A model generated the notes under the pieces. It saw only the letters and a program-made list of their open reading frames with translations, did not search any database and was not told the DNA's origin. Of a stretch of DNA of 64,000 nucleotides, positions 1-64,000 are shown in pieces. The position numbers were made by a program, and so were the translations under genes. The stretch's first letter is position 1. Every line of letters begins with the position of its first letter. The DNA is from Minisyncoccota bacterium. GTDB lineage: Bacteria; Patescibacteriota; Minisyncoccia; Phycocordibacterales; UBA9973. The stretch is taken from NCBI GenBank assembly GCA_041663185.1, contig JBAZQY010000001.1:19448-83447 (forward strand). The letters are read 5' to 3'.

Positions 1-2
1 TG

Positions 3-2000
3 TTGGCAACAGACCCGGACCGTGAAGGTGAAGCAATTTCGTGGCACTTGAAAGAACTTTTAGATAGCGACAAAAAAATAAAAGCTCCCATCAAGAGAGC
101 AACATTCCATGAAATCACAAAAGAGGCCGTAGAGGAGGCATTACAAAATCCACGCGATATTGACCAAAATTTAGTAAAAGCGCAAGAGGCACGTCGAGTT
201 CTTGATCGACTTGTCGGATATGATTTATCTGGAATAATCTGGAAGAAAGTCCGCTATGGACTTTCTGCTGGGCGAGTACAATCCCCCGCTCTGCGTATAA
301 TTATGGAGCGCGAAAGAGAAATCCGTGCATTTATTCCGGAACAATATTTCACTCTTGAGGGAATTTTTGACACTCAAAAGAAAAATAGAATCACTTTGTC
401 GTGTGCCGAAGAACCTCGTGACAAAAAACTGGTTGATGAAATACTTGATTTAGGAAAAAAGGAGAAATGGTTCGTGACTGACCTAAAGACAAGTGAACAG
501 AAAAGATCTCCGCGCGCGCCTTTTACTACTTCCACTCTTCAACAAACCGCAAGTACCCGACTTGGCTTCTCTCCATCCAGAACCATGCAGGCGGCTCAAA
601 AACTTTATGAGTCAGGATTTATTACCTATATGCGTACCGATAGCACGAACTTGTCCGTCCAAGCTCAGAATCAAATTGTTTCTCTTGTTGAGAAAAAATA
701 CGGTAAAGAATACGCTGAACTACATTTTTATAAAGCTAAATCCAAAAATGCCCAAGAAGCCCACGAAGCTATCCGCCCAACACACGTAACAGAAGAACAA
801 GCAGGTATGACTGAGGATCAAAAAAGATTATATCGTCTTATTTGGGAAAGAGCGGTCTCTTCACAAATGTCTGATGCTAAACTTCTCAAAACTAAAATAG
901 TCGCCAACATAGAAAGTAAAAAAATTCCTGACTTTTCAGCCAACGGCTCACAGGTACAATTCCTCGGGTGGCTTATATGTGAGACTGGTGCCCGCGGAGA
1001 AGATGTCGAGTTGCCTGAGGTCAAGGTTGGAGAAGAATTAAAATTAATTGATCTTCTAAGTACTGAGAAATTCACAGAACCACCAAACCGCTACACCGAA
1101 GCTGGTCTTATTAAAGAACTAGAAACTCGCGACATCGGCAGACCTTCAACTTATGCATCAATAATGAAAACACTTGAAGATAGAGGTTACGTTCGAAAAG
1201 AAGGGCGTACTCTTTTCCCTACTGACACGGGCGACGTCGTCTCGAGTTTCTTGGAAGACAACTTTGCAAACTATATCAGTGACACTTTCACCGCCGAGAT
1301 GGAAGACGAGCTCGATGATATTTCCAATGGTAAAAGAGATTATGTGAAAACCCTTAGTGATTTTTATACTCCATTCCAAAAAGAAATAAAAGAGAAAGAC
1401 AAACTTGCAAAAGCTACAAATATGGGAGAAGCACCAAGTGATATGTTTTGCCCTGTCTGTGGAAAAGCAATGATTATAAAACTTTCGCGTAATGGAAAAT
1501 TCTATTCATGTAGTAATTACCCAGAATGTACCGGAGCTCGAACTATCGAGGGCAACGTTCTAGAAGGTCCAAAAGAAACTGGCGAAATGTGCCCACTTTG
1601 CGGAGATAAGAAAGGAAAAAGTGGTGGAGGAAAATTAGTCACTCGTGAAGGACGATTCGGAGTATTTATTTCTTGTTCGCGTTATCCAAAATGTAAATTT
1701 ATTAAACAAGACGAGGAAGAATTAAAAAAGAAAATGACCGATGTTACTTGCCCAGTCTGTAATAAAGGAAAGATGATGGAGCGCCGAGGGCGCTTTGGAA
1801 TATTCTACTCCTGTTCCAATTATCCTGATTGTAAAAATGCTATCAAAGCCAAACCAACTGGAAGAATCTGCGATCTTTGCCAATCCCTAATGATGGAAGG
1901 CACAAAAACGATACCAGAGAGATGTAGTAACAGAATGTGTAAGAATCACAATCCCCATAAGCATGGTGACGGCATAAAAAATAATAAGAAAAAAACTTAG
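3..2000 (+). CDS. topA: DNA topoisomerase I (5'-truncated by window edge) with C-terminal tandem zinc-ribbon repeats
   Basis: Toprim/topoisomerase IA core motifs in the translation. The C-terminus carries CPVCG, CPLCG, CPVCN and CDLC zinc-ribbon repeats. The ORF runs from the window edge. Confidence 0.9.
   Translation: MATDPDREGEAISWHLKELLDSDKKIKAPIKRATFHEITKEAVEEALQNPRDIDQNLVKAQEARRVLDRLVGYDLSGIIWKKVRYGLSAGRVQSPALRIIMEREREIRAFIPEQYFTLEGIFDTQKKNRITLSCAEEPRDKKLVDEILDLGKKEKWFVTDLKTSEQKRSPRAPFTTSTLQQTASTRLGFSPSRTMQAAQKLYESGFITYMRTDSTNLSVQAQNQIVSLVEKKYGKEYAELHFYKAKSKNAQEAHEAIRPTHVTEEQAGMTEDQKRLYRLIWERAVSSQMSDAKLLKTKIVANIESKKIPDFSANGSQVQFLGWLICETGARGEDVELPEVKVGEELKLIDLLSTEKFTEPPNRYTEAGLIKELETRDIGRPSTYASIMKTLEDRGYVRKEGRTLFPTDTGDVVSSFLEDNFANYISDTFTAEMEDELDDISNGKRDYVKTLSDFYTPFQKEIKEKDKLAKATNMGEAPSDMFCPVCGKAMIIKLSRNGKFYSCSNYPECTGARTIEGNVLEGPKETGEMCPLCGDKKGKSGGGKLVTREGRFGVFISCSRYPKCKFIKQDEEELKKKMTDVTCPVCNKGKMMERRGRFGIFYSCSNYPDCKNAIKAKPTGRICDLCQSLMMEGTKTIPERCSNRMCKNHNPHKHGDGIKNNKKKT
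1931..1990. repeat. Direct repeat copy A (3' end of topA CDS); imperfect second copy at 2131-2190
   Basis: cagaatgtgtaagaatcacaatccccataagcatggtgacggcataaaa matches caaaatgtgtaaaaatcacaaccctcacaagcacggtgataatataaaa at roughly 85 percent identity over about 55 bp. Confidence 0.7.
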
Positions 2001-2024
2001 TCTTCACTAAGTTTTTTTGTTTTT
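1995..2024 (+). terminator. Putative intrinsic terminator after topA
   Basis: 7-bp stem acttagt/actaagt with loop cttc, followed by a T-run (ttttttgtttttg). Confidence 0.45.
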
Positions 2025-2130
2025 GTGAGACGGAGCGATGTTTTGCGAGCACGCAAAACCGCGAGTCGGGGTCGCGAGTTTTTCGAGTGACGACGAGAAA
2101 AAACTTGTGACCAAAAACGATACCCGAACG

Positions 2131-2190
2131 TTGCTCAAACAAAATGTGTAAAAATCACAACCCTCACAAGCACGGTGATAATATAAAATT
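2131..2190. repeat. Direct repeat copy B of topA 3'-end segment (non-coding position)
   Basis: See copy A. A GC-rich roughly 105-bp segment lies between the copies. Confidence 0.7.
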
Positions 2191-2243
2191 AAAGAAATAA
2201 ATTTCTTCTTTCAAAAAAATACCAATGAGTTATAATACTCCCT

Positions 2244-3710
2244 ATGACTCCAGTGGCAGACAAAATAATCGCCTTAATGCCCAATATTAAGGAAAAAGAC
2301 AAGGCTCTTATCGAAAAGGCCTATAATTTCGCTCAAAATGCCCATAAAGAGCAATTACGTAAGAGTGGTGAGCCATACTTCGTCCACGTTTTTGCAACAG
2401 CTTATAATTTGGCTGGGCTTGGAATGAATGCCATTGTAATATGCGCAGGATTACTTCATGATGTCTTAGAAGATACGAAAACTACCGAAGAAGAACTTGA
2501 AAAAGCATTTGGCAAAGAAATCGTCTCTTTAGTAAAAGGTGTTACCAAACTTGGTACAGTTAAATACAAAGGAGTTGAACGTAATATTGAAAACTTGCGA
2601 AAATTTTTCGTTTCAATGGCTGAAGATTTGAGAGTACTCGTCATCAAATTGGCTGACCGCCTACACAACATGGAGACATTGCAACATGTCCCTCCGGACA
2701 AACAGAAGCGTATCGCTCTTGAAACTCTAGAAGTATATGCGCCACTGGCAAACCGATTATCGATGGGAATATTAAAAGGGCGACTTGAAGACAGTGCTTT
2801 CCGATACGCTTACCCAAAAGAATATGAGGAAGTAAAAAAAATGCTTCTTGATAAGAAAGATGCTAAAGAAAAATATTTGATTGAAGTTAATGACAAACTG
2901 AAAGCTAAATTAAAAAAGGAACACATCAAAAATGCTGAAATAAATTATCGGCAGAAACATCTATATTCCCTTTGGAAAAAGTTACAAAAATATGGAATGG
3001 ATATTGATAAAGTTTACGATATTATTGCTCTTCGGGTCATGGTCAATAGTGTAACTGATTGTTACCACGTCCTTGGTATTATCCATGGGGAATGGACTCC
3101 TGTTCCGGGTCGTTTCAAAGATTATATTGCCCTACCAAAAGCCAACGGCTACCAGAGTTTACATACAACAATATTCACTGGAACTGGTGGAATCGTCGAG
3201 ATCCAAATCCGTACACATGAAATGCATGAGAATGCTGAGAACGGTATCGCCGCTCATTTCATATACAAAGAAAAAGAAAAAACGAAAGACCTAAATCCTA
3301 AACAGTTCGACTGGGTTTCTCAGCTGAATGAACTAAACAAGGAAACAGAAAAATCAGAAAAATTATTAGAAACAATTAAAATAAATTTTTTCAAAGATAG
3401 AGTTTTCGTCTTTACTCCCAAGGGCGATATTATTGATTTACCTGAGGGATCTTCGGTAATTGATTTCGCCTATGCAATACACACTGATGTCGGTAATCAT
3501 GCTCAAAGTGCCAAAATTAATGGTAAAAATTCAGCCTTGCATACAATTTTAAAAACCCATGATATTGTAGAAGTACAAGTGAACAAAAATTCTAAACCAT
3601 CATCCAAATGGTTAGATCACACTAAAACAACTCTAGCTCGCAAGCAGATAACTAACCATTTAAAAACAAATAGTTTGCTTTCCAAGTTTCTTTCTTTTGG
3701 TAAAAATTAA
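2244..3710 (+). CDS. rel: Bifunctional (p)ppGpp synthetase/hydrolase, short Rel/SpoT homolog with HD, synthetase and TGS domains and no ACT domain
   Basis: HD motif HDVLEDT, RelA/SpoT synthetase region, TGS-like segment VFVFTPKGDIIDLPEGSSVIDFAYAIHTDVGN. Length is 488 aa. Confidence 0.85.
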   Translation: MTPVADKIIALMPNIKEKDKALIEKAYNFAQNAHKEQLRKSGEPYFVHVFATAYNLAGLGMNAIVICAGLLHDVLEDTKTTEEELEKAFGKEIVSLVKGVTKLGTVKYKGVERNIENLRKFFVSMAEDLRVLVIKLADRLHNMETLQHVPPDKQKRIALETLEVYAPLANRLSMGILKGRLEDSAFRYAYPKEYEEVKKMLLDKKDAKEKYLIEVNDKLKAKLKKEHIKNAEINYRQKHLYSLWKKLQKYGMDIDKVYDIIALRVMVNSVTDCYHVLGIIHGEWTPVPGRFKDYIALPKANGYQSLHTTIFTGTGGIVEIQIRTHEMHENAENGIAAHFIYKEKEKTKDLNPKQFDWVSQLNELNKETEKSEKLLETIKINFFKDRVFVFTPKGDIIDLPEGSSVIDFAYAIHTDVGNHAQSAKINGKNSALHTILKTHDIVEVQVNKNSKPSSKWLDHTKTTLARKQITNHLKTNSLLSKFLSFGKN

Positions 3711-4741
3711 AGAGAAAAATTTTTAATATTATATAGATCGATATCTTCTTCGGCTTTTTTGATTTCTTCTTTTGTTCTATCATCCTCAAGATGTAAATTA
3801 TCATCTATACTTTCCTCCCCGACACTAGGGACGACTTCTTCAACCACAACAGTAGTGCCTGGTTGTGGTTCTTGGGTTGCGATGAATTTCTCAAGCATAC
3901 TGTTTGGATTGTTTTCGCCACTTGATTTGATTAGATTAAGAATTGTGTGTAAATCATCATTGGTAAAGAAATCAATCGTGATATACCCACCATTTTCTTT
4001 CTTTTCAATGTGGACACGAGTGCCAAGAGATTCTTGCAACCTTTCTTCCATTTCAGCAATTTCTGGATCAGGCATATACTCTTTTTTGCGAACGCGATCA
4101 AAGGCAATCTTGCGTGCTGCTTTCTCGGCATCACGAACTGTCATTTTCTTAAAAACAATTTCTTTAAAAAGAACCATTTGCTCGGCTGGCCGATCAATCA
4201 ACATCAAAATTGGGCGTGTATGTCCTTCGCTTATTTTACCGGAGGATAGGGCGTCCAAAATTTCTTGAGGTAAGGCAAGTAATCGCAAAGTGTTAGAAAC
4301 GTATTCGCGACTTTTTCCAACTTTCTTGCCGATATCTGTGTGAGTAAATTTAAATTCTTCAACAAGTCGCATAAAAGCTCGAGCTCGCTCAACAGCATTC
4401 AAATCTTCACGTTGCAAGTTCTCAATAATCGCAATTTCGAGTTTAGCCATATTGTCATCTCCTACTCGAATAATTACTGGTATCTGTTCAATCCCGGCAA
4501 TCTTGGCAGCGCGTAGACGACGCTCCCCAGCGATGAGTTCGTATTCAACAGCAATACCTCCATCTTCTTTCTGAACTTCTTGCCTTGAAACAACAAGTGG
4601 TTGGAGCACACCATACTGACGAATTGAATCTGCTAAATCTTTCAATCGAGCTTCATCGAACTCACGACGGGGCTGAAAAGGATTTGGTTTAATTTTTCCA
4701 ATATCTACCCAAAAAATTGAATTATTATAAAGTTGAGACAT
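3707..4741 (-). CDS. parB: Chromosome partitioning protein ParB/Spo0J with acidic C-terminal extension
   Basis: ParB box GERRLRAAKIAGIEQIPVIIR plus an HTH region. Its stop converges on the rel stop with a 4-bp overlap. No parA is adjacent. Confidence 0.85.
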   Translation of the reverse strand: MSQLYNNSIFWVDIGKIKPNPFQPRREFDEARLKDLADSIRQYGVLQPLVVSRQEVQKEDGGIAVEYELIAGERRLRAAKIAGIEQIPVIIRVGDDNMAKLEIAIIENLQREDLNAVERARAFMRLVEEFKFTHTDIGKKVGKSREYVSNTLRLLALPQEILDALSSGKISEGHTRPILMLIDRPAEQMVLFKEIVFKKMTVRDAEKAARKIAFDRVRKKEYMPDPEIAEMEERLQESLGTRVHIEKKENGGYITIDFFTNDDLHTILNLIKSSGENNPNSMLEKFIATQEPQPGTTVVVEEVVPSVGEESIDDNLHLEDDRTKEEIKKAEEDIDLYNIKNFSL

Positions 4742-4839
4742 CCCATTAGAAAATTTAATTTATAAAGTTTATTGGCCATTCTTATCCTGTTGATTTTCTA
4801 ACGGGACAAGTATCTATATTTTAGCATATTTTTATTCTA

Positions 4840-4868
4840 TTGAAAAATAAAAAGAAACCGTGTATAAT
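4840..4868 (+). promoter_or_regulatory. Consensus sigma70-type promoter for tRNA-Tyr
   Basis: TTGAAA at 4840-4845, a 17-bp spacer, TATAAT at 4863-4868, about 19 bp upstream of the tRNA 5' end. Confidence 0.5.
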
Positions 4869-4886
4869 CCCCTTGTATTTAAATAT

Positions 4887-4969
4887 GCGTCGGTGGCAGA
4901 GTGGTCAATTGCATTTGACTGTAAATCAAACGCCTTCGGGCTACGTAGGTTCGAATCCTACCCGGCGCA
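4887..4969 (+). tRNA. tRNA-Tyr(GTA): tRNA-Tyr (anticodon GTA) with long variable arm
   Basis: Acceptor stem gcgtcgg/ccggcgc with one GU pair, anticodon loop ctGTAaa, T-arm gtagg-ttcgaat-cctac, long variable arm. CCA is not encoded. Confidence 0.85.
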
Positions 4970-6455
4970 CTCTAGAGGACTCAATGTCTGAAATTGAAGA
5001 TTTTAGCTTGAAAAGAAAGGATGTATCAATGGTTCCAAATGCGCTGTTTTTGAAAGTGAGACCCTTTGGAAATTGGAACCATTGGAGTCGTATTTTTGTC
5101 TCAATAGGAGCATCACGCCAAACCTGACTTGGATTTCTAAAATATTCTTCTAATTCCTTCATAATTGAAAGAATGTCAATATTTAAGCTTGGCATTGCTA
5201 CCAATTGAGAGTTCAATTCCAGGAGTTCCTGGTCAATTAGTTCAAGTTGCTCTTTCAAGACCTCATTCTGGATAAATCCTTCAAGATTCTTTTTTATAAC
5301 ACTGGTTTGTTTGTATTTCAGTACTTGAATTTGCCTTTTCAATTTCTCTGTATTATTTCTTGTCTCTTGGAATTTCTTAGAAAAGTTCTTTTTAATTGCC
5401 AACTTCAGTTTCTCGATCTTTGATGAATCAAGGCTGTACTTATCCAGAAATTTCACAAAATCGTTCTCAAATTTATCCCGATTATAATTTGTATCCTTTC
5501 CTCCAAACCGGTAGTAGGGATATTTTTTGTCTCTGCCCTTTGACCAACTCCCGGTCAATTTTTTACCAATTTCATTGATCACGAATCTCCTCAATGGAAA
5601 GTCAGGATGATCCGTTATGTGCGTTGAATGTTTATGACCTTTATTCTTAAGGACCCTTTGTGCCTGATCGAAAATCTCCTCTGAAATTATTGCCGGGTAA
5701 AGGCCATTGTAAATTGCTCCAAATTTGATAATACGACCGCAGTAAAGTTCATTTCGGAGTATGGTGTAGAAATATCCTTTTGAAAATGGCTTTCCACTTT
5801 TATTAGCTAATCCTTTCTTTGTCATCATCTTTCTCACTTCCTCAGTCGTATATACATTACTTGCAACCAATGTAAACGTCTTGTGCACAATTGGAGCAAT
5901 TTTTGAATCCTTTACAATTGTAGCTTTTCCATTGACTTTTGCATTTAAATATCCAATAGGTGCCATCCAAACATATCTACCATCCCGCACAGCCTCCTTC
6001 ATTCCATTAGTGCTTCGTTCAGCCCTAATATCGTTATCAAATTGGGCAATATTGGCCATTGTATTTTCCATAAACCGACCAACAGGATTGTTTTCAAAAT
6101 ACTCAGAAGTCGATTTGATTTCGACTCCATACCTCTTTAATAATAGTCGTATTTGACTGTAATCATCTGTATTTCGGGACAATCTATCTAGTTTATAGAT
6201 TATCACTGCCCTGATCCCGTTCTTTTTTTCAGCACAATATTTAAGTAGCTTTTGAAGCTCTGTACGATCTGCAGTCTTGGCACTTTCACCTTGTTCCACA
6301 AAGACTTCATTAATTTCATAATCATTTTTATTAGCATATTCCCGGCAGATTCTCTCCTGGGTAACTAAGCTATTGCCTTCATCAGCCTGTTCCTTTGTTG
6401 AAACCCGGACATAGATTACGCACCTTTTCAATGCTGTTTGATTTGTAGTATTCAT
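4941..6455 (-). CDS. Large serine recombinase (integrase)
   Basis: Resolvase catalytic domain with YVRVSTKEQ (Ser nucleophile), recombinase domain, zinc-ribbon/coiled-coil C-terminus. 504 aa. The last roughly 10 codons overlap the tRNA-Tyr 3' end. Confidence 0.85.
   Translation of the reverse strand: MNTTNQTALKRCVIYVRVSTKEQADEGNSLVTQERICREYANKNDYEINEVFVEQGESAKTADRTELQKLLKYCAEKKNGIRAVIIYKLDRLSRNTDDYSQIRLLLKRYGVEIKSTSEYFENNPVGRFMENTMANIAQFDNDIRAERSTNGMKEAVRDGRYVWMAPIGYLNAKVNGKATIVKDSKIAPIVHKTFTLVASNVYTTEEVRKMMTKKGLANKSGKPFSKGYFYTILRNELYCGRIIKFGAIYNGLYPAIISEEIFDQAQRVLKNKGHKHSTHITDHPDFPLRRFVINEIGKKLTGSWSKGRDKKYPYYRFGGKDTNYNRDKFENDFVKFLDKYSLDSSKIEKLKLAIKKNFSKKFQETRNNTEKLKRQIQVLKYKQTSVIKKNLEGFIQNEVLKEQLELIDQELLELNSQLVAMPSLNIDILSIMKELEEYFRNPSQVWRDAPIETKIRLQWFQFPKGLTFKNSAFGTIDTSFLFKLKSSISDIESSRVRRVGFEPT
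4956..4970. repeat. attL-like direct repeat (last 15 nt of tRNA-Tyr)
   Basis: tcctacccggcgcac is identical to 10986-11000. Confidence 0.65.
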
Positions 6456-6681
6456 TTGATTTCTTATTCAGATATGCCTCAATTAGAATATTAGCATAGT
6501 AATCCAAAGCGACATCTTCTGAATCATTATTTAAACTATTAATGCCGAAAGAGGGACAACGACTTAAGGGTTTGTTGCTACACAAAAGCTCTCGTTGCCC
6601 CTCTTTTGGCTCAACCATTTTCTTAAGTATTTGGCTTTCATGTAGCTTACTCATAATATAAAATTTCTTAAAAATTTTCAA
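6382..6681 (-). CDS. Small hypothetical protein upstream of the integrase (possible directionality/regulatory factor; start probably internal)
   Basis: ORF only. Same strand as the integrase and overlapping its start. Confidence 0.3.
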   Translation of the reverse strand: MKIFKKFYIMSKLHESQILKKMVEPKEGQRELLCSNKPLSRCPSFGINSLNNDSEDVALDYYANILIEAYLNKKSNEYYKSNSIEKVRNLCPGFNKGTG

Positions 6682-6833
6682 CTAAAGCCTTGATTTGCTC
6701 TTCGAGGTCTTTGTTGTGTTTTCACTTTAGAGATTTTACTAAAATATTAGGAATGAGTAAGAAGCGAAAAATAACCTATTTCGTTATATTTCATCCTCTT
6801 TTAAGCACCATATAAAATGATTATGCTATTCTT

Positions 6834-8153
6834 ATGAGTGAAGAATCATGGAAAAGACAAGAAATCACGCCAATTGGATTGACTACCTGGCGAAGTGAAT
6901 ACAAGCCTTTTGGGATTAAAGACAATGATCGGCTTGGGCATATTTATGCAATTGGTAAAACTGGCACTGGAAAAAGTACTCTGCTAGAGAATATGGCTAT
7001 TTCTGATATCATTCGAGGTAATGGTCTTTGTGTAATTGATCCTCATGGAGATCTAGCTTCCAATATCCTTAATTACATACCGGAAAGTAGGATTAAAGAT
7101 GTTATTTACTTTAATCCAGTTGATAAGGAATATCCAATTGCCTTCAATCCTCTATCTGGCATTCATCCAAATCATCATCACTTAGTTGCTTCAGGGTTGA
7201 TTTCAACTTTCAAGAAGATTTGGGCTGATTCATGGGGGCCGAGAATGGAATATATTTTGCGCTTCGCACTCTTGACTTTGCTTGAAAATAGAAAGTGTAG
7301 TTTGCTAGATATTCAACCACTGCTCACTGACCAAACATTCCGAAATTCCATTTTGTCGCGTTCAATTAGCCCGTATATACTTTCTTTCTGGCACAATGAA
7401 TTTGATAAATATCCGCCGTCACTCAAGTCGGAAGCAATCGCACCTATATTAAATAAGGTAGGGCTATTTTTAGCCAGTACACCACTGAGAAATATTGTCG
7501 GCCAAAATTCGCGTGGATTTAATCTTCAAGAAGTTATGAATAATGGTAAAATTTTAATTGTGAATCTTTCAAAAGGAGAACTTGGTGAAGATGTTACAGC
7601 CATTCTTGGGAATATGATTGTCACTAACATTCAGCTTGCCGCCTTATATCGTGCCAGACAACCTGAACATACAAGGAAACCCTTCTATTTATATGTTGAC
7701 GAAATGCATTCTTTTGTCTCATTGTCTTTTGCAGATATTTTGGCTGAAGCCAGGAAATATCGGTTGTCTATTTTTCTTTCACACCAGTATATTGAACAAC
7801 TTCATGAAAAAATTAGAGCAGCCATCTTTGGAAATGTTGGTACTCTAATATCCTTCCGTATCGGGGCAACTGATGCTGAGTATTTAGAAAAAGAGTTCAA
7901 ACCGGTTTTTGATCAATACGATCTTATCCAATTGCCAAAATATAATATGTACTTAAAGCTGATGATTGATGGAGCAACTTCCCAGCCATTTAGTGCTGAG
8001 ACTAAGCCAATTTCCTTTTTGCCTCAAAAAAATATTTCTCAAGTGATTACATTTTCACAGGAAAGATATGGTTCAGAACGAAAAAGAGTAGAGGAAACTA
8101 TTTTAGCAAAGTATAAATCAAATGAAGGACGGCAAGATCAGAAACTATTTTAG
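6834..8153 (+). CDS. Soluble P-loop NTPase, T4SS coupling protein (TraD/VirD4/TrwB)- or FtsK/HerA-like, paralog 1
   Basis: Walker A GKTGTGKST, VIDPHGDL, YPIAFNPL, Walker B YLYVDEMHSF, then ARKYRLSIFLSHQYIEQL. No TM segment. Confidence 0.7.
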   Translation: MSEESWKRQEITPIGLTTWRSEYKPFGIKDNDRLGHIYAIGKTGTGKSTLLENMAISDIIRGNGLCVIDPHGDLASNILNYIPESRIKDVIYFNPVDKEYPIAFNPLSGIHPNHHHLVASGLISTFKKIWADSWGPRMEYILRFALLTLLENRKCSLLDIQPLLTDQTFRNSILSRSISPYILSFWHNEFDKYPPSLKSEAIAPILNKVGLFLASTPLRNIVGQNSRGFNLQEVMNNGKILIVNLSKGELGEDVTAILGNMIVTNIQLAALYRARQPEHTRKPFYLYVDEMHSFVSLSFADILAEARKYRLSIFLSHQYIEQLHEKIRAAIFGNVGTLISFRIGATDAEYLEKEFKPVFDQYDLIQLPKYNMYLKLMIDGATSQPFSAETKPISFLPQKNISQVITFSQERYGSERKRVEETILAKYKSNEGRQDQKLF

Positions 8154-8264
8154 GAATTTAAAAATATAAACAAATAAATTTATATTTTTACTAAGTCAAG
8201 TTATTATAACATCTTCCGTATCAGGTATAGTACTTCAGATTATTAACCTTTAAAACAGAAAATT

Positions 8265-8804
8265 ATGATTTATGCTATTATTCTAGCCGTCATTGTGATT
8301 CTCTTTCTTCTATTCCGGCCAAGACGCAAAAAAATTGGTGAGGTCGGACAACACTGGAACCATTTCTTTCCCAATTTCCAGTTCTCATCTGCAGAATTTT
8401 ATTCTTTAGTTGAAGAAAAGATTAAAGCTCAAGCAATGCCTAATACCCGAATCTCTAGGGTAAATTACGCCGAATCAAGCATTATTTCAAATAGACGAGA
8501 ATACTTACATATAGAGAGGAAAGAAGACATTTTTGATATTTGTGCCGCTCCATTTGGAACAGGTTTTTTCGTCTCCTATTGGCTTGGAAAGCCAAAGCAT
8601 GCTTTCAGAAATTTTCTTAGTAGAATACCTTACCTTAGTCAAATATCTGAAGGTTGGCAAGGTTCCACGTATTATCTGGCTGATACAGCAAGTATGTTTA
8701 GGGGTGCAGTTGTTAGTTCAATATCAGAGGCCATTGAAGAAATAACAACAAGAAAAGGTTTGCGTGGATTGTCAGAAAGTGAGCAATTTGCGATGGTTAG
8801 ATGA
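8265..8804 (+). CDS. Single-pass membrane protein (N-terminal TM helix), unknown function
   Basis: N-terminal MIYAIILAVIVILFLLF then RPRRKK. The stop overlaps the start of the next gene (ATGA), suggesting translational coupling. Confidence 0.5.
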   Translation: MIYAIILAVIVILFLLFRPRRKKIGEVGQHWNHFFPNFQFSSAEFYSLVEEKIKAQAMPNTRISRVNYAESSIISNRREYLHIERKEDIFDICAAPFGTGFFVSYWLGKPKHAFRNFLSRIPYLSQISEGWQGSTYYLADTASMFRGAVVSSISEAIEEITTRKGLRGLSESEQFAMVR

Positions 8805-10975
8805 GTTACTTTGAATTCTTAACAAAGCAATTTTACACCTGGGAGAAGCGTGGCCGGGGATGGGAGGTATTTTCCTTTCCTGTCGATTTAGAACCTCCGT
8901 ACGAGCCTTTTTTCTCTCATTCCATCCCATATGACAATGCTACCCGTGTCCTTGATGATGGTCTTCGCCCGACTATTTTTTCACGATTAATAACAGGGGT
9001 TAGAAACCTATTCATTTCAAAACCCATTATTTCTGAAGAAATTGTGGAAGATGAACCTGTCCCGCCTTTTACTTTTGATGATGAACCTCTAACAGCCTTC
9101 ACTGTCCTATTACCAAAAGATCAACAAATCAATTTCGAGGAATCTCTTCAATTATTATTAATGCTGTCCATGTCGATGTATCCAATTAGCTTTGAGATCA
9201 TCGGCAATAGCTCGTTCATTAAAATTCAATTTGTATGTCGAAAGCCTGATACACCAAATATTCAAAATCAAATAAAAGCCTATTTTCCGGCATGTCATTT
9301 TGATTTTGGAATATTAGAAGCAATCCTACCTGAAGGGAAACAAGGATATCTTGTAGATTTCGGTTTAAGCCAAGAATTCATGAGACCTCTTTCAGTGATC
9401 AAGAATTTTACGCTTGACCCATATATTGGTCTATTTGGAATTTTAGAGAATCTTTCAGAAGACGAGCAAGCAGTTATTCAAATATTATTTAAAAGTGCTC
9501 AAAACTCCTGGTCAGAAAGTATTATTCGTTCAGTTACAGACAATCAAGGTGATCCATTTTTTCTCGATGCACCAGAGATGGTCAAACTTGCTGAAGAAAA
9601 AATTTCCGCACCTCTTTTTGGGGTAGTGATTCGAATTATAGGACTCAATGAGGATGGTAGCGACTGGTTAGCTAAAAAACTTTCAGGGAAATTAATACAG
9701 ATTACCGGTTCACCATATAATAGATTAATTCCTCTTTCGACTGAGGGATATGATGAAGCTAATTTTTGTGAAGACATTCTACTTCGCCAATCTCATCGAT
9801 TGGGAATGTTACTTAACAGCAAAGAATTAGTTTCATTAATTCATTTTCCCTCTATCTCTGTCGTTTCTAGTAAACTTGAACGAGCAATTAGGAAAACCGT
9901 TAAAGCCCCTAAGATCTTTTTAGACCATAAGCTTGTACTAGGAAGTAATTTTCATCAAGGCCAGGCAAAGGATGTGACTATTGGCCCCGAACAAAGGTTG
10001 AAACATATCCATGTTATAGGAGCAACCGGCACTGGTAAGTCTACTCTTCTCCTTAACATGATAATTCAAGACATTAGAAACGGAGAAGGATTAGCAGTGA
10101 TTGACCCTCACGGTGATTTAATTGAAAGTATCCTACCCTGGATTCCTCCAATTCGTCACAATGATGTAATCATCTTTGATCCATCTGATACTGAATATCC
10201 AATTGCCTTTAATATTCTTACAGCTCATTCAGAAATTGAGAAAGATATCTTATCATCTGATCTTGTAGCTGTCTTTAAGCGTCTTTCCACCAGTTGGGGA
10301 GATCAAATGAATTCAGTCTTTGCCAATGCTATTCTTGCCTTCCTGGAAAGTGATAAAGGAGGAACCTTAATCGATTTACGCAAATTCCTTATCGAAAAGG
10401 AGTTTCGAGCTGATTTTCTGAAAACTGTTAAAGACCCCTCAATTACATATTACTGGAACAAGGAATTTCCAATTTTAAAAAGTACTTCAATTGGGCCAAT
10501 TTTGACCAGGTTGGATGCTTTCTTGAGACCGAAAGTCATCAGAAATATGGTTGCCCAAAACAAAAGTCTGGATTTTGAAAAAATCCTGGATGACAAGAAG
10601 ATACTGCTTATTAAGCTCTCACAAGGGTTAATAGGAGAAGAAAATAGCTACCTCTTGGGAGCATTCATCGTCTCAAAACTTCAGCAAATAACGATGTCTC
10701 GCCAAGTGAAAGCCAAAACTGCTCGCGGGAATTTCTATTTATACATTGATGAGTTCCAGAATTTCATCACCCCTTCCATGTCCGCAATACTCTCTGGTGC
10801 CCGAAAGTATCACTTAGGGATGGTCTTGGCACATCAGGGTATGCAACAGCTTGATAAGAATAACTCTGAAATCGCAAGCTCTGTTATTGCAAATGCCGGC
10901 ACTCGTATCTGCTTTAGGATTGGCGACATTGATGCGAAGAAGCTTGAAGCTAACTTTACACACTTTGATGCGTAG
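8801..10975 (+). CDS. Soluble P-loop NTPase, T4CP/FtsK-HerA-like, paralog 2 with roughly 390-aa N-terminal extension
   Basis: Walker A GATGTGKST, VIDPHGDL, YPIAFNIL, Walker B YLYIDEFQNF, ARKYHLGMVLAHQGMQQL. Clear paralog of 6834-8153. Confidence 0.7.
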   Translation: MSYFEFLTKQFYTWEKRGRGWEVFSFPVDLEPPYEPFFSHSIPYDNATRVLDDGLRPTIFSRLITGVRNLFISKPIISEEIVEDEPVPPFTFDDEPLTAFTVLLPKDQQINFEESLQLLLMLSMSMYPISFEIIGNSSFIKIQFVCRKPDTPNIQNQIKAYFPACHFDFGILEAILPEGKQGYLVDFGLSQEFMRPLSVIKNFTLDPYIGLFGILENLSEDEQAVIQILFKSAQNSWSESIIRSVTDNQGDPFFLDAPEMVKLAEEKISAPLFGVVIRIIGLNEDGSDWLAKKLSGKLIQITGSPYNRLIPLSTEGYDEANFCEDILLRQSHRLGMLLNSKELVSLIHFPSISVVSSKLERAIRKTVKAPKIFLDHKLVLGSNFHQGQAKDVTIGPEQRLKHIHVIGATGTGKSTLLLNMIIQDIRNGEGLAVIDPHGDLIESILPWIPPIRHNDVIIFDPSDTEYPIAFNILTAHSEIEKDILSSDLVAVFKRLSTSWGDQMNSVFANAILAFLESDKGGTLIDLRKFLIEKEFRADFLKTVKDPSITYYWNKEFPILKSTSIGPILTRLDAFLRPKVIRNMVAQNKSLDFEKILDDKKILLIKLSQGLIGEENSYLLGAFIVSKLQQITMSRQVKAKTARGNFYLYIDEFQNFITPSMSAILSGARKYHLGMVLAHQGMQQLDKNNSEIASSVIANAGTRICFRIGDIDAKKLEANFTHFDA

Positions 10976-10985
10976 GGCGAGAAAT

Positions 10986-11000
10986 TCCTACCCGGCGCAC
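10986..11000. repeat. attR-like direct repeat
   Basis: tcctacccggcgcac, identical to the tRNA-Tyr 3' end. Confidence 0.65.
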
Positions 11001-11060
11001 AATATTAAAAAATCTAAGCTTCTGCTTGGATTTTTTAAATTATGTCTCGCCGGTAGAAGC

Positions 11061-11190
11061 AAACTGCTTTGCTTCTAGGTAGGATTCGAAGACCTTGAGC
11101 TTGTGGTTTTAAATTTTAATTTCAAGCCACACGAAAGGTGTACTGACCCCGTAAGGGTTGAAAAGCGTACTCGCGGTCCTACCCACTTGC
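11061..11190. repeat. Degenerate tRNA-3'-end/att remnant, homologous to the tRNA-Leu-linked remnant at 20087-20167
   Basis: Shares gaagaccttgag and cgaaaggtgtac with 20087-20167. Contains an inverted T-arm-like taggattcgaa and a partial third copy gtcctaccca near 11178. Confidence 0.45.
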
Positions 11191-11350
11191 TTCCTTGATT
11201 CCCCGTAAATTATGTGGTAATTTGTAAGTAAATCTACTGCTCCTAAAAATATCTGACTTTTGTTATATTTGTTTAGTTTATTTAGTTCCTTATGGGAATT
11301 TAATAAACTAAATAAATTAACATTAAACTCATAAATAAAAAATTACTTCT

Positions 11351-11944
11351 ATGAAAACAAAGAGGTTAGAAAACGTATCGTCACTGCAAGATGTGCTGCT
11401 GAATCCTTATTATAAAGGATTGATTAAAAAGGCTAAAAATCTGCAAGCCCAGGCTGATGATTTAACAAGGTCGGCATGTTTTGCAAGAGGCAAGTTGGCA
11501 TATTCTATAAGCCAAAAACTTTTAGATCTTGTCCCCAAAGGACCCGAGAGAATGCTATTAGAGCTGGAAGGAAGCTCTTTTGCTACAAGGAGATCTGATC
11601 CTGCATATTTTATAGCCTTGTATCCAAAAATGACAGGCCGGGGAATAACCCTTCTGTGCGAACTTGTAAATTCCTCCATGGACCGCTCTCGCAACCTGGA
11701 ATATAGAAAGATTTTTTGGGGAAACGGTTGTGTAATGCTCACCGAGTATGGAATTAACCATACTCTAAAAATAGCCGACCCGGAAACCTTCATGCAGAAC
11801 GCAATTTCTATCATCAATGAGGCCTGGGCCAAGAACAACCTAGGATATCTTTCCTTTGATAAGCTTGTTGACGATGAGAAAAACGGCCAAAGGTTTAGGA
11901 TATTATTTATGCCAGGGAAATGGGAAACTAAAGCCAATACCTAG
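11351..11944 (+). CDS. Hypothetical protein
   Basis: 197-aa ORF followed by a strong terminator. No recognisable motifs. Confidence 0.5.
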   Translation: MKTKRLENVSSLQDVLLNPYYKGLIKKAKNLQAQADDLTRSACFARGKLAYSISQKLLDLVPKGPERMLLELEGSSFATRRSDPAYFIALYPKMTGRGITLLCELVNSSMDRSRNLEYRKIFWGNGCVMLTEYGINHTLKIADPETFMQNAISIINEAWAKNNLGYLSFDKLVDDEKNGQRFRILFMPGKWETKANT

Positions 11945-11967
11945 ATGTATGATATTGGTAATCGCTT

Positions 11968-12000
11968 AAAGGAGGTTTTAAACCTCCTTTTTTATTTTTT
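11968..12000. terminator. Intrinsic terminator (possibly bidirectional)
   Basis: 10-bp stem aaaggaggtt/aacctccttt with a tetraloop, then tttatttttt. Confidence 0.7.
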
Positions 12001-12025
12001 AATTTCTGATTTAAATATACAATCT

Positions 12026-12538
12026 TTAATTTTCAGGTAATTCTTCTACCTCTTCAATTTCAACTTTTCCTTTTAATTCTTTTTGAAACGGAGAATAATA
12101 AGATTTTACATATATTTTCTTTTTATTTAAAATAAAGGGGAAATATTCTCTATCAGCTGGCATCATTTTATCAAAAGGTAAATTATTTATACTAAAAAAT
12201 GTCGGAGTAATCATCTCTTCTGTTTCTATTAATTCTCCAGTCCAATTTTCTAATAAAAAGAAGTGAACTCGACAAATATATGTACTGCCGTCACTTTTTT
12301 CATTATGAAAATCAACAACAGCTATTTTTTCTAAATCATCTATACTTGCAATCAATCCCGATTCTTCTTTTAGCTCTCTAATTACTGAGGTTTTGGGATT
12401 CTCTCCTTCTTCTATCCCCCCACCATATCCATTCCAACATCCCGCTCCAATCTTTCTAGTTTTTATAGCAAGAAGAACTTTATCTCCCTTTATCGGAAGA
12501 CAAACTGTTGCATTAAACAATATTTTTTCTGTTTCCAT
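12026..12538 (-). CDS. NUDIX hydrolase
   Basis: Nudix box GGGIEEGENPKTSVIRELKEESGL. Confidence 0.8.
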   Translation of the reverse strand: METEKILFNATVCLPIKGDKVLLAIKTRKIGAGCWNGYGGGIEEGENPKTSVIRELKEESGLIASIDDLEKIAVVDFHNEKSDGSTYICRVHFFLLENWTGELIETEEMITPTFFSINNLPFDKMMPADREYFPFILNKKKIYVKSYYSPFQKELKGKVEIEEVEELPEN

Positions 12539-12550
12539 AAATAGTAAGAC

Positions 12551-15238
12551 CTACTTAGTATTTATTTTATTTCTCATCCTTACATTTGAAGCGATTTTTA
12601 TTTTTTTCATTTCTATCACCATTTCATTTTCTTTCATCGTTACATAAACAGTATCTCCCTTTTTGACTCCACGAGAGATGATAAATGTCGCCACAGGATT
12701 AAGAATTTTATCTTGAATAAGTCGTCCAAGTGGTCGAGCCCCATAATGTGGGTTATAACCTTCTTTAGCTAAATAAGTAAGTGCCTCATCAGAAATATCT
12801 AATTCAATTCCTTTTCCAAGCAAACGTTCACGAATAATTTTAATTTTAATATCAACAATACTGCGGATAACTTCTGGAGAAAGAATATCAAAGACAATGA
12901 TATCGTCGAGTCTATTTAGAAATTCTGGTCGGAAATGATCTTTGAGGGCATCAAGAATTTTATCTTTGGTTGCTAAATATTCATCCACTTTTGAATTATT
13001 TGTAAATCCAAGTGATTCCATTTTTTCAATCAACTGAGAACCGATATTGGAAGTCAAAATAATAATTGTATTTTTGAAATTAATCACTCGCCCTTTGGCA
13101 TCTGTTAAACGCCCTTCATCAAGCACCTGGAGAAGAATATTAAAAACTTCTGGATGAGCTTTCTCGATTTCATCAAATAGAACAACAGAATAAGGTCGAT
13201 GGCGAACCGCTTCAGTCAAATTGCCTGATTCATCATAACCAACATATCCAGGTGGTGAGCCAATGAGTTTCGAGACACTGTGACGCTCCATATACTCACT
13301 CATATCCACCCTGATAAGGGCCTTATCGTCATTGAACATAAACTGGGCTAGGGCTTTTGTTAATTCTGTTTTCCCTACTCCCGTTGGACCAAGAAAAATA
13401 AATGAGCCAATCGGTTTATTGGGGTCAGAAATTCCAGCTCGACTACGGCGAACAACATCAGAAATCTTTTTGATTGCGACATCCTGACCGACAACTCGAG
13501 TACGTAATTCATCTTCCATTTTGGCTAATTTTTTTAATTCTTCTTCAAGCATTTTTTCAAGAGGTATACCCGTCCAGCGCGCAACAACAGAAGCAATATC
13601 TTCGGTAGTTATTTCTTCTTTCAAAATGCGACGTGATCTTTGAAGTTTCTTGAGACGAGAAAGTTTCGTTTCTAATTTATTTTTCAAATCAGGAATTTTA
13701 CCATAACGAATTTCGGCCGCACTTCCTAGATCTGCTCGCATTTCAGCATTCTCGGCTTCAAGACGAAGTGATTCTAAATCTTTTTTAATTTGCCTGATCT
13801 CAAGAACTGTCTCTTTTTCATTTTTCCACTTCAATTCAAGTTCGTGTGTTTTTTCTTTTAAATTTGCGATTTCTTTCTCAATATCTTTCATCCGAGCTCG
13901 AGCTTCTTTATGGGTATCTTTTTTATCAGTAGATACTTCTTTCATTAGGGCTTCTCTTTCAACTTCAAAACGCATAATTTTTCTATCAGCTTCTTCTAAA
14001 ACTTGAGGTTTATTCTCAAGAGCAAGGCGAAGTGAAGATGAAGCCTCATCGATCAGGTCAACGGCCTTATCTGGTAAATATCTATTTGTAATATACCGGG
14101 CACTTAAATTCACCGCCGAGATAATCGCATCATCGGTAATGCGCACTCCGTGGAAAAGTTCATACTTCTCTTTAAGTCCACGTAAAATTGCGATTGCATC
14201 CTCAATATTTGGTTCATCAACATATACTGGTTGAAAGCGTCGAGCCAAGGCTGGGTCTTTTTCGATATGTTTCTGATATTCTTTTAGAGTCGTCGCACCT
14301 ATGGCATGAAGCTCTCCTCTGGCAAGAGCCGGCTTTAACATATTTGAAGCATCAAGAGAACCCTCTGAACTTCCTGCTCCGACAATTGTGTGAATCTCAT
14401 CAATGAAAAGAATTATCTTGCCATTTGATTTCTCAATTTCTTTCATAATTCCACGCAATCTTTCTTCGAATTCTCCACGGTATTTTGTCCCAGACAAAAG
14501 TAATCCCAAATCAAGAGCCACAACTTCTTTATCTCTCAAACTTTCAGGAATATCATTCTTGGCAATACGAATAGCAAGAGCTTCAGCCACAGCAGTTTTC
14601 CCAGTACCTGCTTCTCCGATTAAAATCGGATTATTTTTAGTGCGTCTTGATAATATTTGCATCATTCGCATAATCTCAGCTTCACGTCCAATGACCGGAT
14701 CAAGCTTATCTTCTCGGGCCAGAGTTGTCAGATTACGAGTAAATTTAGTTAGGAGTTTTGGTTTTTTAGAAGAGTTCGCTTCGGTAACATTTTCACTTCG
14801 AAGTAATTTCAATACACTAATAACTTTATCTTTATCTATTTTGAAACGCCCAAGTAGTTCGCGAGCTTCCCCAGGTACTTCAAGCAGTGAAACAAATAAA
14901 TGCTCAGTCGAAACAAATTCATCCTTGAGAGCAAGAGCCACTTTAGTTGAATTTTCTATAACTTTGGCTAAATCAGGAGTTAAATAAATCTGATATGAGG
15001 GTGAGATTGTGTTGCGATTTTCTGGTGATTCTATCATCTCAACTAAATTATCTGTCATCAACATTGTATCGACTTCCATTTTATCTAATATAGAAATAAT
15101 CAATGAATCTTCTTGAACAAGAAGAGCTGTCAGTAAATGCAAAGAGTTCACGTGGTTCTGTCCACGCTCAATAGCCAGCTCATGAGCTTTACGAATTACT
15201 TCCTTTGCTTTAGTTGTAAAATTGTTAAATGGGGGCAT
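12551..15238 (-). CDS. clpB: ATP-dependent chaperone ClpB
   Basis: Clp N domain, two AAA+ modules (GEAGTGKTAVAE; GPTGVGKTELTKALA), long coiled-coil middle domain. 895 aa. Confidence 0.9.
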   Translation of the reverse strand: MPPFNNFTTKAKEVIRKAHELAIERGQNHVNSLHLLTALLVQEDSLIISILDKMEVDTMLMTDNLVEMIESPENRNTISPSYQIYLTPDLAKVIENSTKVALALKDEFVSTEHLFVSLLEVPGEARELLGRFKIDKDKVISVLKLLRSENVTEANSSKKPKLLTKFTRNLTTLAREDKLDPVIGREAEIMRMMQILSRRTKNNPILIGEAGTGKTAVAEALAIRIAKNDIPESLRDKEVVALDLGLLLSGTKYRGEFEERLRGIMKEIEKSNGKIILFIDEIHTIVGAGSSEGSLDASNMLKPALARGELHAIGATTLKEYQKHIEKDPALARRFQPVYVDEPNIEDAIAILRGLKEKYELFHGVRITDDAIISAVNLSARYITNRYLPDKAVDLIDEASSSLRLALENKPQVLEEADRKIMRFEVEREALMKEVSTDKKDTHKEARARMKDIEKEIANLKEKTHELELKWKNEKETVLEIRQIKKDLESLRLEAENAEMRADLGSAAEIRYGKIPDLKNKLETKLSRLKKLQRSRRILKEEITTEDIASVVARWTGIPLEKMLEEELKKLAKMEDELRTRVVGQDVAIKKISDVVRRSRAGISDPNKPIGSFIFLGPTGVGKTELTKALAQFMFNDDKALIRVDMSEYMERHSVSKLIGSPPGYVGYDESGNLTEAVRHRPYSVVLFDEIEKAHPEVFNILLQVLDEGRLTDAKGRVINFKNTIIILTSNIGSQLIEKMESLGFTNNSKVDEYLATKDKILDALKDHFRPEFLNRLDDIIVFDILSPEVIRSIVDIKIKIIRERLLGKGIELDISDEALTYLAKEGYNPHYGARPLGRLIQDKILNPVATFIISRGVKKGDTVYVTMKENEMVIEMKKIKIASNVRMRNKINTK

Positions 15239-15291
15239 ATATAAATAATTAAGAATTAATAATTACGAATTAAAAATTATAAATACAGATT

Positions 15292-15867
15292 TTATTGAGT
15301 GATTGTTGTTGTGTCTGTATCTGTGTTGTCAGTTGTATTGTCTATCATTGGAGAAATTTTTAGAATTGTAAATCCATTATCAAACTTTTTCAAAATTGAA
15401 ACACTAAACTCTGTTGTATCTAAAATAACTTTATATGATTCATATTCTTTAATTAAATTTGAATCAACTAAAATTAATCCAACGTCTGAAATAATTATCC
15501 CTTGGCCAATTGCCGGTGGCTCACTAATATTTGTATTTTCATCTGTCACCTCAGTAGTTAAAATAGTCGTGTCTGTATTTTTTAAATAAATTGAAACAAG
15601 TGAATCATCACTACCAAATAATATGGGCGAGTTATTCTCTTCTGTTTTTGTCTCTGTGGTTGTTGAAGTGGTCTCAGGAGCAGGAACTTGAACAGTTGTG
15701 ACTTTCTCTATTGTTCGTTGAATAACATTATTGATGGTTTGGGGTACACTTTTTGGCATCTGATTCATCAGAGAAACCGTCACAATCCCTGTGGCAATAG
15801 ACACCACAAAAGTAATGAGCAATGTCAATAAAACAAGTTGTTTTTTATCTAATTCTTTGATATCCAT
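15292..15867 (-). CDS. Membrane-anchored Thr-rich low-complexity protein
   Basis: N-terminal TM helix, then Thr/Asn-rich repeats. Confidence 0.45.
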   Translation of the reverse strand: MDIKELDKKQLVLLTLLITFVVSIATGIVTVSLMNQMPKSVPQTINNVIQRTIEKVTTVQVPAPETTSTTTETKTEENNSPILFGSDDSLVSIYLKNTDTTILTTEVTDENTNISEPPAIGQGIIISDVGLILVDSNLIKEYESYKVILDTTEFSVSILKKFDNGFTILKISPMIDNTTDNTDTDTTTITQ

Positions 15868-15894
15868 CTAGTTATTATAGCATAAAGGTCAATA

Positions 15895-17181
15895 TCATTT
15901 CCACTTTTTGTATTTTTCTAAAATATCTTTCAGCCCTTTATATAATACGTCCATATCGCTCATTTTATTGCATCTACCAAGAGAAATACGAATTGAGCCA
16001 TCTGTTCCCGCCACATTTTTTTGACTAGCTCTCCTTAATGCTCCTATTACATAAGACGCACTATCATCATCACTCTTACAGGCACTTTTCTCTGACACAA
16101 AAATTCCTCGCGCCGATAATTCGATGACTAAAAGTTCACTTGAAATACCTGAAACAGAAATATTTATATTATTTGGAAGTCGGACTTCCACATCTCCGTT
16201 TAAAATTATTTTATAACCAGATGTATCAGAAAGTGATAACAATTTTTTAATTCCATAATCACGAATTGCGGTTAGTCGCTTTGATTCTTTTTCTTTCATT
16301 TTATTTACAATTCCAAGTGCCATGGCCACTCCTTTGATTAACGACACACTCTCCGTTCCAGAACGTAAACCAAATTCTTGTCCGCCTCCACCATAAAGTG
16401 GAGAAAGTTCCACTCCCCGTTTTTTATATAGAACACCTATTCCTTTGGGCCCATAAATTTTTGAACTATTAAAAGACATTAAATCAACCCCGAGTTTTTC
16501 AATATTTTCTGTAAATAAATAATTCATCGCCTGACAAGCATCGGTATGAAAAACAGGAAAATCAGAAGAAAAAACTCTTGTGTCTAGGTCGGACCTGGAC
16601 ATTTTAGACTTTTTGAAATGTCTAATTATTTTTGCGATTTCTTGTATAGGTTCGATTGTTCCAATTTCGTTGTTTGCATACATAACCGAAACCAAAACTG
16701 TATTTTCCTTAAGAGAATTTTTCAATTCTTCCAGATTTATAATTCCATTTTCATCAACACCAATATAAGTAACCTCTACCCTGCCCTCTTTTTTCAACAT
16801 TTTGCAATTCTCAAGCACGGCCGGATGTTCTATTTCGGTTGTAATAATATGTGGAATTTTGTATTCTGATTTTTCATTCTTAATTCTTAACCCGCCTTGC
16901 GCCGAGGCAGGTTCGTAATTCTTAATTAGCCCGAGCAAAGCGAGGGCGATGCTTTCCGTTCCACTTCCAGTAAAAATAATCTCATCACTATGAGCATTCA
17001 TTTGCTTTGCAATCTTACTCCTCGCTTCTTCGATAATTCCCCTTACCTTGACACCATCTTCATGGATTGCGTTTGGGTTAGCAAAAAGCTTTCGCTCATA
17101 AAAAGCCACTGTTCGAGCAACTCTCTTATCAATAGGTGTTGCCCCCGCATGATCTAGATATATCTTTTTCTTTCCTAACAT
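15895..17181 (-). CDS. Cysteine desulfurase (class V aminotransferase, IscS/NifS family)
   Basis: PLP-lysine region SSKIYGPKGIGVLY and catalytic Cys loop SEKSACKSD. Confidence 0.85.
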   Translation of the reverse strand: MLGKKKIYLDHAGATPIDKRVARTVAFYERKLFANPNAIHEDGVKVRGIIEEARSKIAKQMNAHSDEIIFTGSGTESIALALLGLIKNYEPASAQGGLRIKNEKSEYKIPHIITTEIEHPAVLENCKMLKKEGRVEVTYIGVDENGIINLEELKNSLKENTVLVSVMYANNEIGTIEPIQEIAKIIRHFKKSKMSRSDLDTRVFSSDFPVFHTDACQAMNYLFTENIEKLGVDLMSFNSSKIYGPKGIGVLYKKRGVELSPLYGGGGQEFGLRSGTESVSLIKGVAMALGIVNKMKEKESKRLTAIRDYGIKKLLSLSDTSGYKIILNGDVEVRLPNNINISVSGISSELLVIELSARGIFVSEKSACKSDDDSASYVIGALRRASQKNVAGTDGSIRISLGRCNKMSDMDVLYKGLKDILEKYKKWK

Positions 17182-17241
17182 ATGTATTACTATAACACAG
17201 CATTGTAAAAAAAGCCTTATTGGTATATACTCTTTTAATAT

Positions 17242-17688
17242 ATGAATACCCTCATCTTATTTTATATAATTGCTTTGGCTATTGTCCTCGTTCTATTGTG
17301 GATTTTAATGATCGAACTGCGTTTGAAGCGAATTTTCGCTGGAACTAAGGCTCGAAATCTAGAAGAAATGATCACTCTTGTTGGTAAGAAAATAAATCAA
17401 TTAGAGGAAGCTCAAGAAAAAATAGATAAACATTTAATTACGATAGATAACCGATTAAATAAATCTATTCGGAACATCGAGACAGTACGTTTTAATCCCT
17501 TTGTTGATGCTGGAGGAAACCAGAGCTTCGCTATTGCTTTTATGAATGATGAAGGTAATGGTGTAGTCATGTCTTCTTTATATGCTCGTGATCGAATGAG
17601 TATTTTTGCCAAACCCATCATTGATGGTAAATCAGAATTTGAATTATCAAACGAGGAAAAAGAAGTTTTAAAAAAAGCAATTAAATAA
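17242..17688 (+). CDS. DUF4446-like membrane-anchored protein
   Basis: N-terminal TM plus the VRFNPFVDAGGNQSFAIAF motif typical of this family, as recalled. Confidence 0.55.
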   Translation: MNTLILFYIIALAIVLVLLWILMIELRLKRIFAGTKARNLEEMITLVGKKINQLEEAQEKIDKHLITIDNRLNKSIRNIETVRFNPFVDAGGNQSFAIAFMNDEGNGVVMSSLYARDRMSIFAKPIIDGKSEFELSNEEKEVLKKAIK

Positions 17689-17710
17689 TTTACACAGAAA
17701 ATAGTTAAAG

Positions 17711-17809
17711 AAAAGTAAATAATATCTAAAATTTATTCGCTTATCCCTACCTCGCTATGCTCGGCGCGCGCCCACACCTACTCATAAATTTTAGATATTA
17801 TTTACTTTT
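17711..17809. repeat. Long perfect hairpin (25-bp AT-rich stem) around a 49-nt GC-rich core; conserved core shared with 19789-19893
   Basis: aaaagtaaataatatctaaaattta pairs perfectly with taaattttagatattatttactttt. Loop is ttcgcttatccct...cggcgcgcgcccacacctactca. Confidence 0.7.
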
Positions 17810-17822
17810 ATAAAATTACATT

Positions 17823-19328
17823 ATGTCAGAAAAAAAAGATACAAATGAAAAAGTGCGCCCACCCATAATTGTCGTCATGGGGCATGTTGATCATGGTAAA
17901 TCAACCCTTTTAGATTACATTAGAAAATCAAATGTAGTTCTGGGAGAAGCTGGGGGTATCACTCAACATATTAGTGCCTATGAAGTGACCAGGAAAAGTG
18001 GCTCCGGGGAAACAAGGCAATTGACATTTCTCGATACTCCAGGGCATGAAGCTTTTTCGAAAATGCGTTGCCGTGGAGCACAAGCTGCTGACATTGCAAT
18101 TTTAGTAGTATCTGCTGAAGATGGTATGAAAGCCCAAACTCTTGAAGCTTACAACACAATTATCGAAAATAAAATTTCATACATCGTTGCTATTAATAAA
18201 ATTGACAAAGCTAACGCCAACATTGAAAAAACAAAAATGGATTTGTCAGAGAAAGGAATTTATCTTGAGGGGATGGGTGGCGACATTCCATTTGTTCTCA
18301 TTTCTGCCAAAACGGGTACTGGAGTAGAAGAACTTTTAGATATGATTATTCTCGTGGCTGACCTCGAAGAATTCAAGGGTGATCCATCACAAAATGCCAG
18401 TGGAATTGTGATTGAAGCAAAGCGTGACCCTCAGCGTGGAATTAGCGCCACTTGTATTATTAAAAATGGAACTCTTAAATCTGGAATGTTTGTGGCAACT
18501 GGTGAAGCAATAGTAACCACTCGTATAATGGAGAATTTTTTGGGTAAACCCATAAAAGAAGCCACATTTTCATCCCCTATTCGTCTGGTCGGCTTCCTAT
18601 CGATGCCAGAAATTGGAAATGTATTTCAATCATTTAAGACCAAAAAAGAAGCTGAGAATTATATTTACGAACTAAAAAATGAAAAAACACATAGTCCAGA
18701 AGATCGACAGGAAACTTTTAATGGTAAAATTATTCCAATTATTATCAAAACCGATGTATCTGGTTCTATTGAAGCAATAGAAAAAGAAATCAAGAAATTA
18801 AATCGTGATGAGATATCATTTAAAATAATTAGTAGCGGAGTCGGAGCAATAAATGAATCTGACCTAAAAATGGGGAGTGTAAACAAAGAAAGTGTAATTG
18901 TTGGATTCAACACAAAGATAGATAGCGGGGCCAGAGATTTGAATGAGTCATTGAAAGTAAAAATTGAAATTTTTGACATTATTTATAAACTAACTGATTA
19001 TCTTAAAGAATTAGTGGAAACTCGTCGTCCGAGAGTTGAGACAGTTGAAGTTATTGGATCATTGAAAGTATTGAAAACTTTCGGAGCAACCAAGGGTAAA
19101 CAAATTGTCGGTGGAAAAGTTACGACTGGGAAGATAACTCTGGGAAGTAATATTCGCATATTGCGTCGTGATTTTGAAATAGGAACTGGGAAAATCGCCG
19201 AACTACAAATTAATAAACTTAAATCAAAAGAAGTTGGAGAGGGGTCTGAATGTGGACTTCAAGTAGAGACGAAAATGGATATAGCTACCGGCGATGTACT
19301 TGAAGTTTTTGAAATTAAAATAGTATAG
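17823..19328 (+). CDS. infB: Translation initiation factor IF-2 (short form)
   Basis: G-domain [27 protein letters not shown]; IF-2 C-terminal domains. 501 aa. Confidence 0.9.
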
Positions 19329-19329
19329 G

Positions 19330-19418
19330 AGTTGAAACAAATTATATTCTAAAAAAAGTCCTCGGACGAGGGAGGACGAGAAGCCAGACATTTTTTTATA
19401 AAATAATTTGTTTCAACT
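19330..19418. repeat. Long imperfect hairpin (26/28-bp AT-rich stem) with a 33-nt GC-rich loop, between infB and rbfA
   Basis: agttgaaacaaattatattctaaaaaaa pairs with tttttttataaaataatttgtttcaact. The loop gtcctcggacgagggaggacgagaagccagaca contains a nested hairpin gtcctc/gaggac. Confidence 0.65.
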
Positions 19419-19429
19419 AAAATCAAAAA

Positions 19430-19753
19430 ATGTCAGAATATAGAAACGAAAAAATAAAAAACAATATAAAAGAACTTTCAGCGATATTCATTGAACGAGA
19501 AGCTGGAACTACTTCTCTTATTACTGTTACCCGAGTAGAGTTATCTCCTGATAGTAAGAGAGCAACTATTTTCATAAGTGTTATGCCAAGAGAAAAAGAA
19601 AATGCTGCTTATGGATTCATAAAAAGAAATCTAGGAGAGTTGCGAAAATATGTTGCTAAAAACTTAAAAATAAATCCCATCCCCTATTTAGATGTCATGA
19701 TAGACGAAGGAGAAAAACACCGCCAAAAAATTGACGAATTACTGAAAAATTAG
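19430..19753 (+). CDS. rbfA: Ribosome-binding factor A
   Basis: RbfA KH-like motif TVTRVELSPDSKRATIFISV. Confidence 0.85.
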   Translation: MSEYRNEKIKNNIKELSAIFIEREAGTTSLITVTRVELSPDSKRATIFISVMPREKENAAYGFIKRNLGELRKYVAKNLKINPIPYLDVMIDEGEKHRQKIDELLKN

Positions 19754-19788
19754 TTGCTAGGTTCTAGTTTCTAGGTTATATTAGGAAA

Positions 19789-19893
19789 GAAGCAAGTAGT
19801 ATACATAAAAATTTCTTCGCTTATCCCTCTCCGCCCTTCGGGCTCCGGCGCGCCCACACCTACTCAGAAATTTTCATGTATACTACTTGCTTC
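19789..19893. repeat. Long hairpin (28-bp stem, one mismatch) around the same GC-rich core as 17711-17809
   Basis: gaagcaagtagtatacataaaaatttct pairs with agaaattttcatgtatactacttgcttc. Loop is tcgcttatccct...ccggcgcgcccacacctactc. Confidence 0.7.
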
Positions 19894-19901
19894 TTAGAAA
19901 T

Positions 19902-19973
19902 GGCCTAGTCGCCAAGTGGTAAGGCAAGGGTCTGCAAAACCCTTACACAGCGGTTCGATTCCGCTCTAGGCCT
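19902..19973 (+). tRNA. tRNA-Cys(GCA): tRNA-Cys (anticodon GCA)
   Basis: Acceptor ggcctag/ctaggcc, anticodon loop ctGCAaa, T-arm agcgg-ttcgatt-ccgct. Confidence 0.85.
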
Positions 19974-20002
19974 CAGTGTGATATGATGTAATAGTTTTTT
20001 AT

Positions 20003-20086
20003 GCCGGGGTGGCGAAACTGGCAGACGCACTTGCCTTAGGAGCAAGCGAGAGTAATCTCATGGAGGTTCAAGTCCTCTCCCCGGCA
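20003..20086 (+). tRNA. tRNA-Leu(TAG): tRNA-Leu (anticodon TAG) with long variable arm
   Basis: Acceptor gccgggg/ccccggc, anticodon stem-loop cttgc-ctTAGga-gcaag, T-arm ggagg-ttcaagt-cctct. Confidence 0.85.
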
Positions 20087-20167
20087 CAAAAGATATTTTG
20101 TGCGAGGACTTGAAGACCTTGAGTATATCGCACGGAACAAAGTGAGTACGATACGAAAGGTGTACAG

Positions 20168-20191
20168 AATCTGTAAGATTCAAGTCCTCTC
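20168..20191. repeat. Direct repeat of the tRNA-Leu 3' end (att-like duplication) about 80 bp downstream of the tRNA
   Basis: attcaagtcctctcccccggcaca matches the tRNA T-loop/acceptor ggttcaagtcctctccccggcaca with a 1-nt indel. Confidence 0.6.
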
Positions 20192-20215
20192 CCCCGGCAC
20201 AATATTTTTTATTTT

Positions 20216-21085
20216 ATGTCTCACGAAAAAACGGCCACGAAAACTATATACTTCAGTATTCTAAGTAGTGCGGTCTTAGCTACAATCAAATGGCTAGCTG
20301 GTGTTTTTGGCCATTCGTACGCACTGATTGCGGATGCGATAGAATCAACAACTGACATCGTTTCTTCTGTGTTAGTTTTATTTGGAATTAAGTATGCTAA
20401 TAAACCACCAGACAAAGGCCACCCATACGGCCACGGAAGAATTGAGCCACTGGTAACTTTCCTGGTTGTTGGATTTTTAATAACTTCGGCAATTGTCATT
20501 TCTATTAACGCGATAGAAAATATTAATACACCCCACCAGTCGCCTAAGGCATACACTCTATTTATTTTAGCAGGCATAATTGCTTGGAAGGAAATTTCTT
20601 ATCGTTTAGTTATTAAAAAAAGTAAAGAAACAAAAAGCACTTCTTTAAAGGCCGACGCTTGGCACCATAGGAGCGATGCCATAACTTCAGTAGCAGCATT
20701 TATTGGAATTTCTATCGCCCTTATTTTGGGTCCAGGGTTTGAACAAGCTGATGATTGGGCAGCACTTTTTGCTGCGGTATTTATCTTATATAATAGTTAT
20801 TTGATTTTTCGGCCAGCTTTTGGAGAAATTATGGATGAATATACTCATGAAGATTTTACAAAGAAAATTAGAGAAATATCAAAAAAAACTGAAGGAGTTC
20901 TCGATACTGAAAAATGTTTCGTCAGAAAAACTGGGATGAAATTCTATGTCGATTTACATATTACCGTTGATGCCAAAATTTCAGTTAAAGAAGGACATGA
21001 TATTTCCCATAAACTAAAAAGCCGTCTTGAAAATGAAATTCCTGAATTATCAAATGTCTTAATCCACATTGAGCCAAATGAATAG
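20216..21085 (+). CDS. Cation diffusion facilitator family transporter
   Basis: CDF TM signature HSYALIADAIESTTDIVSS and a C-terminal cytoplasmic domain. Confidence 0.85.
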   Translation: MSHEKTATKTIYFSILSSAVLATIKWLAGVFGHSYALIADAIESTTDIVSSVLVLFGIKYANKPPDKGHPYGHGRIEPLVTFLVVGFLITSAIVISINAIENINTPHQSPKAYTLFILAGIIAWKEISYRLVIKKSKETKSTSLKADAWHHRSDAITSVAAFIGISIALILGPGFEQADDWAALFAAVFILYNSYLIFRPAFGEIMDEYTHEDFTKKIREISKKTEGVLDTEKCFVRKTGMKFYVDLHITVDAKISVKEGHDISHKLKSRLENEIPELSNVLIHIEPNE

Positions 21086-21115
21086 ATTTGCTTATTACCC
21101 TCAAATATAGTATCA

Positions 21116-21358
21116 TTGAACAATATGATGATTGTCGCCCAAATATTGCCTTATATACAGATTATCTTGTCTATTATTTTAATAGTCGCTATCCTTCTTC
21201 AGCAATCTAGCGCCGGAGTCGGAGGAGCCCTAGGTGGAGGAGATAGTGGTGGACTTTATAATACTCGCCGTGGTTTTGAGAAATTCCTTTTTGTATTAAC
21301 AATAGTTATTAGTATTCTTTTCGCGATATCATCATTTATCGCCATACTCATCAAATAA
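21116..21358 (+). CDS. secG: Preprotein translocase subunit SecG
   Basis: Two TM helices flanking LLQQSSAGVGGALGGGDSGG. 80 aa. Confidence 0.8.
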   Translation: MNNMMIVAQILPYIQIILSIILIVAILLQQSSAGVGGALGGGDSGGLYNTRRGFEKFLFVLTIVISILFAISSFIAILIK

Positions 21359-21374
21359 CTAAATTGTCTTTGGT

Positions 21375-23192
21375 TTGCTGTTTTGGTTGAATGCTTTTAT
21401 GCATAAATTTATTCTATTTATTAAAGAATTTCATATTTATAAGAAGAAAGAACTACTCGAGGCCATCTCGTCTTTTTCGAAGAAGCAATTCTTTATTTTT
21501 ATTGGGATCGCAGTTGTAGCTCTAGTTTCAATGATAATATTATTGAGTAAAATTAATTCTCTATTATTAGTTAGTGTTCCGACAAGTGGAGGAACCATTA
21601 CAGAAGGAATTGTCGGAGTCCCTACTTTAATTAATCCTGTCATTGCTTTAACAGATGCCGATAAAGATCTGACGATTCTTGTTTATTCTGGATTAATGAG
21701 AAAAAATTCCGAAGGAGAATTCATCCCTGATTTAGCCGAATCATTTACTATGTCACCAGATGGAACAAGTTATACTTTTATTCTCAGAAAAGATGCCAAA
21801 TTTCATAACGGAACTAAGGTAACAGCCGATGATGTGATTTTCACTATTGAAAAAATAAAAGATCCAATTATCAAAAGTCCAAGAAAAATGGGTTGGGATG
21901 GAGTTAGTATCAGCAAAATAGATGACTACACGATTACTTTCAATTTGGCTCAGCCATACATTTCTTTTCTTGATAATACAACAATTGGTATTTTGCCATC
22001 TAAAGTGTGGAAAAATGTTAATCCAAATGAATTTAACTTATCTACCCTCAACACAAAAGCTATCGGTTCAGGTCCTTACAAAGTAAGAACTGTTTTAAAA
22101 AATAAGGATGGAATTCCACAAAAATATGAACTTGTACGTTTTAAAAACTTTACTTTAGATAAACCCCTAATCAAACATATTAATATTATTTCTTACGCTA
22201 ATGAAAAAGATTTATTAAAAGCCCTAAGCAATCATTCAATTGATCAAGCTGGAGGAATAAGTTCCGAAAATATTGTGAACTTTAAAAAAGGAAAATATAC
22301 CATCCATACAGCCACCCTACCTAGAATTTTTGGAGTCTTTTTCAATAGTAATAAAAATAAAATTTTTAATGATCCGGCTGTCATCAAAGCTTTTGCAACT
22401 GCCCTAGATAAACAAGAAATTGTTGATCAAGTTTTGGGAGGATATGGTTCAACTGTCTATAATCCTATTCCTGAAAAAATAATTAAAAGTGACACAGAAG
22501 AAAAATATGAGAAAATGAACATTGAAGAAGCAAATCTAATTCTTGAAAAAGCTGGGTGGATAAAAGGAGAAGATGGAATTCGCGCTAAAGGAGGAACAAC
22601 AACTGTAACTAAAAAAGTTGGTAAAAAAACTGTTACCGAAACAGTCAAAAATCCGACCGGGGCAACACGACTTACCTTTGCTCTAACTACTGGGGATGCT
22701 CCAGAATTAAAACAAACAACTGAATTAATTAAGGAACAATTAGGAAAGATTGGAGTGGAGGTTGATATAAAAAAGGTTTATGAAACTGGTCAGTTGAACC
22801 AATTAATTAGAGCTCGTGATTATGAAGCACTATTTTTTGGACAAGTAATTAATCATGAATCTGACTTGTATTCGTTTTGGCATTCTTCTCAACGAATAGA
22901 TCCCGGATTAAATATCGCAATGTATAGTAATAAAAAAGTAGACGCTTTACTTGAATCAATTCAAAAAACATTAAACCCAGAAGATCGTATGGGAAAATAT
23001 CAAAATTTGGCTACAGAATTTGATACAAATATTCCAGCCTTCTTAATCTATTCTCCTTCTTACATATATATCACATCGAATGATCTTAACAATATGTCTC
23101 TAAATACTATCACTATCCCGTCAGATCGTTTTAATTCTGTATATACATGGTCTGCTAGTATAGATAGAGTTTGGAAAATCTTTACTAAATAA
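21375..23192 (+). CDS. ABC transporter substrate-binding protein, family 5 (peptide/nickel type), membrane-anchored
   Basis: N-terminal TM anchor, then an SBP family-5 fold by overall similarity (OppA/DppA-like). Confidence 0.75.
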   Translation: MLFWLNAFMHKFILFIKEFHIYKKKELLEAISSFSKKQFFIFIGIAVVALVSMIILLSKINSLLLVSVPTSGGTITEGIVGVPTLINPVIALTDADKDLTILVYSGLMRKNSEGEFIPDLAESFTMSPDGTSYTFILRKDAKFHNGTKVTADDVIFTIEKIKDPIIKSPRKMGWDGVSISKIDDYTITFNLAQPYISFLDNTTIGILPSKVWKNVNPNEFNLSTLNTKAIGSGPYKVRTVLKNKDGIPQKYELVRFKNFTLDKPLIKHINIISYANEKDLLKALSNHSIDQAGGISSENIVNFKKGKYTIHTATLPRIFGVFFNSNKNKIFNDPAVIKAFATALDKQEIVDQVLGGYGSTVYNPIPEKIIKSDTEEKYEKMNIEEANLILEKAGWIKGEDGIRAKGGTTTVTKKVGKKTVTETVKNPTGATRLTFALTTGDAPELKQTTELIKEQLGKIGVEVDIKKVYETGQLNQLIRARDYEALFFGQVINHESDLYSFWHSSQRIDPGLNIAMYSNKKVDALLESIQKTLNPEDRMGKYQNLATEFDTNIPAFLIYSPSYIYITSNDLNNMSLNTITIPSDRFNSVYTWSASIDRVWKIFTK

Positions 23193-23203
23193 TAAAATAA
23201 CAA

Positions 23204-25192
23204 ATGACTGAAATACATAAAAAAAATCAAAATACTAAATCTAAGAATTCTCAAAGATTTAGTTATAGAAAACAGGGTAATATCCGTGTCTTACATAAAG
23301 TAGGACAGCCTAACATTAAAACTAATACAAATATTGTAAAACAAAATACTTATACCACAAATGACAAACCACAAACATCCAATAGAAAAATAAATCGTAG
23401 TAGTTATCAATATGGAAGTAATAAAGGAGGTCGGATGCCCAAAAGAGAAAAGGCTCCTCCTCCAACCACCTATCAAACGTTTAAGAAAACAGTTTCCAAA
23501 ATTCCCGACCCAGAAAAAGGAGTCATCCGAATTATTCCACTTGGAGGAGTAGAGGAAATTGGAAAAAATATGACCGCGATTGAAATTGGTGATGATATTA
23601 TCGTCATTGATGCTGGAATGCAATTCAAAACAGAAGATACTCCAGGAATTGATTATATTATTCCAAATACGACTTATTTAGAAGAAAGAAAGGATAAAAT
23701 TCGAGCCATGCTTGTAACTCACGGGCACTTGGATCATATTGGGGGTATCCCTCTTGTCATGAGTCGAATTGGTAATCCTCCATTATATTCTCGAAACTTA
23801 TCTGTCTTGGTTATGAAGAAACGTCAGGAAGAATTCCCTCACCTACCACCACTTGATGCACATATTATTGAAACAAATTCAGTTGTCTATGCCGGTAAAA
23901 TTCGTATTCGCTTTTTTGGTGTGACTCACACCATGCCCGATTCTATGGGTATCGTCATCGAAACACCCTATGGAGTCATCGTAACCCCTGGAGATTATAA
24001 ACTTGATCAAATAGATGGCGTAGTTACAGACGAAGAAGAAAAAGAATATGCTTTTTTTGATAAAGAAAAAGTTCTTCTGTTATTGACAGACTCAACAAAT
24101 ATTGAAAATGAAGGATTTGCGTTACCAGAAGTGCGAGTGCATGAGGGCTTGGATAAAGTGATCAGACAAGGCACTGGCCGTATTATTATTTCAGCTTTTG
24201 CTTCATCAATTACTCGTTTAATGAAAATTGTTGAAATCGCTGAATCTCTCGGGAAGAAAGTCGTCTTAGATGGAAGGTCACTGAAAACAAACATGGAGGT
24301 TTGTGAACAAGCTGGAATTTTTAAACCTAAAAAGGGCACCATTATTCCAGTTGAAGATGTTGATAAATATCCACCCAATAAAGTTCTAATTATGATGACC
24401 GGAGCCCAGGGAGAAGAATTCGCCGCTCTCGGCCGTGCTGCAAATAAAACTCACAAGAAATTTACCATTCGCCCGGGTGATACAATAATACTTTCTTCAT
24501 CTATTGTCCCTGGCAATGAAATCGCAGTTCAACATTTGAAAGATAACTTATCTCGTCATGGTGTCCGGATTATTAGTTATAGAACAAGTGAAGAATACAT
24601 CCACGCCACAGGTCACGGTAATCAAGAAGATATAAAATGGCTACATAAGAAAACTCATCCAAAATTTTTCATTCCAATTCATGGTTGGCATTCGATGCTT
24701 GTCAAACATAAAGAGGTTGCTATGTCTCTCGGAATGTCTGAAGAAAACATTATTGTCCCCGACAATGGCTCTATTATTGAAATTGTAAATAATGGAAGTA
24801 AAATTGTTCTTCGTAAAGAAAAAGCCCCATCTGGTCCGATGATGGTGGATGGATTTTCTATTGGTGATGAACAAGATGTTGTTATCAGAGATAGAGTTAT
24901 GCTTGCTCAAGATGGTATGTTTGTTTTAATTGCAACGATTGATTCGACTACTGGTAAATTAAGAAAATCTCCAGACATCATATCGCGTGGATTTATCTAT
25001 CTCAAAGAAAACCAGGAATTACTTCACCAAGTCCGATTAATTATCAAAAAAACAATTGAAGATGAGATTGGAAGAATGAATCCGATCGACTTTGATGTTA
25101 TTAAAACTGCCCTGGGAGATAATATTTCAAAATTCCTTTTCCAGAAAACCGCTAAACGACCTATTGTCATTCCAGTATTATTAAGTATTTAA
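23204..25192 (+). CDS. rnj: Ribonuclease J (MBL/beta-CASP) with a basic low-complexity N-terminal extension
   Basis: HxHxDH motif LVTHGHLDHIGG plus beta-CASP and C-terminal domains. A possible alternative start sits at about 23435, preceded by an AAAGGAGG SD. Confidence 0.85.
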   Translation: MTEIHKKNQNTKSKNSQRFSYRKQGNIRVLHKVGQPNIKTNTNIVKQNTYTTNDKPQTSNRKINRSSYQYGSNKGGRMPKREKAPPPTTYQTFKKTVSKIPDPEKGVIRIIPLGGVEEIGKNMTAIEIGDDIIVIDAGMQFKTEDTPGIDYIIPNTTYLEERKDKIRAMLVTHGHLDHIGGIPLVMSRIGNPPLYSRNLSVLVMKKRQEEFPHLPPLDAHIIETNSVVYAGKIRIRFFGVTHTMPDSMGIVIETPYGVIVTPGDYKLDQIDGVVTDEEEKEYAFFDKEKVLLLLTDSTNIENEGFALPEVRVHEGLDKVIRQGTGRIIISAFASSITRLMKIVEIAESLGKKVVLDGRSLKTNMEVCEQAGIFKPKKGTIIPVEDVDKYPPNKVLIMMTGAQGEEFAALGRAANKTHKKFTIRPGDTIILSSSIVPGNEIAVQHLKDNLSRHGVRIISYRTSEEYIHATGHGNQEDIKWLHKKTHPKFFIPIHGWHSMLVKHKEVAMSLGMSEENIIVPDNGSIIEIVNNGSKIVLRKEKAPSGPMMVDGFSIGDEQDVVIRDRVMLAQDGMFVLIATIDSTTGKLRKSPDIISRGFIYLKENQELLHQVRLIIKKTIEDEIGRMNPIDFDVIKTALGDNISKFLFQKTAKRPIVIPVLLSI

Positions 25193-25203
25193 AAAATAAC
25201 AAG

Positions 25204-26388
25204 ATGAGGACAACAAAACTTAAACGCATGTATGTTCTATCATTTCTTTTCACTTTACATATTGCCTTATCAGCATATGTAAACTCAGCTTTTTTGACTG
25301 ATATAATTTCAGAAAAATATGTCGGGGTGCTCTATACCCTATCTTCAATTGTTACTCTGGCTCTACTTTCGAAAAGTGTAAACATCTTAGAATTTGTTGG
25401 CAATAGACGATTCACTTTAGGATTACTTTTTGTGAACATGCTTGCTTTAGTAGGAATGATAACTTCTAACAATGTTTATATTGTCGGAGCATCTTTTGTC
25501 CTTTTTGTTTCAACTAATACTCAAATATTATATTGCATCGATATATTCATTGAACACTTTGGAGACAAGAAAACTATTGGAAAAAACCGTGGACTCTACT
25601 TAACAATTATTAATTTAGCATGGTTGGCCTCCCCTCTTTTATCATCTTTTTTGATTACTCAAGTAGGGGGTTATCAAACCATTTATATCGTGGCTTTTAT
25701 TGTCGCTATCATAATGACCATTGGTTTAACTTTCTCGGTAAAAACTTTTAAAGATAAAACGTATAAGAAAACTCCATTTCTTGAAACATACCGATATCTA
25801 AAAACCAACCATCACATGTTGGCGATTACAATCATAAATTTTATCTTACAATTCTTTTATGCTTGGATGGTCATCTATACTCCTATATACTTACACCAAC
25901 ACATTGGGCTTAATTGGGGCCAAATTGGTATTATTTTTACAATAATGCTTACTCCATTTATCATTTTTAGTTTACCTGTCGGGGTTCTCATAGATAAATA
26001 TCACATCAAAAAAAGAACCATGCTATATATCGGTTTTGTTATTATCAGCTTATCAACATTTTTGATAGCTGGAATAACCACTAAAAGCGTCATCTTGTGG
26101 GCAGTAGTCTTATTCATAACAAGAATGGGCGCGAGCATCATTGAGACAACTTCAGAAATTTATTTCTTTACTCACATCAAAGAGGAGGAGGCATATCTAC
26201 TTAGCGTCTTTCGTGATATGATGCCAGTGGCTTATATTATCGCTCCGCTTCTCAGTACTATTATTTTTATATTCTTACCATTTAAGTTTTTATTTATTAT
26301 TTTAAGTATTGTCTTACTCGCAGGCTTATACTATATTCCACATTTAAAACATAATCATGAACCTCTCTTATCCGATTCGAATAAATAA
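25204..26388 (+). CDS. MFS transporter
   Basis: About 12 predicted TM helices in an MFS-like arrangement. Confidence 0.7.
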   Translation: MRTTKLKRMYVLSFLFTLHIALSAYVNSAFLTDIISEKYVGVLYTLSSIVTLALLSKSVNILEFVGNRRFTLGLLFVNMLALVGMITSNNVYIVGASFVLFVSTNTQILYCIDIFIEHFGDKKTIGKNRGLYLTIINLAWLASPLLSSFLITQVGGYQTIYIVAFIVAIIMTIGLTFSVKTFKDKTYKKTPFLETYRYLKTNHHMLAITIINFILQFFYAWMVIYTPIYLHQHIGLNWGQIGIIFTIMLTPFIIFSLPVGVLIDKYHIKKRTMLYIGFVIISLSTFLIAGITTKSVILWAVVLFITRMGASIIETTSEIYFFTHIKEEEAYLLSVFRDMMPVAYIIAPLLSTIIFIFLPFKFLFIILSIVLLAGLYYIPHLKHNHEPLLSDSNK

Positions 26389-27067
26389 ATATTTGGCCAT
26401 TCACAATTACTCCACTCGCACTGGAGCTGATGAACTTATAAAAAAAGGTTTTGTCTCTATTAATGGAAAGCGTGCAGTACTTGGTGATAAGGTCAATAAG
26501 GGTGATGAGGTAATTGTAAGCAAAAAAGCTCCTCAAAAAGAATATGTCTATTATGCTTATAATAAAGCTACTGGGATTTCTACAAACCCAGACACTACAA
26601 GTAAAGATATTCTACAGGTTACAAAATTCCCTGTCCGAGTTTTCCCAGTCGGCCGATTGGATAAAGATTCACACGGATTAATTATACTGACCAACGACGG
26701 TAGGGTGACTGATCGACTTCTGTCCCCTCGCTTTATCCACGAGAAAGAATATGTTGTGAAGGTCGAACCGAATTTCTCAGATAAATTCATTACCCTCATG
26801 TCAAACGGTGTCCACTTTGATAAATATGTCAGCAAGAAATGCAAAGTGAATCGCAAGGAAAACTCCAAAAATACTTTCCATATAATTCTTACTGAGGGTA
26901 AAAAACGGCAAATTAGACGAATGTGCGAAGCCCTACACCACCAGGTTCTAGACCTTAAAAGAATCAGAATTATGAATATTCTACTCGGCAAACTCCCTCT
27001 TGGTGAGTTTCGTGAAATAAAAGAAAAAGAATTAAATGAATTTTTGAAATCATTAAATCTCATATAA
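26357..27067 (+). CDS. Pseudouridine synthase, RsuA/RluB family (S4 domain plus catalytic domain)
   Basis: S4 region INKYLA..., catalytic motif VGRLDKDSHGLIILTNDG. Overlaps the MFS gene by 32 bp. Confidence 0.8.
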   Translation: MNLSYPIRINKYLAIHNYSTRTGADELIKKGFVSINGKRAVLGDKVNKGDEVIVSKKAPQKEYVYYAYNKATGISTNPDTTSKDILQVTKFPVRVFPVGRLDKDSHGLIILTNDGRVTDRLLSPRFIHEKEYVVKVEPNFSDKFITLMSNGVHFDKYVSKKCKVNRKENSKNTFHIILTEGKKRQIRRMCEALHHQVLDLKRIRIMNILLGKLPLGEFREIKEKELNEFLKSLNLI

Positions 27068-27069
27068 CA

Positions 27070-27098
27070 AAAAATCCCCATAATGGGGATTTTTTGTT
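27070..27098 (+). terminator. Intrinsic terminator
   Basis: atcccca-taa-tggggat stem-loop followed by tttttgtt. Confidence 0.7.
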
Positions 27099-27147
27099 AT
27101 TTTATTTAGCTATGTATGGCTAAATCACAATGTGATCGCCCGATTGC

Positions 27148-27348
27148 CTATTTGGCAATATATGGTAGTAATCCCATAAAGCGAGCACGTTTGATTGCTA
27201 CAGAAAGCTTGCGTTGATTCTTTGAAGTCACATCTGTGCGTCGGCGAGCAAGCATACGGGCAGTCGGAGATAAAAATCTCTTCAATAGCTCTACATCTTT
27301 ATAATCAATATGTTTTATATTGTTTGATGAAAAATAATCTTGTTTCAT
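27148..27348 (-). CDS. rpsR: 30S ribosomal protein S18
   Basis: S18 signature [40 protein letters not shown]. Confidence 0.85.
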
Positions 27349-27384
27349 AAATTCTTAATGAACGTAGTGAATTTAGAATTTATG

Positions 27385-27520
27385 AAACCCTGTTAAATAA
27401 AATTTGACAGATATTCTTTATTTCTAAAAACATTACGGGTGTTTATATTTTTAATTCAATTAATTGATAAAATGTCCTGTGTTAAATTTTAATTTTTATT
27501 AAAAATTATTTAACAGGGTA
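27385..27520. repeat. 14-bp perfect inverted repeat flanking a 106-bp AT-rich spacer between ssb and rpsR
   Basis: accctgttaaataa at 27387-27400 pairs with ttatttaacagggt at 27507-27520. Confidence 0.4.
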
Positions 27521-27556
27521 AGGAAAATCATATTCGCTTCACTCGTTGATTTTCAC

Positions 27557-28024
27557 TTAGAACGGAATATCTTCTGCATTAATCTGTTCTTCTGGATATT
27601 CAATAGTATCTAGTTCTCCATCATCTTTTTCAGGAACTGGTGAACCTTTTGACTGAGATGATTGATCGTAACTTCCACCACTTTTTACTCCACTTCCACT
27701 TGAACCGAATTGGACTCGGTCAGCGATTACTTCAGTTCTATATTTCTTGGTGTTTGTTGCTGCATCATCCCAAGACCTTGTCTGCATGCGACCTTCTACC
27801 ATAACCTGACTACCCTTTTTCATATATTGAGCGACAGTCTCTGCTTGACGACCAAAGACAACGACATTATGATAATCCGCTGCTTCTTGTTTTGCTCCAT
27901 TTTTATCTTTCCAAACACGATTTGTAGCAACAGAGAAGCTACATACTTTAATTCCCGAGGGAATTGCTTTGAGTTCTGGATCTCGAGTGAGATTCCCGAT
28001 GATAAATACTTTGTTTAAATACAT
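27557..28024 (-). CDS. ssb: Single-stranded DNA-binding protein
   Basis: OB-fold region; Gly/Ser-rich tail ending DIPF. Confidence 0.85.
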   Translation of the reverse strand: MYLNKVFIIGNLTRDPELKAIPSGIKVCSFSVATNRVWKDKNGAKQEAADYHNVVVFGRQAETVAQYMKKGSQVMVEGRMQTRSWDDAATNTKKYRTEVIADRVQFGSSGSGVKSGGSYDQSSQSKGSPVPEKDDGELDTIEYPEEQINAEDIPF

Positions 28025-28054
28025 ATATAAATAATTAGATTATTAATAATAATA

Positions 28055-28555
28055 TTATACCACAAGAGCATCGATCTCTTTATCTATTGTCTCTTCGTTT
28101 ATCTTCTCAACTTCTTCTGTCTTTTGAACAGGACGACGTCTTCCACCATCTTGTTTACCATAAGCACGTTTGACTGACATAGTATTCTCACGAACTGTTT
28201 TGATCATTAGATAACGAACTAGCTTTTCGTTTTTCTCTAAGATATCTTTTATAATTTTGGCATCAACTGTTGAACATTCAAACTTCACCCAACCAAAATA
28301 ACCAGTTGTGAATTTCTGTTTTTTGTTGTTAATAGAACGAGACATTTCATAAGCTAATTCTATTAATTTAGGGTATTCATCAGAAATAAAAACCGCACCA
28401 TTTTCTGTGAACATATCCTTAAATAAAGTCACCTCTTCGCCGAGAGCTTCTTCGGCAATAGTCGGAACCATAATGTAACCAACTTCATAAACACTCATGC
28501 GGGTTTCTTTTTCATCTCCCACATTTTCTTCTATATCTTTTTTTGCTTTCGCCAT
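28055..28555 (-). CDS. rpsF: 30S ribosomal protein S6 (possible internal start at MSVYEV) with C-terminal extension
   Basis: S6-like pattern (YEVGYIMVP...LAYEM...VRYLMIKT). Gene order rpsF-ssb-rpsR. Confidence 0.7.
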   Translation of the reverse strand: MAKAKKDIEENVGDEKETRMSVYEVGYIMVPTIAEEALGEEVTLFKDMFTENGAVFISDEYPKLIELAYEMSRSINNKKQKFTTGYFGWVKFECSTVDAKIIKDILEKNEKLVRYLMIKTVRENTMSVKRAYGKQDGGRRRPVQKTEEVEKINEETIDKEIDALVV

Positions 28556-28704
28556 TGTTATAATGCGTAAAAACGCAATAAATTGTTAATTTTAATACCA
28601 TCTTGCTATGGACCAATGTGTACCGACTTCAGGGTCGGGACAAACGAGATGTGGAGTTATACTAGCAAAAATAAGGCAATAAGTCCACCCCTATACTTGC
28701 AATT

Positions 28705-28823
28705 AGTTGGTACTTAAAATAGTCTTATCAGAGGGGCTTTTGAGCGCGACGGCGCGAAAACGGAGAAAATTTCTAGCAAGAAATTTTGGTACCCTCTGGG
28801 AAGAGCTATTTTAAGTACCAACT
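28705..28823. ncRNA. Candidate structured RNA element: 18-bp perfect inverted repeat enclosing an 83-nt GC-rich multi-hairpin core (tatD-rpsF intergenic)
   Basis: agttggtacttaaaatag pairs with ctattttaagtaccaact. Nested stems cagaggg/ccctctg, cgcg-acgg-cgcg and aaaatttct/agaaatttt. Confidence 0.4.
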
Positions 28824-28824
28824 A

Positions 28825-29697
28825 TTATAATTTAAAAAGTCGTTTGGCATTATCAACAATCGCCTTAGATGTTTCTTCCTCTGTCAAACCTTTAATTTCT
28901 GCAATTTTTTTGACGATTTCACAAACATATACGGGCTCATTGCGCTTTCCGCGATATGGCACAGGAGCGACATATGGCGCATCGGTATCGGTCAAAATAA
29001 ATTCAAGCGGAGTCTCTTTAATTACAGATAGGTAATCGCAAATCTCAGGTTTGGGTTTGTATGTAATCGCCCCAGCAAAAGAAATATACACACCCATACT
29101 CACAAATCTTTTCATATCTTCGACACTACCGGCAAAAAAGTGCGATACCCCTTTGACCCCCGGATATTTTTTTAAAATTTCTGCAACATCTCTATAAGCA
29201 TTACGAGGTTTATCTAAATCCTGCAAGGACTCCCCTTGCAGGATTGGATTCCGAATGTGAAGCATTAGGGGTTTATTAAATTCTTGCGCAAGTTCAATTT
29301 GTTCAATAAAAACTTTTCTTTGTTTTTCAATACTCTCTTCATTTAAGTGGTAATAATCAAGCCCGCACTCTCCGATCGCTACTACTTTTTCGTCTTTCAA
29401 CATTTCTCGATAAATATCTTTATCAAAAATTTCTGCACGCGACTTAAACCCAGGACCACTAACTTCTTCTTCATCATGAAATGATTCTTCAGTATGAATT
29501 GGGTGTAGCCCAATGCAAGCATAAACCCCTTCGGGATATTTGTGCGCAAGTTCTATGGCATATCTTGAAGTATCCACTTGTGTACCAACATTAATCATCC
29601 AAGTATCAGCTTCTAATGCACGACGAATAATAACATCCCTGTCTTCGTCAAAGGCTTTGAAATTTACATGTGTATGAATATCAAAATATTTCGGCAT
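28825..29697 (-). CDS. TatD family metal-dependent hydrolase
   Basis: N-terminal DIHTH motif (FDIHTHVNF) and conserved His/Glu/Asp positions of the TatD fold. Confidence 0.85.
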   Translation of the reverse strand: MPKYFDIHTHVNFKAFDEDRDVIIRRALEADTWMINVGTQVDTSRYAIELAHKYPEGVYACIGLHPIHTEESFHDEEEVSGPGFKSRAEIFDKDIYREMLKDEKVVAIGECGLDYYHLNEESIEKQRKVFIEQIELAQEFNKPLMLHIRNPILQGESLQDLDKPRNAYRDVAEILKKYPGVKGVSHFFAGSVEDMKRFVSMGVYISFAGAITYKPKPEICDYLSVIKETPLEFILTDTDAPYVAPVPYRGKRNEPVYVCEIVKKIAEIKGLTEEETSKAIVDNAKRLFKL

Positions 29698-29700
29698 AAA

Positions 29701-30183
29701 TTAAATATTTTTTCTTAATTCTGAAATTTTTAAATTAAAAATCTTCACGGGGTTGGAAAAATTATTTTTAAAATCTTCAATAAGCAAATCCCTTACTTCA
29801 AGTGGAAAAACCAACATATTATTTAATTCTTCTATTTTACACCATCTTGGTTCATAAAAATCTTCTCCTCTTAACATCTTTTGATATTCAGTGGTATCTT
29901 TTTTAAGTTCTGGAACACCAGAAACATAATCACAAAGATAGAAATACTGTTCTTTTCCATCATCGTAAATATGCCGATAGAGTAACTTATTTATTTTTGC
30001 TTCGATAGAAGATTCCTCTTGTAATTCTCTTAAAACTGCCTGTTTGATATCTTCATTTTCTTCTACCCCACCACCCGGAAAAACATAATATTCTTTGAAA
30101 TTTTTACGAAACATTAAAAGCACTTCGTCTTTTTTTACGAGAATCGCCCCCGCTCTAACTTCTGGCATATAAATTTCAGTCAT
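29701..30183 (-). CDS. NUDIX hydrolase
   Basis: Nudix box GGGVEENEDIKQAVLRELQEESSI. Confidence 0.8.
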   Translation of the reverse strand: MTEIYMPEVRAGAILVKKDEVLLMFRKNFKEYYVFPGGGVEENEDIKQAVLRELQEESSIEAKINKLLYRHIYDDGKEQYFYLCDYVSGVPELKKDTTEYQKMLRGEDFYEPRWCKIEELNNMLVFPLEVRDLLIEDFKNNFSNPVKIFNLKISELRKNI

Positions 30184-30195
30184 TTTTTATTATTT

Positions 30196-30513
30196 TTATT
30201 TACTTTTAACGATTTTTTTTCTTATAGCTTCGGCAAAAAGACGAAAAGCTGGTCTTTTTTCTGGATTGTAAACAGGATTGTAGATAATTTTTATTCCAAG
30301 TAAATGTTTGTCCGGGCAAAAAAGGTTTTTTGAGGAAATCGAAACCACTGGATTAAAAATTCGATCTATATATAGCCGGCGCAAATTATTTGGCCCATCT
30401 TTCTGGTAAAAGCAAATGTGTTTTTTACAATAATCACATGTGATATCCAACAAACGAGAATACCCTCCTCGTGCCTTCTTATATTTATCATCTTTAAAAA
30501 TTATTTTCTCCAT
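30196..30513 (-). CDS. Small hypothetical Cys-containing protein
   Basis: ORF only. CDYC...C...C spacing suggests a possible zinc-binding site. Confidence 0.4.
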   Translation of the reverse strand: MEKIIFKDDKYKKARGGYSRLLDITCDYCKKHICFYQKDGPNNLRRLYIDRIFNPVVSISSKNLFCPDKHLLGIKIIYNPVYNPEKRPAFRLFAEAIRKKIVKSK

Positions 30514-30522
30514 TTTATTCTT

Positions 30523-31086
30523 TTATAAAAATTCTTTTAATGTTGTCATTACTTCACCAACCGGCAAACCAATAATATTATTATGATCCCCCTCGATTTT
30601 TTCTATAAATGTGTCGATAATATCCGGCAAGGTATATGAGCCGGCATATTTTAAAGGATTGCCGGTTTTTATATAATTTTCTATCATTTCATCAGATAAT
30701 TCCTTGAAAGACACTTTTGTTTCAACAGATTTGGATACAATCAAATTATTTTGGGTATCAACAATCGTAAAACCAGTAAAAACTGAATGGGTTTTGCCAC
30801 TTAATTTTTTTAACGTCTCTCTTGCCTTGTCTGTTGTATGAGGCTTTCCAATAACGACCCCATCAATAGAGACAAAAGTGTCTGCAGAGAGGATGACTGC
30901 GTCCAAAAAGTTTTTCGCGACCGATTCTGCCTTCCCCCGCGACAAAAATTTTGCTAGTTCTTCTGGGCTTAAATCTAGGGTCATGTCTTCTTCATAATCA
31001 CTCGGAGAAATATCAAAAATCAGGCCTTGCTTTTCGAGCAATTCTTTTCTTCTTGGAGAACTTGAAGCTAGTATAATTTTTCTCAT
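30523..31086 (-). CDS. maf: Maf-like nucleoside triphosphate pyrophosphatase
   Basis: N-terminal ILASSSPRRKELL signature of the Maf family. Confidence 0.8.
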   Translation of the reverse strand: MRKIILASSSPRRKELLEKQGLIFDISPSDYEEDMTLDLSPEELAKFLSRGKAESVAKNFLDAVILSADTFVSIDGVVIGKPHTTDKARETLKKLSGKTHSVFTGFTIVDTQNNLIVSKSVETKVSFKELSDEMIENYIKTGNPLKYAGSYTLPDIIDTFIEKIEGDHNNIIGLPVGEVMTTLKEFL

Positions 31087-31123
31087 AAGTTTACTTTACT
31101 CAACTAAAGTGGAATAATTTTAA

Positions 31124-31573
31124 TTATTTTTTACTTTCCCAATTTTTTATTATCAATAATGCTTCTTGCTCTAATTCTTTATCGTGAAAAATTTCAATTT
31201 GTCTATTGTTTTTAGAATTGATTTCGGAAATATGATGTAATCCTTCATAATGCTGTTTATCTAGTTTATCTTTGGCAACAGCATAAACTATTTTTTTTAT
31301 TTTAGCCCAATAGCAAGCCGAGAAACACATTAAACATGGCTCCATAGAGGAATATATTTCACAATCAAATAAATCACGAGAATTCAGATTCTTTGAAGCA
31401 TTCCGAATCGCTTCAATTTCCGCATGACTTGTGGCATCTTTATTATTTTTACCATTACTTAAACCTTTCCCAACAATTTCCCCATTCTTAACAACAATTG
31501 CACCAACAGGAAAACCACCTTTATTTACAGACTCTTTTGATAGCTCTATTGCTTGTTTAAGAAAATCATTCAT
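31124..31573 (-). CDS. CDA-fold nucleoside deaminase (TadA/GuaD-like)
   Basis: Zinc motifs HAEIEAIRNA and PCLMCFSAC. Confidence 0.75.
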   Translation of the reverse strand: MNDFLKQAIELSKESVNKGGFPVGAIVVKNGEIVGKGLSNGKNNKDATSHAEIEAIRNASKNLNSRDLFDCEIYSSMEPCLMCFSACYWAKIKKIVYAVAKDKLDKQHYEGLHHISEINSKNNRQIEIFHDKELEQEALLIIKNWESKK

Positions 31574-31578
31574 AAAAT

Positions 31579-31962
31579 TTATTTTGTTTCATAAAGTTCA
31601 ACTGAAATACCGTCTGGGTCTCTCAAAAAACAAAACCAAGCACAAGTTTTTCCAGCCACGGGCTCGTCGATATCAATACCTCTATTTTTAAATTCTCGAT
31701 ATTTTTCTTGCACACTTTCGACTTGAATTCCAAAATGATTAATACCAATAGTTCTTAAATTCTCAAAATCAGCTGTATTTTCAATAAAATCATTAAAACC
31801 AAAAACTTCGAGCTTCATATCCCCTAATTGAAGTACAACGGCTTCCCCATTCCAATCCTGCTTGGTAAATCTTTCAATTTCCTTGAATTCGAAGTTTTCT
31901 GTATAGAATTTCACAGATTTTTCTAGATTTTTTACTGATATGGCAATGTGGTGAATTTTCAT
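31579..31962 (-). CDS. VOC family (glyoxalase/bleomycin-resistance fold) protein
   Basis: Glyoxalase-like beta-alpha-beta-beta-beta pattern by similarity. Confidence 0.65.
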   Translation of the reverse strand: MKIHHIAISVKNLEKSVKFYTENFEFKEIERFTKQDWNGEAVVLQLGDMKLEVFGFNDFIENTADFENLRTIGINHFGIQVESVQEKYREFKNRGIDIDEPVAGKTCAWFCFLRDPDGISVELYETK

Positions 31963-31963
31963 T

Positions 31964-33445
31964 TTATTCTTTCCTCAAAAACAAAGGTTGTTCGGGTTTT
32001 TTGTTTTCTCGAATTAGTTTTTTTAGTTTTTCATTCGTTTCGGACATTACTGGGTTTAACATGCGAGCGATTTGATATAATTCCAAAACCATTTCGCTGA
32101 TTAATTCTTTCCCCTTTTTTTCATCAATTTTAACAACCTTGAAAGGTTCAGTTTCTTGAATTTTTTTATCAAGGTTTTGAATTTTATCCCAAATATAATC
32201 CATCGCCTTTTTTATATCAAATTCCTCATAGATTTTAAAATATTCTGTAAAATCAGTTTTTTCAGGAATCTCTGGACACTTTTCTAAGTATTTTTCTGAT
32301 AAAGTTAAAATTCTTGAAACTAAATTCCCCAAGCCGTTAGCCAGCCCTGAATTATATGCTCCCTTAAAACGTTCAATGGTAAATGGGCTATCTTCAAAGC
32401 TTGAAACTTCACGCAAGAGGAAATAGCGAAGAGCATCTGTGCCATATTCTTGCACAACATCTTTAGGATCAACGCCGTTGCCTAAAGATTTCGACATCCT
32501 GATTCCGCCCTCGCCAGTAATAAAGCCATTCACTACGATTTGATGGGAATTGGGCAGACCTGCCGCCATAAGCATCGCTTGCCACATGGCAGATTGAAAT
32601 CTAGTATTGTCTTTTCCGCAATACTGCGTCGGATTTCCATCCACCCAGTATTTTTCAAAATTTTCTAAGTTATTTGGCCACCCTAGTGTCGAAATATAAT
32701 TCACAAGCGCATCAAACCAGACATACATCACTTGATTCTCATCGCCCGGTACTGGAATCCCCCAAGGCATTTTTTCTTTCAAGCGAGAAATTGAAAAATC
32801 CTGAAGCCCACCTTTGACAAAATTTTTAATTTCATTAAAACGAAATTCCGGGATGACAAAATTCGGATTCTTTTCATAAAATTCCAAAAGTTTCTCGCCA
32901 AAAGCTGAATATTTGAAAAAATAATTCTCTTCGTTAATTATTTTAAGGGCTGTTCCTGGATGGTCTACACATTCTCCGTTTACTAATTCTGAATCTGTCT
33001 TTTCACTTTCACAACCGACACAATATTTTGATTCATAATTCTTTTTGTAAATATAACCATTGTCTTGTACTTTCTTCCAAAATTCTTGCGCGGCATGTTC
33101 ATGATTCGAGTCAGTGGTACGAATGAAATGAATATCGTCGCTCATGCCAAACATTTTTAATTGTTCTTTGAAAATCAAAAAACTCTGGTCGACAAATTCT
33201 TTTGGCGATAATCCTTTTTCAGTCGCTTTTTCAAAAATTTTGAGCCCATGTTCATCTGTCCCGGTATTAAAATAAACATCAAAACCTGCCAATTTTTTAT
33301 AACGGGCTATCGCATCAGCGCGCACGAACTCAAGCGCGTGCCCCATATGAAGTGGAGCATTTACGTATGGCAAAGTAGTTGTAATATAGAAAGGTTTTTG
33401 CATATTATGTCGATTTAGAGAGAATTTTTTTCTTTTCAATATCAT
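31964..33445 (-). CDS. metG: Methionyl-tRNA synthetase (short form)
   Basis: PYVNAPLHMGHA (HIGH-type), TGTDEHG, zinc knuckles CVGCE and NGECVDH, RMSKSLGN (KMSKS). Confidence 0.85.
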   Translation of the reverse strand: MILKRKKFSLNRHNMQKPFYITTTLPYVNAPLHMGHALEFVRADAIARYKKLAGFDVYFNTGTDEHGLKIFEKATEKGLSPKEFVDQSFLIFKEQLKMFGMSDDIHFIRTTDSNHEHAAQEFWKKVQDNGYIYKKNYESKYCVGCESEKTDSELVNGECVDHPGTALKIINEENYFFKYSAFGEKLLEFYEKNPNFVIPEFRFNEIKNFVKGGLQDFSISRLKEKMPWGIPVPGDENQVMYVWFDALVNYISTLGWPNNLENFEKYWVDGNPTQYCGKDNTRFQSAMWQAMLMAAGLPNSHQIVVNGFITGEGGIRMSKSLGNGVDPKDVVQEYGTDALRYFLLREVSSFEDSPFTIERFKGAYNSGLANGLGNLVSRILTLSEKYLEKCPEIPEKTDFTEYFKIYEEFDIKKAMDYIWDKIQNLDKKIQETEPFKVVKIDEKKGKELISEMVLELYQIARMLNPVMSETNEKLKKLIRENKKPEQPLFLRKE

Positions 33446-34490
33446 CTAAGATTTCAAGCAGACAAACAGACACAGGAATAGCTAAAATTACGCCCAAAAA
33501 TCCAGCGAGTTCTGCTCCTATAATAATAGAAAGGATAACGACAAAAGGAGACACTCCAATAACCTTTTTTACAATCAAAGGATATATCAGATAATTTTCA
33601 AACTGGTGGAGAATAAAATACAGGCCAAAGGAAAGTAGGGCCATGGTTACTCCCCCATCCAAAAATCCAAATAGGGTTACAATCGCCATTGCCAAGAAAA
33701 TCCCAAACGGCACAAGTTCGCAGAAAGCAGTCACAATTGCAAGCACAAGTGCGTATTCAACTCCAATAATCGTGAGTCCTAAATATGCCAAAACCCCAAT
33801 AATAAGTCCAAGTAGCATCTGTCCTTGAACCCATAGTCCGATTTTACGTTCTGTTCGTTGCCAAAGACCAATTAAATATTCTTCGACATTGCTTGGAGTA
33901 ATAACTCTCAAGAAATTTTCAATTCCCTTTTCAGTGATAGACAAATAAAAAGATAAAATAATGATTAAAACAAAATTGAAAACTCCACCAAAAGCACCAC
34001 TAAATACATCCCAAAATCCACCAGAGAAACTGGAAATCAAAACTTGACTGCTTTTTATAATTTCACCAAGTGATGCATCTCGAGAAATACTAGAAACAAC
34101 ATCCTTCGCTCCAGAAATCGAATCTGGTTGGAATGTATTTAAGATACTACTGTTAGGAATATATTGCGAAAGAGCAGAAACAAGGGATGACATTTGTTCG
34201 ATAAAAACAGGCACAAATACAGACAGTAGCCCAGCAATAATACTAATCGTTAAGACATAAATAATAGAAACAGAGAGAGATCGATTCTTAATATAGGGTT
34301 TAACTTTACGAACAGCTGATTCGACAAACGAAGCGATAACTATTGCTGTTAAGACCACCAAAACTAAATTGAATAACTTAATAATCACAAAAACCAAAAC
34401 CCCCAATAAAATTATTTTTATTAGAGTATTGGTTGAAATACTTATGCGCATATTCTGTGGTTTATTTTCCATCTTCATATATAATACCAC
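33405..34490 (-). CDS. AI-2E family transporter (PerM/UPF0118)
   Basis: 8-TM architecture with the conserved C-terminal segment typical of AI-2E. Overlaps the metG start by 41 bp. Confidence 0.7.
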   Translation of the reverse strand: MVLYMKMENKPQNMRISISTNTLIKIILLGVLVFVIIKLFNLVLVVLTAIVIASFVESAVRKVKPYIKNRSLSVSIIYVLTISIIAGLLSVFVPVFIEQMSSLVSALSQYIPNSSILNTFQPDSISGAKDVVSSISRDASLGEIIKSSQVLISSFSGGFWDVFSGAFGGVFNFVLIIILSFYLSITEKGIENFLRVITPSNVEEYLIGLWQRTERKIGLWVQGQMLLGLIIGVLAYLGLTIIGVEYALVLAIVTAFCELVPFGIFLAMAIVTLFGFLDGGVTMALLSFGLYFILHQFENYLIYPLIVKKVIGVSPFVVILSIIIGAELAGFLGVILAIPVSVCLLEILDDIEKKKILSKST

Positions 34491-34503
34491 ACTATTTGGA
34501 GAA

Positions 34504-35775
34504 TTAGAATTTCAAAATTTGCTTGAATGTACTATCATCTTTAAATGGTCCAATTATCGCTAAATTCAAATTTTTGGTTTTAAAAATAGTTTTCGCGATC
34601 TTTTGTATATCGCTTGCTTTCACTTTTTGGATGTCTTTGATTTTCTCTTCTAGGGTTTTTATTTCCCCCTTCATCAACTCTTGTCCACCGTAAAAGTTTG
34701 CAATATCATCTGTTGCTTCAAGTGACATTTTCATATTTCCAATAATGAATGATTTCACTTTATTTAATTCTTTTTCACTTACTTTCTCATTTACCAAAAG
34801 ATTACACTCTTTCAAAATTTCTTTTAAGACTTCCACGGTTCTTTTATTATTTACTCCAGCCGATATCTGGAAACTTCCATGATCAAGTGAAGAATTATTA
34901 AAGGCTCGAACATAGTAAGCTACCCCCATCTCTTCGCGAAGCTTTATAAAAAGTCGTGAGCTCATTCCTGCTCCGAGTATTCCACCAAGCAATGAAAGAG
35001 TCATGTTTCTTTTATCAAATAAAGGAAAAGTTCGAACTCCAAGCACGAAGTGCGTCTGGTCTGTCTCTTTATATTTTACTAAAACATTTGGCCTCGTCTG
35101 AATATCTTTGGTTTTTACTTTTTTAATTTTATTTGTCGATTTAATATCTTTAAAATATTTATTTACTTCTTTGTGAACTTTCTCACTTTGAATATTCCCA
35201 GAGACAATAATCACCGTATTCTTCGCGACATAATGACTTTTTTTGTAATTCACAAAATTGGGACGTGTCATTCTATAAATATTTTCTTTTTGCCCGGCAA
35301 TACCTCTTCCTGCTGGTTGATCAGGATATAAAACTTTATCAAAAAGTTCTTGAACGTGACTTTGAGGCATGTCCTCATACATATTTATTTCTTCGACAAT
35401 TACCCCTTTCTCTTTTTCAATTTCCGCCTCTGGAAAAGTCGAATTTAAATAAATATCGGAAACAATATCAAAAATCTGGCTGAAATTCTTCGCGTCGCCT
35501 TTGGCGTAGTATCCAGTCATTTCATGGTCTGTAAACGCATTATATTGGCATCCAAGGGCATCTAATTCGTGAGAAATGGACTGCGGAGTGAGTCTTTTTA
35601 TTGTTCCCTTAAAGCACATATGCTCCAAAAAGTGAGATATGCCATTTATCTCTTTTGTCTCATAATTACTCCCCGTGCCCACAAGGACAAGTACCGTAAC
35701 CGTCGGATTGTCCTTCATCGGAACTGTAATAACCCGCAAACCATTTTTATATGTTTTCTTTTTAGCTTTTTGCAT
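34504..35775 (-). CDS. M16 family zinc peptidase (insulinase-like)
   Basis: Inverted zincin motif HFLEHMCFKGT (HxxEH). Confidence 0.8.
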   Translation of the reverse strand: MQKAKKKTYKNGLRVITVPMKDNPTVTVLVLVGTGSNYETKEINGISHFLEHMCFKGTIKRLTPQSISHELDALGCQYNAFTDHEMTGYYAKGDAKNFSQIFDIVSDIYLNSTFPEAEIEKEKGVIVEEINMYEDMPQSHVQELFDKVLYPDQPAGRGIAGQKENIYRMTRPNFVNYKKSHYVAKNTVIIVSGNIQSEKVHKEVNKYFKDIKSTNKIKKVKTKDIQTRPNVLVKYKETDQTHFVLGVRTFPLFDKRNMTLSLLGGILGAGMSSRLFIKLREEMGVAYYVRAFNNSSLDHGSFQISAGVNNKRTVEVLKEILKECNLLVNEKVSEKELNKVKSFIIGNMKMSLEATDDIANFYGGQELMKGEIKTLEEKIKDIQKVKASDIQKIAKTIFKTKNLNLAIIGPFKDDSTFKQILKF

Positions 35776-35781
35776 ATTATT

Positions 35782-37155
35782 TTAATTCATTCTTTCTTTT
35801 ATATAGTGAGAAATTTTTTCTTTTTTAATTCTTTCTTGCTTGCCAGTATCACGATCGCGAATAGTTACAGAATCATCAGTCAAAGTATCAAAGTCGATAA
35901 CAATGCACCATGGGGTCCCTATTTCATCTTGCCGGCGATAACGTTTTCCAATATTTCCATTGTCATCCCAAGCAATCCACCCAAATTCTTTTTTCAGTTC
36001 ACTGTAAATATTTTTTGCATATGAGACAAGTTCTGGTTTATTTTTTAAAAGTGGCGACACGCAGGCCTTGTAGGGAGCTACAATCGGTGGAAACTTCAAA
36101 TAAACTCGCATATCGTCTCCTTCACCCTCTTCTCGATACGCAGAGCAAAGAAGAGCAAGAATCGCACGATCAACACTGATTGTCGGCTCAATAACATGCG
36201 GAATAAACTTTTCTCCAGTCTGGTCATTTAGCATTTCCATGGATTCCCTTGAGAATTCTTGGTGTCGTTTTAAGTCGTAATCTCCACGATGAGCAAGGCC
36301 AGTAAGTTCTTTCCTTCCAAATGGATATTCAAATTCTAAATCAACCGTTTTTCGACTGTAATGGGCTCGAGCCGTATCTGGGTGCTCAAGTGGAGAAAGT
36401 TTTGTCACATCAACTCCAATTTTTGAAAGCCAATCTTTTTGTTCTAGTAAAAAATTATCAAAATATGCTTCCCAAGGATCACTCGGGTGAATAAAATATT
36501 CAAACTCCATTATTTCAAATTCACGTAATCGATAAATGAAATCCCGTGGGGTTATCTCATTTCTAAATGCTTTCCCAACTTGAGCAATTCCAAATGGAAC
36601 TTTTGGAGATAGTGATTGTAAAACATTTTTGAAAGCCACAAACATACTTTGAGCTTCTTCTGGTCTTAAATATGTATTTACTGAAGTTTCTTCCACCGCT
36701 CCCATTTTTGTTTCAAGCATTAAATTAAAAGTGCGTACTTCAGAAAGTGCATTCCCATCCGGACTCTTAAGCCCAAGTTCTTTTATTTTTTCTCCCATCT
36801 GTTCGATTGTTAATTTTTCTGAATCAACTCCAGCTTCTTCAAGTAAATGATCAGCGCGATAACGCTTTTTTGTAACCATATCATCGACAAGAGGGTCAAT
36901 GAATTCACTTGTATGCCCAGACGCATCCCAAACTCTTGGGTGCATTAATATTGGTGTATCAATAAGATACATATTGTCTTTAAACTCAATAAAATATTCT
37001 ATCCATGATTTCTCAATATTTCTTTTAAGTAATGCTCCAAGTGGCCCGTAATCGTACGTCCCAGCTAGGCCACCATAAATCTCTGACCCTGGGTAAATAA
37101 ATCCGCGTCGTTTGCAAAGTGATATTATTTTTTCCATCGTTAAATTATTTTCCAT
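35782..37155 (-). CDS. glyQS: Glycyl-tRNA synthetase (alpha2 type)
   Basis: Class II motifs. N-terminal ...RRGFIYPGSEIYGGLAGTYDYGPLG. Confidence 0.85.
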   Translation of the reverse strand: MENNLTMEKIISLCKRRGFIYPGSEIYGGLAGTYDYGPLGALLKRNIEKSWIEYFIEFKDNMYLIDTPILMHPRVWDASGHTSEFIDPLVDDMVTKKRYRADHLLEEAGVDSEKLTIEQMGEKIKELGLKSPDGNALSEVRTFNLMLETKMGAVEETSVNTYLRPEEAQSMFVAFKNVLQSLSPKVPFGIAQVGKAFRNEITPRDFIYRLREFEIMEFEYFIHPSDPWEAYFDNFLLEQKDWLSKIGVDVTKLSPLEHPDTARAHYSRKTVDLEFEYPFGRKELTGLAHRGDYDLKRHQEFSRESMEMLNDQTGEKFIPHVIEPTISVDRAILALLCSAYREEGEGDDMRVYLKFPPIVAPYKACVSPLLKNKPELVSYAKNIYSELKKEFGWIAWDDNGNIGKRYRRQDEIGTPWCIVIDFDTLTDDSVTIRDRDTGKQERIKKEKISHYIKERMN

Positions 37156-37178
37156 TTTTTCTTTTTAAATTATTAATC

Positions 37179-37213
37179 CGTAATTCTTAATTCTTAATTC
37201 TTAATTCTTAATT
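37179..37213. repeat. Short tandem repeat (taattct) x5
   Basis: taattcttaattcttaattcttaattcttaattc, directly upstream of glyQS. Confidence 0.6.
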
Positions 37214-37215
37214 CC

Positions 37216-39138
37216 CTATTTCACCACTCGCGCATTTGCTGGTAAGAAATTGGAAACATTCAACAATAATGTAGTAATTGGGCCACGAGTACTTTTGATT
37301 AAAACATTTGCGAATGTATCTGTCCCTGAGAGATACACCTCTTTCATAAGCTGAGGCACACTACCGACTTGTGATAATGATGGTTTAATAGAAATATAGA
37401 AAGAAGCTTCACTATTTGAATTTATTCCGGTGTTCGGATTCACTTGCCCAATATTCCAAGTCACTTCACGTGTTACTTCATTATAAGTAACATTTTCATT
37501 TTCCCCAGATGTTATACCAACCCATTTAATATATATCGGTAAAGCAGCATGGGCTTGAGCCTGATTTATGTTATTTGTTGAATTTGAAAGTGTCCAAGTC
37601 ACAGCGTACGTTGTCTCCGTTTCAGCTTTTGGAGGCATGCTTCCTGAAACGTATGTTGCTGATGAGACAATCTGGAAATCAGATAATATTTTTACAATTT
37701 TTTCAGAAAAATTATTGACATCATCATATGTCGAGCCAAGTTGTGGTTGCCTACCCTTAATACTTACCTTAAGAGAAACTTGTGGATCTTTTATGGTATT
37801 GGTTAGACCAACATAAGAAGGAACTTTGAAACTAAATGAGACTTCTCCCGTTTCGCCTGGATTTATTTCTGCTAGATTAGGAATAGAATTCTTGTCCCAG
37901 ATAATTTGATTGTTGGCAGAGTCATAAAAACCATTTGAAGGTTTAACCATATCCTTGTCGAAAGAATTACCAGATAGTCCTACAATAATTTGTCCGTCAG
38001 TAATAAGCGTCGATAGATTATTTGCCCAAGCAACAGCAACATCTACCTCCTCTCCACCAGAAACTGCATACTCGGGAAGATCTTGGCTGTTCACTAATAT
38101 ACGAGCTTCAAGGAATGGTCTCGCAATTACAACTTTCTGTAATACTGAACTATAGATAACATTAATAACGGATTGGTTCATTTCTCCAGTAGCCCCCGCA
38201 TACGCATGAAAAACTTGTTCGTCTCCATCTTGACCAACCAAGCGCCCTCTAACTTCGACAACAATAGGGTCTTCTGCTGTTAGGGTGGATAAATCCCAAA
38301 AAGAATTTCCAAGAGTCGGCATTGGAATAGCACTTTCAAAAATAAAATTATTTGGATATGTTATTTGAAGCATTGGATTCTCATCTGGTAGAGAAGTATT
38401 GAGAGTTGCCGTAACCTTAAAAGAAATTGGTTGATTGGCTGTCGCACTTGATGGTCCATCCATTATCAAAGAAAGCGGAGCCAAGCTGATTGTTACAGGA
38501 TAAAATTTATCTTTAGTAAAAATTGCATTTGACCCCTGAGGATGATACTCTAAACCAATTTTAATATTGCGAATGGATTTCTCTTCTCCAAAAAGTTTTA
38601 CTTTAACATTACGAATAACACTTTCCCCGGGTTTAATTGTTCCAATCGCATCACGAGGCAATCGGACAACATCTGTAACATTATCTTCCGCTCCCTTCGG
38701 GTATTCGATAATTAAATTTGCAAGTTCTAGATTTGCATTATTTTTATTTGTAATCTCAATTTGTAGAGGCAATTCATCCCCACCTTTAGTAAAAGCATTT
38801 CCAATAACAACAATATCTATTTTGTCATTTGAAACCGAGACATCATTACTGTAGAATTTATAAAAAGCAAAACCCAATGCTCCAACAAAAAAAATGGCCG
38901 AGGCAATAAAAAATTTCTTAAATACTGATTTCTTTGGTTGCTTAAATTTATTATTCATATTATCATCCTTTCTCGTCTGATCATCACTCCACTTTTCGTT
39001 CACTTCATGATTAACTTGATGTAACACTCCTTCTCGGTCATGAACCATCGATGGATCATTTGGATCATAAAGATGCATTTTTATATCTTCAATTTTATTT
39101 TTCCTTTCTTCTACCATACTCTCCTTATTATAGCACAA
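37216..39138 (-). CDS. Large bitopic membrane protein with extracytoplasmic beta-rich domains, unknown function
   Basis: Cytoplasmic N-terminus of about 70 aa, one TM (FFIASAIFFVGALGFAFY), then about 550 aa of extracellular repeats. Confidence 0.5.
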   Translation of the reverse strand: MCYNKESMVEERKNKIEDIKMHLYDPNDPSMVHDREGVLHQVNHEVNEKWSDDQTRKDDNMNNKFKQPKKSVFKKFFIASAIFFVGALGFAFYKFYSNDVSVSNDKIDIVVIGNAFTKGGDELPLQIEITNKNNANLELANLIIEYPKGAEDNVTDVVRLPRDAIGTIKPGESVIRNVKVKLFGEEKSIRNIKIGLEYHPQGSNAIFTKDKFYPVTISLAPLSLIMDGPSSATANQPISFKVTATLNTSLPDENPMLQITYPNNFIFESAIPMPTLGNSFWDLSTLTAEDPIVVEVRGRLVGQDGDEQVFHAYAGATGEMNQSVINVIYSSVLQKVVIARPFLEARILVNSQDLPEYAVSGGEEVDVAVAWANNLSTLITDGQIIVGLSGNSFDKDMVKPSNGFYDSANNQIIWDKNSIPNLAEINPGETGEVSFSFKVPSYVGLTNTIKDPQVSLKVSIKGRQPQLGSTYDDVNNFSEKIVKILSDFQIVSSATYVSGSMPPKAETETTYAVTWTLSNSTNNINQAQAHAALPIYIKWVGITSGENENVTYNEVTREVTWNIGQVNPNTGINSNSEASFYISIKPSLSQVGSVPQLMKEVYLSGTDTFANVLIKSTRGPITTLLLNVSNFLPANARVVK

Positions 39139-39143
39139 AAATC

Positions 39144-39728
39144 CTATAACTGACTTTCATTTAAGGCATTGTTTATATGGGCAATTATGGATTGACGTTC
39201 TTTGAGTAAGACCTCTATTTTACTTTGATCAAATGCAGATGAGAGATATTTTTCGAGAATTGCTGAGTCACCTATGTATCCCAAACTATTTAGAATCCGC
39301 AAGACTAGGTGTAATTCAAGAGCTTCTCGAGATTGCGAAGAAACATTTTCATCATCTAATAAATAGAGGGCTTGAATGAAATCATTAAAAATATTTTCAT
39401 TTGGGCTCTCTCCATGACAAAGTCTCTCGAGCAAGTTACTAACTCGCATTATTAAAACAAGTGATGCGGTATTACTTCTTGCTAGGGAGAAAGAAGAAAT
39501 ATGTCTGGCTGAAGTCACTCGCCAAATTTCTTTCCCTCTAACTAAGTCGACATTTACATAAGAAAAATCCTGCAAAGTAAAACGGAGTTTTGATTTATGA
39601 AATCGTACCCCTTGAGCAACAGCTTTGATGAGGCCCAACTCGCGAGTATAAATCGTGAGCATTTTATTGGCTTCGCCGGTATTGCGAGACGAAAGTATAA
39701 ATCCATGAGTGTGGTGTATGTGATGCAT
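39144..39728 (-). CDS. recO: DNA repair protein RecO (His-rich N-terminus)
   Basis: RecO OB-fold pattern GFILSSRNTGEANKMLTIYTRELGLIKAVAQGVR. Confidence 0.7.
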   Translation of the reverse strand: MHHIHHTHGFILSSRNTGEANKMLTIYTRELGLIKAVAQGVRFHKSKLRFTLQDFSYVNVDLVRGKEIWRVTSARHISSFSLARSNTASLVLIMRVSNLLERLCHGESPNENIFNDFIQALYLLDDENVSSQSREALELHLVLRILNSLGYIGDSAILEKYLSSAFDQSKIEVLLKERQSIIAHINNALNESQL

Positions 39729-39765
39729 TTGAGATAATTACTAATTACCAATTACTAATGACTAA

Positions 39766-40329
39766 TTATTTCATCATTTTTAATAATGCTTCTAGGGCTT
39801 GTGATAATTCAAAACATTTTTCATCTGGTGATAAATGGCCTCCGCCTGGAATTGGAACTAAATTACCAGAAACTTTTTCAGTTAAATATCCTGCATCATA
39901 AAATGAAACCACATTATCACTATCCCCATGGATTACTGTAAAATTTTTACATGTACTTTTTATATGATCAAAATCAAATGCACCATCTAAAAAAGCATTA
40001 ACTTGTTCATATCCATCTTTTTCTATTTTGGCTATTGGCCCCGAGACTAATACAGCCCCTCCGATTTTAGAATCTTTATCTAAAAATTCTAAATACCGCA
40101 AAATAGCCGGAACTCCCAAAGAATGCCCTACTAAAAATATTCCCTCGTTTGGTACTCCGACAGCTTCACTAATGGTTTTTATCCATTCACTTTTTATGGG
40201 GTTATCTGGTGTAGGCATTGGCAAAGAACATGCATATACTCCATGTTCAGCAAGTCCATTCATAAGCCATGATTTCCATCCACCATTCGGAGTCCCCATA
40301 AACCCATGTACAATAAATACTTTTTTCAT
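39766..40329 (-). CDS. Alpha/beta hydrolase (serine hydrolase)
   Basis: Nucleophile elbow GHSLG (LVGHSLGVPAI). Confidence 0.7.
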   Translation of the reverse strand: MKKVFIVHGFMGTPNGGWKSWLMNGLAEHGVYACSLPMPTPDNPIKSEWIKTISEAVGVPNEGIFLVGHSLGVPAILRYLEFLDKDSKIGGAVLVSGPIAKIEKDGYEQVNAFLDGAFDFDHIKSTCKNFTVIHGDSDNVVSFYDAGYLTEKVSGNLVPIPGGGHLSPDEKCFELSQALEALLKMMK

Positions 40330-40330
40330 A

Positions 40331-40969
40331 TTATATTTCTTCTTCTTTCCCTATTTCTAATTTTATAAAATTAATATTATCTTCTTTCAAAAGTTTTTCG
40401 GGAATTCTCCATGTAAAAGTTGCAAAATCTTGCATTATCGCATCATGTACTGGGAAACAAATTCTTGGTCTTATATTTTTCGCGTAATCAATTGCATCTT
40501 TCATTTTCATCCAAGGCCCAGCTACAGGAAGTGCGAGTATATCTACATCGGTATCTGGATAATTAAATGAATCTCCGCCATAACATAAATTATCTATCAT
40601 ATAACCAGTATTTTGTACTACTCCATACTCTCGATAAATTTCTGCGTGAGCATTACCAAATCCAATAATATTTACACCCGAAACTCCATATCTTTCCCCT
40701 TCCTCAACTTTTATATACACTATTTCTTCCTTATCAAGAATTTTACCAACAACTGTATTCGTGATAACAATTGCATTTGGATTATTTCCAAGAACTTTTT
40801 TTAATGAATCAATATGTAAATGATCACTGTGTTCATGAGTAATTAAAATAGCATTAATATTTTTTTCTTCAACCTGTAACACTGAAAAGGCCCCCGGATC
40901 AGTCATAATTCTGACTCCATCTTTAGGTTCTACAACAAAACAACAATGTCCTAATTTCTTAACTTTCAT
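40331..40969 (-). CDS. MBL-fold metallo-hydrolase
   Basis: HxHxDH motif ILITHEHSDHLH. Confidence 0.75.
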   Translation of the reverse strand: MKVKKLGHCCFVVEPKDGVRIMTDPGAFSVLQVEEKNINAILITHEHSDHLHIDSLKKVLGNNPNAIVITNTVVGKILDKEEIVYIKVEEGERYGVSGVNIIGFGNAHAEIYREYGVVQNTGYMIDNLCYGGDSFNYPDTDVDILALPVAGPWMKMKDAIDYAKNIRPRICFPVHDAIMQDFATFTWRIPEKLLKEDNINFIKLEIGKEEEI

Positions 40970-40999
40970 TCTTTAATTATACCACAACCAAAAATCTCT

Positions 41000-43900
41000 T
41001 TATTTCTCAATAGTTATTTTAAAGACAATTTCTCCTGTTTTTATTTCTTCTCCGGTATTTCCCTTGAATTGTATTTCTTTTGCACTTACTGCTTTCATTA
41101 ATTCAGATTTAAATTTATTTATCAATTCTTGCCCTTCAGTATTTGTCTCAACAATAAGGGTAACAACATCACTAGGATTTAATCCATTATTTTTTCTGAT
41201 ATCTTGAATAGCTCGAACAAGTTCACGATACTGCCCTTCTTTCTTTAATTCCGGAGTTATATTTGTATCAAGTTCAACTTTTTGTTCGTCCCCCTTGATA
41301 AATTCAACTTCCTTAATATTTAACTCATCTTTAAGAATTTCCTGATAATCAATTGGTAATTGGTAATTGGTAATTAGTAATTTACTAAGTGGTTGCCTAA
41401 CGGGGATACCCTCTTTTTGCCTTGCTTGTAAACCAAGTGTAACAATATCACGAGCCTTTTGCATTTCTTCAATAATTTTTAATTCTTCATTGTTAATTCT
41501 TAATTCATTCTCAGGCCATTCTGCTAAATGCACACTCTCCTCATCTTTTTCATTTTTTAATTTCTGCCAAATATCCTCACTAGCAAATGGAGTAAACGGC
41601 GCCATTAATTTAATTAATGTTTTTAGAACATAGTAAAGAGTAATTTTTGCTTGTTCTTCTCCTTCTTTTATTCTGTCGCGTGAGCGACGTAGATACCAAG
41701 TTGAAAGATCATCAATAAAATCACGAATTGCTCGCACCGGTTCAAGAAGTTTGTAGTCATCTAATTTTTGTGTGCATTCATCGGTTAATTCCGTCAATCT
41801 TGCTATTATCCATTGATCTAAAATGTTATCTGATTTTTTGTATTCAATATTTTCTAACTCTATATCGCGATATAGTTCATAAAAAGCTAGCACGTTGTAA
41901 AGCAGATTAAATACCTTACTGTGAAGTTCCGCCACAGTCTTTTCATCAAAGTTTTTTGATTCCCCAGGTTGATTAACTGCATACATCCACAAGCGCAAAG
42001 TATCAACTCCATATTTGTCCATCATGGACCATGGGTCAACAATATTTCCGAGCGACTTACTCATCTTCTTCCCTTTTGCATCAAGTAAATGTCCTAAACA
42101 AATAACATTCTTGTACGCTTTACCTTTACCCATAATTGCTCCAACTGCATGAAGTGTATAGAACCATCCACGTGTCTGATCAATCGCTTCTGAAATAAAG
42201 TCGGCTGGGTACCCACCTCCTTTTTCAATTAAGTCTTTATTCTCAAAAGGATAATGATCTTGAGAGAATGGCATCGTTCCTGAATCAAGCCAAACATCCA
42301 TCACCTCCTTTACTCGAACAAGATTCCCCCCACAATCACAAGTAAGTTCTACTTCATCAATAAATGGTTTATGCAAATCAAGTTCATAATCTTCATTATG
42401 GGGGATAGCTACAAAATTATATTCTTCAAAATTTCCAAAATCTACAGGGTCCTCTTTCCAGTTTTTCCAAGCTGTCTTGACATCATCTCCATTAAGAATT
42501 GACGGTAACACTTCAAAAACTATCCCGTGAGCAACAAAAAGAATGTTTTCGCCTGAATACTTTGATTCCATCTCATAAATAAAATTAGCCACACGCTTTT
42601 TTGCTTCATAACATGATTCACCACCTTCCGGAGGAGTAAAAAAATCTTCGTGTTTCTTTCTCCATTCATTATAATCAGTTTTTGATTTACCATTATAAAT
42701 ACCGAAATTATATTCATGTAATCTTTCATCAGTAATTATTTGTTCCCTGGAAAAACCAATTACATCAGCAACAATTTTTGCTGTCTCTTGTGTTCGGATA
42801 AATGGGGATACAAATATTTTTGTAATTTTTTTATTTCGCAATTTCTCTGCCATTTCTTTTACATATTTTTTACCATTTTCAGTTAAATGATGAGGAAGAT
42901 TTGGATCACCCCCACTACAAACATTCAAAATGGTATGTTCCCCTTCTCCATGCCTCATTCCAAAATATTTATTCCCTGATCTTTTGGTTTTAGATTTTAA
43001 ATCTTCAACACTTCCAATAACTTCAACTTTATTGCATTTATCACAAGTCCAAACAGGAAGTGGGCTCCCCCAATAACGCTCACGAGAAATTGCCCAGTCT
43101 TTAATTTCTCTTAGCCATTCACCAAAACGTCCTTCTTTGATATAAGCTGGTTCCCAATTTATTCCTTCATTTTCTTTCACGAGTTTATCTCGCAACTGTG
43201 ACATCCTAATATACCAAGAGTCACGAGCATAATAGATAAGCGCCGTGTGACATCGCCAACAATGTGGGTATGAGTGCTCATATTTTTCTTTCTTAAATAA
43301 AAGTCCTCTATGAGCCAAATCTTTAATTATATCAACAGCGACTTCTTCATCGCGAACAAATCTAAAACTTAAATCTAAATCACCTTGTTTCATTTCAGAA
43401 TAAAAAGTTCCATTCAATCCCACTAAATGATGTTTAGGTAAATTTAATTTATTCCCTAAGGTGAAGTCATCCTGTCCGTACATTACAGCTGTATGCACAA
43501 CACCTGTACCATCTTCTGTGGTCACAAAATCAGCTGGGTATATTTTATAAGCATTAACCATTTTAGCTGATTCTGTTTGATTTTGTCTTATTTCATTTTC
43601 TAAAAAAGAATACAGCGGTTCATATTCAAGACCAATTAAATCTTTACCCTTAATATCATCGTACACAATTTCTATTTTTTGGTCTTCAAATACATTCTCA
43701 ACACGTGCACTAGCAAGAATATATAATTCAGAAACCCCATCAACTCGTAATGCTGTATAAGAAATATTTTCACCAACAGCTAAAGCTACATTGCCTGGTA
43801 GTGTCCACGGAGTTGTAGTCCAAGCTAGAATATATGCAGAATCTTTTGTTTCTTTATTGCCGCCATATTTTTGACCTGATTTCAATTTTAATTTCACATA

Positions 43901-44533
43901 CACCGACAAATCTTTTACATTTTCATATCCTTGGGCAAGTTCGTGCGAAGAAAGTCCTGTCCCGCAACGAGGACACCAAGGCACAACTTTATAATCTTTA
44001 TAAAGTAATTTTTGTTTGTCAGCTTCTTTGATAACATTCCAAACCGACTCAATATAATCATTATGATAAGTCACATAAGGATTTTCTTGATCAACCCAAA
44101 AACCAATTCGTTCGGTAAATTTATTCCAATATTCCAAATATTCCCAAACACTTTCTTTACATTGCTGGTTAAATTTTGCTATTCCATATTCCTCAATTGC
44201 TTTCTTTGAAGAGAGCCCGAGTTTCTTCTCAACTTGAAGTTCAACTGGTAAACCGTGCGTATCCCATCCACCTTTTCGGCGGACATGATAACCTCGCATA
44301 GTTTTGTATCGTGGAATAACATCCTTGAATGCTCTAGCTTCTAAATGATGTATCCCTGGTTTACCATTGGCAGTCGGTGGCCCTTCATAAAAAACATACT
44401 CACCCTTGGATGCATCTTTTTCTAAACTCTTTTTGAATATTTCCTGCTCTTTCCAAAACTGTAAAACTGCCTCCTCTCGTAAGGCAGATGCTGACTTTTT
44501 TGCTTCATTTTCATTTTCTGACATATTTCTCAT
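41000..44533 (-). CDS. ileS: Isoleucyl-tRNA synthetase with an in-frame insertion of a histidine-phosphatase (phosphoglycerate-mutase family) domain
   Basis: IleRS N-terminus (PPTANGKPGIHH, WDTHGLPVE), CP1 editing domain (TTPWTLPGN), KMSKSLGN. The insertion at about aa 515-718 (nt about 42380-42991) carries RHGE, SPFIRTQETA and VAHG. Confidence 0.9.
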   Translation of the reverse strand: MRNMSENENEAKKSASALREEAVLQFWKEQEIFKKSLEKDASKGEYVFYEGPPTANGKPGIHHLEARAFKDVIPRYKTMRGYHVRRKGGWDTHGLPVELQVEKKLGLSSKKAIEEYGIAKFNQQCKESVWEYLEYWNKFTERIGFWVDQENPYVTYHNDYIESVWNVIKEADKQKLLYKDYKVVPWCPRCGTGLSSHELAQGYENVKDLSVYVKLKLKSGQKYGGNKETKDSAYILAWTTTPWTLPGNVALAVGENISYTALRVDGVSELYILASARVENVFEDQKIEIVYDDIKGKDLIGLEYEPLYSFLENEIRQNQTESAKMVNAYKIYPADFVTTEDGTGVVHTAVMYGQDDFTLGNKLNLPKHHLVGLNGTFYSEMKQGDLDLSFRFVRDEEVAVDIIKDLAHRGLLFKKEKYEHSYPHCWRCHTALIYYARDSWYIRMSQLRDKLVKENEGINWEPAYIKEGRFGEWLREIKDWAISRERYWGSPLPVWTCDKCNKVEVIGSVEDLKSKTKRSGNKYFGMRHGEGEHTILNVCSGGDPNLPHHLTENGKKYVKEMAEKLRNKKITKIFVSPFIRTQETAKIVADVIGFSREQIITDERLHEYNFGIYNGKSKTDYNEWRKKHEDFFTPPEGGESCYEAKKRVANFIYEMESKYSGENILFVAHGIVFEVLPSILNGDDVKTAWKNWKEDPVDFGNFEEYNFVAIPHNEDYELDLHKPFIDEVELTCDCGGNLVRVKEVMDVWLDSGTMPFSQDHYPFENKDLIEKGGGYPADFISEAIDQTRGWFYTLHAVGAIMGKGKAYKNVICLGHLLDAKGKKMSKSLGNIVDPWSMMDKYGVDTLRLWMYAVNQPGESKNFDEKTVAELHSKVFNLLYNVLAFYELYRDIELENIEYKKSDNILDQWIIARLTELTDECTQKLDDYKLLEPVRAIRDFIDDLSTWYLRRSRDRIKEGEEQAKITLYYVLKTLIKLMAPFTPFASEDIWQKLKNEKDEESVHLAEWPENELRINNEELKIIEEMQKARDIVTLGLQARQKEGIPVRQPLSKLLITNYQLPIDYQEILKDELNIKEVEFIKGDEQKVELDTNITPELKKEGQYRELVRAIQDIRKNNGLNPSDVVTLIVETNTEGQELINKFKSELMKAVSAKEIQFKGNTGEEIKTGEIVFKITIEK

Positions 44534-44793
44534 ATTACCAAAAAATCTTGCATTTTAAAAGACAGAAGAATAGAATTAATTCAATAGATGATCTTTCCTG
44601 TTCGGGGATGATATTCGCTTCTGTCTCACCTTATCATTTCCCGAAAATACATGCGGCCGCCATGGTCTTTTCCATCTCACCTAAAGTTCCAGGGGGAATT
44701 ATGGGTGTAGGCTCCAAGCATTTTGCTTGGAGCCGTTTTTATTTATTAATTTTTACCAAACTAACGCTATAGCAATGAATTGGTAAAATTGTT

Positions 44794-45390
44794 TTAATAT
44801 ACCTCTTTTTGATAGCAACTTTCACAATAAATAATTTCCGGTCTTTCTGGTGCATACGATGTTTCAAATTCATTCGTGCAACCTTCATTCATACACTTCC
44901 TGTGCCAAAGCTTAGACGGACCCCTAAGTTTGAAACGCTTTTCCAATCTACAAAGAAAACAGCTTCTAGGGATTGGGATTTTCCATTTTCTATAAAAAGA
45001 AAGTTCATCCACTATTATTTTATAATTTCTTTTGCAAATATCACATTCCAAAACTTCTTCTATTATTGAATCTAGAATATCTTCAATATCGTCTGGGATT
45101 TCAAATAAAGTAGTTTTCCCTTCCGTCTTCTGTATATTATTTTGCCAAACAAGTCCTTTTTTGAGAATTTCTTCTTTACTTAAAGGAAAAGAGAGCATGG
45201 CCATTGATTCATTGTAAGCAAATGGGGATTTATCCATTGGGAAAAATTCTCCCCACTCACCTGTATTTTTCATATGCTCGATAATTTTTTCTTTTAATTT
45301 AAAATATTCTTCTTTACTATATTGTTTATTAAAAATCATGTACTTGGAGTGTTTCAGTCCAGCACAACCAAAACATTCCTGACAAGACAT
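44794..45390 (-). CDS. Cysteine-rich hypothetical protein (multi-CxxC), paralog of the upstream gene
   Basis: N-terminal CQECFGCAG... KYMIFNKQYSKEEY matches the C-terminus of 45424-46461. Its C-terminal CxxC pairs match that protein's N-terminus. Confidence 0.5.
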   Translation of the reverse strand: MSCQECFGCAGLKHSKYMIFNKQYSKEEYFKLKEKIIEHMKNTGEWGEFFPMDKSPFAYNESMAMLSFPLSKEEILKKGLVWQNNIQKTEGKTTLFEIPDDIEDILDSIIEEVLECDICKRNYKIIVDELSFYRKWKIPIPRSCFLCRLEKRFKLRGPSKLWHRKCMNEGCTNEFETSYAPERPEIIYCESCYQKEVY

Positions 45391-45423
45391 ACAAAAGTCA
45401 GTATATGTAATGTCTAGATTTTT

Positions 45424-46461
45424 CTAGGAAGTCACAGTAAAAGAAGCTCGGTGGGAATGGTCAGGAGTCACACCTTCATAACACTGTTCTAACTCACCTC
45501 CAACAGACAAATCATAACTATTTTTTTGGACATCACCATTCTCAAGATATTTTGAATCTTCTGCTTTATGGGAATGAAAAACATATTTGGAATTTTTACT
45601 ATTAAACAAATTCTGTCCTTCACACTTAAAACAATTAATTTGATTTGCAAACTTATGCGGTTGTTTTAATAAAAATATATTAAATTCTTTCTTTGCTCTT
45701 TCTACTCCAGAATATGTGTCCAGCTTATATTCGTCAAGAATTTTTTCGTATTCTTTTTTTGTATATTGTTTATTTAGAATACAATATTTCTTTCCTTGAA
45801 GATTTGCGCACATAAAACAGTCTGTGCAACCTCGACATGAATAACAAAAACTACAATTAACTAAATTTGCAGATTGCTGAATATATTTTGATCCAAAACA
45901 CCTGTCACTATACATTACTTCATAAATACCCTCACTTTGATTAAATATTCCCATACAATCAACTCCATCTTTCATATTCCCTCCATATGAAAAATACATG
46001 CAGTTTTCCATTTTCCAGCAAACCATAGCCATATAACAATTTTTTCCATATGCAAAATCTTGAGTATATTCACAATTTACACTTCCTACATTGTTATCAT
46101 TGATTAAAGCTAGCGCTGGTACTTTTTGACGAAGTTCCGTAAATTGATCAAAAAAGGAGCGAGAAAAATCAAAATCCTGTCCATAACTTTTAGGATTCCA
46201 ATTGTCTCCCCACCAGCATTTATTACAATAAATTATTTGCGTTTTATCTGGAGAATAGATTGATATTATTTTTCTTTTACATAAATCACATTCACGATTA
46301 TAAAGAGAAAATTCATTCCTATATGCCAATCTTCTTTGGCTGCGACACTCAGGGCAAAAAGTCGGTGGAGGAACTTTAATTTTCTCATAAAATCCAAAAT
46401 CATCCAGCTCAATAGTAAAGTCATTTTTGCAGTTTTGGCATTGTTTTACTTCAGAATTCAT
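45424..46461 (-). CDS. Cysteine-rich hypothetical protein (four CxxC pairs plus a CxxCxxCxxCxxC cluster)
   Basis: CQNC, CPEC, CDLC, CNKC; NCSFCYSCRGCTDCFMCAN; KKYCILNKQYTKKEY. Confidence 0.5.
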   Translation of the reverse strand: MNSEVKQCQNCKNDFTIELDDFGFYEKIKVPPPTFCPECRSQRRLAYRNEFSLYNRECDLCKRKIISIYSPDKTQIIYCNKCWWGDNWNPKSYGQDFDFSRSFFDQFTELRQKVPALALINDNNVGSVNCEYTQDFAYGKNCYMAMVCWKMENCMYFSYGGNMKDGVDCMGIFNQSEGIYEVMYSDRCFGSKYIQQSANLVNCSFCYSCRGCTDCFMCANLQGKKYCILNKQYTKKEYEKILDEYKLDTYSGVERAKKEFNIFLLKQPHKFANQINCFKCEGQNLFNSKNSKYVFHSHKAEDSKYLENGDVQKNSYDLSVGGELEQCYEGVTPDHSHRASFTVTS

Positions 46462-46486
46462 ATATTAATTATAACACACACTTTCC

Positions 46487-46521
46487 ACAATCCCCCCAGA
46501 TAGGGCCTAAAGCCCTATCTG
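46487..46521. terminator. GC-rich perfect hairpin downstream of argS
   Basis: ccccccagatagggc-ctaaa-gccctatctgggggg, a 15-bp stem. No clean U-tract on the argS strand. Confidence 0.45.
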
Positions 46522-46574
46522 GGGGGATATTGATTTTTAATACCTATTTGTTACTTCTTACTTACTACTTTTTA

Positions 46575-48308
46575 TTACATTTTTTCTGGAGATTTTATTC
46601 CTAGGAGGTTCAAGCCATTTTTGATAACTATAGAAAATGCTTCGGTTATCGCTAGTTTATATGGTGATGTTAGATCATCTTTATCAACTATTTTTGTGTT
46701 GCCGTAGAAAGTATTGAAGGAACGGGCAAGATTTATCAGGTAATTTGCAATTTGTTGTGGAGCAAAATCTTCCGCACTCCTCATAACTATCTCAGGAAAA
46801 CGATTAAGCAATTTCTCTACTTCTGTCGTTCCCCAACCCTCTGGTACAGTAGTTTCTATTTTTATATTTTCATCTTTGGCTTTTTCTAAAATTGATTTAG
46901 CGCGAGCGTATGAATACTGCAAATATGGACCGGAATCACCATTTAAATTAATTATTTCTTCCCAATCAAAAATTATGTCTTTCTTGCTTTCTCGTTTTAG
47001 ATCATTAAACTTAATAGCCCCAATACCAACTTCTTCTGACACATCGCTATTAATAGTGCTTGCTCGACTGACAGCTTCATTTATAATATCATCAAGCCAT
47101 ATCACATTCCCTTTTCTGGTGCTCATCTTTCCATCTTTAAATCGGTACAATCCATGAGCTAAATGAATTCTCTGCTCTTTTGTAAAGTAACCAAGCATTT
47201 CTTCTGCTTCGAAAATTTGCTTAAAATACTCTGATTGCTCAGTTCCGACTTCATTTATAATTTTTATATCATCACCATACTCCTTCTTCCTCCATTTATC
47301 AGTAGTTAAATCGCGAAGAGCATACAAAGACGACCCGTCTTTTTTGGTAATCATCAATGGGTTTAATTTTGTTTCATCAGGGAAAAATATTAAAAATGCT
47401 CCTTCACTTTCTTTGCCGAGATTTTTATTTTTTATATCTTCTAGCACTTCACCCATTTTATTTTCATAAAAACTTTCTCCATTTATAGTATCAAAGTCAT
47501 TTATATCTAATCGTTCGTATATTCGATGAAATTCTTTCATCGAATACGAAATGCATTTCTGCCAAATGGCTACTGCTTCAGAATCTTTCTTTTCCAACCT
47601 AGAAAACCATTCTCGCCCTTCATCTTCAAGTTCTGGATTTTTCTCTGCTTCATCGTGAAATTTCACATATAAATCAACAAGCGTTTTAATGGGAGATGGG
47701 TCATTTTCGAGAGCATCTAAATTACCCCACTTTTTAATAGCGACAATCATTTTCCCGAATTGCGTGCCCCAGTCACCTAAATGATTATCTCGGATCACTT
47801 TGTAATCAGAAAACTCTAAAATTTTAGAAACTGAGTCACCAATAATTGTCGAGCGTAAATGGCCGATGGTAAATGGTTTAGCAATATTCGGAGATGAATA
47901 TTCGACAAGAATTTTTTTACCCTTACCAATTTTATTCTTTCCGAAATCTTCTTTTTCTTTTAAAATTTCTTTTATACTTTCAGCAAAAAATTCTCCTAAT
48001 AAATAAAAATTAATAAACCCAGGACCAGCAATCTCAACTTTTTTAATTTCTTTTGGTAAATTTTTTTCTAATTCATTTTTAATTTTTTCAGCAAGTTCTT
48101 TTAGATTAATTTTTAAACTTTTAGCACAAACCATTGCTACATTCGTCGAATAATCACCATTTTTATTATCATCTGGGTGCTCAACTGAAAAATCAACTTC
48201 ATTGATATCAAGATTTTTTAAAACTTTTTGTATTATTTTTTCTATTTCTTCTTTCATTTTATTTTTTCCCTGTACTTCCAAACATTCCTTCACCTCTAGA
48301 TGAATCAC
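46575..48308 (-). CDS. argS: Arginyl-tRNA synthetase
   Basis: Class I ArgRS HIGH-type region SSPNIAKPFTIGHLRSTIIGD, plus an anticodon-binding DALR-like C-terminus. Confidence 0.85.
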   Translation of the reverse strand: MIHLEVKECLEVQGKNKMKEEIEKIIQKVLKNLDINEVDFSVEHPDDNKNGDYSTNVAMVCAKSLKINLKELAEKIKNELEKNLPKEIKKVEIAGPGFINFYLLGEFFAESIKEILKEKEDFGKNKIGKGKKILVEYSSPNIAKPFTIGHLRSTIIGDSVSKILEFSDYKVIRDNHLGDWGTQFGKMIVAIKKWGNLDALENDPSPIKTLVDLYVKFHDEAEKNPELEDEGREWFSRLEKKDSEAVAIWQKCISYSMKEFHRIYERLDINDFDTINGESFYENKMGEVLEDIKNKNLGKESEGAFLIFFPDETKLNPLMITKKDGSSLYALRDLTTDKWRKKEYGDDIKIINEVGTEQSEYFKQIFEAEEMLGYFTKEQRIHLAHGLYRFKDGKMSTRKGNVIWLDDIINEAVSRASTINSDVSEEVGIGAIKFNDLKRESKKDIIFDWEEIINLNGDSGPYLQYSYARAKSILEKAKDENIKIETTVPEGWGTTEVEKLLNRFPEIVMRSAEDFAPQQIANYLINLARSFNTFYGNTKIVDKDDLTSPYKLAITEAFSIVIKNGLNLLGIKSPEKM

Positions 48309-48681
48309 TCAATGTATCAGTTTCTTCTAATTCTCCGATAACTACTGGATAAATAATCAGTTGACTAACTTTGTCTCCCTCTTCTATAGTATAAGGCTTA
48401 TCTGACAAATTCACTAGATGAGTGTTATATTCTCCACGATACCCCGCATCAAAAACACCGCCCATTTGGTGAAGACCCTCTTTTGAAATACTAGACTTAT
48501 CTTTTACAATTGCCGCATATCCAGTTGGAAACTCCATGGCAAATCCATGCCAAAAGCGATAGTGCCCCATCGTTGGAATAGTAACTGTTTCCATTGAATA
48601 TAAATCCATACCGACATCTCCTGGATGTGCATAGCTTGGAAGTTTAGCATTTTCTTTTAATTTTTTAATTTTGATTTTCAT
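48259..48681 (-). CDS. dut: dUTP diphosphatase
   Basis: dUTPase motifs GDVGMDLY, GVFDAGYRGE, C-terminal RGEGMFGSTG. Overlaps the argS 5' end by 50 bp. Confidence 0.85.
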   Translation of the reverse strand: MKIKIKKLKENAKLPSYAHPGDVGMDLYSMETVTIPTMGHYRFWHGFAMEFPTGYAAIVKDKSSISKEGLHQMGGVFDAGYRGEYNTHLVNLSDKPYTIEEGDKVSQLIIYPVVIGELEETDTLSDSSRGEGMFGSTGKK

Positions 48682-48689
48682 AATTATTA

Positions 48690-49511
48690 TTATTCTTTTA
48701 ACATTACATTTAATGTCGCAATGTTTTTTTGTCCGGGTTTAATTATTGTTGGGTTTTTAATAATTCCATCTATATCTTCCATGAACACTTCAATACAAAT
48801 ATAATCTTTGTCTTTCTGAGACCAAAAAACAAATTTTTTATATTCTTTTGAGGCCGTAAACATAAACGTTCCCAGCCCTGGAATATATACTTCGATTGGC
48901 TTATTGGGGTTATCAATGAAAACGGCTTCTCCTTCTGCCCATTTGTCAATTTGATTTGCAACAATTTCTCCTCCCTTAAAATTAAATTTAATATTTTTCT
49001 TTTCCTCTGATGGGACTTTAAAATACGGATGTAAGCCACTTGAAATTGGCATTACTTTATCTTTCTCTAAATTTTTAACACGCTGAATAATAGAAAAAGA
49101 ATTATTCTGATTTAGAAAAACATCCATCATAAGTTCAAAATTATAAGGGTAGACTTCTTTGGTTTTTTGGTTTGAGGTTAATACTTCATGGAAACTAGCA
49201 TCGGTTACTCGGGTGTTCCATTTTTCATTTCTAGCAAAACCATGCTGTTTGAGATTCTGTAAATTTCCACGATCCAATCCTTCGGAGATTAGTCCAGCAT
49301 TAGGGAAAAGAATGGGGATGCCTCCTTTAACATTCACTTCGGGGTTTTTCAGTGTTGCTTCATCGAGATATAAAATTTCTTTCCCTTTTAATTTAATAGA
49401 TGTAACAATCCCCCCGCGTTCCGAGCAAAAAGAAAGCTCACTCCCCATAGGTCCTTCTATTGTCTCAACTTTTAATTCATTATTATTTTGTTTTTGCTCA
49501 AATTGGCTCAT
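48690..49511 (-). CDS. Aldose 1-epimerase family protein (hexose-6-phosphate mutarotase-like)
   Basis: GGIPILFPN and HGFAR motifs. Confidence 0.7.
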   Translation of the reverse strand: MSQFEQKQNNNELKVETIEGPMGSELSFCSERGGIVTSIKLKGKEILYLDEATLKNPEVNVKGGIPILFPNAGLISEGLDRGNLQNLKQHGFARNEKWNTRVTDASFHEVLTSNQKTKEVYPYNFELMMDVFLNQNNSFSIIQRVKNLEKDKVMPISSGLHPYFKVPSEEKKNIKFNFKGGEIVANQIDKWAEGEAVFIDNPNKPIEVYIPGLGTFMFTASKEYKKFVFWSQKDKDYICIEVFMEDIDGIIKNPTIIKPGQKNIATLNVMLKE

Positions 49512-49512
49512 T

Positions 49513-50226
49513 TTATTTTACAATTTTTTTAACTTCTTTATAAACCATTTCGTGAACTTGCTCACGAGATAATATTTCTCCTTTTTTGGAGCATTCTATT
49601 TTTATAAAATTCGGAATTTCTTTTTCTAATTTCAGCGCGCTCTTTCTGGAATTAATTAAATGATTGATATCACTTTCGTGAACATCTTTTTTCTTTTTCA
49701 AATATTCCCTTTTCATTTTACTACTGTCCCTATTCTTTAAAAGCTTGAGAACAATATTGATCGGCAAACTCAAATACAGAGTTAGGTCAGGTCTTGGAAT
49801 TCCAAAAACTTCATATTCCATTTCATCAAGCCATTTTAGAAAATCATTCCTTTTTTTAGTATTTTTCGTCTTCCCCCCTTGGTGAATTTGATTAGCCGAG
49901 ACATATCTGTTGGCAATGACAATATAGCCCTTTTTAAGCCATTTCCTCATCTCGTCGCTAGATTCCCACCTATCTGCCGCATACATCACAGAGGCGATTT
50001 TAGGGTGTATATTGAGCCAATTATAGTACTGTTCGCTCAAACAATGCCCGATAAACTTGCCAAAGAAGTTCTTGTAATATTCCGGGAAATCAACAACTTT
50101 TACAATTTTTCCATCCTTCTTTAAATGCTTAGTTAAATAATCCACCTGCGTCGCCTTTCCGCTTCCATCTGTGCCGTCTATAACTATAAGTTTGCCTTTG
50201 TATTTTTCTTTTTTATTTTTTGTCAT
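49513..50226 (-). CDS. tmk: Thymidylate kinase family protein (Tmk-like) with C-terminal extension
   Basis: P-loop LIVIDGTDGSGKATQ, DRW motif. Sits within the dTMP cluster. Confidence 0.65.
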   Translation of the reverse strand: MTKNKKEKYKGKLIVIDGTDGSGKATQVDYLTKHLKKDGKIVKVVDFPEYYKNFFGKFIGHCLSEQYYNWLNIHPKIASVMYAADRWESSDEMRKWLKKGYIVIANRYVSANQIHQGGKTKNTKKRNDFLKWLDEMEYEVFGIPRPDLTLYLSLPINIVLKLLKNRDSSKMKREYLKKKKDVHESDINHLINSRKSALKLEKEIPNFIKIECSKKGEILSREQVHEMVYKEVKKIVK

Positions 50227-50653
50227 AATAATTTTTTCCTGATTTATACGAATCGACTAGAACGGCAGTAGGATAGAAAAGTGGTGATGGTAAATTATTG
50301 ATATCGAGCCATTGCCAATCCCCAATGTTCTCATTGATAAATGTTTGTGGTTCGCCCTTATCCCAATTTGCTGTTACTCCAATTAAAACTTTATTATATA
50401 TATCAATATTTGCAACACAGGAAAATTTTATATCTTTTATCTTGATTCCAGCTTCTTCAAAAGTTTCCCTTTTTATTGCTTCCTCAAAAGATTCCCCAAA
50501 TTCCATATGCCCACCAGGGAAAGAATACTCACTCTTTCCATGGGAAGCCGTCTCCTTTCTCTTACCAATTAAAACTTTCCCTTCTTTAAATATCATTGCT
50601 CCAACAACTGCGATCGGTCTTTTTTTAGATTCATTTTTAATTTCGGAATTCAT
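50213..50653 (-). CDS. NUDIX hydrolase
   Basis: Nudix box GGHMEFGESFEEAIKRETFEEAGI. Confidence 0.8.
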   Translation of the reverse strand: MNSEIKNESKKRPIAVVGAMIFKEGKVLIGKRKETASHGKSEYSFPGGHMEFGESFEEAIKRETFEEAGIKIKDIKFSCVANIDIYNKVLIGVTANWDKGEPQTFINENIGDWQWLDINNLPSPLFYPTAVLVDSYKSGKNYYDKK

Positions 50654-50655
50654 GA

Positions 50656-51066
50656 TTATTTATCAAAAAATTCCTTAATAATAACTGGTAATTCATCAAT
50701 ATTTTTATAAACTTTTTTGATTAAGTTATAATCTCCATTGATCATCCCTGATATCGGTTTTGGAGAACCTTCTCTATAAAGACATAAGACTTTTTTATTA
50801 AGCGCTTCAGCTATTCCAATTTCATAACCAACCCCAACACTAGGAGTAGAAATATCTGCAACTAAAACATCTGCCGATCTGAGCCATTCTATATCTCTTT
50901 TATAAATATATTCATGAGATTTATCTTCACCTTGGCTAGATAATGTTTTATCTCCAATATGTTCCGTTAGAACTTCCCCATAATTTTTTAGCAACTCAAT
51001 AATCTTCTCATAAATATGAGCATCATCTCTTCCCCCTCTTATTGACCCTGCAAAATATATTTTCAT
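50656..51066 (-). CDS. Nucleoside 2-deoxyribosyltransferase-fold protein, DNPH1/Rcl-like 2'-deoxynucleoside 5'-phosphate N-hydrolase
   Basis: N-terminal MKIYFAGSIRGGRDD...VLTEH, matching the Rcl/DNPH1 signature. Confidence 0.65.
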   Translation of the reverse strand: MKIYFAGSIRGGRDDAHIYEKIIELLKNYGEVLTEHIGDKTLSSQGEDKSHEYIYKRDIEWLRSADVLVADISTPSVGVGYEIGIAEALNKKVLCLYREGSPKPISGMINGDYNLIKKVYKNIDELPVIIKEFFDK

Positions 51067-51070
51067 AAAA

Positions 51071-51502
51071 TTATTTTATAATTCCTGCATCTTTAAGCAT
51101 TTGTTTATGATCGTAAGCTAAATCCATTTTGGAAACTTCTTCAGGAGTAAACCAACCGATATCTTGAACTTCAGAAATTTGATTGACCTTTGGTTCACCT
51201 GAAACTATTTTACAAATATGAGGCAGGGCAATACTTGTTTTTGTTGGATGCCTTCCTTTGGGATCATAATATTTTCCAATAAATTTTATAACTTCTATTT
51301 CAACTCCGACTTCTTCTTGCGCTTCTCTTTTCAGTGCTTCTTCAACTGTTTCATCCCATTCCATCCAACCCCCAACCAATCCCCAATAATCTGGGAATGC
51401 TCTCATGCTAGTAGACCTCTTTTGCAAAAAAATTTTACCATCATTATTTACAATAATGGCATCTACTCCTACCCATGGATGATCCTTTTTTTCTTCAGAC
51501 AT
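51071..51502 (-). CDS. NUDIX hydrolase
   Basis: Nudix box GGWMEWDETVEEALKREAQEEVGV. Confidence 0.8.
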   Translation of the reverse strand: MSEEKKDHPWVGVDAIIVNNDGKIFLQKRSTSMRAFPDYWGLVGGWMEWDETVEEALKREAQEEVGVEIEVIKFIGKYYDPKGRHPTKTSIALPHICKIVSGEPKVNQISEVQDIGWFTPEEVSKMDLAYDHKQMLKDAGIIK

Positions 51503-51506
51503 AAAT

Positions 51507-52679
51507 TTATTTTCTTAAAATTTTATTAATTGTTTGTGCTATTTTTATCATATCTTTCTCTTTTTTTCCGTGAGTTGTCTCAGCGCATGTCCCTAAGCGA
51601 ATCCCTGACGGATCCATTGGGCCTCTCGTATCACCTGGAATTGTATTCATGTTTACAATAATCCCATTTTTTTCCAATCTTTCTCCTGCTTCTTTACCAG
51701 ATATTCCTTTTCCGTCCATCCAAGTATCAACCAAAATCAAATGTGAGTCTGTCCCCCCAGAAATAATGTGCCAGCCGAGCTTTTGTAATTCCTTTGCCAA
51801 GGCCTTGGCATTTTTCACAACTTGTTTTGCATATTTTTTAAAATCGGGTCTCATTGCCTCAGAAAGTGCGACAGCGACCGCGGCAATAGTATTCTCATGC
51901 GGGCCACCAAAGAGCCCTGGTATAACCATTTTGTCTAATTTTTTATCAAAATTTCTTTCATCTTTTTTTACAAACAAAAGTGCGTGCCTTGGGCCACGAA
52001 GTGATTTGTGTGTAGTTGTCATGACTGAATCAGCATAAGGAAAAGGTGAAGGATACGCACCGCCTGCGACAAGACCTGCGAAGTGAGACATATCGACATG
52101 TAGAATTGCCCCACAGCTATCGGCAATTTCTCGAAACTTTTTAAAATCAACAATTCGTGGATAAGCGGTGAAACCAGCAACAATAATGTCTGGCTTTTCT
52201 GCGATAGCTAATTTTTTTAATTCTTGATAATTTATTATTTCGGTTTTTGCATCAAGTTCAAATTGAACTCCCTTCCAAAGCTTGCCGGTCATCGAAGCAG
52301 GATAACCGTGAGTAAGGTGCCCACCGGCTGAAAGCTTCATTCCCATTATCTTGCTACCAAGTGGAACAAGAGCAGAATACAAAGCAAAGTTTGCTGGACT
52401 ACCAGAGAGAAGCTGAGCGTTCACGTGCCAGTTTTCTTTTTTTAATTTAAAAAGTTTTAAGGCTCTCTCTATGCAAAGATTCTCTACCTTATCAACGATT
52501 TCATTACCACCATAGTACCTACGGCCAGGGTATCCTTCAGCGTATTTGTTGGTAAGTTTTGAGCCAAGCGCTTTCAATACATCACCTGAGACATAGTTTT
52601 CGGAAGCAATCAGATTTATAACGCTTTTTTGCCTTTTTTCTTCGTCTTTTATGAGTTTTTCTACTTGTTTATCGTGCAT
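51507..52679 (-). CDS. glyA: Serine hydroxymethyltransferase (short form)
   Basis: SHMT motifs HLTHGYPAS and PLP-lysine region TTTHKSLRGPR. Confidence 0.9.
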   Translation of the reverse strand: MHDKQVEKLIKDEEKRQKSVINLIASENYVSGDVLKALGSKLTNKYAEGYPGRRYYGGNEIVDKVENLCIERALKLFKLKKENWHVNAQLLSGSPANFALYSALVPLGSKIMGMKLSAGGHLTHGYPASMTGKLWKGVQFELDAKTEIINYQELKKLAIAEKPDIIVAGFTAYPRIVDFKKFREIADSCGAILHVDMSHFAGLVAGGAYPSPFPYADSVMTTTHKSLRGPRHALLFVKKDERNFDKKLDKMVIPGLFGGPHENTIAAVAVALSEAMRPDFKKYAKQVVKNAKALAKELQKLGWHIISGGTDSHLILVDTWMDGKGISGKEAGERLEKNGIIVNMNTIPGDTRGPMDPSGIRLGTCAETTHGKKEKDMIKIAQTINKILRK

Positions 52680-52757
52680 GTGATTTTTAAGTTTTTAAGA
52701 TTAATATACTGATTTTAGCATGTTTGTATCAAAAATAGAAAGCTGTATAATAGGTCT

Positions 52758-53699
52758 ATGGATAAATATCATGTCGACAATATATATTTAGATTTAGTGG
52801 AAAGAATAAAAAAAGAAGGAACACAAAAAGGAGACAGAACAGGAACAGGGACTATCTCAATTTTTGGACACCAGATGAGATTTGATTTATCCAAAGGCTT
52901 TCCTCTTTTAACAACAAAGAAGGTGCCAATAAAAGCAATAATCCATGAATTGCTTTGGTTCATGCGTGGTGATACAAATCTAAAATATCTTGCAGAAAAT
53001 AATGTTCATATCTGGGATGAATGGCCATTTAAAGCATACTTAATGAAATCCGGTAAACCAATGCCAAAAGTTGGCAGTGAAGAATGGAACTCTGGGTTAA
53101 AAGAGTTTATTGAAAAAATAAAAACAGATGAAAGTTTTGCAAAAGAATATGGAGAACTTGGTCCAATATATGGTTCACAGTGGAGATGCTGGAAAGACCA
53201 AGATAATACTTGTCTTGACCAACTAAATGATGCGATAGAAATGATTAAAACAAATCCTGATTCACGTCGAATTATTGTTTCTGCTTGGAACGTCGCTGAT
53301 ATTAATGAAATGACAAAAGCAGGACTTCCTCCTTGTCATTTACTTTTCCAATTCTATGTTGCTAATGGAAAATTATCATGTCAGCTCTACCAAAGAAGTT
53401 GTGATACTTTCTTGGGCGTACCATTTAATATTGCTTCTTATGCATTATTAGTAATGATAATTGCTCAAGTAACTGGATTACAACCAGGAGAATTTGTTTG
53501 GACGGGTGGAGACGTTCATTTATACTCCAATCACCTTGAACAAGTGGAAACACAATTATCTCGTCGAAATGATTTACGACCGATGCCCGAAATGAAGATA
53601 AATAAAGAAATAAAAAATATTGAAGATTTTACAATTAATGATTTCGAGTTGGTAAATTATAATCCTCATGACGCCATCAAGGCACCTATCGCCGTATAA
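52758..53699 (+). CDS. thyA: Thymidylate synthase (ThyA type)
   Basis: Active site [34 protein letters not shown]. Confidence 0.9.
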
Positions 53700-53703
53700 A
53701 TTT

Positions 53704-54201
53704 ATGATTCTATCTATAATTTCAGCCATTGGGAAAAATAATGAAATTGGAAAGGCAAATACATTGCTATGGAATTTACCCGCTGACATGAAGCATTTCA
53801 AAGAAACAACTTCCGGCCATACCATCATAATGGGACAGAAAACTTTTGAATCCATTGGACGAGCACTCCCCAATCGTCGAAATATCGTTCTGACAAAAGA
53901 TGAGGATTTTAGAAGAGATGGGATAGAAATCGTTTATTCAATTGATGAATTGATGGAATTACTAGAAAAAACAACTTCACAAGATGATGAATGTTTTATT
54001 ATCGGGGGTGGACAAATATATAAACTATTTATTGATAGAGCAGACAAATTATACATTACTCACGTAGATGAAGAATTCCCCAGTGCTGATACATTTTTCC
54101 CTGAGATTGATATGAATAAATGGAAAAAGATTCAAGAAGAATCACATAACGCCGATGAAAATAATAAATACGATTTGAAATTTGCAATATATAAAAAGTA
54201 A
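53704..54201 (+). CDS. folA: Dihydrofolate reductase
   Basis: MILSIISAIGKNNEIG...LPADMKHFKETT...IMGQKTFESIG. The start is taken at the internal Met; the ORF track's 53668 start would overlap thyA. Confidence 0.85.
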   Translation: MILSIISAIGKNNEIGKANTLLWNLPADMKHFKETTSGHTIIMGQKTFESIGRALPNRRNIVLTKDEDFRRDGIEIVYSIDELMELLEKTTSQDDECFIIGGGQIYKLFIDRADKLYITHVDEEFPSADTFFPEIDMNKWKKIQEESHNADENNKYDLKFAIYKK

Positions 54202-54244
54202 AACAAATAAAAAACACGATATTAAAATTTTAATATTGTGTTTT

Positions 54245-54802
54245 TTATTTGTTTGTGAGTTTGGTAATTATTTCATCTATTTGCTTATATAGATCTTCTT
54301 TTGATTCTTCATTTATAATAAAGAAATCTGCTCTTGCTATTGGACCTGCTTGATGAATATTTTCTATCTGTGCATAATCTCGAGAGATAACATCTTCTCG
54401 AGACAATGGACGGATTGGACGATTTTCCATTCTCTTTATTCTTGTCTCGGGAGAAGATAAAACCGATAATACTTTGAAATCATCGCCAAAAGCTTTTTCC
54501 ATTTCAAGATATTCTTCCCAACTATAAAGGCTTTCTACGAGAACACTTGTTGTTGTAATTAAATCTTTTATTTTAGGAATACTCAAAATAGCATAACAGC
54601 CCATACCATATTCACTTCTAATCCTCTCTCTTGTGATTCTTTCATTAGCTTCATTTATTTCTAAACCAACCTTTTTCATTTCATCAAAAGTAACGTCACC
54701 AAAATAAACCTTGGGCCAACCAGTCTTATTCATTAAATATTCTATTATTTCTGTTTTCCCTGCTCCTGGTAATCCAACCACTGCTAAAATTATTTTATTC
54801 AT
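54245..54802 (-). CDS. P-loop nucleoside/nucleotide kinase-like protein (dNMP-kinase-like)
   Basis: Walker A VGLPGAGKT. Small-kinase architecture, embedded in the dNTP cluster. Confidence 0.5.
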   Translation of the reverse strand: MNKIILAVVGLPGAGKTEIIEYLMNKTGWPKVYFGDVTFDEMKKVGLEINEANERITRERIRSEYGMGCYAILSIPKIKDLITTTSVLVESLYSWEEYLEMEKAFGDDFKVLSVLSSPETRIKRMENRPIRPLSREDVISRDYAQIENIHQAGPIARADFFIINEESKEDLYKQIDEIITKLTNK

Positions 54803-54814
54803 ATAATTTTTAAA

Positions 54815-55339
54815 TTAAAATTTTGGGATATTATCTCCCCATATTTCTTCTAAATAACTCTTCCCATTTATATTACGACAATCAACATCTGGCATTGATT
54901 GCAATAACCTAGTAATCGCTTCATTTGTCACATCATTTGTCATTGATTTCGCATTATTGTTCACCTTACTTTCTACAACAGAATTCTTATAAATAATTCT
55001 TTTTATGCCTGCTTGAATAATATGTTTTAAACAATTTTCACAAGGCCCATAAAGATTATAAAGAGTGCATTTTTCTAAATCTCTTTTTGCAAACAAAATA
55101 GCGTTCATTTCTCCGTGAAGAACCAAGTGATATTTAATTGGTCTTTCTGTGGACATTATTGACTCATCACACCCACTAATAAAACCATTGTAACCAAAAG
55201 AAATTGGTCGATTTTTGCTATCGACAATGACACACCCTGTTTTGGTAGAAGGATCTTTTGATTTTTTAGCTACTTGCTCAGCAATATTAATAAAATATTC
55301 ATCCCAAGACAACCCTTTTAAATTTTTGTTTTCTTCCAT
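54815..55339 (-). CDS. dCMP deaminase (ComEB-like)
   Basis: HGEMNAI and PCENC zinc motifs of the dCMP deaminase family. Confidence 0.8.
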   Translation of the reverse strand: MEENKNLKGLSWDEYFINIAEQVAKKSKDPSTKTGCVIVDSKNRPISFGYNGFISGCDESIMSTERPIKYHLVLHGEMNAILFAKRDLEKCTLYNLYGPCENCLKHIIQAGIKRIIYKNSVVESKVNNNAKSMTNDVTNEAITRLLQSMPDVDCRNINGKSYLEEIWGDNIPKF

Positions 55340-55367
55340 AAATATATTATATTATTTTTTAATTAAT

Positions 55368-55982
55368 TCACCTAATAATAAAAAACCCGAAAATCATTGC
55401 CACGAAATTGAGGATTGTGTGGGAAATAGATATTAAAAGAAGGTTCTTGTATTTATAATACATCCATGCAAAACCAATTCCTGCGATAAAAGTAAATGGC
55501 AAGGTAAAATAGGCTTTTAGGTAAATAATGTGCATCAAGGCAAAAATGGCGGCATTCAGAATTATGATAAACCACATATTAGTAAAAACCCTTCGAAGCA
55601 TGTTCATTAAAACTCCTCGAAAGATTAATTCTTGGATAAAACTAAGCGGAATAAAGAGAAGTAGAAATTTGGCATTTTTCCACCAATTTAAAAACGGCGT
55701 TCCAATCTTTAATTCTTCTATTATAAAAAGTAAGCCAACTCCGACTGCCGTAAAAATAAAATAAGGCCAAAAATATTTCTTCCAACTTTTTTGAATACCA
55801 AAATCTTCACTATTCCACTTTTCAAAACGAGCAATCCCGTAAATTATAAATGTCACAATCAGCAACATTAAAATACGAAAATCATTTGGAATAACTTTAA
55901 AATAAAGAAGTAAAACTGGGATTAAATACAAGTATAATATTTGCACCCAAACTAGTTCTCTTTCTTGCTTTAAATTATTCAT
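55368..55982 (-). CDS. CPBP family intramembrane metalloprotease (CAAX protease-like)
   Basis: EExxxR motif (QELIFRGVL) and a distal His (SISHTILNF) within TM helices. Confidence 0.7.
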   Translation of the reverse strand: MNNLKQERELVWVQILYLYLIPVLLLYFKVIPNDFRILMLLIVTFIIYGIARFEKWNSEDFGIQKSWKKYFWPYFIFTAVGVGLLFIIEELKIGTPFLNWWKNAKFLLLFIPLSFIQELIFRGVLMNMLRRVFTNMWFIIILNAAIFALMHIIYLKAYFTLPFTFIAGIGFAWMYYKYKNLLLISISHTILNFVAMIFGFFIIR

Positions 55983-56009
55983 ACAAGAATATTATATCAA
56001 ATTTTTTAT

Positions 56010-57233
56010 TTATTCATACCTTAGTGCTTCAATCGGATTTAATCTTGAAGCGCGCTGTGCTGGATAGTATCCAAACACTATCCCAATTAAAGCAGAGACT
56101 CCAAAAGCAAGTAGGACAGATGATATTGAGACTTGAGCTTCAATCACATCAAAATAAGACAGGGTAAAAGAGATCACCCAACCAAGTATCACTCCGATAA
56201 TTCCTCCAATGAAAGTAAGAATTACAGCTTCAGATAAAAATTGTAAATTAATATCTCTTTTTTTTGCACCTATAGCTTTGCGCAAACCGACTTCTCTTGT
56301 TCTTTCGGTAACTGTAGTAAGCATCATATTCATAATTCCAATTCCTCCAACTAAAAGTGAAATACCCGCAATCGCAGCCAAAAGAGTAGTGAAAGTTCCA
56401 GCCACATCCGAAACAGTTTCTATCATGTCTGACTGATTTAATGTGGTAAAATCTGCAGTATCAGTAGTTTTATTATGTCTTTCTAATAATAATGCTGTCA
56501 CATCTTCTTGAACAACAGTTGAAATCTCTGCATCGTTTGCTGAAATATCTATTCTTGTAAGATATTTATTGCCAGTAATATATCTTTGAGCGGTGGTATA
56601 TGGAATATAAATAATATCATCACTATTAGTCATTCCCGATCCCCCCTTTTCTACGGCTACACCTATAATTTTATATTCTGTTCCAGAGATACGTATTTTT
56701 TCTCCAATTATATCCGTTTCGTCTTCCCCAAATAAATCATCTCGTGCAGTCGCACCTAAAACTGCAACTTTTGAAGTTTTTGAAATATGCTGATCTGTCA
56801 GAAATGTTCCTTCGGCTATTTCAACATTTCTAACAGTACCATAAGAAGACTCTGTCCCCATTATGCTTGTGTTTGTATTTGTCCCTGTTGCAACTACTTG
56901 TTTTTGAGAACTTACTTCTTTTACAACGGCTGAAATATTATCCACTTGTGAAGCAATTGCATCTGCATCTTCCAAGGTAAGAGTCTGCGCTCCACCACGA
57001 GAAGCGGTCGAACCTCCTCCAAAAGTTCTTTGCGCTCCAGGATTAACCATGATTAAATTAGCACCCATAGATTCAATACTAGACGAGACAGAATTTGATG
57101 CACCTTGCCCCACAGCTACCATAGCAATAACAGAAGCAATACCGATAACAATACCGAGCATTGTGAGCCCTGTTCGAACTTTATTTGATCTTAATGCCGA
57201 AAAAGTTTCTTGTAATATATCTTTTGTTTTCAT
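56010..57233 (-). CDS. ABC transporter permease (MacB/FtsX type)
   Basis: N-terminal TM, large extracytoplasmic domain, C-terminal FtsX 3-TM bundle. Confidence 0.8.
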   Translation of the reverse strand: MKTKDILQETFSALRSNKVRTGLTMLGIVIGIASVIAMVAVGQGASNSVSSSIESMGANLIMVNPGAQRTFGGGSTASRGGAQTLTLEDADAIASQVDNISAVVKEVSSQKQVVATGTNTNTSIMGTESSYGTVRNVEIAEGTFLTDQHISKTSKVAVLGATARDDLFGEDETDIIGEKIRISGTEYKIIGVAVEKGGSGMTNSDDIIYIPYTTAQRYITGNKYLTRIDISANDAEISTVVQEDVTALLLERHNKTTDTADFTTLNQSDMIETVSDVAGTFTTLLAAIAGISLLVGGIGIMNMMLTTVTERTREVGLRKAIGAKKRDINLQFLSEAVILTFIGGIIGVILGWVISFTLSYFDVIEAQVSISSVLLAFGVSALIGIVFGYYPAQRASRLNPIEALRYE

Positions 57234-57240
57234 AATTATT

Positions 57241-57948
57241 TTAGAGAGTACCTGCGACTCTTTTTTTATGACTAATAGGATTTTCTATTAATAATCCATC
57301 ACGAATAAATAAAATTCTATCAGCATGCTCTGCTATATCTTGTTCATGAGTAATAAGAATTATCGTTCTCCCAAGATCTTTATTTAATTTCTGAAATGTA
57401 GCCAAAACAATATCTCCAGTTTTAGTATCAAGATTACCAGTAGGTTCATCCGCAAGAATTATGGATGGATTATTTACAAGAGCCCGTGCAATAGCCACAC
57501 GTTGAATTTGTCCACCAGATAATTGATTTGATAAATGATGGAAATGTTCTGTCCCAAGTCCAGCTTTCACAAGAGCCTCTTTTGCTCTTTCTTCTCTTTC
57601 TTTTTGAGGTACACCATCATAGACAAGTGGTAAGGTTACATTTCTTAAAACTGTCGCTCGAGGAAGAAGATTAAATGATTGAAAAACAAAACCTATTTTA
57701 TCTTTTCTTATATCTGCTAGTTCATCATCAGATAATTTTGAAACATCTTTTCCATCAAGAAAATATGTCCCACTTGTCGGAGTATCTAAAGCCCCAAGTA
57801 TATGCATTAGGGTAGATTTACCAGAGCCAGATGGGCCCATTATTGCCACGAATTCACCGCTTTTTATAGAAAAACTTATTCCTCTTAGAGCTTGAAATGG
57901 CTCACTCCCCCCATCATAAGTTTTTGTGATATTTTTAATTTCAATCAT
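57241..57948 (-). CDS. ABC transporter ATP-binding protein (MacB/LolD type)
   Basis: Walker [11 protein letters not shown], signature [15 protein letters not shown], Walker [12 protein letters not shown]. Confidence 0.9.
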
Positions 57949-57953
57949 ATTAA

Positions 57954-59546
57954 TTATCGCATTATTCCACCCATGACAGCACCACCCATAGGACTACCTC
58001 CACCCATCATTATATTTTTGTCATTAGTAGAAGATTTTGTAGATGTAGAAGAATTGCCACTTGTAGTAGTTTTTATAATCACCTTGTCTCCTTCATCCAA
58101 ACCAGAAATAATTTCTGTCAGGGTGTCATCTGAAATTCCAATTTCTATTTCTTTTCTAATAGGCAAATCAGAAGATGGATTAAATATTTCGACATAAGAA
58201 ACTCCATTTTTGGCTTTGATAGCGCTACTTGGAACTACTAAGATATTTTCTTTTGATTCTGTTGTAATCTCTATATTAGTGCTCATACCTGTTTTAATAC
58301 GTTCATCATCAGAATCAAAACTAATTTTTACATTATAAGTAACAACACCAGAAGAAACAGTTCCCACGGAATCAATTTCCGAAACAACTCCCTCCACAGA
58401 CAAATCTTCGATCGCATCAAAGGTGAGAATTGTTTTCTGGCCTAATTCTACTTTCGCTATATCTACTTCGTTTAAAGAAATAGTCACAACTTTTTGTTCA
58501 GTAATCAATGTTCCAATACTAGATCCAGAAGATTCTCCAACTTTTGCTGTTAAAGTCGCAATAATTCCATCAAATGGCGCATGTACAAAACAATCATTGT
58601 ATGCATTTTGTTTGCTTTGGACGGAAAGTTCCGCTGACCTTATATCAAGTTTATCTTCGCCCTCTAAAATATCATTTAGGGATTCTGTATTTTCATTAAT
58701 AGAATTAATTGAGGAAAGTAAATCTGTCACATAATTATTGGAACTATCAAGCCAAGAATTTAGATCTGTCTCTGTTGAGATAGCCTCTGCATCATCTTGA
58801 TAATCTAAATAATTCACCATATAATCAAAAGTCGCTTTCATTTCCTTAATATTATTGGCCAAAAGTTTCGCTGATTCATGAGATTTATTTAATAAATTCA
58901 TTATTTCTTCTTCAGAACTTGCTCGTGACAAACTTTTATAAAGTTTTGTTATTTCTTTTATATTTTTTTCTAATTCATAATAATTTTCTTCCAATAAATC
59001 AACCTTGTCTTTACCAACAGAAGATAGTTTAGAAACATTTTCATAATTGAAAAATCCAATATTATAAACATCCTTAATATCCCCGATCATAGAATTTATC
59101 TCAGTAATAAAAGATGAGGCTGTATTCCATCCATCATTATAAGATTCAGAAACTGAATTTTCTTTTTGAAGTAAAGTTAGAGAATCTGGGTCATCTATTA
59201 ATTTAGTTAGGGAAATTTTAGCATTCTCAAGTGCTATTTTTGCATCACGAGAATCAACACTTGCAATAAGTTTTCCCTTTTTAACAAAATCTCCCACCTT
59301 CACCCCAACATAAGTCACATCCCCTGTTGTTCCAGATTTTAGCGTTAAAGTATTTGTAGCTTCAATCTGACCAGTACCAGTGACATAAGTTATAATATTG
59401 CTCCTTTCTACTGAAGCAGTAGTATAACTGGCCTCACTGTTTTTATTACTTTTTATCAAAAAGTAGCCGCAAATTATCACAATCAGCAAAGCAACCAAAC
59501 TTACAATCTTGTGTGACAAGATAAATAATTTTATTTTTTGTAACAT
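57954..59546 (-). CDS. HlyD/MacA-family periplasmic adaptor subunit with extended coiled-coil
   Basis: N-terminal TM anchor, barrel-sandwich/coiled-coil hairpin, beta-barrel/MP domains by pattern. 530 aa. Confidence 0.6.
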
Positions 59547-59565
59547 ATTTATTTTTTATTTAAGA

Positions 59566-60075
59566 TTAATTAAATCTAACCGACACCTCAAAAGGAATAG
59601 GTAGAAGCCTGATGAGTTTAGCTTCAATCTGACCAGAAGAATTTGGCGTTCCTATCACAACAATATGATCATCTATTTTTAAATCTTCTTTTGCTACGCT
59701 ATCTCTCATTTTACGTATTTCAGTTTTGTCATCTACCAACACAACTTTTTCTGTGTTGTCTTTATCATCCAATACAACAATTAGAGGTAATTCCACTTTT
59801 ATAATTTTTCCTATTGCTCCGTGAGCATTTGGTAAATTACCAAAATCGCCAAACTCTCCTCCCATCATTTGAGGTCCTCTATGAGGAGAGCCAAAATTCT
59901 TAGCATAGTTGTCTCCCCAATTGCGACCAAATGAAGCTTTTCTAAATCCAGCTATCATTCCTGCTTGAAAAACAAGAACCAAAATAAATAGAACTCCAAG
60001 TGTGTACATAACTGTACTAAAAACTTTTGATTCCACTATATTTTTTAAACTAACTTTTGGTTTATTATTATCCAT
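59566..60075 (-). CDS. Membrane-anchored hypothetical protein
   Basis: Single TM (VFSTVMYTLGVLFILVLVF). Confidence 0.4.
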   Translation of the reverse strand: MDNNKPKVSLKNIVESKVFSTVMYTLGVLFILVLVFQAGMIAGFRKASFGRNWGDNYAKNFGSPHRGPQMMGGEFGDFGNLPNAHGAIGKIIKVELPLIVVLDDKDNTEKVVLVDDKTEIRKMRDSVAKEDLKIDDHIVVIGTPNSSGQIEAKLIRLLPIPFEVSVRFN

Positions 60076-60084
60076 GTAATTTAA

Positions 60085-60519
60085 TTATGCTATTAATAGC
60101 TTGTGTTTAAATTGATAAGAAACACGGCGTATGGAAATAAACAAAACAAATAACAAGAGGAATGAGAGGACCAAGCTTGCTATTGGTAATGAATCCACAA
60201 GAGAAAGAGTGTATTCTTTCCAGTATGTAGCAATAACACCACTATCAGAAAATGCTAATGATAAGTAATCATAAAAACCAAGTCTTAGCGACTCAACTAT
60301 GAGACTTCTGATAGATAAGACACTTCCAGATAGTGATAATATGCCTACACATAAATAACCGAATTTCTTCCATCTAGTTATTTGTGTATTTTTATATTCA
60401 ATTACACTTAAAATATCATGAGAGAGTCGACGCTCTGGTTGATATTTTGCATCTTTGAATAATTTTTGTAGATTTTGTTCCACGTTTATATATACGATTA
60501 ACTTATAATTTTGGTGCAA
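60085..60519 (-). CDS. Putative membrane anti-sigma factor
   Basis: Two TM helices. Lies immediately downstream of the ECF sigma gene and overlaps it by 22 bp. Confidence 0.35.
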   Translation of the reverse strand: MHQNYKLIVYINVEQNLQKLFKDAKYQPERRLSHDILSVIEYKNTQITRWKKFGYLCVGILSLSGSVLSIRSLIVESLRLGFYDYLSLAFSDSGVIATYWKEYTLSLVDSLPIASLVLSFLLLFVLFISIRRVSYQFKHKLLIA

Positions 60520-61073
60520 ACTTCTTCATTTAAAATCTCTTTTAATTTTAAAATAGCTCTATAGTGATAACTTTTAACAGTATTGAGTGGCTTGCCGAGA
60601 AGTTGCCCTATCTCATTAAAAGTCATATCTTCTTGGTAATAAAGGATAAGAACTTCTTTATAATTGGTTGGTAATTTATCAAGAATCTTATTCAACAACT
60701 CTTTGTCTTCAAGTTCGATAAGAGCTTGATCTGGTAAAATCAAATCGCTCGGAATCTCATTTTCAAAAGATTCTACACCCTCATTCAAAGAAGAAAAGGG
60801 TATCATCTTTTTCTTTCTTAAATAATCAGTGATGGTGTTACGGGTAATGGTAAAAATCCAAGTTTTAAAACTAGACTTAGTTTTATTAAACTTTTTTAAA
60901 TTCTTCCAAACCTTTATGAAAACATCTTGAACTATATCATTTACATTATCTTTCCCCACAAATCGTAGAGAAAAGTTATAAATAGATGGAGTATATCTCT
61001 CAACAAGCAACTTGAAAGAATCTTGATCTCCACCAAGATATTCATTGATTAGATATTCATCATCACTTTCCAT
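60498..61073 (-). CDS. RNA polymerase sigma factor, ECF subfamily (sigma-70 regions 2 and 4)
   Basis: Region 2 DIVQDVFIKVWKN...FKTWIFTITRNTITDYLRKKK; region 4 LPTNYKEVLILYYQEDMTFNEIGQLLGKPLNTVKS. Confidence 0.85.
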   Translation of the reverse strand: MESDDEYLINEYLGGDQDSFKLLVERYTPSIYNFSLRFVGKDNVNDIVQDVFIKVWKNLKKFNKTKSSFKTWIFTITRNTITDYLRKKKMIPFSSLNEGVESFENEIPSDLILPDQALIELEDKELLNKILDKLPTNYKEVLILYYQEDMTFNEIGQLLGKPLNTVKSYHYRAILKLKEILNEEVCTKIIS

Positions 61074-61112
61074 CTTTATAACTATACTACTAATTAGATT
61101 CCAGAGAAAGAA

Positions 61113-61727
61113 TTAATTATTTTTATTATAATCTGGATGATTTTCCGGAATTGAGAAAAAATAATTAGTGTATCGAGATAAGGTAAAAAGGACACTGGAT
61201 AACCTATTCAGATAGGCTAGAGTATGAGGACTTACAATCCTACTCCCCTCGTCAGCAACTGATATAACTCTACGCTCTGACTTTCGGGCCAAGGTTCTCG
61301 CAAAATCGAGCCCTGCACTAATCAGACTCCCCCCTGAAATAGTGAAAGAGGTAATAGGAGGGAGAACTTCAGCAATTTGATTAATTATCTTTTCAATTTT
61401 TATTAATTCTTTTTTATCAATAGACATTTTAGATCCGCCAAGTTCCGCCTGAATGACAAAAAGATTTTGTTGAATTTCTTCTAAAATTTTAGAATATGGG
61501 GTTTTCTTTTTACTAATTGTTAGTGAAATTTTATCAATATCAGAATAAACTTTTATTATCCCCAAATACGCATTTAATTCATCGACAGAACCCAAGGCTT
61601 CAATCAACATCGCACTTTTTGAAATTCTCACTTGCTTACAATCAAAAAGAGTGGTCGTTCCTTTGTCTCCAAAACCAGTATACAAAATATTTTTATCCTT
61701 TTTTAAATGTTTTGGAATCCTCTTCAT
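61113..61727 (-). CDS. PduO-type ATP:cob(I)alamin adenosyltransferase family protein
   Basis: N-terminal YTGFGDKGTTTL...GSVDELNAYLG signature. Confidence 0.7.
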   Translation of the reverse strand: MKRIPKHLKKDKNILYTGFGDKGTTTLFDCKQVRISKSAMLIEALGSVDELNAYLGIIKVYSDIDKISLTISKKKTPYSKILEEIQQNLFVIQAELGGSKMSIDKKELIKIEKIINQIAEVLPPITSFTISGGSLISAGLDFARTLARKSERRVISVADEGSRIVSPHTLAYLNRLSSVLFTLSRYTNYFFSIPENHPDYNKNN

Positions 61728-61855
61728 GTTTTGAAGTATATCATGATTTAATTTGAAACAAAAAATCCACAGATTGACTCACAATATAAAAAATGTATAA
61801 TGGTTAAAAATTCGTTATAAGTAACCATAGTATTCATAAACTAAAAAACAATCTT

Positions 61856-62074
61856 ATGTGTCATGTATTGGTAGTTTTAGAAGGAAGGTCAAAAGACCCT
61901 GAGAACAAAGAAAAACAAAAATCTTTGACAACAACAATAAAAAAGAGGCACAAAAGTCCAATAATCATTTTTATAAATTTAGGAGACAAAAATGCCCAGA
62001 AAACACTGGAGAGCTATCAAAAAAAACACCCCAGCGCCATAAAGTGGCCACAATCCAAAACGATAACCGCATAA
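61856..62074 (+). CDS. Doubtful small basic ORF
   Basis: 72-aa ORF of low complexity, followed by a terminator. May be non-coding. Confidence 0.2.
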   Translation: MCHVLVVLEGRSKDPENKEKQKSLTTTIKKRHKSPIIIFINLGDKNAQKTLESYQKKHPSAIKWPQSKTITA

Positions 62075-62090
62075 ACAAAAGATAACAGAA

Positions 62091-62125
62091 AAAAACCGAG
62101 ACAGACTTGTCTCGGTTTTTTATTT
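62091..62125. terminator. Bidirectional intrinsic terminator
   Basis: aaaaaccgagaca-gact-tgtctcggttttt. A-tract upstream and T-tract downstream. Confidence 0.75.
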
Positions 62126-62136
62126 TTCCAAAAATT

Positions 62137-62532
62137 TTATTCCGTAGTCACTCCATCGAAATCGGCTTCGTTCTCTTCTGCTTCTTTCTTTGTGGCTCGA
62201 ACAATTCCATCTTTGTGATGAGCGGGAGAATAAAGAGTGTAGAGTTTAAGTCCACCTTCTCCAGCGATAACATTATGATTTGCCCCAGATGGGACAATGA
62301 CGGCATCTCCATCGGCAACATCATACTCGGTCGCATTTATTATTACTTTCCCTATACCCTTTTCAAATCGGAAAAACTGATCATTATCGGGGTGAACTTC
62401 CATACCAATTTCTTCATTTGGTAACAAGCTCATAAGAACAAGCTGGCAATGCTCGCCTGAGTATAAAACTTTACGAAAATTATTATTTTCAGTTGTTAAT
62501 ATTTCAATATTATCTTTATATCCTTTTTTCAT
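62137..62532 (-). CDS. Cupin domain protein
   Basis: Cupin motifs G(x)5HxH-like MEVHPDNDQ... and PSGANHNV. Confidence 0.65.
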   Translation of the reverse strand: MKKGYKDNIEILTTENNNFRKVLYSGEHCQLVLMSLLPNEEIGMEVHPDNDQFFRFEKGIGKVIINATEYDVADGDAVIVPSGANHNVIAGEGGLKLYTLYSPAHHKDGIVRATKKEAEENEADFDGVTTE

Positions 62533-62598
62533 TTTAGTTTAAATTAGTTAATTTTTAATATTTTAATTATAGCATTTTTAAATAAAATAAGAGCTTTT

Positions 62599-63201
62599 TT
62601 ATTTTAACTTTTTTATTATCTTTTTGTGACCAAAAGATATAATTACTAAAGCCAAAACTAGCACTAAAATTAATGAAATTCTCCCGACTGTTGTATTGAC
62701 TGTCTCCCATCTATCTGCAAAAAAATATCCTAAAAGTGAATACATACACACTTGGGCAACACTACCAATAGATTCATAAATAAAATATTTCTTGTATGGC
62801 GTTTTACTTATACCCGAAAGTAGATTAACAGATAACGTGGACAAAACTTCAAAACGACTGGCAAAGATAATAAAGCCGGGATGTTTATTAAACTTATCTT
62901 CAATCATCTTGAGAGTTTTTGATTCCAATATCTTACGAAAACCAACACGAGAAAGGACTTCTTTTCCATAACTTCGAGCAATCCAATACCCCATATTGTC
63001 TCCCAAAATATTTGCGATAATAGAAAGTATTATCACCCAATAAATATTAAAGTAGCCAATACTCGCAAAAGCTGAGGTCGCCATCAAAATACTTCCGGAC
63101 GGAATTGGAATAATGAGAGCTGCCCCAAAAGCAATAATAAAAATAGTTGTATATTTGTAAAGTAGAAGATACGGGATTATGGTTTGTAGAAAGAAATCCA
63201 T
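62599..63201 (-). CDS. DedA family membrane protein (VTT domain)
   Basis: DedA-like TM arrangement with GYW...GDN-type segments. Confidence 0.7.
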   Translation of the reverse strand: MDFFLQTIIPYLLLYKYTTIFIIAFGAALIIPIPSGSILMATSAFASIGYFNIYWVIILSIIANILGDNMGYWIARSYGKEVLSRVGFRKILESKTLKMIEDKFNKHPGFIIFASRFEVLSTLSVNLLSGISKTPYKKYFIYESIGSVAQVCMYSLLGYFFADRWETVNTTVGRISLILVLVLALVIISFGHKKIIKKLK

Positions 63202-63317
63202 ATCCTAAATATAACACAAATTAAACCAAAGGTTTATTTAAAACTTGTAAAAATCTCCCAAAAGGGTAGTATAAGGAAAAATCAATATTTAAATCTTTAT
63301 AAAGAAAGGAGCTGAAA

Positions 63318-63917
63318 ATGAAGAAAATCCTAAGTAAATTAGGAATACTTTTTGGCTCCTTAAAAGAAGCTGAAAGTATTAAAATAAAAGTTTCTCGATT
63401 TTTTTTGGGATTTTTATTTTTTCAAATCATAAATAAATTAGGTATATTATTGATAAATCCTTTGATTATTTTCCTGTTTGAAACTAAAACAGCAATAATT
63501 GTAATGATTGTAGTTAGTTTTATCATCAGATATATTCTAATTAAAATTTACGATAATCAGAAAATAGATTGGTTTGGCTTAGAAAAATTCAAACAATGGT
63601 ACAAACAATGGGATGGAACATCTTTGATAGATGAGAATAGAACTAGAATGATAAGCATCATGATTTTCATTCTTAAAAAAGGTGGAAAATATTTTGGTAA
63701 ACCGCTTTTGATTCTAGTTTTTATCCCTTATGATCCATTCTTAACCGTAATCATACAAAGAAAAGGTTTTAATGCTTGGAATAACATTCCTAGCCTTACC
63801 ACTTTTTTACTTTTCATTTTAAGTGTTACCACTTGTTCTTTCATATATCTAGGAATATTTGATATCCTTGTCTGGTTATGGGAAATAATAAAAAATATTT
63901 TTTATTATTTATTCTAA
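63318..63917 (+). CDS. Hypothetical polytopic membrane protein
   Basis: Multiple hydrophobic helices; followed by a strong terminator. Confidence 0.45.
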   Translation: MKKILSKLGILFGSLKEAESIKIKVSRFFLGFLFFQIINKLGILLINPLIIFLFETKTAIIVMIVVSFIIRYILIKIYDNQKIDWFGLEKFKQWYKQWDGTSLIDENRTRMISIMIFILKKGGKYFGKPLLILVFIPYDPFLTVIIQRKGFNAWNNIPSLTTFLLFILSVTTCSFIYLGIFDILVWLWEIIKNIFYYLF

Positions 63918-63921
63918 ATTA

Positions 63922-63964
63922 AATCAGCTGGTAGTATTATTCACTACCAGCTGATTTTTTATTA
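63922..63964 (+). terminator. Intrinsic terminator
   Basis: 13-bp stem aatcagctggtag/ctaccagctgatt, then ttttttatt. Confidence 0.8.
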
Positions 63965-64000
63965 CTTTATTTAATATTTCAACTATCTATTATTCATTCC

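Follow-up and report, generated by a model that had tools for sequence, protein, structure and literature searches.

Hairpins in the infB-rbfA region of a Paceibacteria genome are probably insertions of small palindromic mobile repeats

The Escherichia coli metY-nusA-infB-rbfA-pnp region contains RNase III processing sites, which are long stem-loops, and RNase III needs roughly 20 bp of stem. REP/BIME palindromes, and REPINs with their RAYT, are extragenic, are recognised by their structure, occur in either orientation and carry a 5' GTAG; REPs are imperfect palindromes that measure 20-40 nt, number hundreds per genome, have a conserved stem and are insertion targets of some IS elements. MITEs combine family-conserved terminal inverted repeats and defined target-site duplications with a variable interior, and Correia (CREE/NEMIS), ERIC, BOX, RUP and SPRITE repeats lie between genes in many copies, code for no protein and form hairpins. 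Inversion is known for Correia elements, whose RNA is cleaved by RNase III where the inverted repeats pair, while SPRITE repeats are terminator-like (PMC10969869). Rickettsia palindromic elements (RPEs) are repeats of ~100-150 bp that form several families in a reduced, AT-rich genome, lying both between genes and in-frame within conserved protein genes, where they are translated (PMC10969869). Finally, reports on organelle genomes describe GC-rich palindromic modules that spread in AT-rich compact genomes by an unknown mechanism, sometimes nested and sometimes inside coding sequence, namely yeast mitochondrial GC clusters, Volvox palindromic repeats (PMC2670323) and Nematomorpha coding palindromes (PMC6649704).

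Here we analysed a 64-kb stretch of DNA from Paceibacteria (CPR), referred to in its full length as the window. An earlier, sequence-only reading had pointed to three long hairpins near infB and rbfA and to a similar structure upstream of rpsF; all four proved real, the first three lying exactly in the three intergenic spacers of the region (J1 to J3):

17711-17809, plus strand: H1 (family A), in the DUF4446-infB spacer (J1); arms 17711-17736 and 17784-17809, core 17737-17783
19330-19418, plus strand: H2 (family B), in the infB-rbfA spacer (J2); arms 19330-19357 and 19391-19418, core GTCCTCGGACGAGGGAGGACGAGAAGCCAGAC
19787-19895, plus strand: H3 (family A), in the rbfA-tRNA-Cys spacer (J3); arms 19787-19816 and 19866-19895
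19902-19974 and 20003-20087, plus strand: tRNA-Cys(GCA) and tRNA-Leu(TAG), directly 3' of H3
28704-28824, plus strand: H4 (family C), between tatD and rpsF, both of which are on the minus strand

H1 forms a perfect 26-bp stem with a 47-nt loop, H2 a 28-bp stem with two mismatches and a 33-nt loop, and H3 a 30-bp stem with one mismatch and a 49-nt loop, lengths that suit RNase III, as had been claimed. Their RNA folding energies range from -29 to -43 kcal/mol (z = -6.6 to -7.7 against dinucleotide shuffles). H4 has a perfect outer stem of 19 bp and a structured core of 83 nt with two inner hairpins, one a covarying 4-bp stem with a GACG loop and the other an AT stem with an AGCA loop (z = -10.6). 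A palindrome scan confirmed an excess of such structures in the window, with 10 hairpins having stems of at least 16 bp (1.2 +/- 1.05 expected from 40 shuffles) and four having stems of at least 24 bp (0.025 in shuffles); hairpins with a core occupy only ~4 of its ~60 gene boundaries. Two weaker sites that had been likened to these (27385-27520 and 11268-11320) are indeed imperfect AT-rich inverted repeats, one at 27387-27519 (79% complementary) and the other at 11267-11317 (87%, 5-nt loop), but neither has a GC-rich core or a copy elsewhere.

The sequence-only reading had correctly seen that the middle hairpin differs from its neighbours in its core, and had missed that the cores of H1 and H3 are the same. 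The "loops" of these two hairpins carry one common conserved core, TTCG-CTTATCCCT...GCGCCCACACCTACTCA, which defines family A (two matches were found in 0 of 100 shuffles). The core of H1 is laid out as TCG-CTTATCCCT, an ACC-type inner hairpin and GGCGCGCGCCCACACCTACTC, and H3 has a CTC-type inner hairpin, GCCC-TTCG-GGC. A covariance model of family A (R1) scored H1 at 103 bits and H3 at 113 bits, both copies being in its training set, and H2 at just 22-24 bits, all from the stem; H2 belongs to family B (GGTCCTCGGAYGAGGGAGGACRAGGRGCCAGACC). The hairpin upstream of rpsF is a member of a third family, C. In general, the elements are ~90-130 bp long and consist of an asymmetric, conserved GC-rich core (45-60 nt in family A, ~33 nt in family B and 54-89 nt in family C) at the apex of an AT-rich inverted repeat of 20-30 bp. 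The inner hairpin between the conserved boxes of the core is variable in length and shows covariation; in family C there are two covarying ones, and their loops are conserved. The possibility that the core codes for a peptide was rejected because the core lengths of family A are not multiples of three.

Family A comprises ~80 distinct copies in Paceibacterota/Nomurabacteria MAGs and metagenomes, 24 of these loci being in species-representative genomes (11 copies in a single MAG) and metagenomic loci completing the total. Every copy has a long stem, yet the stem sequences differ. The earlier suggestion of a genome-wide set of intercistronic elements around translation genes held in part: the elements are clade-wide and lie almost only between genes, but they show no tie to translation genes, and the genes next to the ~80 copies have ordinary housekeeping roles (for example ychF, ftsZ, trxB, alr, murB and ddl). 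At the gathering threshold, Rfam identified three tRNAs only in the whole window, and at E<=10 the region 17680-19920 gave only generic long-hairpin matches to miRNA precursor models, far below their thresholds. No description of these elements was found in the literature on CPR repeats or ncRNAs. A phage or plasmid origin was rejected as well, two viral-contig matches being chance matches without a hairpin, family B having none and plasmids giving no match. A split DnaA box (TTATCC...CACA), an anti-SD-like 3' box, DNA-uptake sequences, integron attC sites and dif sites were dropped on inspection by eye, as none fitted the pattern; attC sites, moreover, lie at the 3' ends of cassettes and have a variable centre between conserved outer R''/R' boxes, whereas the elements have a conserved centre, variable ends and housekeeping neighbours. 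The only other contig with an identical InfB is a 1.6-kb fragment that breaks at the hairpins.

We then consider the arms, which were compared in 63 family-A copies. Alignment columns 6-30 are ~83-100% paired (mostly >87%), with all four types of Watson-Crick pair and 0-1 G·U per column, and stem covariation reached 0.73 as compared to 0.18 in shuffles, a value attained by 0 of 500. The stem tally of the family comprises 1726 Watson-Crick pairs, 20 G·T, 33 A·C and 15 others, i.e., arm complementarity is kept almost only by Watson-Crick pairs. Strand-specific RNA selection on the stems was rejected, G·T and A·C showing no clear bias and G·U being nearly absent; judged by base pairing, the stems carry the signature of a DNA palindrome rather than that of an RNA helix. 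The innermost ~8 bp of the arms (AAAWTTTN) are conserved and the next ~8 semi-conserved, while the outer 10-15 bp vary between copies even where the cores in one genome are 100% identical. Conversely, variants of the inner hairpin are common to the copies of one genome, whereas arms are not. Some whole arms do recur at different loci: one arm sequence of family B is present at at least four of them, and a further palindrome of the window shares its arms with a cored copy elsewhere (93% identity over 30 nt to L055:1451-1558, a different locus, where a family-A copy sits between convergent genes):

54201-54254, no strand assigned: perfect palindrome without a core, with DHFR and kinase genes converging on it, where a bidirectional terminator would be placed

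A scan for outward promoters in the arms gave no more than shuffles (14 vs 10.7), and this candidate was dropped. One direct repeat, of 10 bp, flanks the copy in L015, and ~15 copies have pyrimidine-rich, YTCR-like flanks; at the junctions of the window, comparison with empty sites in relatives revealed no target-site duplication.

The sequence-only reading had taken the hairpins for a regular punctuation of the operon, and this claim did not survive the comparison of J1 (DUF4446-infB), J2 (infB-rbfA) and J3 (rbfA-tRNA-Cys) in 13 syntenic relatives. There, the junctions are variously filled, filled in the flipped orientation, occupied by another family, left with arms that lack a core, or empty, the empty state being an operon-like spacer of 9-37 nt found in five to six of the 13 relatives at J1 and J2 and in four at J3. 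In L046 the arms of H2 are present around a loop of merely 'tcc', and in L109 identical arms occur at J1 and J2, one of them with a different core. Such core swaps and coreless arms, together with the flips at orthologous junctions, argue for mobile repeats and not for conserved processing punctuation. Orientation relative to the flanking genes is of both kinds (27 vs 16 in tandem contexts), and six copies lie between divergent genes. No insertion young enough to separate near-identical strains was seen. An arm-versus-arm BLAST for orthologous empty hairpins yielded two candidate pairs, L003/L054 and L002/L100, which turned out to be low-complexity sequence or a different repeat and were rejected. 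No bare terminator was seen at the empty J1-J3 sites, and the idea that cores are inserted into pre-existing terminators was set aside only tentatively, since L046 does have a coreless hairpin with H2 arms.

Elements also occur inside a protein-coding gene. Families B and C, along with other hairpins, are found in-frame at one hot spot of a class-V aminotransferase gene, whose ORF stays open across relatives (407-457 aa). In these copies one arm is native coding sequence and the other an inverted copy of it; in L101 the inserted DNA amounts to 66 nt, of which 28 nt repeat the native downstream codons as their reverse complement and the remainder is linker and core. In the window, this gene contains two features, the first occupying the hot spot where relatives have intact B or C hairpins and the second not present in relatives:

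16561-16608 (approximate), minus strand: decayed family-B remnant, in-frame in the aminotransferase gene (15895-17181, minus strand); encodes SKMSRSDLDTRVFSSD
16891-16911 (approximate), minus strand: 21-nt GC-rich mini-hairpin cctgcctcggcgcaaggcggg, in-frame in the same gene; encodes PASAQGG

To summarize, the elements are multi-copy, intergenic or in-frame, and polymorphic in presence, orientation and core type at orthologous sites. We consider it probable that H1 and H3 (family A) and H2 (family B) arose by insertion of small palindromic repeats of Paceibacteria that are mobile but non-autonomous, and we infer that these are selfish DNA whose upkeep and spread take place at the DNA level, in a MITE- or RPE-like manner. 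Upon insertion, foldback or template switching would copy the flank in inverted form to give the second arm; arm-to-arm recombination or gene conversion would then flip the core and keep the arms identical; and cores, together with inner-arm sequence, may be swapped among the hairpins of one genome. The origin of the arm from the flank is suggested mainly by the coding hot spot and the empty infB-rbfA alleles, and it fails to account for whole arms common to different loci (J1/J2 of L109, L065, L086, and L055 with 54201-54254). Host selection for the hairpin could be another cause of the compensatory changes in orthologous copies and of the persistence of the infB-rbfA hairpin across ~20% InfB divergence.

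The likeness to RPEs is meant as one of kind: the host phylum is another, the conserved part here is a short GC-rich core at the apex with arms differing between copies, one arm is at least sometimes copied from the flank, and most copies are intergenic. Similar to MITEs, the elements are small, non-coding, multi-copy and dispersed, but it is their core that is conserved, whereas the terminal arms vary, so that family-conserved terminal inverted repeats are lacking, and duplications are inconsistent; we know of no parent insertion sequence. The minus strand of family A has a GTAG in its core (GAGTAGGTG), families B and C have none, and the stems, conserved in REPs, are variable here; a RAYT (Y1 transposase) gene was found neither in the window nor next to any copy, and we do not class them with REP/REPIN-RAYT systems. 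More broadly, no mobilising enzyme was identified beside copies or in the window: the 239 neighbouring ORFs clustered into housekeeping families only, with no transposase among them, and among 61 ORFs of the window Pfam showed no transposase except a serine recombinase within an unrelated island. The organelle repeats share no sequence with these elements and are organellar rather than bacterial.

A bolder version of the mobile-repeat reading, which we regard as possible but doubtful, is that these are a new class of mobile element in which the GC-rich core of 33-60 nt alone is transferable, the arms derive from the target by inverted copying, and recombination between arms flips the core. Integration of the core would take place at A/T runs or hairpin apexes, and the 20-30 bp hairpin would be built by inverted copying of the adjacent target through foldback or template switching. 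If this were true, both the insertion mechanism and the architecture (conserved apex, target-derived arms) would be undescribed for MITEs, REPs and RPEs.

Other explanations give the hairpins a function in the host. They might be intrinsic bidirectional terminators, with the conserved apex as an accessory or hitch-hiker, much as in SPRITE-like repeats, and many family-A copies do resemble such terminators, their GC-containing outer stem being preceded by an A-tract and followed by a T-tract; the convergent positions of 54201-54254 and of the L055 copy fit as well, and the family-B core scores as a terminator on the minus strand. However, that site within the H2 core was the single terminator-like one at H1-H3, none being found on the plus strand; H1-H3 do not have the form of an intrinsic terminator (GC-rich stem, short loop, 3' U-tract), as no U-tract follows the stem in the direction of the genes, and they occupy what in relatives is a tight operon. 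Copies between divergent genes or in-frame within coding sequence, and the conserved cores of 33-60 nt, are not accounted for either, and we consider this explanation unlikely.

Alternatively, the cores might be small structured RNA genes, ribozymes or protein-binding RNA motifs, either freed from a processing stem, as rRNAs are, or acting in cis. This would agree with the strongly conserved boxes around a length-variable, covarying inner hairpin, and with the paired inner hairpins of family C; in addition, the family-A core read on the minus strand would fold with G·U pairs and tandem G·A loops, which hints at a structure specific to one strand. Such RNAs are hard to reconcile with mixed orientation to transcription, flips at orthologous sites, an outer stem without G·U, the in-frame translation of cores as part of a protein, and arms that recur with the core missing or swapped. 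Rfam offered no match even at E<=10, and we consider this explanation quite unlikely.

Very unlikely, in our view, is the original proposal that the host evolved an RNase III processing hairpin at each cistron boundary of infB-rbfA and other translation operons: the 26-30 bp stems located exactly at the three boundaries, the probable read-through in the gene direction (as there is no unpaired U-tract), an RNase III in the clade and the precedent of Correia stems (PMC10969869) speak for it, but the empty, flipped or otherwise occupied junctions of relatives, the absence of any association with translation genes, both orientations, Watson-Crick-only pairing and in-frame copies within coding sequence speak against it, and it leaves the conserved cores without explanation. 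The stems exceed ~20 bp and lie in the same gene neighbourhood as the E. coli sites, but their position is not conserved, they are absent from close relatives and belong to dispersed repeat families, and the gene 5' of infB in the window is DUF4446, with no nusA there.

Returning to the mobile repeats, cleavage of their transcripts by RNase III is a plausible side effect. The rnc gene that the processing proposal presupposes has a homologue in a related contig with copies of the elements, where L090:1718-2299 encodes a protein with an RNase III domain; the 64-kb window has none, no Ribonuclease_3 domain being present among 61 of its ORFs scanned against Pfam. As a by-product, transcripts across the elements would fold into at least 25 bp of dsRNA, which RNase III might cut or which might slow exonucleases, and the cistrons may become uncoupled in the window genome; this would be neither conserved nor the reason for the elements' existence.

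CPR/Patescibacteria genomes are regarded as streamlined and repeat-poor, and here at least three to five families of hairpin repeats occupy gene junctions and one protein loop. These elements break short-read assemblies at their cores and are a source of annotation artefacts, namely false "regulatory hairpins" and variable protein lengths. They also change operon spacing: between infB and rbfA, 9 nt become a stable hairpin of ~100 nt, and strains may differ in RNA processing and expression as a result. The arm-from-flank signature, if true, would represent an undescribed route of DNA insertion and would explain how stems can be perfectly paired yet unrelated; the movement of palindromic selfish elements, such as RPEs and mitochondrial GC clusters, would then become testable in metagenomic population data.

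The window is AT-rich (~35% G+C); an InfB search places it in a 350-kb contig of a Candidatus Paceibacterota MAG. Long hairpins are far more frequent in it than expected by chance: stems of at least 16 bp number 10 (1.2 ± 1.05 in shuffled sequence) and stems of at least 24 bp number 4 (0.025 in shuffles). The three hairpins of the infB region lie where a sequence-only reading had placed them, with RNA folds at z-scores of −6.6 to −7.7, and its hairpin at 28704-28824 is likewise genuine.

17242-17688, DUF4446 gene
17711-17809, hairpin H1, perfect 26-bp stem, 47-nt loop
17823-19328, InfB gene (short)
19330-19418, hairpin H2, 28-bp stem with 2 mismatches, 33-nt loop
19430-19753, RbfA gene
19787-19895, hairpin H3, 30-bp stem with 1 mismatch, 49-nt loop, followed by tRNA-Cys and tRNA-Leu
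28704-28824, hairpin H4, z = −10.6 to −12.3

The two weaker sites of the same reading (27387-27519 and 11267-11317) proved to be merely AT-rich imperfect inverted repeats with no GC-rich core, and searches for copies elsewhere of regions 27385-27520, 11260-11325 and 6540-6615 found none. A short-read contig (L110; 1601 bp, against window 17760-19365), its InfB identical to the window's, stops ~60 nt before the start of infB and 35 nt past its end, within H1 and H2; judged from these ends, hairpin repeats appear to break assemblies.

Other features of the window were observed alongside. Short perfect palindromes, almost loop-less and with A/T tracts, stand at gene ends (27064-27100, 46490-46528 and 1983-2024; e.g. 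ATAACAAAAAATCCCCAT/ATGGGGATTTTTTGTTAT) and look like this genome's ordinary (bidirectional) terminators. At 4887-10975, a large serine recombinase with Resolvase and Recombinase domains (4941-6455, − strand) comes after tRNA-Tyr (4887-4970), and a unique hairpin at 6544-6610 (19-bp stem, 29-nt loop) separates the recombinase from the first of two TrwB/TraG-like type IV coupling-protein genes (6834-8153 and 8801-10975); this looks like a mobile island integrated at a tRNA gene. Isoleucyl-tRNA synthetase (1177 aa; 41000-44533, − strand) carries a histidine-phosphatase domain (His_Phos_1, residues 526-690) in the middle of its catalytic domain, an unusual domain insertion.

The loops of H1 and H3 share the core TTCG-CTTATCCCT ... 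GGCGCGCCCACACCTACTCA, which defines family A. An exact-pattern scan of species-representative genomes placed it at 24 loci in Paceibacterota/Nomurabacteria MAGs, some labelled Saccharibacteria, with 11 copies in one MAG. Metagenomes were scanned for further copies with the 3' box only, and the 5' box was nearly invariant in the matches though not demanded; together these sources gave ~80 distinct copies. The stem measures 20-30 bp in every copy (median 25 bp), and its sequence varies between copies. The loops of 231 hairpins, surveyed across 714 kb, were sorted into the groups below.

Family A, 93 copies
Family B, that of H2, core GGTCCTCGGAYGAGGGAGGACRAGGRGCCAGACC
Family C, that of H4, core with two hairpins
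Families D and E, E being A-like
Coreless, terminator-like palindromes, ~80

A family-A covariance model whose training set included both H3 and H1 gave these two copies 113 and 103 bits, respectively; its scores for H2, H4 and the coreless palindromes were only ~20 bits, contributed solely by the stem. Rfam holds no family matching the hairpins, and literature searches found no description of them. Two further kinds of palindrome were noted in relatives. One, TACATAGGTCTTGCCTATGTA, has arms that are themselves hairpins (L002:2958-3094, L084:1401-1537, L100:1000-1039); it is a perfect palindrome in L100, and in L002 and L084 it is interrupted by 95 nt of AT-rich sequence. The others, very AT-rich, adjoin a perfect DnaA-box-like TGTGGATAA in L003 (~1893-1905, also beside a family-C hairpin) and L054 (~8200-8245), sites that may be replication-origin regions.

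The sequence-only reading took the infB-rbfA hairpins as regular RNase III punctuation of cistron boundaries, tied to translation genes. The order aminotransferase/DUF4446, infB, rbfA, tRNAs, CDF transporter is kept in 13 relatives (InfB 75-89% identical), and its junctions are variously filled, flipped, occupied by another family, coreless or empty.

Junction states in the window and related loci (+/−, element orientation; empty, short spacer without hairpin)
DUF4446-infB: family A(+) in the window and L105; A-like variant core in L104; A(−) in L106 and L028; family E in L001; a different GC-rich element in L101; family B in L109; empty (11-37 nt) in L102, L103, L107, L108 and L080
infB-rbfA: family B(+) in the window, L105 and L104 (L104 core with an additional nested hairpin); entire hairpin flipped in L101; arms unchanged with a short, different core in L109; arms unchanged and core absent (loop 'tcc') in L046; composite in L106; empty (9-24 nt) in L102, L001, L080, L103, L107 and L108
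rbfA-tRNA-Cys: family A(+) in the window, L104 and L046; A(−) in L103, L108, L001 and L080; empty in L101, L102, L106 and L109; in L105 and L107 no cored hairpin, the 5' half of tRNA-Cys being partially duplicated there instead

This duplicate (L105:3428-3700, L107:3352-3500) lies upstream of the intact tRNA-Cys, includes the TAATAT box adjoining the tRNA start and is followed by unrelated sequence, which suggests past integration or rearrangement there.

Cored hairpins occupy only about 4 of ~60 gene boundaries in the window, family-A neighbours are ordinary housekeeping genes (ychF, ftsZ, trxB, alr, murB, ddl), and orientation is mixed (27 copies with and 16 against tandem flanking genes, 11 at convergent and 6 at divergent pairs). 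These facts, like the variable junctions, argue against punctuation; the hairpins are very probably dispersed repeat elements, and the sequence-only reading, right in what it observed, is only partly supported in its interpretation.

Pairing in the family-A stems points to DNA. Among 63 aligned copies, columns 6-30 are ~83-100% paired (mostly >87%), and variable columns hold all four Watson-Crick pair types with G·U just 0-1 times per column; summed over copies, Watson-Crick pairs number 1726, G·T 20, A·C 33 and others 15. Stem covariation is 0.73 (0.18 in shuffles, 0 of 500 reaching 0.73; slid controls 0.12-0.20). G·U is normally tolerated in RNA helices that are under selection, and equal, low levels of G·T and A·C are expected when single hits fall at random on a DNA palindrome. 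A bidirectional-terminator constraint could yield the same signature, but the majority of gene contexts are tandem. The near-exclusive Watson-Crick pairing, together with the flips, argues against selection on one transcript, and we consider it likely that the hairpins are maintained as DNA, their complementarity perhaps preserved through recombination or conversion between the arms, or through how the arms are made.

Several family-B matches lie within ORFs, and an insertion hot spot is found in the class-V aminotransferase gene beside DUF4446, 5-7 residues upstream of FP[LV]FHTDACQ.

Empty, L102 and L105
Family B, L101, L108 and L028, translated ...SSDEGGRGARP...
Family C, L103 and L107
Other GC-rich hairpins, L001 and L109
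Window, ~16561-16608, − strand, decayed in-frame family-B remnant in gene 15895-17181
Window, ~16891-16911, − strand, same gene, separate in-frame 21-nt GC-rich mini-hairpin encoding PASAQGG

The ORF remains open among close relatives, its length ranging over 407-457 aa because of the palindromic inserts. Compared with the empty L102, L101 has 66 extra nt: a 28-nt left arm, 'caag', a 33-nt core and 'a'. Its right arm is native coding sequence (L-K-N-D-Y-I-F-P-L-F-H), of which the left arm is the reverse complement at 26 of 28 positions; the L108 and L028 inserts follow the same pattern, each with its own local sequence. At infB-rbfA, ACAAATTATTTTA, the native-orientation arm of filled alleles, is wholly or mostly present in the empty alleles of L103, L107 (12/13 nt) and L108 (10/13 nt), either as arm template or as the leftover of a microhomology deletion. 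Some hairpins at least may arise as a core joined to flank sequence copied in inverted orientation, a construction of the arms that we propose tentatively; it would explain the site-specific, perfectly paired arms and the absence of regular target duplications. Separately, a ~117-nt insert lies directly after tRNA-Leu (20088-20205). The 3' end of the tRNA is repeated directly at the end of the insert, as ttcaagtcctctcccc(c)ggcaca (~20179-20201), and in inverted form at its start, as gaggacttgaa (~20104-20114), the two forming a hairpin around a ~65-nt structured core; this is apparently another case of locally derived arms. L101 has a family-C-like core at this site; L103, L108 and L109 lack the insert.

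The flank-derived model leaves whole-hairpin dispersal uncovered. Arms of a single family-B lineage, AGCTTCACAAATTATATTCTGAAAAAA, are present at 4 or more different loci, two in one genome, and a coreless palindrome (54201-54254, between DHFR and a kinase) has an arm 93% identical over 30 positions to that of a cored family-A copy (L055, between ddl and a K-channel); such arms shared by different loci indicate that whole hairpins, cored or coreless, disperse too. Within one MAG, by contrast with unrelated outer arms, 50-nt cores are 100% identical or inner hairpins genome-specific (GAATCC/GGATTC in four copies; CGCTCGCAAGCTCGC in five, with one base changed in a sixth). Between the H3 orthologues of the window and L046, set in ~93% identical flanks, ~7 arm positions differ, all mirrored in the opposite arm, and the inner hairpin differs, a pattern consistent with an interior replaced or converted as one palindromic unit, i.e. 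concerted evolution. A subset of family A has either YTCR flanks rich in pyrimidines or, at 17-19 bp from the core, a TTCA/TTTC internal loop beyond which pairing resumes; these features and a 10-bp direct repeat at one copy (L015) suggest possible insertion into hairpin apexes. The family-A core folds better on its minus strand (−290 vs −232 kcal/mol, summed over 44 variants), with predicted tandem G·A/GGA loops and a G·U hairpin (GGUGU-GGGC-GCGCC), and this fold could mark the strand (ssDNA or RNA) recognised by the core's mobiliser.

As to RNA, an unpaired U-tract in the gene direction is absent at H1-H3, where scanning for terminators gave no + strand hit, so read-through is likely and transcripts would contain at least 25 bp of dsRNA. 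The window encodes RNase J (23204-25192); 61 of its ORFs, scanned against Pfam, include no RNase III. A clear RNase III homologue is encoded in a related contig (L090) bearing families A, C and D. Correia elements, repeats able to invert and to serve as RNase III substrates (PMC10969869), offer a precedent for the predicted cutting of these hairpins. RNase III processing is plausible as a side effect in this genome, not conserved.

To our knowledge, such a repeat architecture is undescribed for CPR bacteria. The elements are MITE/RPE-like palindromic repeat families of unusual architecture, in which a conserved apex core is carried on variable, sometimes flank-derived arms, and flips.

Follow-up and report, generated by a model that had tools for sequence, protein, structure and literature searches.

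Why an isoleucyl-tRNA synthetase (IleRS) should carry a complete phosphatase domain in the middle of its catalytic domain, and whether the two activities have anything to do with each other, is the question raised by the ileS gene on a 64,000-nucleotide stretch of DNA (the window) from a Minisyncoccota bacterium (GCA_041663185.1, JBAZQY010000001.1:19448-83447). Few enzymes are as conserved as the aminoacyl-tRNA synthetases, and their class I Rossmann fold has only rarely acquired a new catalytic domain, the textbook example being the CP1 editing domain. An earlier note on the window had described the phosphatase insertion and could not attribute it to any known type of IleRS. This agrees with the literature searched, in which no published description of an IleRS-phosphatase fusion was found.

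The ileS gene (41000..44533, minus strand) is a single continuous ORF of 1177 aa, uninterrupted as the earlier note had stated, and encodes a type-2 (eukaryote-like) IleRS with the phosphatase domain nested in it. A search of the NCBIfam profiles identified the product as IleRS (TIGR00392, ileS; 870.4 bits at an equivalog cut-off of 621.4 bits), and the Pfam matches comprise tRNA-synt_1 in two halves flanking His_Phos_1, Anticodon_1 (aa 906-1051) and DUF5915. The assignment to IleRS2 is based on scores of 787 bits for 8C8W (PmIleRS2) and 775 bits for 1ILE, compared to 327 bits for PmIleRS1 (8C9F) and 312 bits for the S. aureus enzyme (1FFY). With its closest solved relatives among IleRSs, Priestia megaterium IleRS2 (8C8U/8C8W) and T. 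thermophilus IleRS (1ILE/1JZQ), the protein shows full-length collinear homology (E about 1e-235) and shares the class I signature, the KMSKS loop, the CP1 editing motif WTTTPWT (aa 238-244), the anticodon-binding domain and DUF5915. The class I signature is present as GIHH (aa 60-63; 44345..44356, minus strand), a GXHH form that is tolerated in IleRS2 and has been linked to mupirocin hyper-resistance (PMC10485003). The MupA and MupB profiles (NF000257 and NF000258) scored 776 and 781 bits, which is below their exception cut-off of 1900 bits. The KMSKS loop (aa 823-827; 42053..42067, minus strand) is intact, with K823, S825 and K826 invariant. Thus, the synthetase part is a complete type-2 IleRS with intact GXHH, KMSKS, editing, anticodon-binding and C-terminal elements, and homology suggests that the product isoleucylates tRNA-Ile.

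The CP3 zinc knuckle has the CxxC...CxC form of T. thermophilus IleRS (PMC7191050) and is divided by the insert. Its first half, C497-x-x-C500 (43034..43045, minus strand) within PVWTCDKC (aa 493-500), lies just N-terminal to the insert, and its second half, C732-D-C734 (42332..42340, minus strand), just C-terminal to it within the segment DLHKPFIDEV...CDCGG...DVWLDSG (aa 719-752); the cysteines of both halves are conserved in at least 90% of the sequences. The insertion site comes after the CP2-CP3 linker KDWAISRERYWGSPLP (aa 478-493; 43055..43102, minus strand). The homologous linker of yeast IleRS, 453-ARDWNVSRNRYWG-465, lines the pocket for the tRNA CCA end and reveromycin (PMC7955072).

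The insertion had been placed at aa 515-718, which maps exactly to positions 42380-42991. Pfam matches, alignments, an AlphaFold2 (AF2) model and Foldseek together support a nested His_Phos_1 domain of the PhoE/PspA type at approximately aa 513-716 (~42386..42997, minus strand); the refined boundaries differ by two to three residues. In the alignment with 8C8W, residues 14-513 correspond to 8-475 and residues 712-1087 to 480-858, and about 198 aa replace about four residues. The boundaries ~K513-E716 come from L087, which among the insert-free relatives is the closest (60% identity in the core). Whereas the CP3 loop of the solved IleRSs and of the nearest insert-free ones comprises 4-6 residues, the insert of about 204 aa amounts to a complete phosphatase domain. 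The expected match to the His_Phos_1 profile (PF00300) proved highly significant (E=1.4e-29; 103.6 bits at a gathering cut-off of 21.7 bits; aa 526-690). We regard this anatomy, a His_Phos_1 domain nested in the CP3 of an IleRS, as almost certain.

All catalytic residues of branch-1 histidine phosphatases are present. RHGE was found at aa 527-530 as previously described, with R527 and H528 of the RHG motif (R527-H528-G529) encoded at 42950..42955 and H528 as the predicted phospho-accepting nucleophile. The second phosphate-binding arginine, R580 (42794..42796), belongs to SPFIRTQETA at aa 576-585. The earlier note had located both an acidic residue and the second histidine in LFVAHG; the histidine is indeed there (H669, 42527..42529, in VAHG, aa 667-670), but the acidic residue is not, and the predicted general acid/base is E607 (42713..42715) in RLHEYNFG. 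All these codons are on the minus strand. R527, H528, R580, E607 and H669 are invariant among 120 homologs, although the insert averages only about 41% identity to the query in these proteins and the core about 75%; purifying selection thus acts on catalysis. A wider set of 154 family copies, which includes tandem, alternate-site and standalone copies, retains the Arg and His of the RHG motif in all 146 copies covering this position, the second Arg in 153, the Glu in 142 (Asp in a further nine) and the second His in 149. Substitution of the catalytic residues, which would have spoken for a purely structural insert, was therefore not observed. One deviation concerns the Asn of RHGxxxxN, which is common in the family without strictly defining it: it is present in 126 of 146 copies but replaced in the protein of the window by Thr534, a residue found in only two copies, and the activity of this particular phosphatase might be reduced as a consequence. 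Nevertheless, the domain is probably catalytically active.

The insert forms an independent domain in the models. Modelled alone by AF2 it reached a pLDDT of 85.2 and a pTM of 0.83, and within the full-length model its pLDDT was 81-94; the full-length model as a whole, built from a shallow alignment of 40 sequences, had a pTM of 0.46 and a low-confidence Rossmann core. According to these models the insert is an autonomously folding PhoE/PspA-like domain. Foldseek returned 271 PDB matches for it at E<=1e-3, the best being PspA (4IJ6, TM 0.76), with TM values of 0.70-0.78 to PspA, PGM, GpgP, PhoE and CobC; the nearest solved folds are PspA, GpgP, PhoE, HFP, CobC and TIGAR (TM up to 0.78). The compact branch-1 phosphatases PspA (4IJ5/4IJ6), PhoE (1EBB/1H2E), GpgP Rv2419c (4PZ9/4QIH), CobC (6E4B) and HFP (9MMH) have the same fold, the alpha/beta fold of the dPGM/PhoE type, in about 190-210 aa and the same catalytic set (RHG, second Arg, Glu, second His). 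In contrast to these free-standing proteins the insert is nested, carries Thr for Asn and shares only 20-26% identity with them. It stayed below every equivalog cut-off in NCBIfam, including those of CobC (73.8 vs 162.9 bits), dPGM_arch (69.2 vs 225), PspA (52.8 vs 350), GpmB (52.1 vs 261) and SixA (33.2 vs 74.5).

A search for the same insertion in other members of the lineage had been suggested in the earlier note. PF00300 was detected in 120 of 120 closest homologs (63-100% identity; NCBI, JGI, ENA and Logan), and a domain-bearing IleRS is encoded in at least 194 species genomes of GTDB, distributed across the Paceibacteria. A second hydrolase in the CP3 of IleRS is thus spread across a whole class of CPR bacteria. 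The sequences are abundant in public databases, where automated annotation names them only 'class I tRNA ligase family protein', a label under which metabolic reconstructions of CPR genomes miss the second activity. For the search of the locus by pattern we used the closer alignment (A4), since an 18-sequence alignment (A3) was too divergent. In 82 of 85 representatives (E<=1e-30) the domain lies between the CP2-3 linker and DxWFDSG. Overall, it occurs at three sites of the IleRS catalytic domain, namely in CP3, after DxWFDSG and after KMSKS, and some IleRSs carry two to four phosphatase copies in tandem. These alternate-site and tandem architectures recur on several independent long contigs, and their catalytic residues are always intact. 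Within the window the insertion is specific for IleRS, as ArgRS, MetRS and a class II synthetase have no extra domain.

Sister lineages offer a second arrangement. Two genes serve as synteny anchors in the window: argS upstream of ileS (46575..48308, minus strand; ArgRS of 577 aa with Pfam tRNA-synt_1d, DALR_1 and Arg_tRNA_synt_N) and recO downstream (39144..39728, minus strand; Pfam RecO_N), the latter being kept in both arrangements. In sister Patescibacteria a homologous phosphatase of about 189 aa is a separate gene, in the order argS-hp-ileS-recO, and was found between argS and an insert-free ileS (818-983 aa) in all seven contexts examined. This standalone protein (P0263, P0344, P0312), annotated as 'histidine phosphatase family protein' or 'broad specificity phosphatase PhoE', shares 27-36% identity with the insert of the window and up to 47% with other nested copies. 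It has the catalytic residues and the neighbourhood of the nested form and always adjoins ileS; unlike the nested form it is a separate polypeptide, and the CP3 site of its partner is empty. P0263 also scored below all NCBIfam equivalog cut-offs. Some genomes show translational coupling of the standalone phosphatase to ileS: the gap is 1 nt in L081, and in L087 the two ORFs overlap by 7 nt. Of the 80 insert-bearing loci, 55 have argS upstream of ileS in the same orientation, and in many argS abuts ileS, in the slot that a standalone gene would occupy; recO is found in 66 of 80 related loci and also in split-type loci.

In none of the 90 loci examined do the two states occur together: the 80 insert-bearing loci, as well as the entire 64-kb window, contain the embedded copy only, and the ten split loci the standalone copy only. 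The phosphatase is thus nested or directly upstream but never both; as a Rosetta-stone signal this is unusually clean and suggests a functional partnership, hitherto undescribed, that is conserved in split or nested form. In rough neighbour-joining trees with long, star-like branches, the split-type IleRS cores were scattered among the nested ones, and the argS-adjacent standalone phosphatases formed one clade. Two further genes, next to ileS in the window, were considered as functional clues and dropped, an MBL-fold gene (40331-40969) present in only 11 of 80 related loci and a Ser_hydrolase gene (39766-40329) present in nine of 80.

We therefore favour, with a probability of roughly 55%, a bifunctional IleRS-phosphatase in which a conserved partner enzyme acts on a nucleotide-type ligand as the best explanation overall. 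That the phosphatase is coupled functionally to IleRS by selection is the part towards which the balance of the data tips; the substrate class, a nucleotide or a tRNA end, is a tentative and rather doubtful assignment. The nested domain would be the evolutionary equivalent of the standalone gene upstream of insert-free ileS, that is, a compact, probably competent branch-1 histidine phosphatase of the PhoE/PspA/CobC type seated in the zinc-knuckle loop of CP3. From what is known of the family, attack by H528 on a phosphomonoester would yield a phospho-histidine intermediate, with the phosphate bound by R527, R580 and H669, and E607 would protonate the leaving group and then activate water. In the preferred reading the phosphate would be removed at or near the synthetic site from a nucleotide-type ligand, for example from an adenosine moiety with a 2'/3' phosphate, as at a blocked A76 end of the tRNA, or from a phospho-adenosine nucleotide, and dephosphorylation would be physically coupled to isoleucylation. 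The functions put forward in the earlier note, namely hydrolysis of a phosphorylated nucleotide or sugar, for instance a pNp-type tRNA end or an alarmone, or service as an acquired regulatory module, are further candidates.

A more specific version, in which a dedicated partner of IleRS clears phosphate from the adenosine or A76 end ('repair-then-charge' or active-site hygiene), is unlikely as it stands. Candidate substrates would be the 2'/3'-(pyro)phosphorylated 3' end of tRNA-Ile produced by ribotoxins or toxSAS-like enzymes, or a 3'-phospho-adenosine nucleotide poisoning the synthetic site. Indeed, 3'-(pyro)phosphorylated tRNA ends occur in nature through toxSAS enzymes, and selection for proximity, if it exists, would explain nesting at three sites, possibly on more than one occasion. 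Against an RNA end as substrate, the closest solved relatives of the insert all act on small metabolites and none on RNA, and we know of no branch-1 histidine phosphatase that dephosphorylates RNA 3' ends. The IleRS structure literature examined contains no description of contacts between CP3 and tRNA. Nor does an analysis of charge favour RNA binding: with a mean pI of 9.35 the standalone family is basic, in contrast to the acidic nested copies (5.9), but ArgRS and IleRS of the same split-type genomes are equally basic, so that the pI reflects proteome bias and is uninformative.

Known systems provide partial precedents. The curated exception family ileS_w_GNAT (NF040702) is a case of IleRS with an additional catalytic domain; there, however, the extra domain is a GNAT, and the protein of the window scored 319 bits at a cut-off of 1999 and has no acetyltransferase Pfam match. 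The RNase H/CobC-like acid phosphatase (PRK07238; M. tuberculosis Rv2228c type) joins a branch-1 phosphatase to a nucleic-acid enzyme and ranked second among the NCBIfam matches of the insert (70.9 bits, far below the cut-off of 326), but it is an end-to-end fusion with another partner enzyme and not a nested one. Like the insert, the CP1 editing domain of class Ia synthetases is an autonomous hydrolase that interrupts the catalytic fold within a connective peptide. CP1 is found in every IleRS, ValRS and LeuRS and acts on a ligand of the synthetase by hydrolysing mis-acylated products, whereas the domain described here is lineage-specific, located in CP3 and by family a phosphomonoesterase. 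The RNA end-healing kinase-phosphatases of the PNKP type are an analogy only: their phosphatases belong to other folds, a 3'-phosphatase is usually paired with a 5'-OH polynucleotide kinase, and the protein of the window has no kinase domain.

If the coupling is true, a phosphate-removing step tied to the synthesis of isoleucyl-tRNA has gone unrecognised, with tRNA-end repair, nucleotide hygiene, inhibitor defence and regulation as candidate roles; the genomes of these bacteria are minimal, and functions retained in them are likely to matter. The locus is also a natural case of an operon neighbour nested at several sites of its partner and as such useful for studies of domain-insertion evolution and for protein engineering.

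Among the alternatives, the one that survives best, though we consider it rather unlikely, is that an ordinary small-molecule phosphatase with chemistry unrelated to isoleucylation became lodged, in streamlined genomes, in the ileS of its own operon, with co-expression or stability as the only gain. Its substrate could be phosphoserine, a sugar-phosphate, a phosphoglycerate or a cofactor intermediate, as every one of the closest solved structures and family models is that of a metabolite phosphatase (PspA, GpgP, PhoE, the riboflavin-pathway HFP, CobC and dPGM). Moreover, the phosphatase is a free protein in the sister lineages, where IleRS evidently has no strict need for it in cis, and argS-ileS-recO is conserved as a block, so that the position of the standalone gene next to ileS may in part be a matter of inherited synteny and not of function. 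A neutral fusion of two neighbours, however, should join them end-to-end and not place one about 1.5 kb inside the other. It would hardly account either for nesting at three IleRS sites with up to fourfold multiplication and catalytic residues always intact, for the strict complementarity of the split and nested states, or for the translational coupling to ileS. Also against this reading, infC-rpmI-rplT and smpB lie upstream of argS in split loci, and aminoacyl-tRNA synthetase genes flank ileS in both arrangements.

An improbable reading is defence against IleRS inhibitors or toxins, in which the domain would destroy a phosphorylated antimetabolite or inhibitor, or reverse a phosphorylation of IleRS installed by a toxin. 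The host is an IleRS2 with the resistance-linked GXHH motif, and related IleRSs have recruited GNAT or small P-loop kinase domains at neighbouring sites, which would then be similarly protective. Both classes are typical of antibiotic modification, and the His_Phos superfamily includes the protein phosphatases SixA, PGAM5 and Sts-1. These variants are rare, however, and their family matches weak: the generic P-loop kinase beside the phosphatase in P0253 occurs on a single contig, has no solved relative by sequence and gave only generic matches to AAA_18/AAA_33 and weak ones to Zeta toxin, CPT and APS kinase, while the GNAT plus His_Phos variant P0226 scored 241 bits to ileS_w_GNAT (cut-off 1999). 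In addition, HxGH in its canonical form is present in the majority of the distant insert-bearing relatives, so that insert and resistance motif do not go together, and to our knowledge neither a phosphorylated IleRS inhibitor nor a kinase toxin targeting IleRS has been described.

Quite improbable is a non-catalytic module, such as a sensor of phospho-ligands, a surface for dimerisation or a substitute for part of CP3, whose conserved residues would only bind a ligand. Such a structural or allosteric role would suit the highly variable topology of CP3 among IleRSs (PMC7191050), the tandem arrays of two to four copies, which resemble scaffolding more than catalysis, and the absence of the usual RHGxxxxN Asn from the protein of the window. 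Against it, copies of only 33-47% identity retain all catalytic residues, among them E607, a general acid required for turnover and not for binding, and the free-standing homologues do likewise.

An assembly chimera, a frameshift-masked gene pair or an intein-like element removed from the mature protein, possibilities which the earlier note had wished to see checked, are effectively refuted by the continuous frame, by an identical protein (P0001) in the independent repositories NCBI, JGI and ENA, by recurrence in hundreds of independent assemblies and at least 194 species, by a His_Phos rather than HINT fold without any Hint/intein Pfam match, and by a GC content (insert 0.30-0.34, flanks 0.34-0.40) without compositional break. 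The sole hint in favour, a conserved 'PHN' at the C-terminal junction, resembles the terminal His-Asn of inteins superficially; intein splicing requires C, S or T after this pair, and the junction reads ...PHN|E, with Glu following the Asn.

The ileS gene (41000..44533, minus strand) is a single, uninterrupted ORF of 1177 aa. As the earlier note had claimed, it encodes an isoleucyl-tRNA synthetase (IleRS) with an embedded phosphatase domain; the NCBIfam model TIGR00392 (870 bits vs. a cut-off of 621) identifies the synthetase and Pfam the phosphatase domain. Both halves of tRNA-synt_1 flank His_Phos_1 (PF00300; aa 526–690, E=1.4e-29, 103.6 bits vs. a Pfam threshold of 21.7 bits) and are followed by Anticodon_1 and DUF5915. 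Among solved structures, P. megaterium IleRS2 (8C8W, 787 bits) and T. thermophilus IleRS (1ILE, 775 bits) match it best, while IleRS1 structures reach only 312–327 bits. Type 2 is thus clear, and by sequence comparison the host protein is a bona fide IleRS2. According to the NCBIfam models it is neither MupA/MupB nor ileS_w_GNAT. Its class I signature motif (aa 60–63, 44345–44356) reads GXHH (G-I-H-H), not HXGH, a swap which was shown experimentally to confer mupirocin hyper-resistance in IleRS2 (PMC10485003). GXHH is common to the close homologs, and HxGH is found in most distant insert-bearing relatives.

Alignment to 8C8W pairs residues 14–513 of the protein with residues 8–475, and residues 712–1087 with residues 480–858, so that about 198 residues stand for a loop of about 4 residues. 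The closest insert-free relative found, the IleRS of the related locus L087 (60% core identity), reads '...VIGSRKEL-GIDEKF-DLHRPYIDE...' at the junction vs. '...VIGSVEDL-[K513...E716]-LDLHKPFIDE...' in the window's protein, which places the insert at aa ~513–716 (nt ~42386–42997). The earlier note had given aa 515–718, which corresponds exactly to nt 42380–42991, and the motifs it quoted all lie where it put them. It had also seen an acidic residue in LFVAHG; this motif lacks one, and the role of catalytic acid falls to E607 in 'RLHEYNFG'. The insert separates the zinc-knuckle halves C497/C500 and C732/C734, whose cysteines are conserved in at least 90% of the sequences. Two IleRS structure papers assign this region to the CP3 subdomain, directly preceded by the CP2–CP3 linker (yeast 453-ARDWNVSRNRYWG-465), a lining element of the tRNA CCA/reveromycin pocket; CP3 is topologically variable among IleRSs, the zinc motif being confined to the T. 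thermophilus form (PMC7191050, PMC7955072). The counterpart of the yeast linker in the window's protein is KDWAISRERYWG (aa 478–489). Base composition is continuous through the insert.

PF00300 was present in all 120 best full-length homologs (63–100% identity, 1138–1234 aa), which originate from NCBI, JGI, ENA and Logan assemblies under the names Paceibacterota, Nomurabacteria or Pacebacteria and include a UniRef protein (P0083, Nomurabacteria GW2011_GWE1_32_28). A genome scan revealed the nested domain in at least 194 GTDB species genomes, including Nomurabacteria, Zambryskibacteria, Adlerbacteria, Yonathbacteria, Taylorbacteria and others. An assembly chimera, a possibility raised in the earlier note, is excluded by this distribution. 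Frameshift and intein were excluded as well, with no Hint match and a Glu after 'PHN'. When the insert with short flanks was searched against 1.84 billion cluster representatives, 85 matched at E≤1e-30, most of them IleRSs of 1100–1270 aa matched over both flanks at 30–48% identity; 82 representatives have the domain between the CP2–3 linker and the DxWFDSG motif. In public databases these sequences carry no label beyond 'class I tRNA ligase family protein' or 'isoleucyl-tRNA synthetase'.

Across the protein and 119 homologs, R527, H528, R580, E607 and H669 are invariant, as are S576, R647, L550 and G554, at a mean identity to the window's protein of 41% in the insert vs. 75% in the synthetase core. 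A more divergent set (33–65% identity) retains R527, H528, R580 and H669 without exception and E607 in at least 90%. A local HMM covering 154 domain copies found the R/H pair in 146/146, R580 in 153, E607 in 142 (plus 9 with Asp), R647 in 149 and H669 in 149. A complete IleRS2 thus hosts an autonomous His_Phos_1 domain whose catalytic residues are under purifying selection, making this a bifunctional polypeptide. One position departs from the family: the Asn of RHGxxxxN (126/146 copies) is Thr in the window's protein (T534, codon 42932–42934), a substitution found in only 2 family copies that may alter the activity of this protein.

By family assignment the guest domain is a bona fide branch-1 histidine phosphatase. 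None of the NCBIfam equivalog cut-offs was reached (CobC 73.8 vs. 162.9, dPGM_arch 69 vs. 225, PspA 53 vs. 350), so the insert represents a distinct subfamily that belongs to no characterised equivalog. Modelled alone from a 64-sequence alignment, it gave a pLDDT of 85.2 and a pTM of 0.83. In the full-length AlphaFold2 model it was the best predicted part of mid-protein (pLDDT 81–94); this model is mediocre overall (mean pLDDT 69.9, pTM 0.46), and domain orientation can therefore not be taken from it. The nearest folds in Foldseek are compact small-molecule histidine phosphatases, namely PspA (4IJ6, TM 0.76–0.78), S. pombe PGM, GpgP Rv2419c, PhoE, the riboflavin-pathway HFP 9MMH, CobC and TIGAR; phosphatases of this kind were the closest solved relatives by sequence as well.

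Genuine standalone proteins of ~190 aa were also among the cluster-representative matches. A search seeded with one of them (P0263) gave 318 hits at E≤1e-10, which make up a Patescibacteria family annotated at source as 'histidine phosphatase family protein' or 'PhoE'. The standalone gene was found between argS and ileS in 7/7 genomic contexts inspected, and the neighbouring ileS encodes only 818–983 aa without PF00300. The order argS-phosphatase-ileS with a gap of 1 nt before ileS occurs in L081/L082, in L087 the phosphatase ORF runs 7 nt past the ileS start, and the two genes directly adjoin in L089 and L090. At other loci one to three variable genes part them: an RHH/ParE toxin-antitoxin pair and an HD_3 phosphohydrolase (L083/L084; 8652–9819 in L083), a 330-aa unknown protein (L085, 8814–9806) or a CYTH (triphosphate tunnel) protein (L088, 6570–7160). 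NUDIX genes were also seen near split-type loci, and several of the intervening or nearby genes encode nucleotide or polyphosphate hydrolases.

Downstream, the split loci carry recO, a ~600-aa membrane protein, a class II aminoacyl-tRNA synthetase (aaRS) and an M16 peptidase, and the order in the window is identical (recO 39144–39728, class II aaRS 35782–37155, M16 34504–35775). The corresponding 640-aa ORF (37216–39138, minus strand) has no Pfam match and its relatives show faint CLIPPER matches only. It is syntenic downstream of recO in 59/80 related loci and in split-type loci, and its product is likely a membrane or surface protein. In a six-frame HMM scan, only the embedded copy turned up throughout the 64-kb window and in all 80 insert-bearing loci, and only the standalone copy in all 10 split loci; the two states are strictly complementary in the loci scanned. 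Upstream, argS (46575–48308 in the window) is found on the same strand in 55/80 insert-bearing loci, and in about ten of the 55 it abuts ileS directly, at the slot of the standalone gene. In the window this interval is filled by two cysteine-rich ORFs of 198 and 345 aa with many CxxC pairs and no Pfam match (44794–45390 and 45424–46461, minus strand), which have homologs in 4/80 related loci. A Ser_hydrolase (YdeN-like alpha/beta hydrolase, 39766–40329) and an MBL-fold hydrolase (40331–40969), both on the minus strand between ileS and recO, are variable cargo present in 9/80 and 11/80 related loci, respectively. The association of phosphatase and IleRS, split or nested, is thus conserved across Patescibacteria. 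Rough NJ trees conflict on the direction (insertion vs. fission) and on the number of events.

Related IleRSs have recruited such domains repeatedly. The CP3 site holds two tandem copies in P0247 and four in P0147. A second site, between DxWFDSG and KMSKS, is occupied in P0232 and in P0191, whose CP3 site is empty, and a third, after KMSKS and before the anticodon-binding domain, in P0191 and P0266. Every copy in these arrangements keeps the catalytic residues. The copies are only 33–47% identical to one another and to standalone forms, which marks them as old rather than recent duplicates. Further domain types join the phosphatase in some of these proteins: GNAT domains in P0226 (1561 aa, contigs reaching 2.1 Mb) and a small P-loop kinase in P0253. 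The P0191 architecture recurs on 6 independent contigs and that of P0226 on 13, with lengths of up to 1–2 Mb. ArgRS, MetRS and the class II aaRS within the window contain no extra domains. The catalytic domain of IleRS looks like a hotspot at which small-molecule-modifying domains are gained.

From family knowledge, the insert would hydrolyse phosphomonoesters via a phospho-H528 intermediate with E607 as general acid/base. All three nesting sites would lie close to motifs lining the adenylate/A76 pocket, within the second half of the Rossmann fold. This nesting, in place of a simple end-to-end fusion to the upstream neighbour, and the translational coupling seen in the split form argue for selection on proximity to or stoichiometry with the IleRS catalytic centre. 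We tentatively favour, at a probability of roughly 0.3, action on a nucleotide-type phosphomonoester, for example a phospho-adenosine nucleotide or a tRNA whose A76 end is 2′/3′-phosphorylated; tRNAs with a phosphorylated 3′ end do occur, as products of toxSAS enzymes. The main alternative is an ordinary phosphatase of metabolites that is a mere passenger of the synthetase. The nearest structural relatives all act on small metabolites and the existence of a standalone form indicates that fusion in cis is not obligatory; we regard this reading as possible though doubtful. Defence against an inhibitor or toxin seems improbable, and a non-catalytic module still more so, given a residue pattern that, as judged from the alignments, is the signature of selection for catalysis beyond fold alone.

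Precedents exist for parts of this arrangement: the CP1 editing domain is nested in the same fold as the insert, NCBI's curated GNAT-bearing IleRS carries an extra domain, and the mycobacterial RNase H-CobC-like fusion contains a covalently joined phosphatase. Full-text literature searches turned up no account of an aaRS that contains a histidine phosphatase or works with one as a partner. The architecture should interest specialists in aaRSs and in CPR bacteria, and it can be tested at once.

Elsewhere in the window, a serine recombinase ORF with Resolvase and Recombinase domains (4941–6455, minus strand) overlaps the 3′ end of a tRNA-Tyr gene (4887–4970, plus strand) and is followed by an ORF resembling type IV secretion coupling proteins (TrwB/TraG; 8801–10975, plus strand). 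The tRNA-Tyr gene may have been the insertion point of an integrative or conjugative element comprising these features.

Follow-up and report, generated by a model that had tools for sequence, protein, structure and literature searches.

Nearly all thymidine-nucleotide genes of this bacterium, a member of Candidatus Paceibacterota (Patescibacteria) with a tiny genome, adjoin one another, together with a close relative of human DNPH1. In the window (the whole 64-kb stretch of DNA that was analysed), positions 48259-55339 contain 11 tightly packed genes, ten of which belong to deoxynucleotide or one-carbon metabolism: dut, a tmk-like gene, two NUDIX genes, a DNPH1 ortholog, glyA, thyA, folA, a P-loop protein gene and a dCMP deaminase gene (Table 1). 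The only exception is an aldose-1-epimerase-family gene. The components are ordinary, already known enzymes; their arrangement is real and is kept in relatives. The locus is best read as a cluster of housekeeping operons that supply thymidylate and control the quality of the pyrimidine pool. The probability that it is a housekeeping gene neighbourhood concentrating thymidine-nucleotide supply and quality control, with substrates inferred, is put at about 70%.

All genes named by an earlier sequence-only reading were recovered by profile searches, with the place and strand it had claimed. Its complete thymidylate cycle of ThyA, FolA and GlyA was correctly identified, as were dut, tmk, dCMP deaminase and the NUDIX and DNPH1-like genes. 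The first transcription unit runs leftward as glyA-nudA-dnph1-nudB-tmk-epimerase-dut-argS, with intergenic spacing ranging from a 14-nt overlap to an 8-nt gap. The second, thyA-folA, is divergent from glyA, and the third ends with dcd (the dCMP deaminase gene) and the P-loop gene, convergent on folA. The divergent glyA/thyA region, which hardly differs from that of the close relative L083, carries a promoter-like TTGATA-18-TATATT on the minus strand (52732-52703), while TGTATAAT on the plus strand stops about 5 nt short of the thyA ATG. Judged by their sequences, two hairpins are probable terminators. The one inside the 113-bp gap past the argS stop (46575) would end the glyA-to-argS unit, and the one between folA and the convergent P-loop gene would act bidirectionally; the latter has a z-score of -8.0 against shuffles, and its 3' arm enters the end of the P-loop gene by a few nt.

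Table 1. Genes and non-coding elements of the locus, in window positions.
Feature	Position	Strand	Evidence
GC-rich palindromic hairpin downstream of argS, 17-bp	46490..46528	.	17 pairs, 11 G-C
argS (arginyl-tRNA synthetase), last gene of leftward unit	46575..48257	-	Pfam tRNA-synt_1d, DALR_1, Arg_tRNA_synt_N
dut (dUTP diphosphatase)	48259..48681	-	PF00692, 87 bits; TIGR00576, 111.7 bits (cutoff 102.55)
Aldose-1-epimerase-family protein, Slr1438 / hexose-6-phosphate-mutarotase type	48690..49511	-	PF01263, 70.9 bits
Tmk-like dTMP kinase	49513..50226	-	PF02223, 71.2 bits; TIGR00041, 79.6 bits (cutoff 83.25)
NUDIX-B, similar to NUDT15 / NUDX1 group	50213..50653	-	PF00293, 57 bits; Nudix box GHMEFGESFEEAIKRETFEEAG
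DNPH1 ortholog (2'-deoxynucleoside 5'-phosphate N-hydrolase)	50656..51066	-	PF05014, 69.2 bits
NUDIX-A, weakly similar to MutT, NudI, NudG	51071..51502	-	PF00293, 88 bits; Nudix box present
glyA (serine hydroxymethyltransferase), first gene of leftward unit	51507..52679	-	PF00464, 507 bits; NF000586, 501 bits (cutoff 335)
Divergent promoter region glyA/thyA, 78 bp	52680..52757	.	promoter-like sequences
thyA (thymidylate synthase, long form)	52758..53699	+	TIGR03284, 454 bits; PF00303, 397 bits
folA (dihydrofolate reductase), corrected start	53704..54201	+	PF00186, 204 bits
Perfect AT-rich hairpin, 23-bp, between A-run and U-run	54203..54252	.	MFE -23.5 kcal/mol
NMP-kinase-fold P-loop protein (UPF0200 / AdkA-like)	54245..54802	-	AAA_18, AAA_17
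dCMP deaminase (DCTD / ComEB type)	54815..55339	-	PF00383, 74.7 bits; HGE...PCENC zinc motif

The 50-bp overlap of dut and argS described earlier is an ORF-calling artefact caused by an upstream in-frame GTG at 48308. The corrected argS start is the ATG at 48257, 1 nt past the dut stop codon; in the long ORF, the Arg_tRNA_synt_N domain does not begin until residue 21. Relatives also have argS next to dut: there the argS match starts 2-10 nt after dut in about half of the loci (e.g. L003, L004, L012, L025, L092) and further downstream in the rest. Most likely folA starts at the ATG at 53704 (165 aa) and not at 53668: the first 14 residues of the long ORF fall outside the PF00186 match, and the L083 ortholog is called at 165 aa. 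ThyA carries the canonical PPCH and PFNIASY motifs.

The locus is an expanded variant of the thyA-folA pairing known from many bacteria. As there, folA directly follows thyA in the same orientation (4-nt gap) and the two enzymes are metabolically coupled via dihydrofolate. Here, however, glyA is divergent from thyA, the dCMP deaminase and NMP-kinase-like genes converge on folA, and the glyA operon also holds tmk, dut, two NUDIX genes and the DNPH1 ortholog; the whole thymidylate cycle and the pool-cleaning enzymes lie within 7 kb. The Tmk-like protein falls just short of its TIGR00041 cutoff, and all 37 of its PDB matches are thymidylate kinases.

The DNPH1-like protein is ~50% identical to human DNPH1, and the human and rat structures match its residues 3-112 (E 1.6e-32). 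Its catalytic residues had been named earlier as the point at which the assignment could fail. The Tyr/Asp/Glu and phosphate-binding residues of the human enzyme are kept, and counterparts of all ten functional residues taken from PMC10603095 (Y24, I29, R30, E55, H56, I76, D80, S98, E104, S128) are present. Among 20 homologs eight of the ten never vary, R10 almost never does, and I54 shows conservative changes. PMC10603095 and PMC10483697 describe human DNPH1 as a 5-hydroxymethyl-dUMP N-hydrolase and, with DCTD, as part of an axis for 5-hydroxymethyl-deoxyuridine nucleotides; close relatives of both enzymes are encoded in the window. Unlike the human axis, the present genes are bacterial and physically clustered with tmk, dut and thyA. 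Human DNPH1 contacts the hydroxymethyl group via a backbone amide, a contact that a sequence therefore cannot confirm in the window's protein.

A salvage or catabolic role was also considered, in which DNPH1 would break down dNMPs in bulk: those scavenged in excess would serve as a carbon and energy source after cleavage to free bases and deoxyribose 5-phosphate, and the epimerase would act on the sugar-phosphate product. Canonical dNMPs are indeed substrates of DNPH1-family enzymes according to PMC10483697, but slow ones, and the slow turnover in the characterised enzymes argues against bulk degradation. No deoxyribose-phosphate aldolase was seen within the block. The epimerase belongs to the HGFAR-motif group, which includes hexose-6-phosphate mutarotase: the solved structures that it matches best are those of Slr1438 (3K25, E 5.8e-26) and yeast hexose-6-P mutarotase (2CIQ, E 2.7e-8), and 18 homologs all have the HGFAR, HPYF and C-x-E motifs unchanged. 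In one clade it has been retained between tmk and dut through divergence to ~50% identity, as would suit a salvage function. This slot is occupied by it at only 5 of 43 homolog loci, however, all in that clade, which fits one insertion and not repeated recruitment. Elsewhere its homologs lie among cell-wall or sugar genes (Mur ligases, mannose / GH130 genes), and the gene is absent from all 80 DNPH1-anchored loci examined. The salvage role is therefore unlikely. The mutarotase-family gene, whose reported presence was correct, need no longer be called unexplained: it occupies the variable tmk-dut slot in a single lineage and is most likely a passenger there, not part of the pathway.

Only two Nudix-box genes are present in the block, not the three claimed earlier; the other NUDIX genes of the window (12026-12538 and 29701-30183) lie outside it. 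NUDIX-B best matches Arabidopsis NUDX1 (E 1.8e-19) and human NUDT15 (E about 1e-14) in the PDB, while NUDIX-A scores 51.7 bits against NudI, 48.6 against NudG and 48.1 against MutT, each under its family cutoff. The NUDIX genes at this locus are non-orthologous between genomes. Family membership suggests the sanitation role that the earlier reading proposed for the NUDIX and DNPH1-like proteins.

The dCMP deaminase has human deoxycytidylate deaminase (2W4L, E 5.4e-23) as its nearest solved relative, and the P-loop protein is its conserved partner. The latter matches Sulfolobus SSO1041 (E 5e-11), and its AF2 model (pLDDT 91) has AMP-bound SSO1041 as the top Foldseek hit, followed by adenylate and UMP/CMP kinases. 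Across >100 Paceibacterota clusters it is 66-86% identical and invariably a stand-alone protein of ~183 aa. At each of the four loci examined (L168-L171) dcd-P-loop is convergent on folA-thyA, with P-loop identity of 70-77%; ribosomal-protein genes are also neighbours in some relatives.

Both proteins are homologous to the two halves of the anti-phage dCTP deaminase (NF041025, PDLC02373), in which a kinase-like domain is fused to a deaminase domain. The pair could accordingly be read as a split version of this defence protein, with the variable NUDIX and DNPH1 enzymes depleting or destroying nucleotides needed by phages, including modified-base phages. The PADLOC model PDLC02373 matches the deaminase (E 1.4e-21) and the P-loop protein (E 2e-11, model positions 153-333), both NUDIX proteins match the defence candidate PDC-S07, and the slots turn over rapidly between close relatives. 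But NF041025 scores only 29 and 56 bits against a cutoff of 400, and the genes are separate and in the order opposite to the fusion. The strict conservation of the stand-alone P-loop protein and its place beside thyA-folA or ribosomal-protein genes are housekeeping behaviour and not the patchy distribution of defence genes. The human DCTD-like deaminase and the predicted AdkA-like or adenylate or UMP/CMP kinase fold point the same way. In addition, a search of 50,697 phage records found no DNPH1 homolog, and the block bears no marks of mobile elements. A defence function is thus very improbable, and the pair may represent unfused housekeeping relatives of the defence protein. T-even phages have a nucleotide-metabolism set of td, frd, cd, the gene 1 dNMP kinase and the gene 56 dCTPase/dUTPase, and the repertoire common to them and the window is thymidylate synthase, DHFR, dCMP deaminase, dNMP kinase and dUTP/dCTP pyrophosphatase. 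The present locus differs in being a cellular housekeeping one, without hydroxymethylase and with glyA and DNPH1.

Conservation was surveyed at 80 loci around DNPH1 homologs in GTDB species genomes. Genes for tmk-like proteins and dut each occur near DNPH1 at 21 of the 80 loci, glyA at 18 and argS at 16. The order is nearly always glyA..dnph1..tmk..dut-argS, with variants (tmk-dnph1, dnph1-tmk, tmk-dut-dnph1) in which the partners are unchanged. At least two thymidylate genes lie within 5 kb of DNPH1 at 16 of the 44 well-flanked loci (at least 5 kb on each side); 27 of the 44, mostly outside Patescibacteria, have no thymidylate gene nearby, so the coupling is lineage-restricted. Scattering of the block in close relatives, which the sequence-only reading had named as a sign of chance adjacency, is not seen, and DNPH1 homologs of many other genomes have these genes as neighbours. 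The "supercluster" of that reading stands as real, recurrent clustering and fails as one conserved unit. The block consists of two conserved modules, glyA..dnph1..tmk..dut-argS and dcd-P-loop convergent on thyA-folA, which are adjacent in some genomes only; L168 and L169 have a DEAD helicase at the expected place of glyA. The slots between conserved genes change fast and differ in content even among close relatives. Their occupants elsewhere include three further NUDIX families, two P-loop kinase families, dCTP deaminase, a dCMP-deaminase-like protein, ThyX, CYTH and a MazG-like protein, in addition to the epimerase of one clade. These are mostly nucleotide enzymes, an SDR dehydrogenase being the one exception among those scanned.

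Functionally independent genes might also stand together purely through a small genome and inherited order. The conserved order does include two genes with no relation to nucleotides, argS and ileS, so some of the conservation may be plain synteny inertia, and many DNPH1 homologs outside this lineage lack thymidylate neighbours. Against this, ten of 11 consecutive genes fall in one pathway area, and the genes gained and lost in the slots are mostly nucleotide enzymes. Along the backbone the window is ~83% identical to L083 in nucleotide sequence; the glyA-tmk cassettes of the two cannot be aligned, yet each has a DNPH1 gene. Its position varies between loci while the partners nonetheless stay together, and dcd-P-loop and thyA-folA remain together in L168 and L169, where the glyA module is elsewhere. 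Chance or historical adjacency is disfavoured and has very little probability: the clustering is not accidental, although it is not a fixed unit.

Under the preferred housekeeping reading, dUMP would be drawn from dCMP via the deaminase and from dUTP via Dut, and ThyA would methylate it to dTMP, with methylene-tetrahydrofolate regenerated by FolA and GlyA. Tmk would pass dTMP on towards dTTP, and the P-loop protein is a putative nucleoside-monophosphate kinase that would work with the deaminase. At the Tmk gate the DNPH1 ortholog would destroy unwanted dNMPs, by analogy with the human enzyme most likely 5-hydroxymethyl-dUMP or a similar 5-substituted dUMP, which would leave the base and deoxyribose 5-phosphate. 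For triphosphates, the corresponding clean-up would fall to Dut and the two NUDIX hydrolases. The layout of the locus fits an organism that obtains its nucleotides by scavenging, as this bacterium presumably does, like Patescibacteria in general, and whose dNMP pool could therefore contain foreign modified bases.

The block consists of eleven genes with almost no spacer DNA between them. Pfam and NCBIfam searches identified dut, an aldose-1-epimerase-family gene, a Tmk-like gene, NUDIX-B, a DNPH1-like gene, NUDIX-A, glyA, thyA, folA, an AAA_17/18 P-loop gene and a dCMP deaminase gene. This agrees with the gene calls of the sequence-only reading and with its claim of a complete thymidylate cycle (ThyA, FolA and GlyA are all encoded in the block). 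That reading also counted three NUDIX genes, but only two genes in the block carry a Nudix box, and two further NUDIX genes of the window lie outside it. The 50-bp overlap it reported between dut and argS was the product of an in-frame GTG upstream of the real argS start, an ATG one nucleotide past the dut stop (...GGG AAA AAA TAA A ATG AAA GAA...). The ArgRS N-terminal domain starts at residue 21 of the long argS ORF, and roughly half of the related loci show the match to argS starting 2-10 nt after dut. The most likely folA start lies 4 nt past the thyA stop and gives a protein of 165 aa.

Three transcription units were delineated from gene anatomy (gaps, promoter-like sites and hairpins). 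The first, on the minus strand, runs glyA-nudA-dnph1-nudB-tmk-epimerase-dut-argS with junctions between a 14-nt overlap and 8 nt; the 78 bp ahead of glyA contain a promoter-like site, and a GC-rich hairpin of 17 bp lies downstream of argS. The second, thyA-folA, is on the plus strand and divergent from glyA. An extended -10-like element (TGTATAAT) ends approximately 5 nt before the thyA ATG and is kept in L083, a related locus from another genome; its position suggests that the thyA-folA mRNA may be leaderless or nearly so. The third unit is the minus-strand tail of a long run (HlyD-like protein, ABC ATPase, MacB permease, CAAX protease, dcd, P-loop protein) and is convergent with folA, with a perfect hairpin of 23 bp at the junction (minimum free energy -23.5 kcal/mol, z-score -8). 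No Rfam family matched within the block, so a regulatory RNA there was dropped as a candidate; the window's three tRNAs are all elsewhere. No DNA-modification genes were found among approximately 45 Pfam-scanned ORFs of the window, including all those within about 8 kb upstream and about 5 kb downstream of the block.

Coordinates of the features discussed, in the window unless a related locus (L number) is named
Feature	Position	Strand
ParB-like gene	3707-4741	
Possible integrated mobile element	3707-10975	
tRNA gene	4887-4969	
Large serine recombinase	4941-6455	
VirD4/TraG-like coupling-protein homologs	6834-8153; 8801-10975	
NUDIX genes outside the block	12026-12538; 29701-30183	
Second run of house-cleaning genes	28825-31573	-
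IleRS	41000-44533	-
Cys-rich proteins	44794-45390 (198 aa); 45424-46461 (345 aa)	-
argS start (ATG)	48257	-
Eleven-gene block	48259-55339	
Epimerase-family gene	48690-49511	-
NUDIX-B	50213-50653	-
Segment replaced in L083	50215-51513; L083 2735-3871	
NUDIX-A	51071-51502	-
Extended -10-like element	52740-52760	+
folA start	53704	+
P-loop protein	54245-54802	-
Divergent ThyA-family gene, L025	7299-8147	-
Divergent ThyA-family gene, L007	~4783-5568	-
Divergent ThyA-family gene, L020	~6825-7643	-
L037 region with DNPH1 homolog	862-10402	

Two other parts of the window are worth recording. About 17 kb from the block lies a further short series of genes for nucleic-acid and nucleotide "house-cleaning" (TatD DNase, NUDIX hydrolase, a 105-aa protein, Maf of the nucleotide pyrophosphatase family, and a CDA-family deaminase). 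Near the window's start is a possible integrated mobile element, with a ParB-like gene, a large serine recombinase whose beginning overlaps with a tRNA gene and, after the recombinase, two VirD4/TraG-like coupling-protein homologs.

The gene families, operon anatomy, linkage across genomes and conserved catalytic residues observed here are read as those of a housekeeping locus for thymidylate supply and pyrimidine-pool quality control, with a probability of roughly 70%. Dcd and Dut would feed dUMP, ThyA, FolA and GlyA would make dTMP, and Tmk would activate it. Wrong substrates would be removed as monophosphates by DNPH1 and as triphosphates by Dut and the NUDIX enzymes. All substrates in this scheme are presumptive, as is the rationale of nucleotide scavenging.

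Most of the thymidylate enzymes passed their family tests. ThyA scored 454 bits with TIGR03284 (cutoff 108), and the PPCH motif with the catalytic Cys and the PFNIASY motif are seen in the alignment. GlyA reached 501 bits with NF000586 (cutoff 335, residues 3-389 covered) and Dut 111.7 bits with TIGR00576 (cutoff 102.55). The kinase narrowly missed TIGR00041 (79.6 bits against 83.25) and is therefore named Tmk-like; it passed PF02223 (71.2 against 27), and all 37 of its PDB matches are thymidylate kinases. The Nudix box (GX5EX7REUXEEXGU) is intact in both NUDIX-A and NUDIX-B, which scored 88 and 57 bits with PF00293, respectively. By model scores and PDB matches the closest, though weak, resemblance of NUDIX-A is to MutT-like proteins, NudI and NudG (pyrimidine (d)NTP pyrophosphohydrolases), while the nearest PDB neighbours of NUDIX-B are the dNTP sanitisers plant NUDX1 and human NUDT15. 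Since none of the substrate-specific NCBIfam equivalog models scored above cutoff for either protein, these resemblances are only leads.

A divergent ThyA-family gene was detected beside folA in three related loci (L025, L007 and L020). The protein is 28% identical to the window ThyA, lacks its insert of about 40 aa, has Asp for the Asn of PFNIASY (PFD or PAD) and has PCP for PPCH. In the ThyA family, the Asn-to-Asp change is associated with cytosine instead of uracil specificity. The best PDB matches of the divergent proteins are still ordinary thymidylate synthases. In all three loci an atypical deaminase lies between the ThyA-like gene and glyA, and in L025 and L007 a MazG-like gene occupies the position of the window's dcd-P-loop pair.

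The DNPH1-like protein matched PF05014 with 69.2 bits (gathering cutoff 28.8). Human and rat DNPH1 structures aligned to its residues 3-112 (E 1.6e-32), and several of the matched PDB entries bear the name "5-hydroxymethyl-dUMP N-hydrolase". Residues with roles assigned in the human enzyme (PMC10603095) were mapped by HMMER alignment: Y24, I29, R30, E55 and H56 correspond to Y4, I9, R10, E35 and H36 in the window protein, and I76, D80, S98, E104 and S128' to I54, D58, S76, E82 and S106. Across 20 Patescibacterial homologs, eight of these ten positions are invariant, R10 is almost so and I54 shows conservative changes. The invariant positions include the catalytic triad (human Tyr24/Asp80/Glu104; Y4, D58 and E82 here). 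The sequence-only reading held that it would be refuted if the DNPH1-like protein lacked the catalytic Glu/Asp; both are kept, so this objection does not apply. Ser98, Ser128' and the GSIRGGR loop bind the 5'-phosphate and set DNPH1 apart from nucleoside 2-deoxyribosyltransferases (PMC10603095); S76 and S106 are invariant and the loop is present as residues G7 to R13. The helical element with Glu55/His56, responsible for water activation and leaving-group stabilisation in human DNPH1 (PMC10603095), corresponds to T34-E35-H36, also invariant among the 20 homologs. By every sequence criterion the window protein thus qualifies as a predicted DNPH1 ortholog, with a presumptive substrate. Genes of this family are usually annotated wrongly as "nucleoside 2-deoxyribosyltransferase". 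A tblastn search of 50,697 phage records found no DNPH1 homolog, and a phage origin was dropped on this basis.

Conservation of the neighbourhood was surveyed in 80 DNPH1-anchored loci from species-representative genomes, onto which the window proteins were mapped. The order glyA..dnph1..tmk..dut-argS is kept in about twenty of the 80 loci (uncorrected for kinship), labeled mostly as Paceibacterota, Nomurabacteria and Parcubacteria with one Woesearchaeota, although the labels of several MAGs are unreliable. A long ileS usually comes after argS in these loci, and in about ten of them thyA-folA lies divergently upstream. Flanks of 5 kb or more on each side were present in 44 loci; 16 of these carry two or more thymidylate genes within 5 kb of DNPH1 (the counts ignore shared ancestry). 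Another 27 have none; these belong mainly to Bacteroidota, Desulfobacterota, Acidobacteriota and some other candidate phyla, where a divergent Tmk or Dut may be missed by tblastn with window proteins. The coupling of DNPH1 to thymidylate genes is therefore real but lineage-restricted. That the genes are neighbours by history alone, with no functional coupling, as the 27 loci might be taken to indicate, is very improbable. Genomic context is strong evidence that outside animals DNPH1 has been linked of old to the dUMP/dTMP/Tmk node.

The second module shows still greater stability. Four loci were examined through P-loop homologs of 70-77% identity; in each, dcd is followed by the P-loop gene within a few nucleotides and both converge on folA-thyA, and in two of the four the glyA module is not adjacent. 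The "supercluster" described earlier therefore stands insofar as its genes cluster in relatives, but it is not one unit: two separable conserved modules are joined in this lineage.

Several observations concern the flanks and more distant relatives. [quoted passage not shown] Many relatives have IleRS genes of comparable length (1139-1172 aa) after argS, and the insertion may be lineage-conserved. Between ileS and argS lie two Cys-rich proteins with many CxxC pairs and no match in a Pfam search; the gene content of this interval differs in relatives. In L037, a locus labeled Candidatus Woesearchaeota, dut, glyA and two tandem tmk-like genes are found within 10 kb of a DNPH1 homolog. Either further lineages with reduced genomes share the link or this MAG is mislabeled.

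The aldose-1-epimerase-family gene, which the sequence-only reading left unexplained, bears on a catabolic alternative. Its PF01263 match (70.9 bits) is limited to residues 29-170. Its HGFAR, HPYF and C-x-E motifs do not vary among 18 homologs, align to Slr1438 and may correspond to the catalytic His/His/Glu residues. Among solved structures, Slr1438 and yeast hexose-6-phosphate mutarotase are its nearest relatives. These could suit a locus for bulk dNMP catabolism with the epimerase working on a sugar phosphate, a reading that is unlikely. The family is common in Paceibacterota, and only 5 of 43 homolog loci (at least 41% identity) have the gene between tmk and dut. These five and the window gene form one clade in a neighbour-joining tree, which also holds one member among Mur ligase genes. 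Other homologs adjoin ManC, ManA, GH130 genes or DUF1361, and elsewhere the tmk-dut slot is occupied by a NUDIX gene or a kinase. The epimerase gene is absent from all 80 DNPH1-anchored loci. Action on deoxyribose-5-phosphate made by DNPH1 was set aside as a minor rival on these counts and the single clade. The pattern fits one old insertion into a variable slot, not a conserved pathway role.

The deaminase has the HxE...PCxxC zinc motif and is nearest to human DCTD (2W4L, E 5.4e-23). Its partner, the P-loop protein, is always stand-alone, about 183 aa long and 66-86% identical over more than 100 clusters. A confident AlphaFold (AF2) model (pLDDT 91.1) has the P-loop and NMP-kinase fold. Its top Foldseek match is 3LW7 (E 6.7e-12, TM 0.75-0.81), the uncharacterised "AdkA-like" Sulfolobus protein SSO1041 bound to AMP, followed by AK1, AK5 and UMP/CMP kinases. 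The conclusion drawn is that the P-loop protein is probably a kinase of the NMP type, linked in function to the deaminase and ThyA.

Both proteins also match models of the fused anti-phage dCTP deaminase (NF041025 / PADLOC PDLC02373), which raises the alternative of anti-phage nucleotide depletion. In that system one polypeptide combines an N-terminal kinase-like domain with a C-terminal deaminase, whereas the window has two separate genes, deaminase first. The NF041025 scores (56.5 and 29.2 bits) are far under the cutoff of 400, the pair shows strict conservation among housekeeping genes and the nearest structural relatives are ordinary kinases. The defence reading was rejected for these reasons, and nucleotide depletion is highly unlikely. 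Given the low scores, the split and reversed genes and the core-gene distribution, the two proteins are treated as housekeeping relatives of the anti-phage enzyme.

Between the backbone genes the slots differ in content from genome to genome. Recurrent occupants, as judged from scanned representatives, are three further NUDIX families, two further P-loop kinase families, dCTP deaminase, a dCMP-deaminase-like protein, tandem ThyX, CYTH, SDR and a MazG-like protein; nearly all are nucleotide enzymes. NUDIX genes occur in the glyA-to-dut interval of at least a dozen loci and are not mutual orthologs. L083, the closest relative found, has about 83% nucleotide identity along the backbone, but its glyA-tmk segment is unalignable save for the first 41 nt of dnph1. 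A dnph1' gene (52% identical) and a 197-aa gene replace nudA-dnph1-nudB, and there is an additional NUDIX gene before dut and an additional 361-aa gene before argS. The search with the 197-aa gene gave ubiquitin matches alone, which were judged spurious. That a DNPH1 gene persists through this cassette swap is an argument that selection favours having one in this place.

All components are known enzyme families annotated by standard pipelines, and the locus is no new system. Its nearest known parallel is the thyA-folA pair found in many bacteria, which is extended here to a full cycle with tmk, dut, dcd, an NMP kinase, NUDIX hydrolases and DNPH1. T-even phages assemble a comparable gene set for dNTP synthesis, which the locus functionally resembles. 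To our knowledge DNPH1 has been studied almost only as a human cancer target. Full-text literature searches returned no paper on bacterial DNPH1 in a thymidylate operon and nothing relevant on bacterial or Patescibacterial DNPH1. The locus also resembles, in function, the human DCTD-DNPH1 axis (PMC10603095, PMC10483697).

A bolder and rather unlikely version is a "thymine-fidelity" operon, a prokaryotic equivalent of the DCTD-DNPH1 axis in firm linkage with thyA, tmk and dut, with adaptive slots. If true, a DNA-scavenging bacterium with a reduced genome would bar uracil, 5-hydroxymethyluracil and other modified pyrimidines (e.g. from phage or host DNA) from its genome, and the NUDIX, kinase, deaminase and MazG slots, with their rapid exchange, would provide an adaptive set of tools, possibly driven by phages, for dealing with different modified nucleotides. 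On the preferred reading, the locus is a housekeeping operon whose backbone stays fixed while its slots, filled with nucleotide-pool enzymes, change fast. These slots would be a handy natural catalogue of candidate dNMP/dNTP sanitising enzymes in organisms dependent on scavenged nucleotides.
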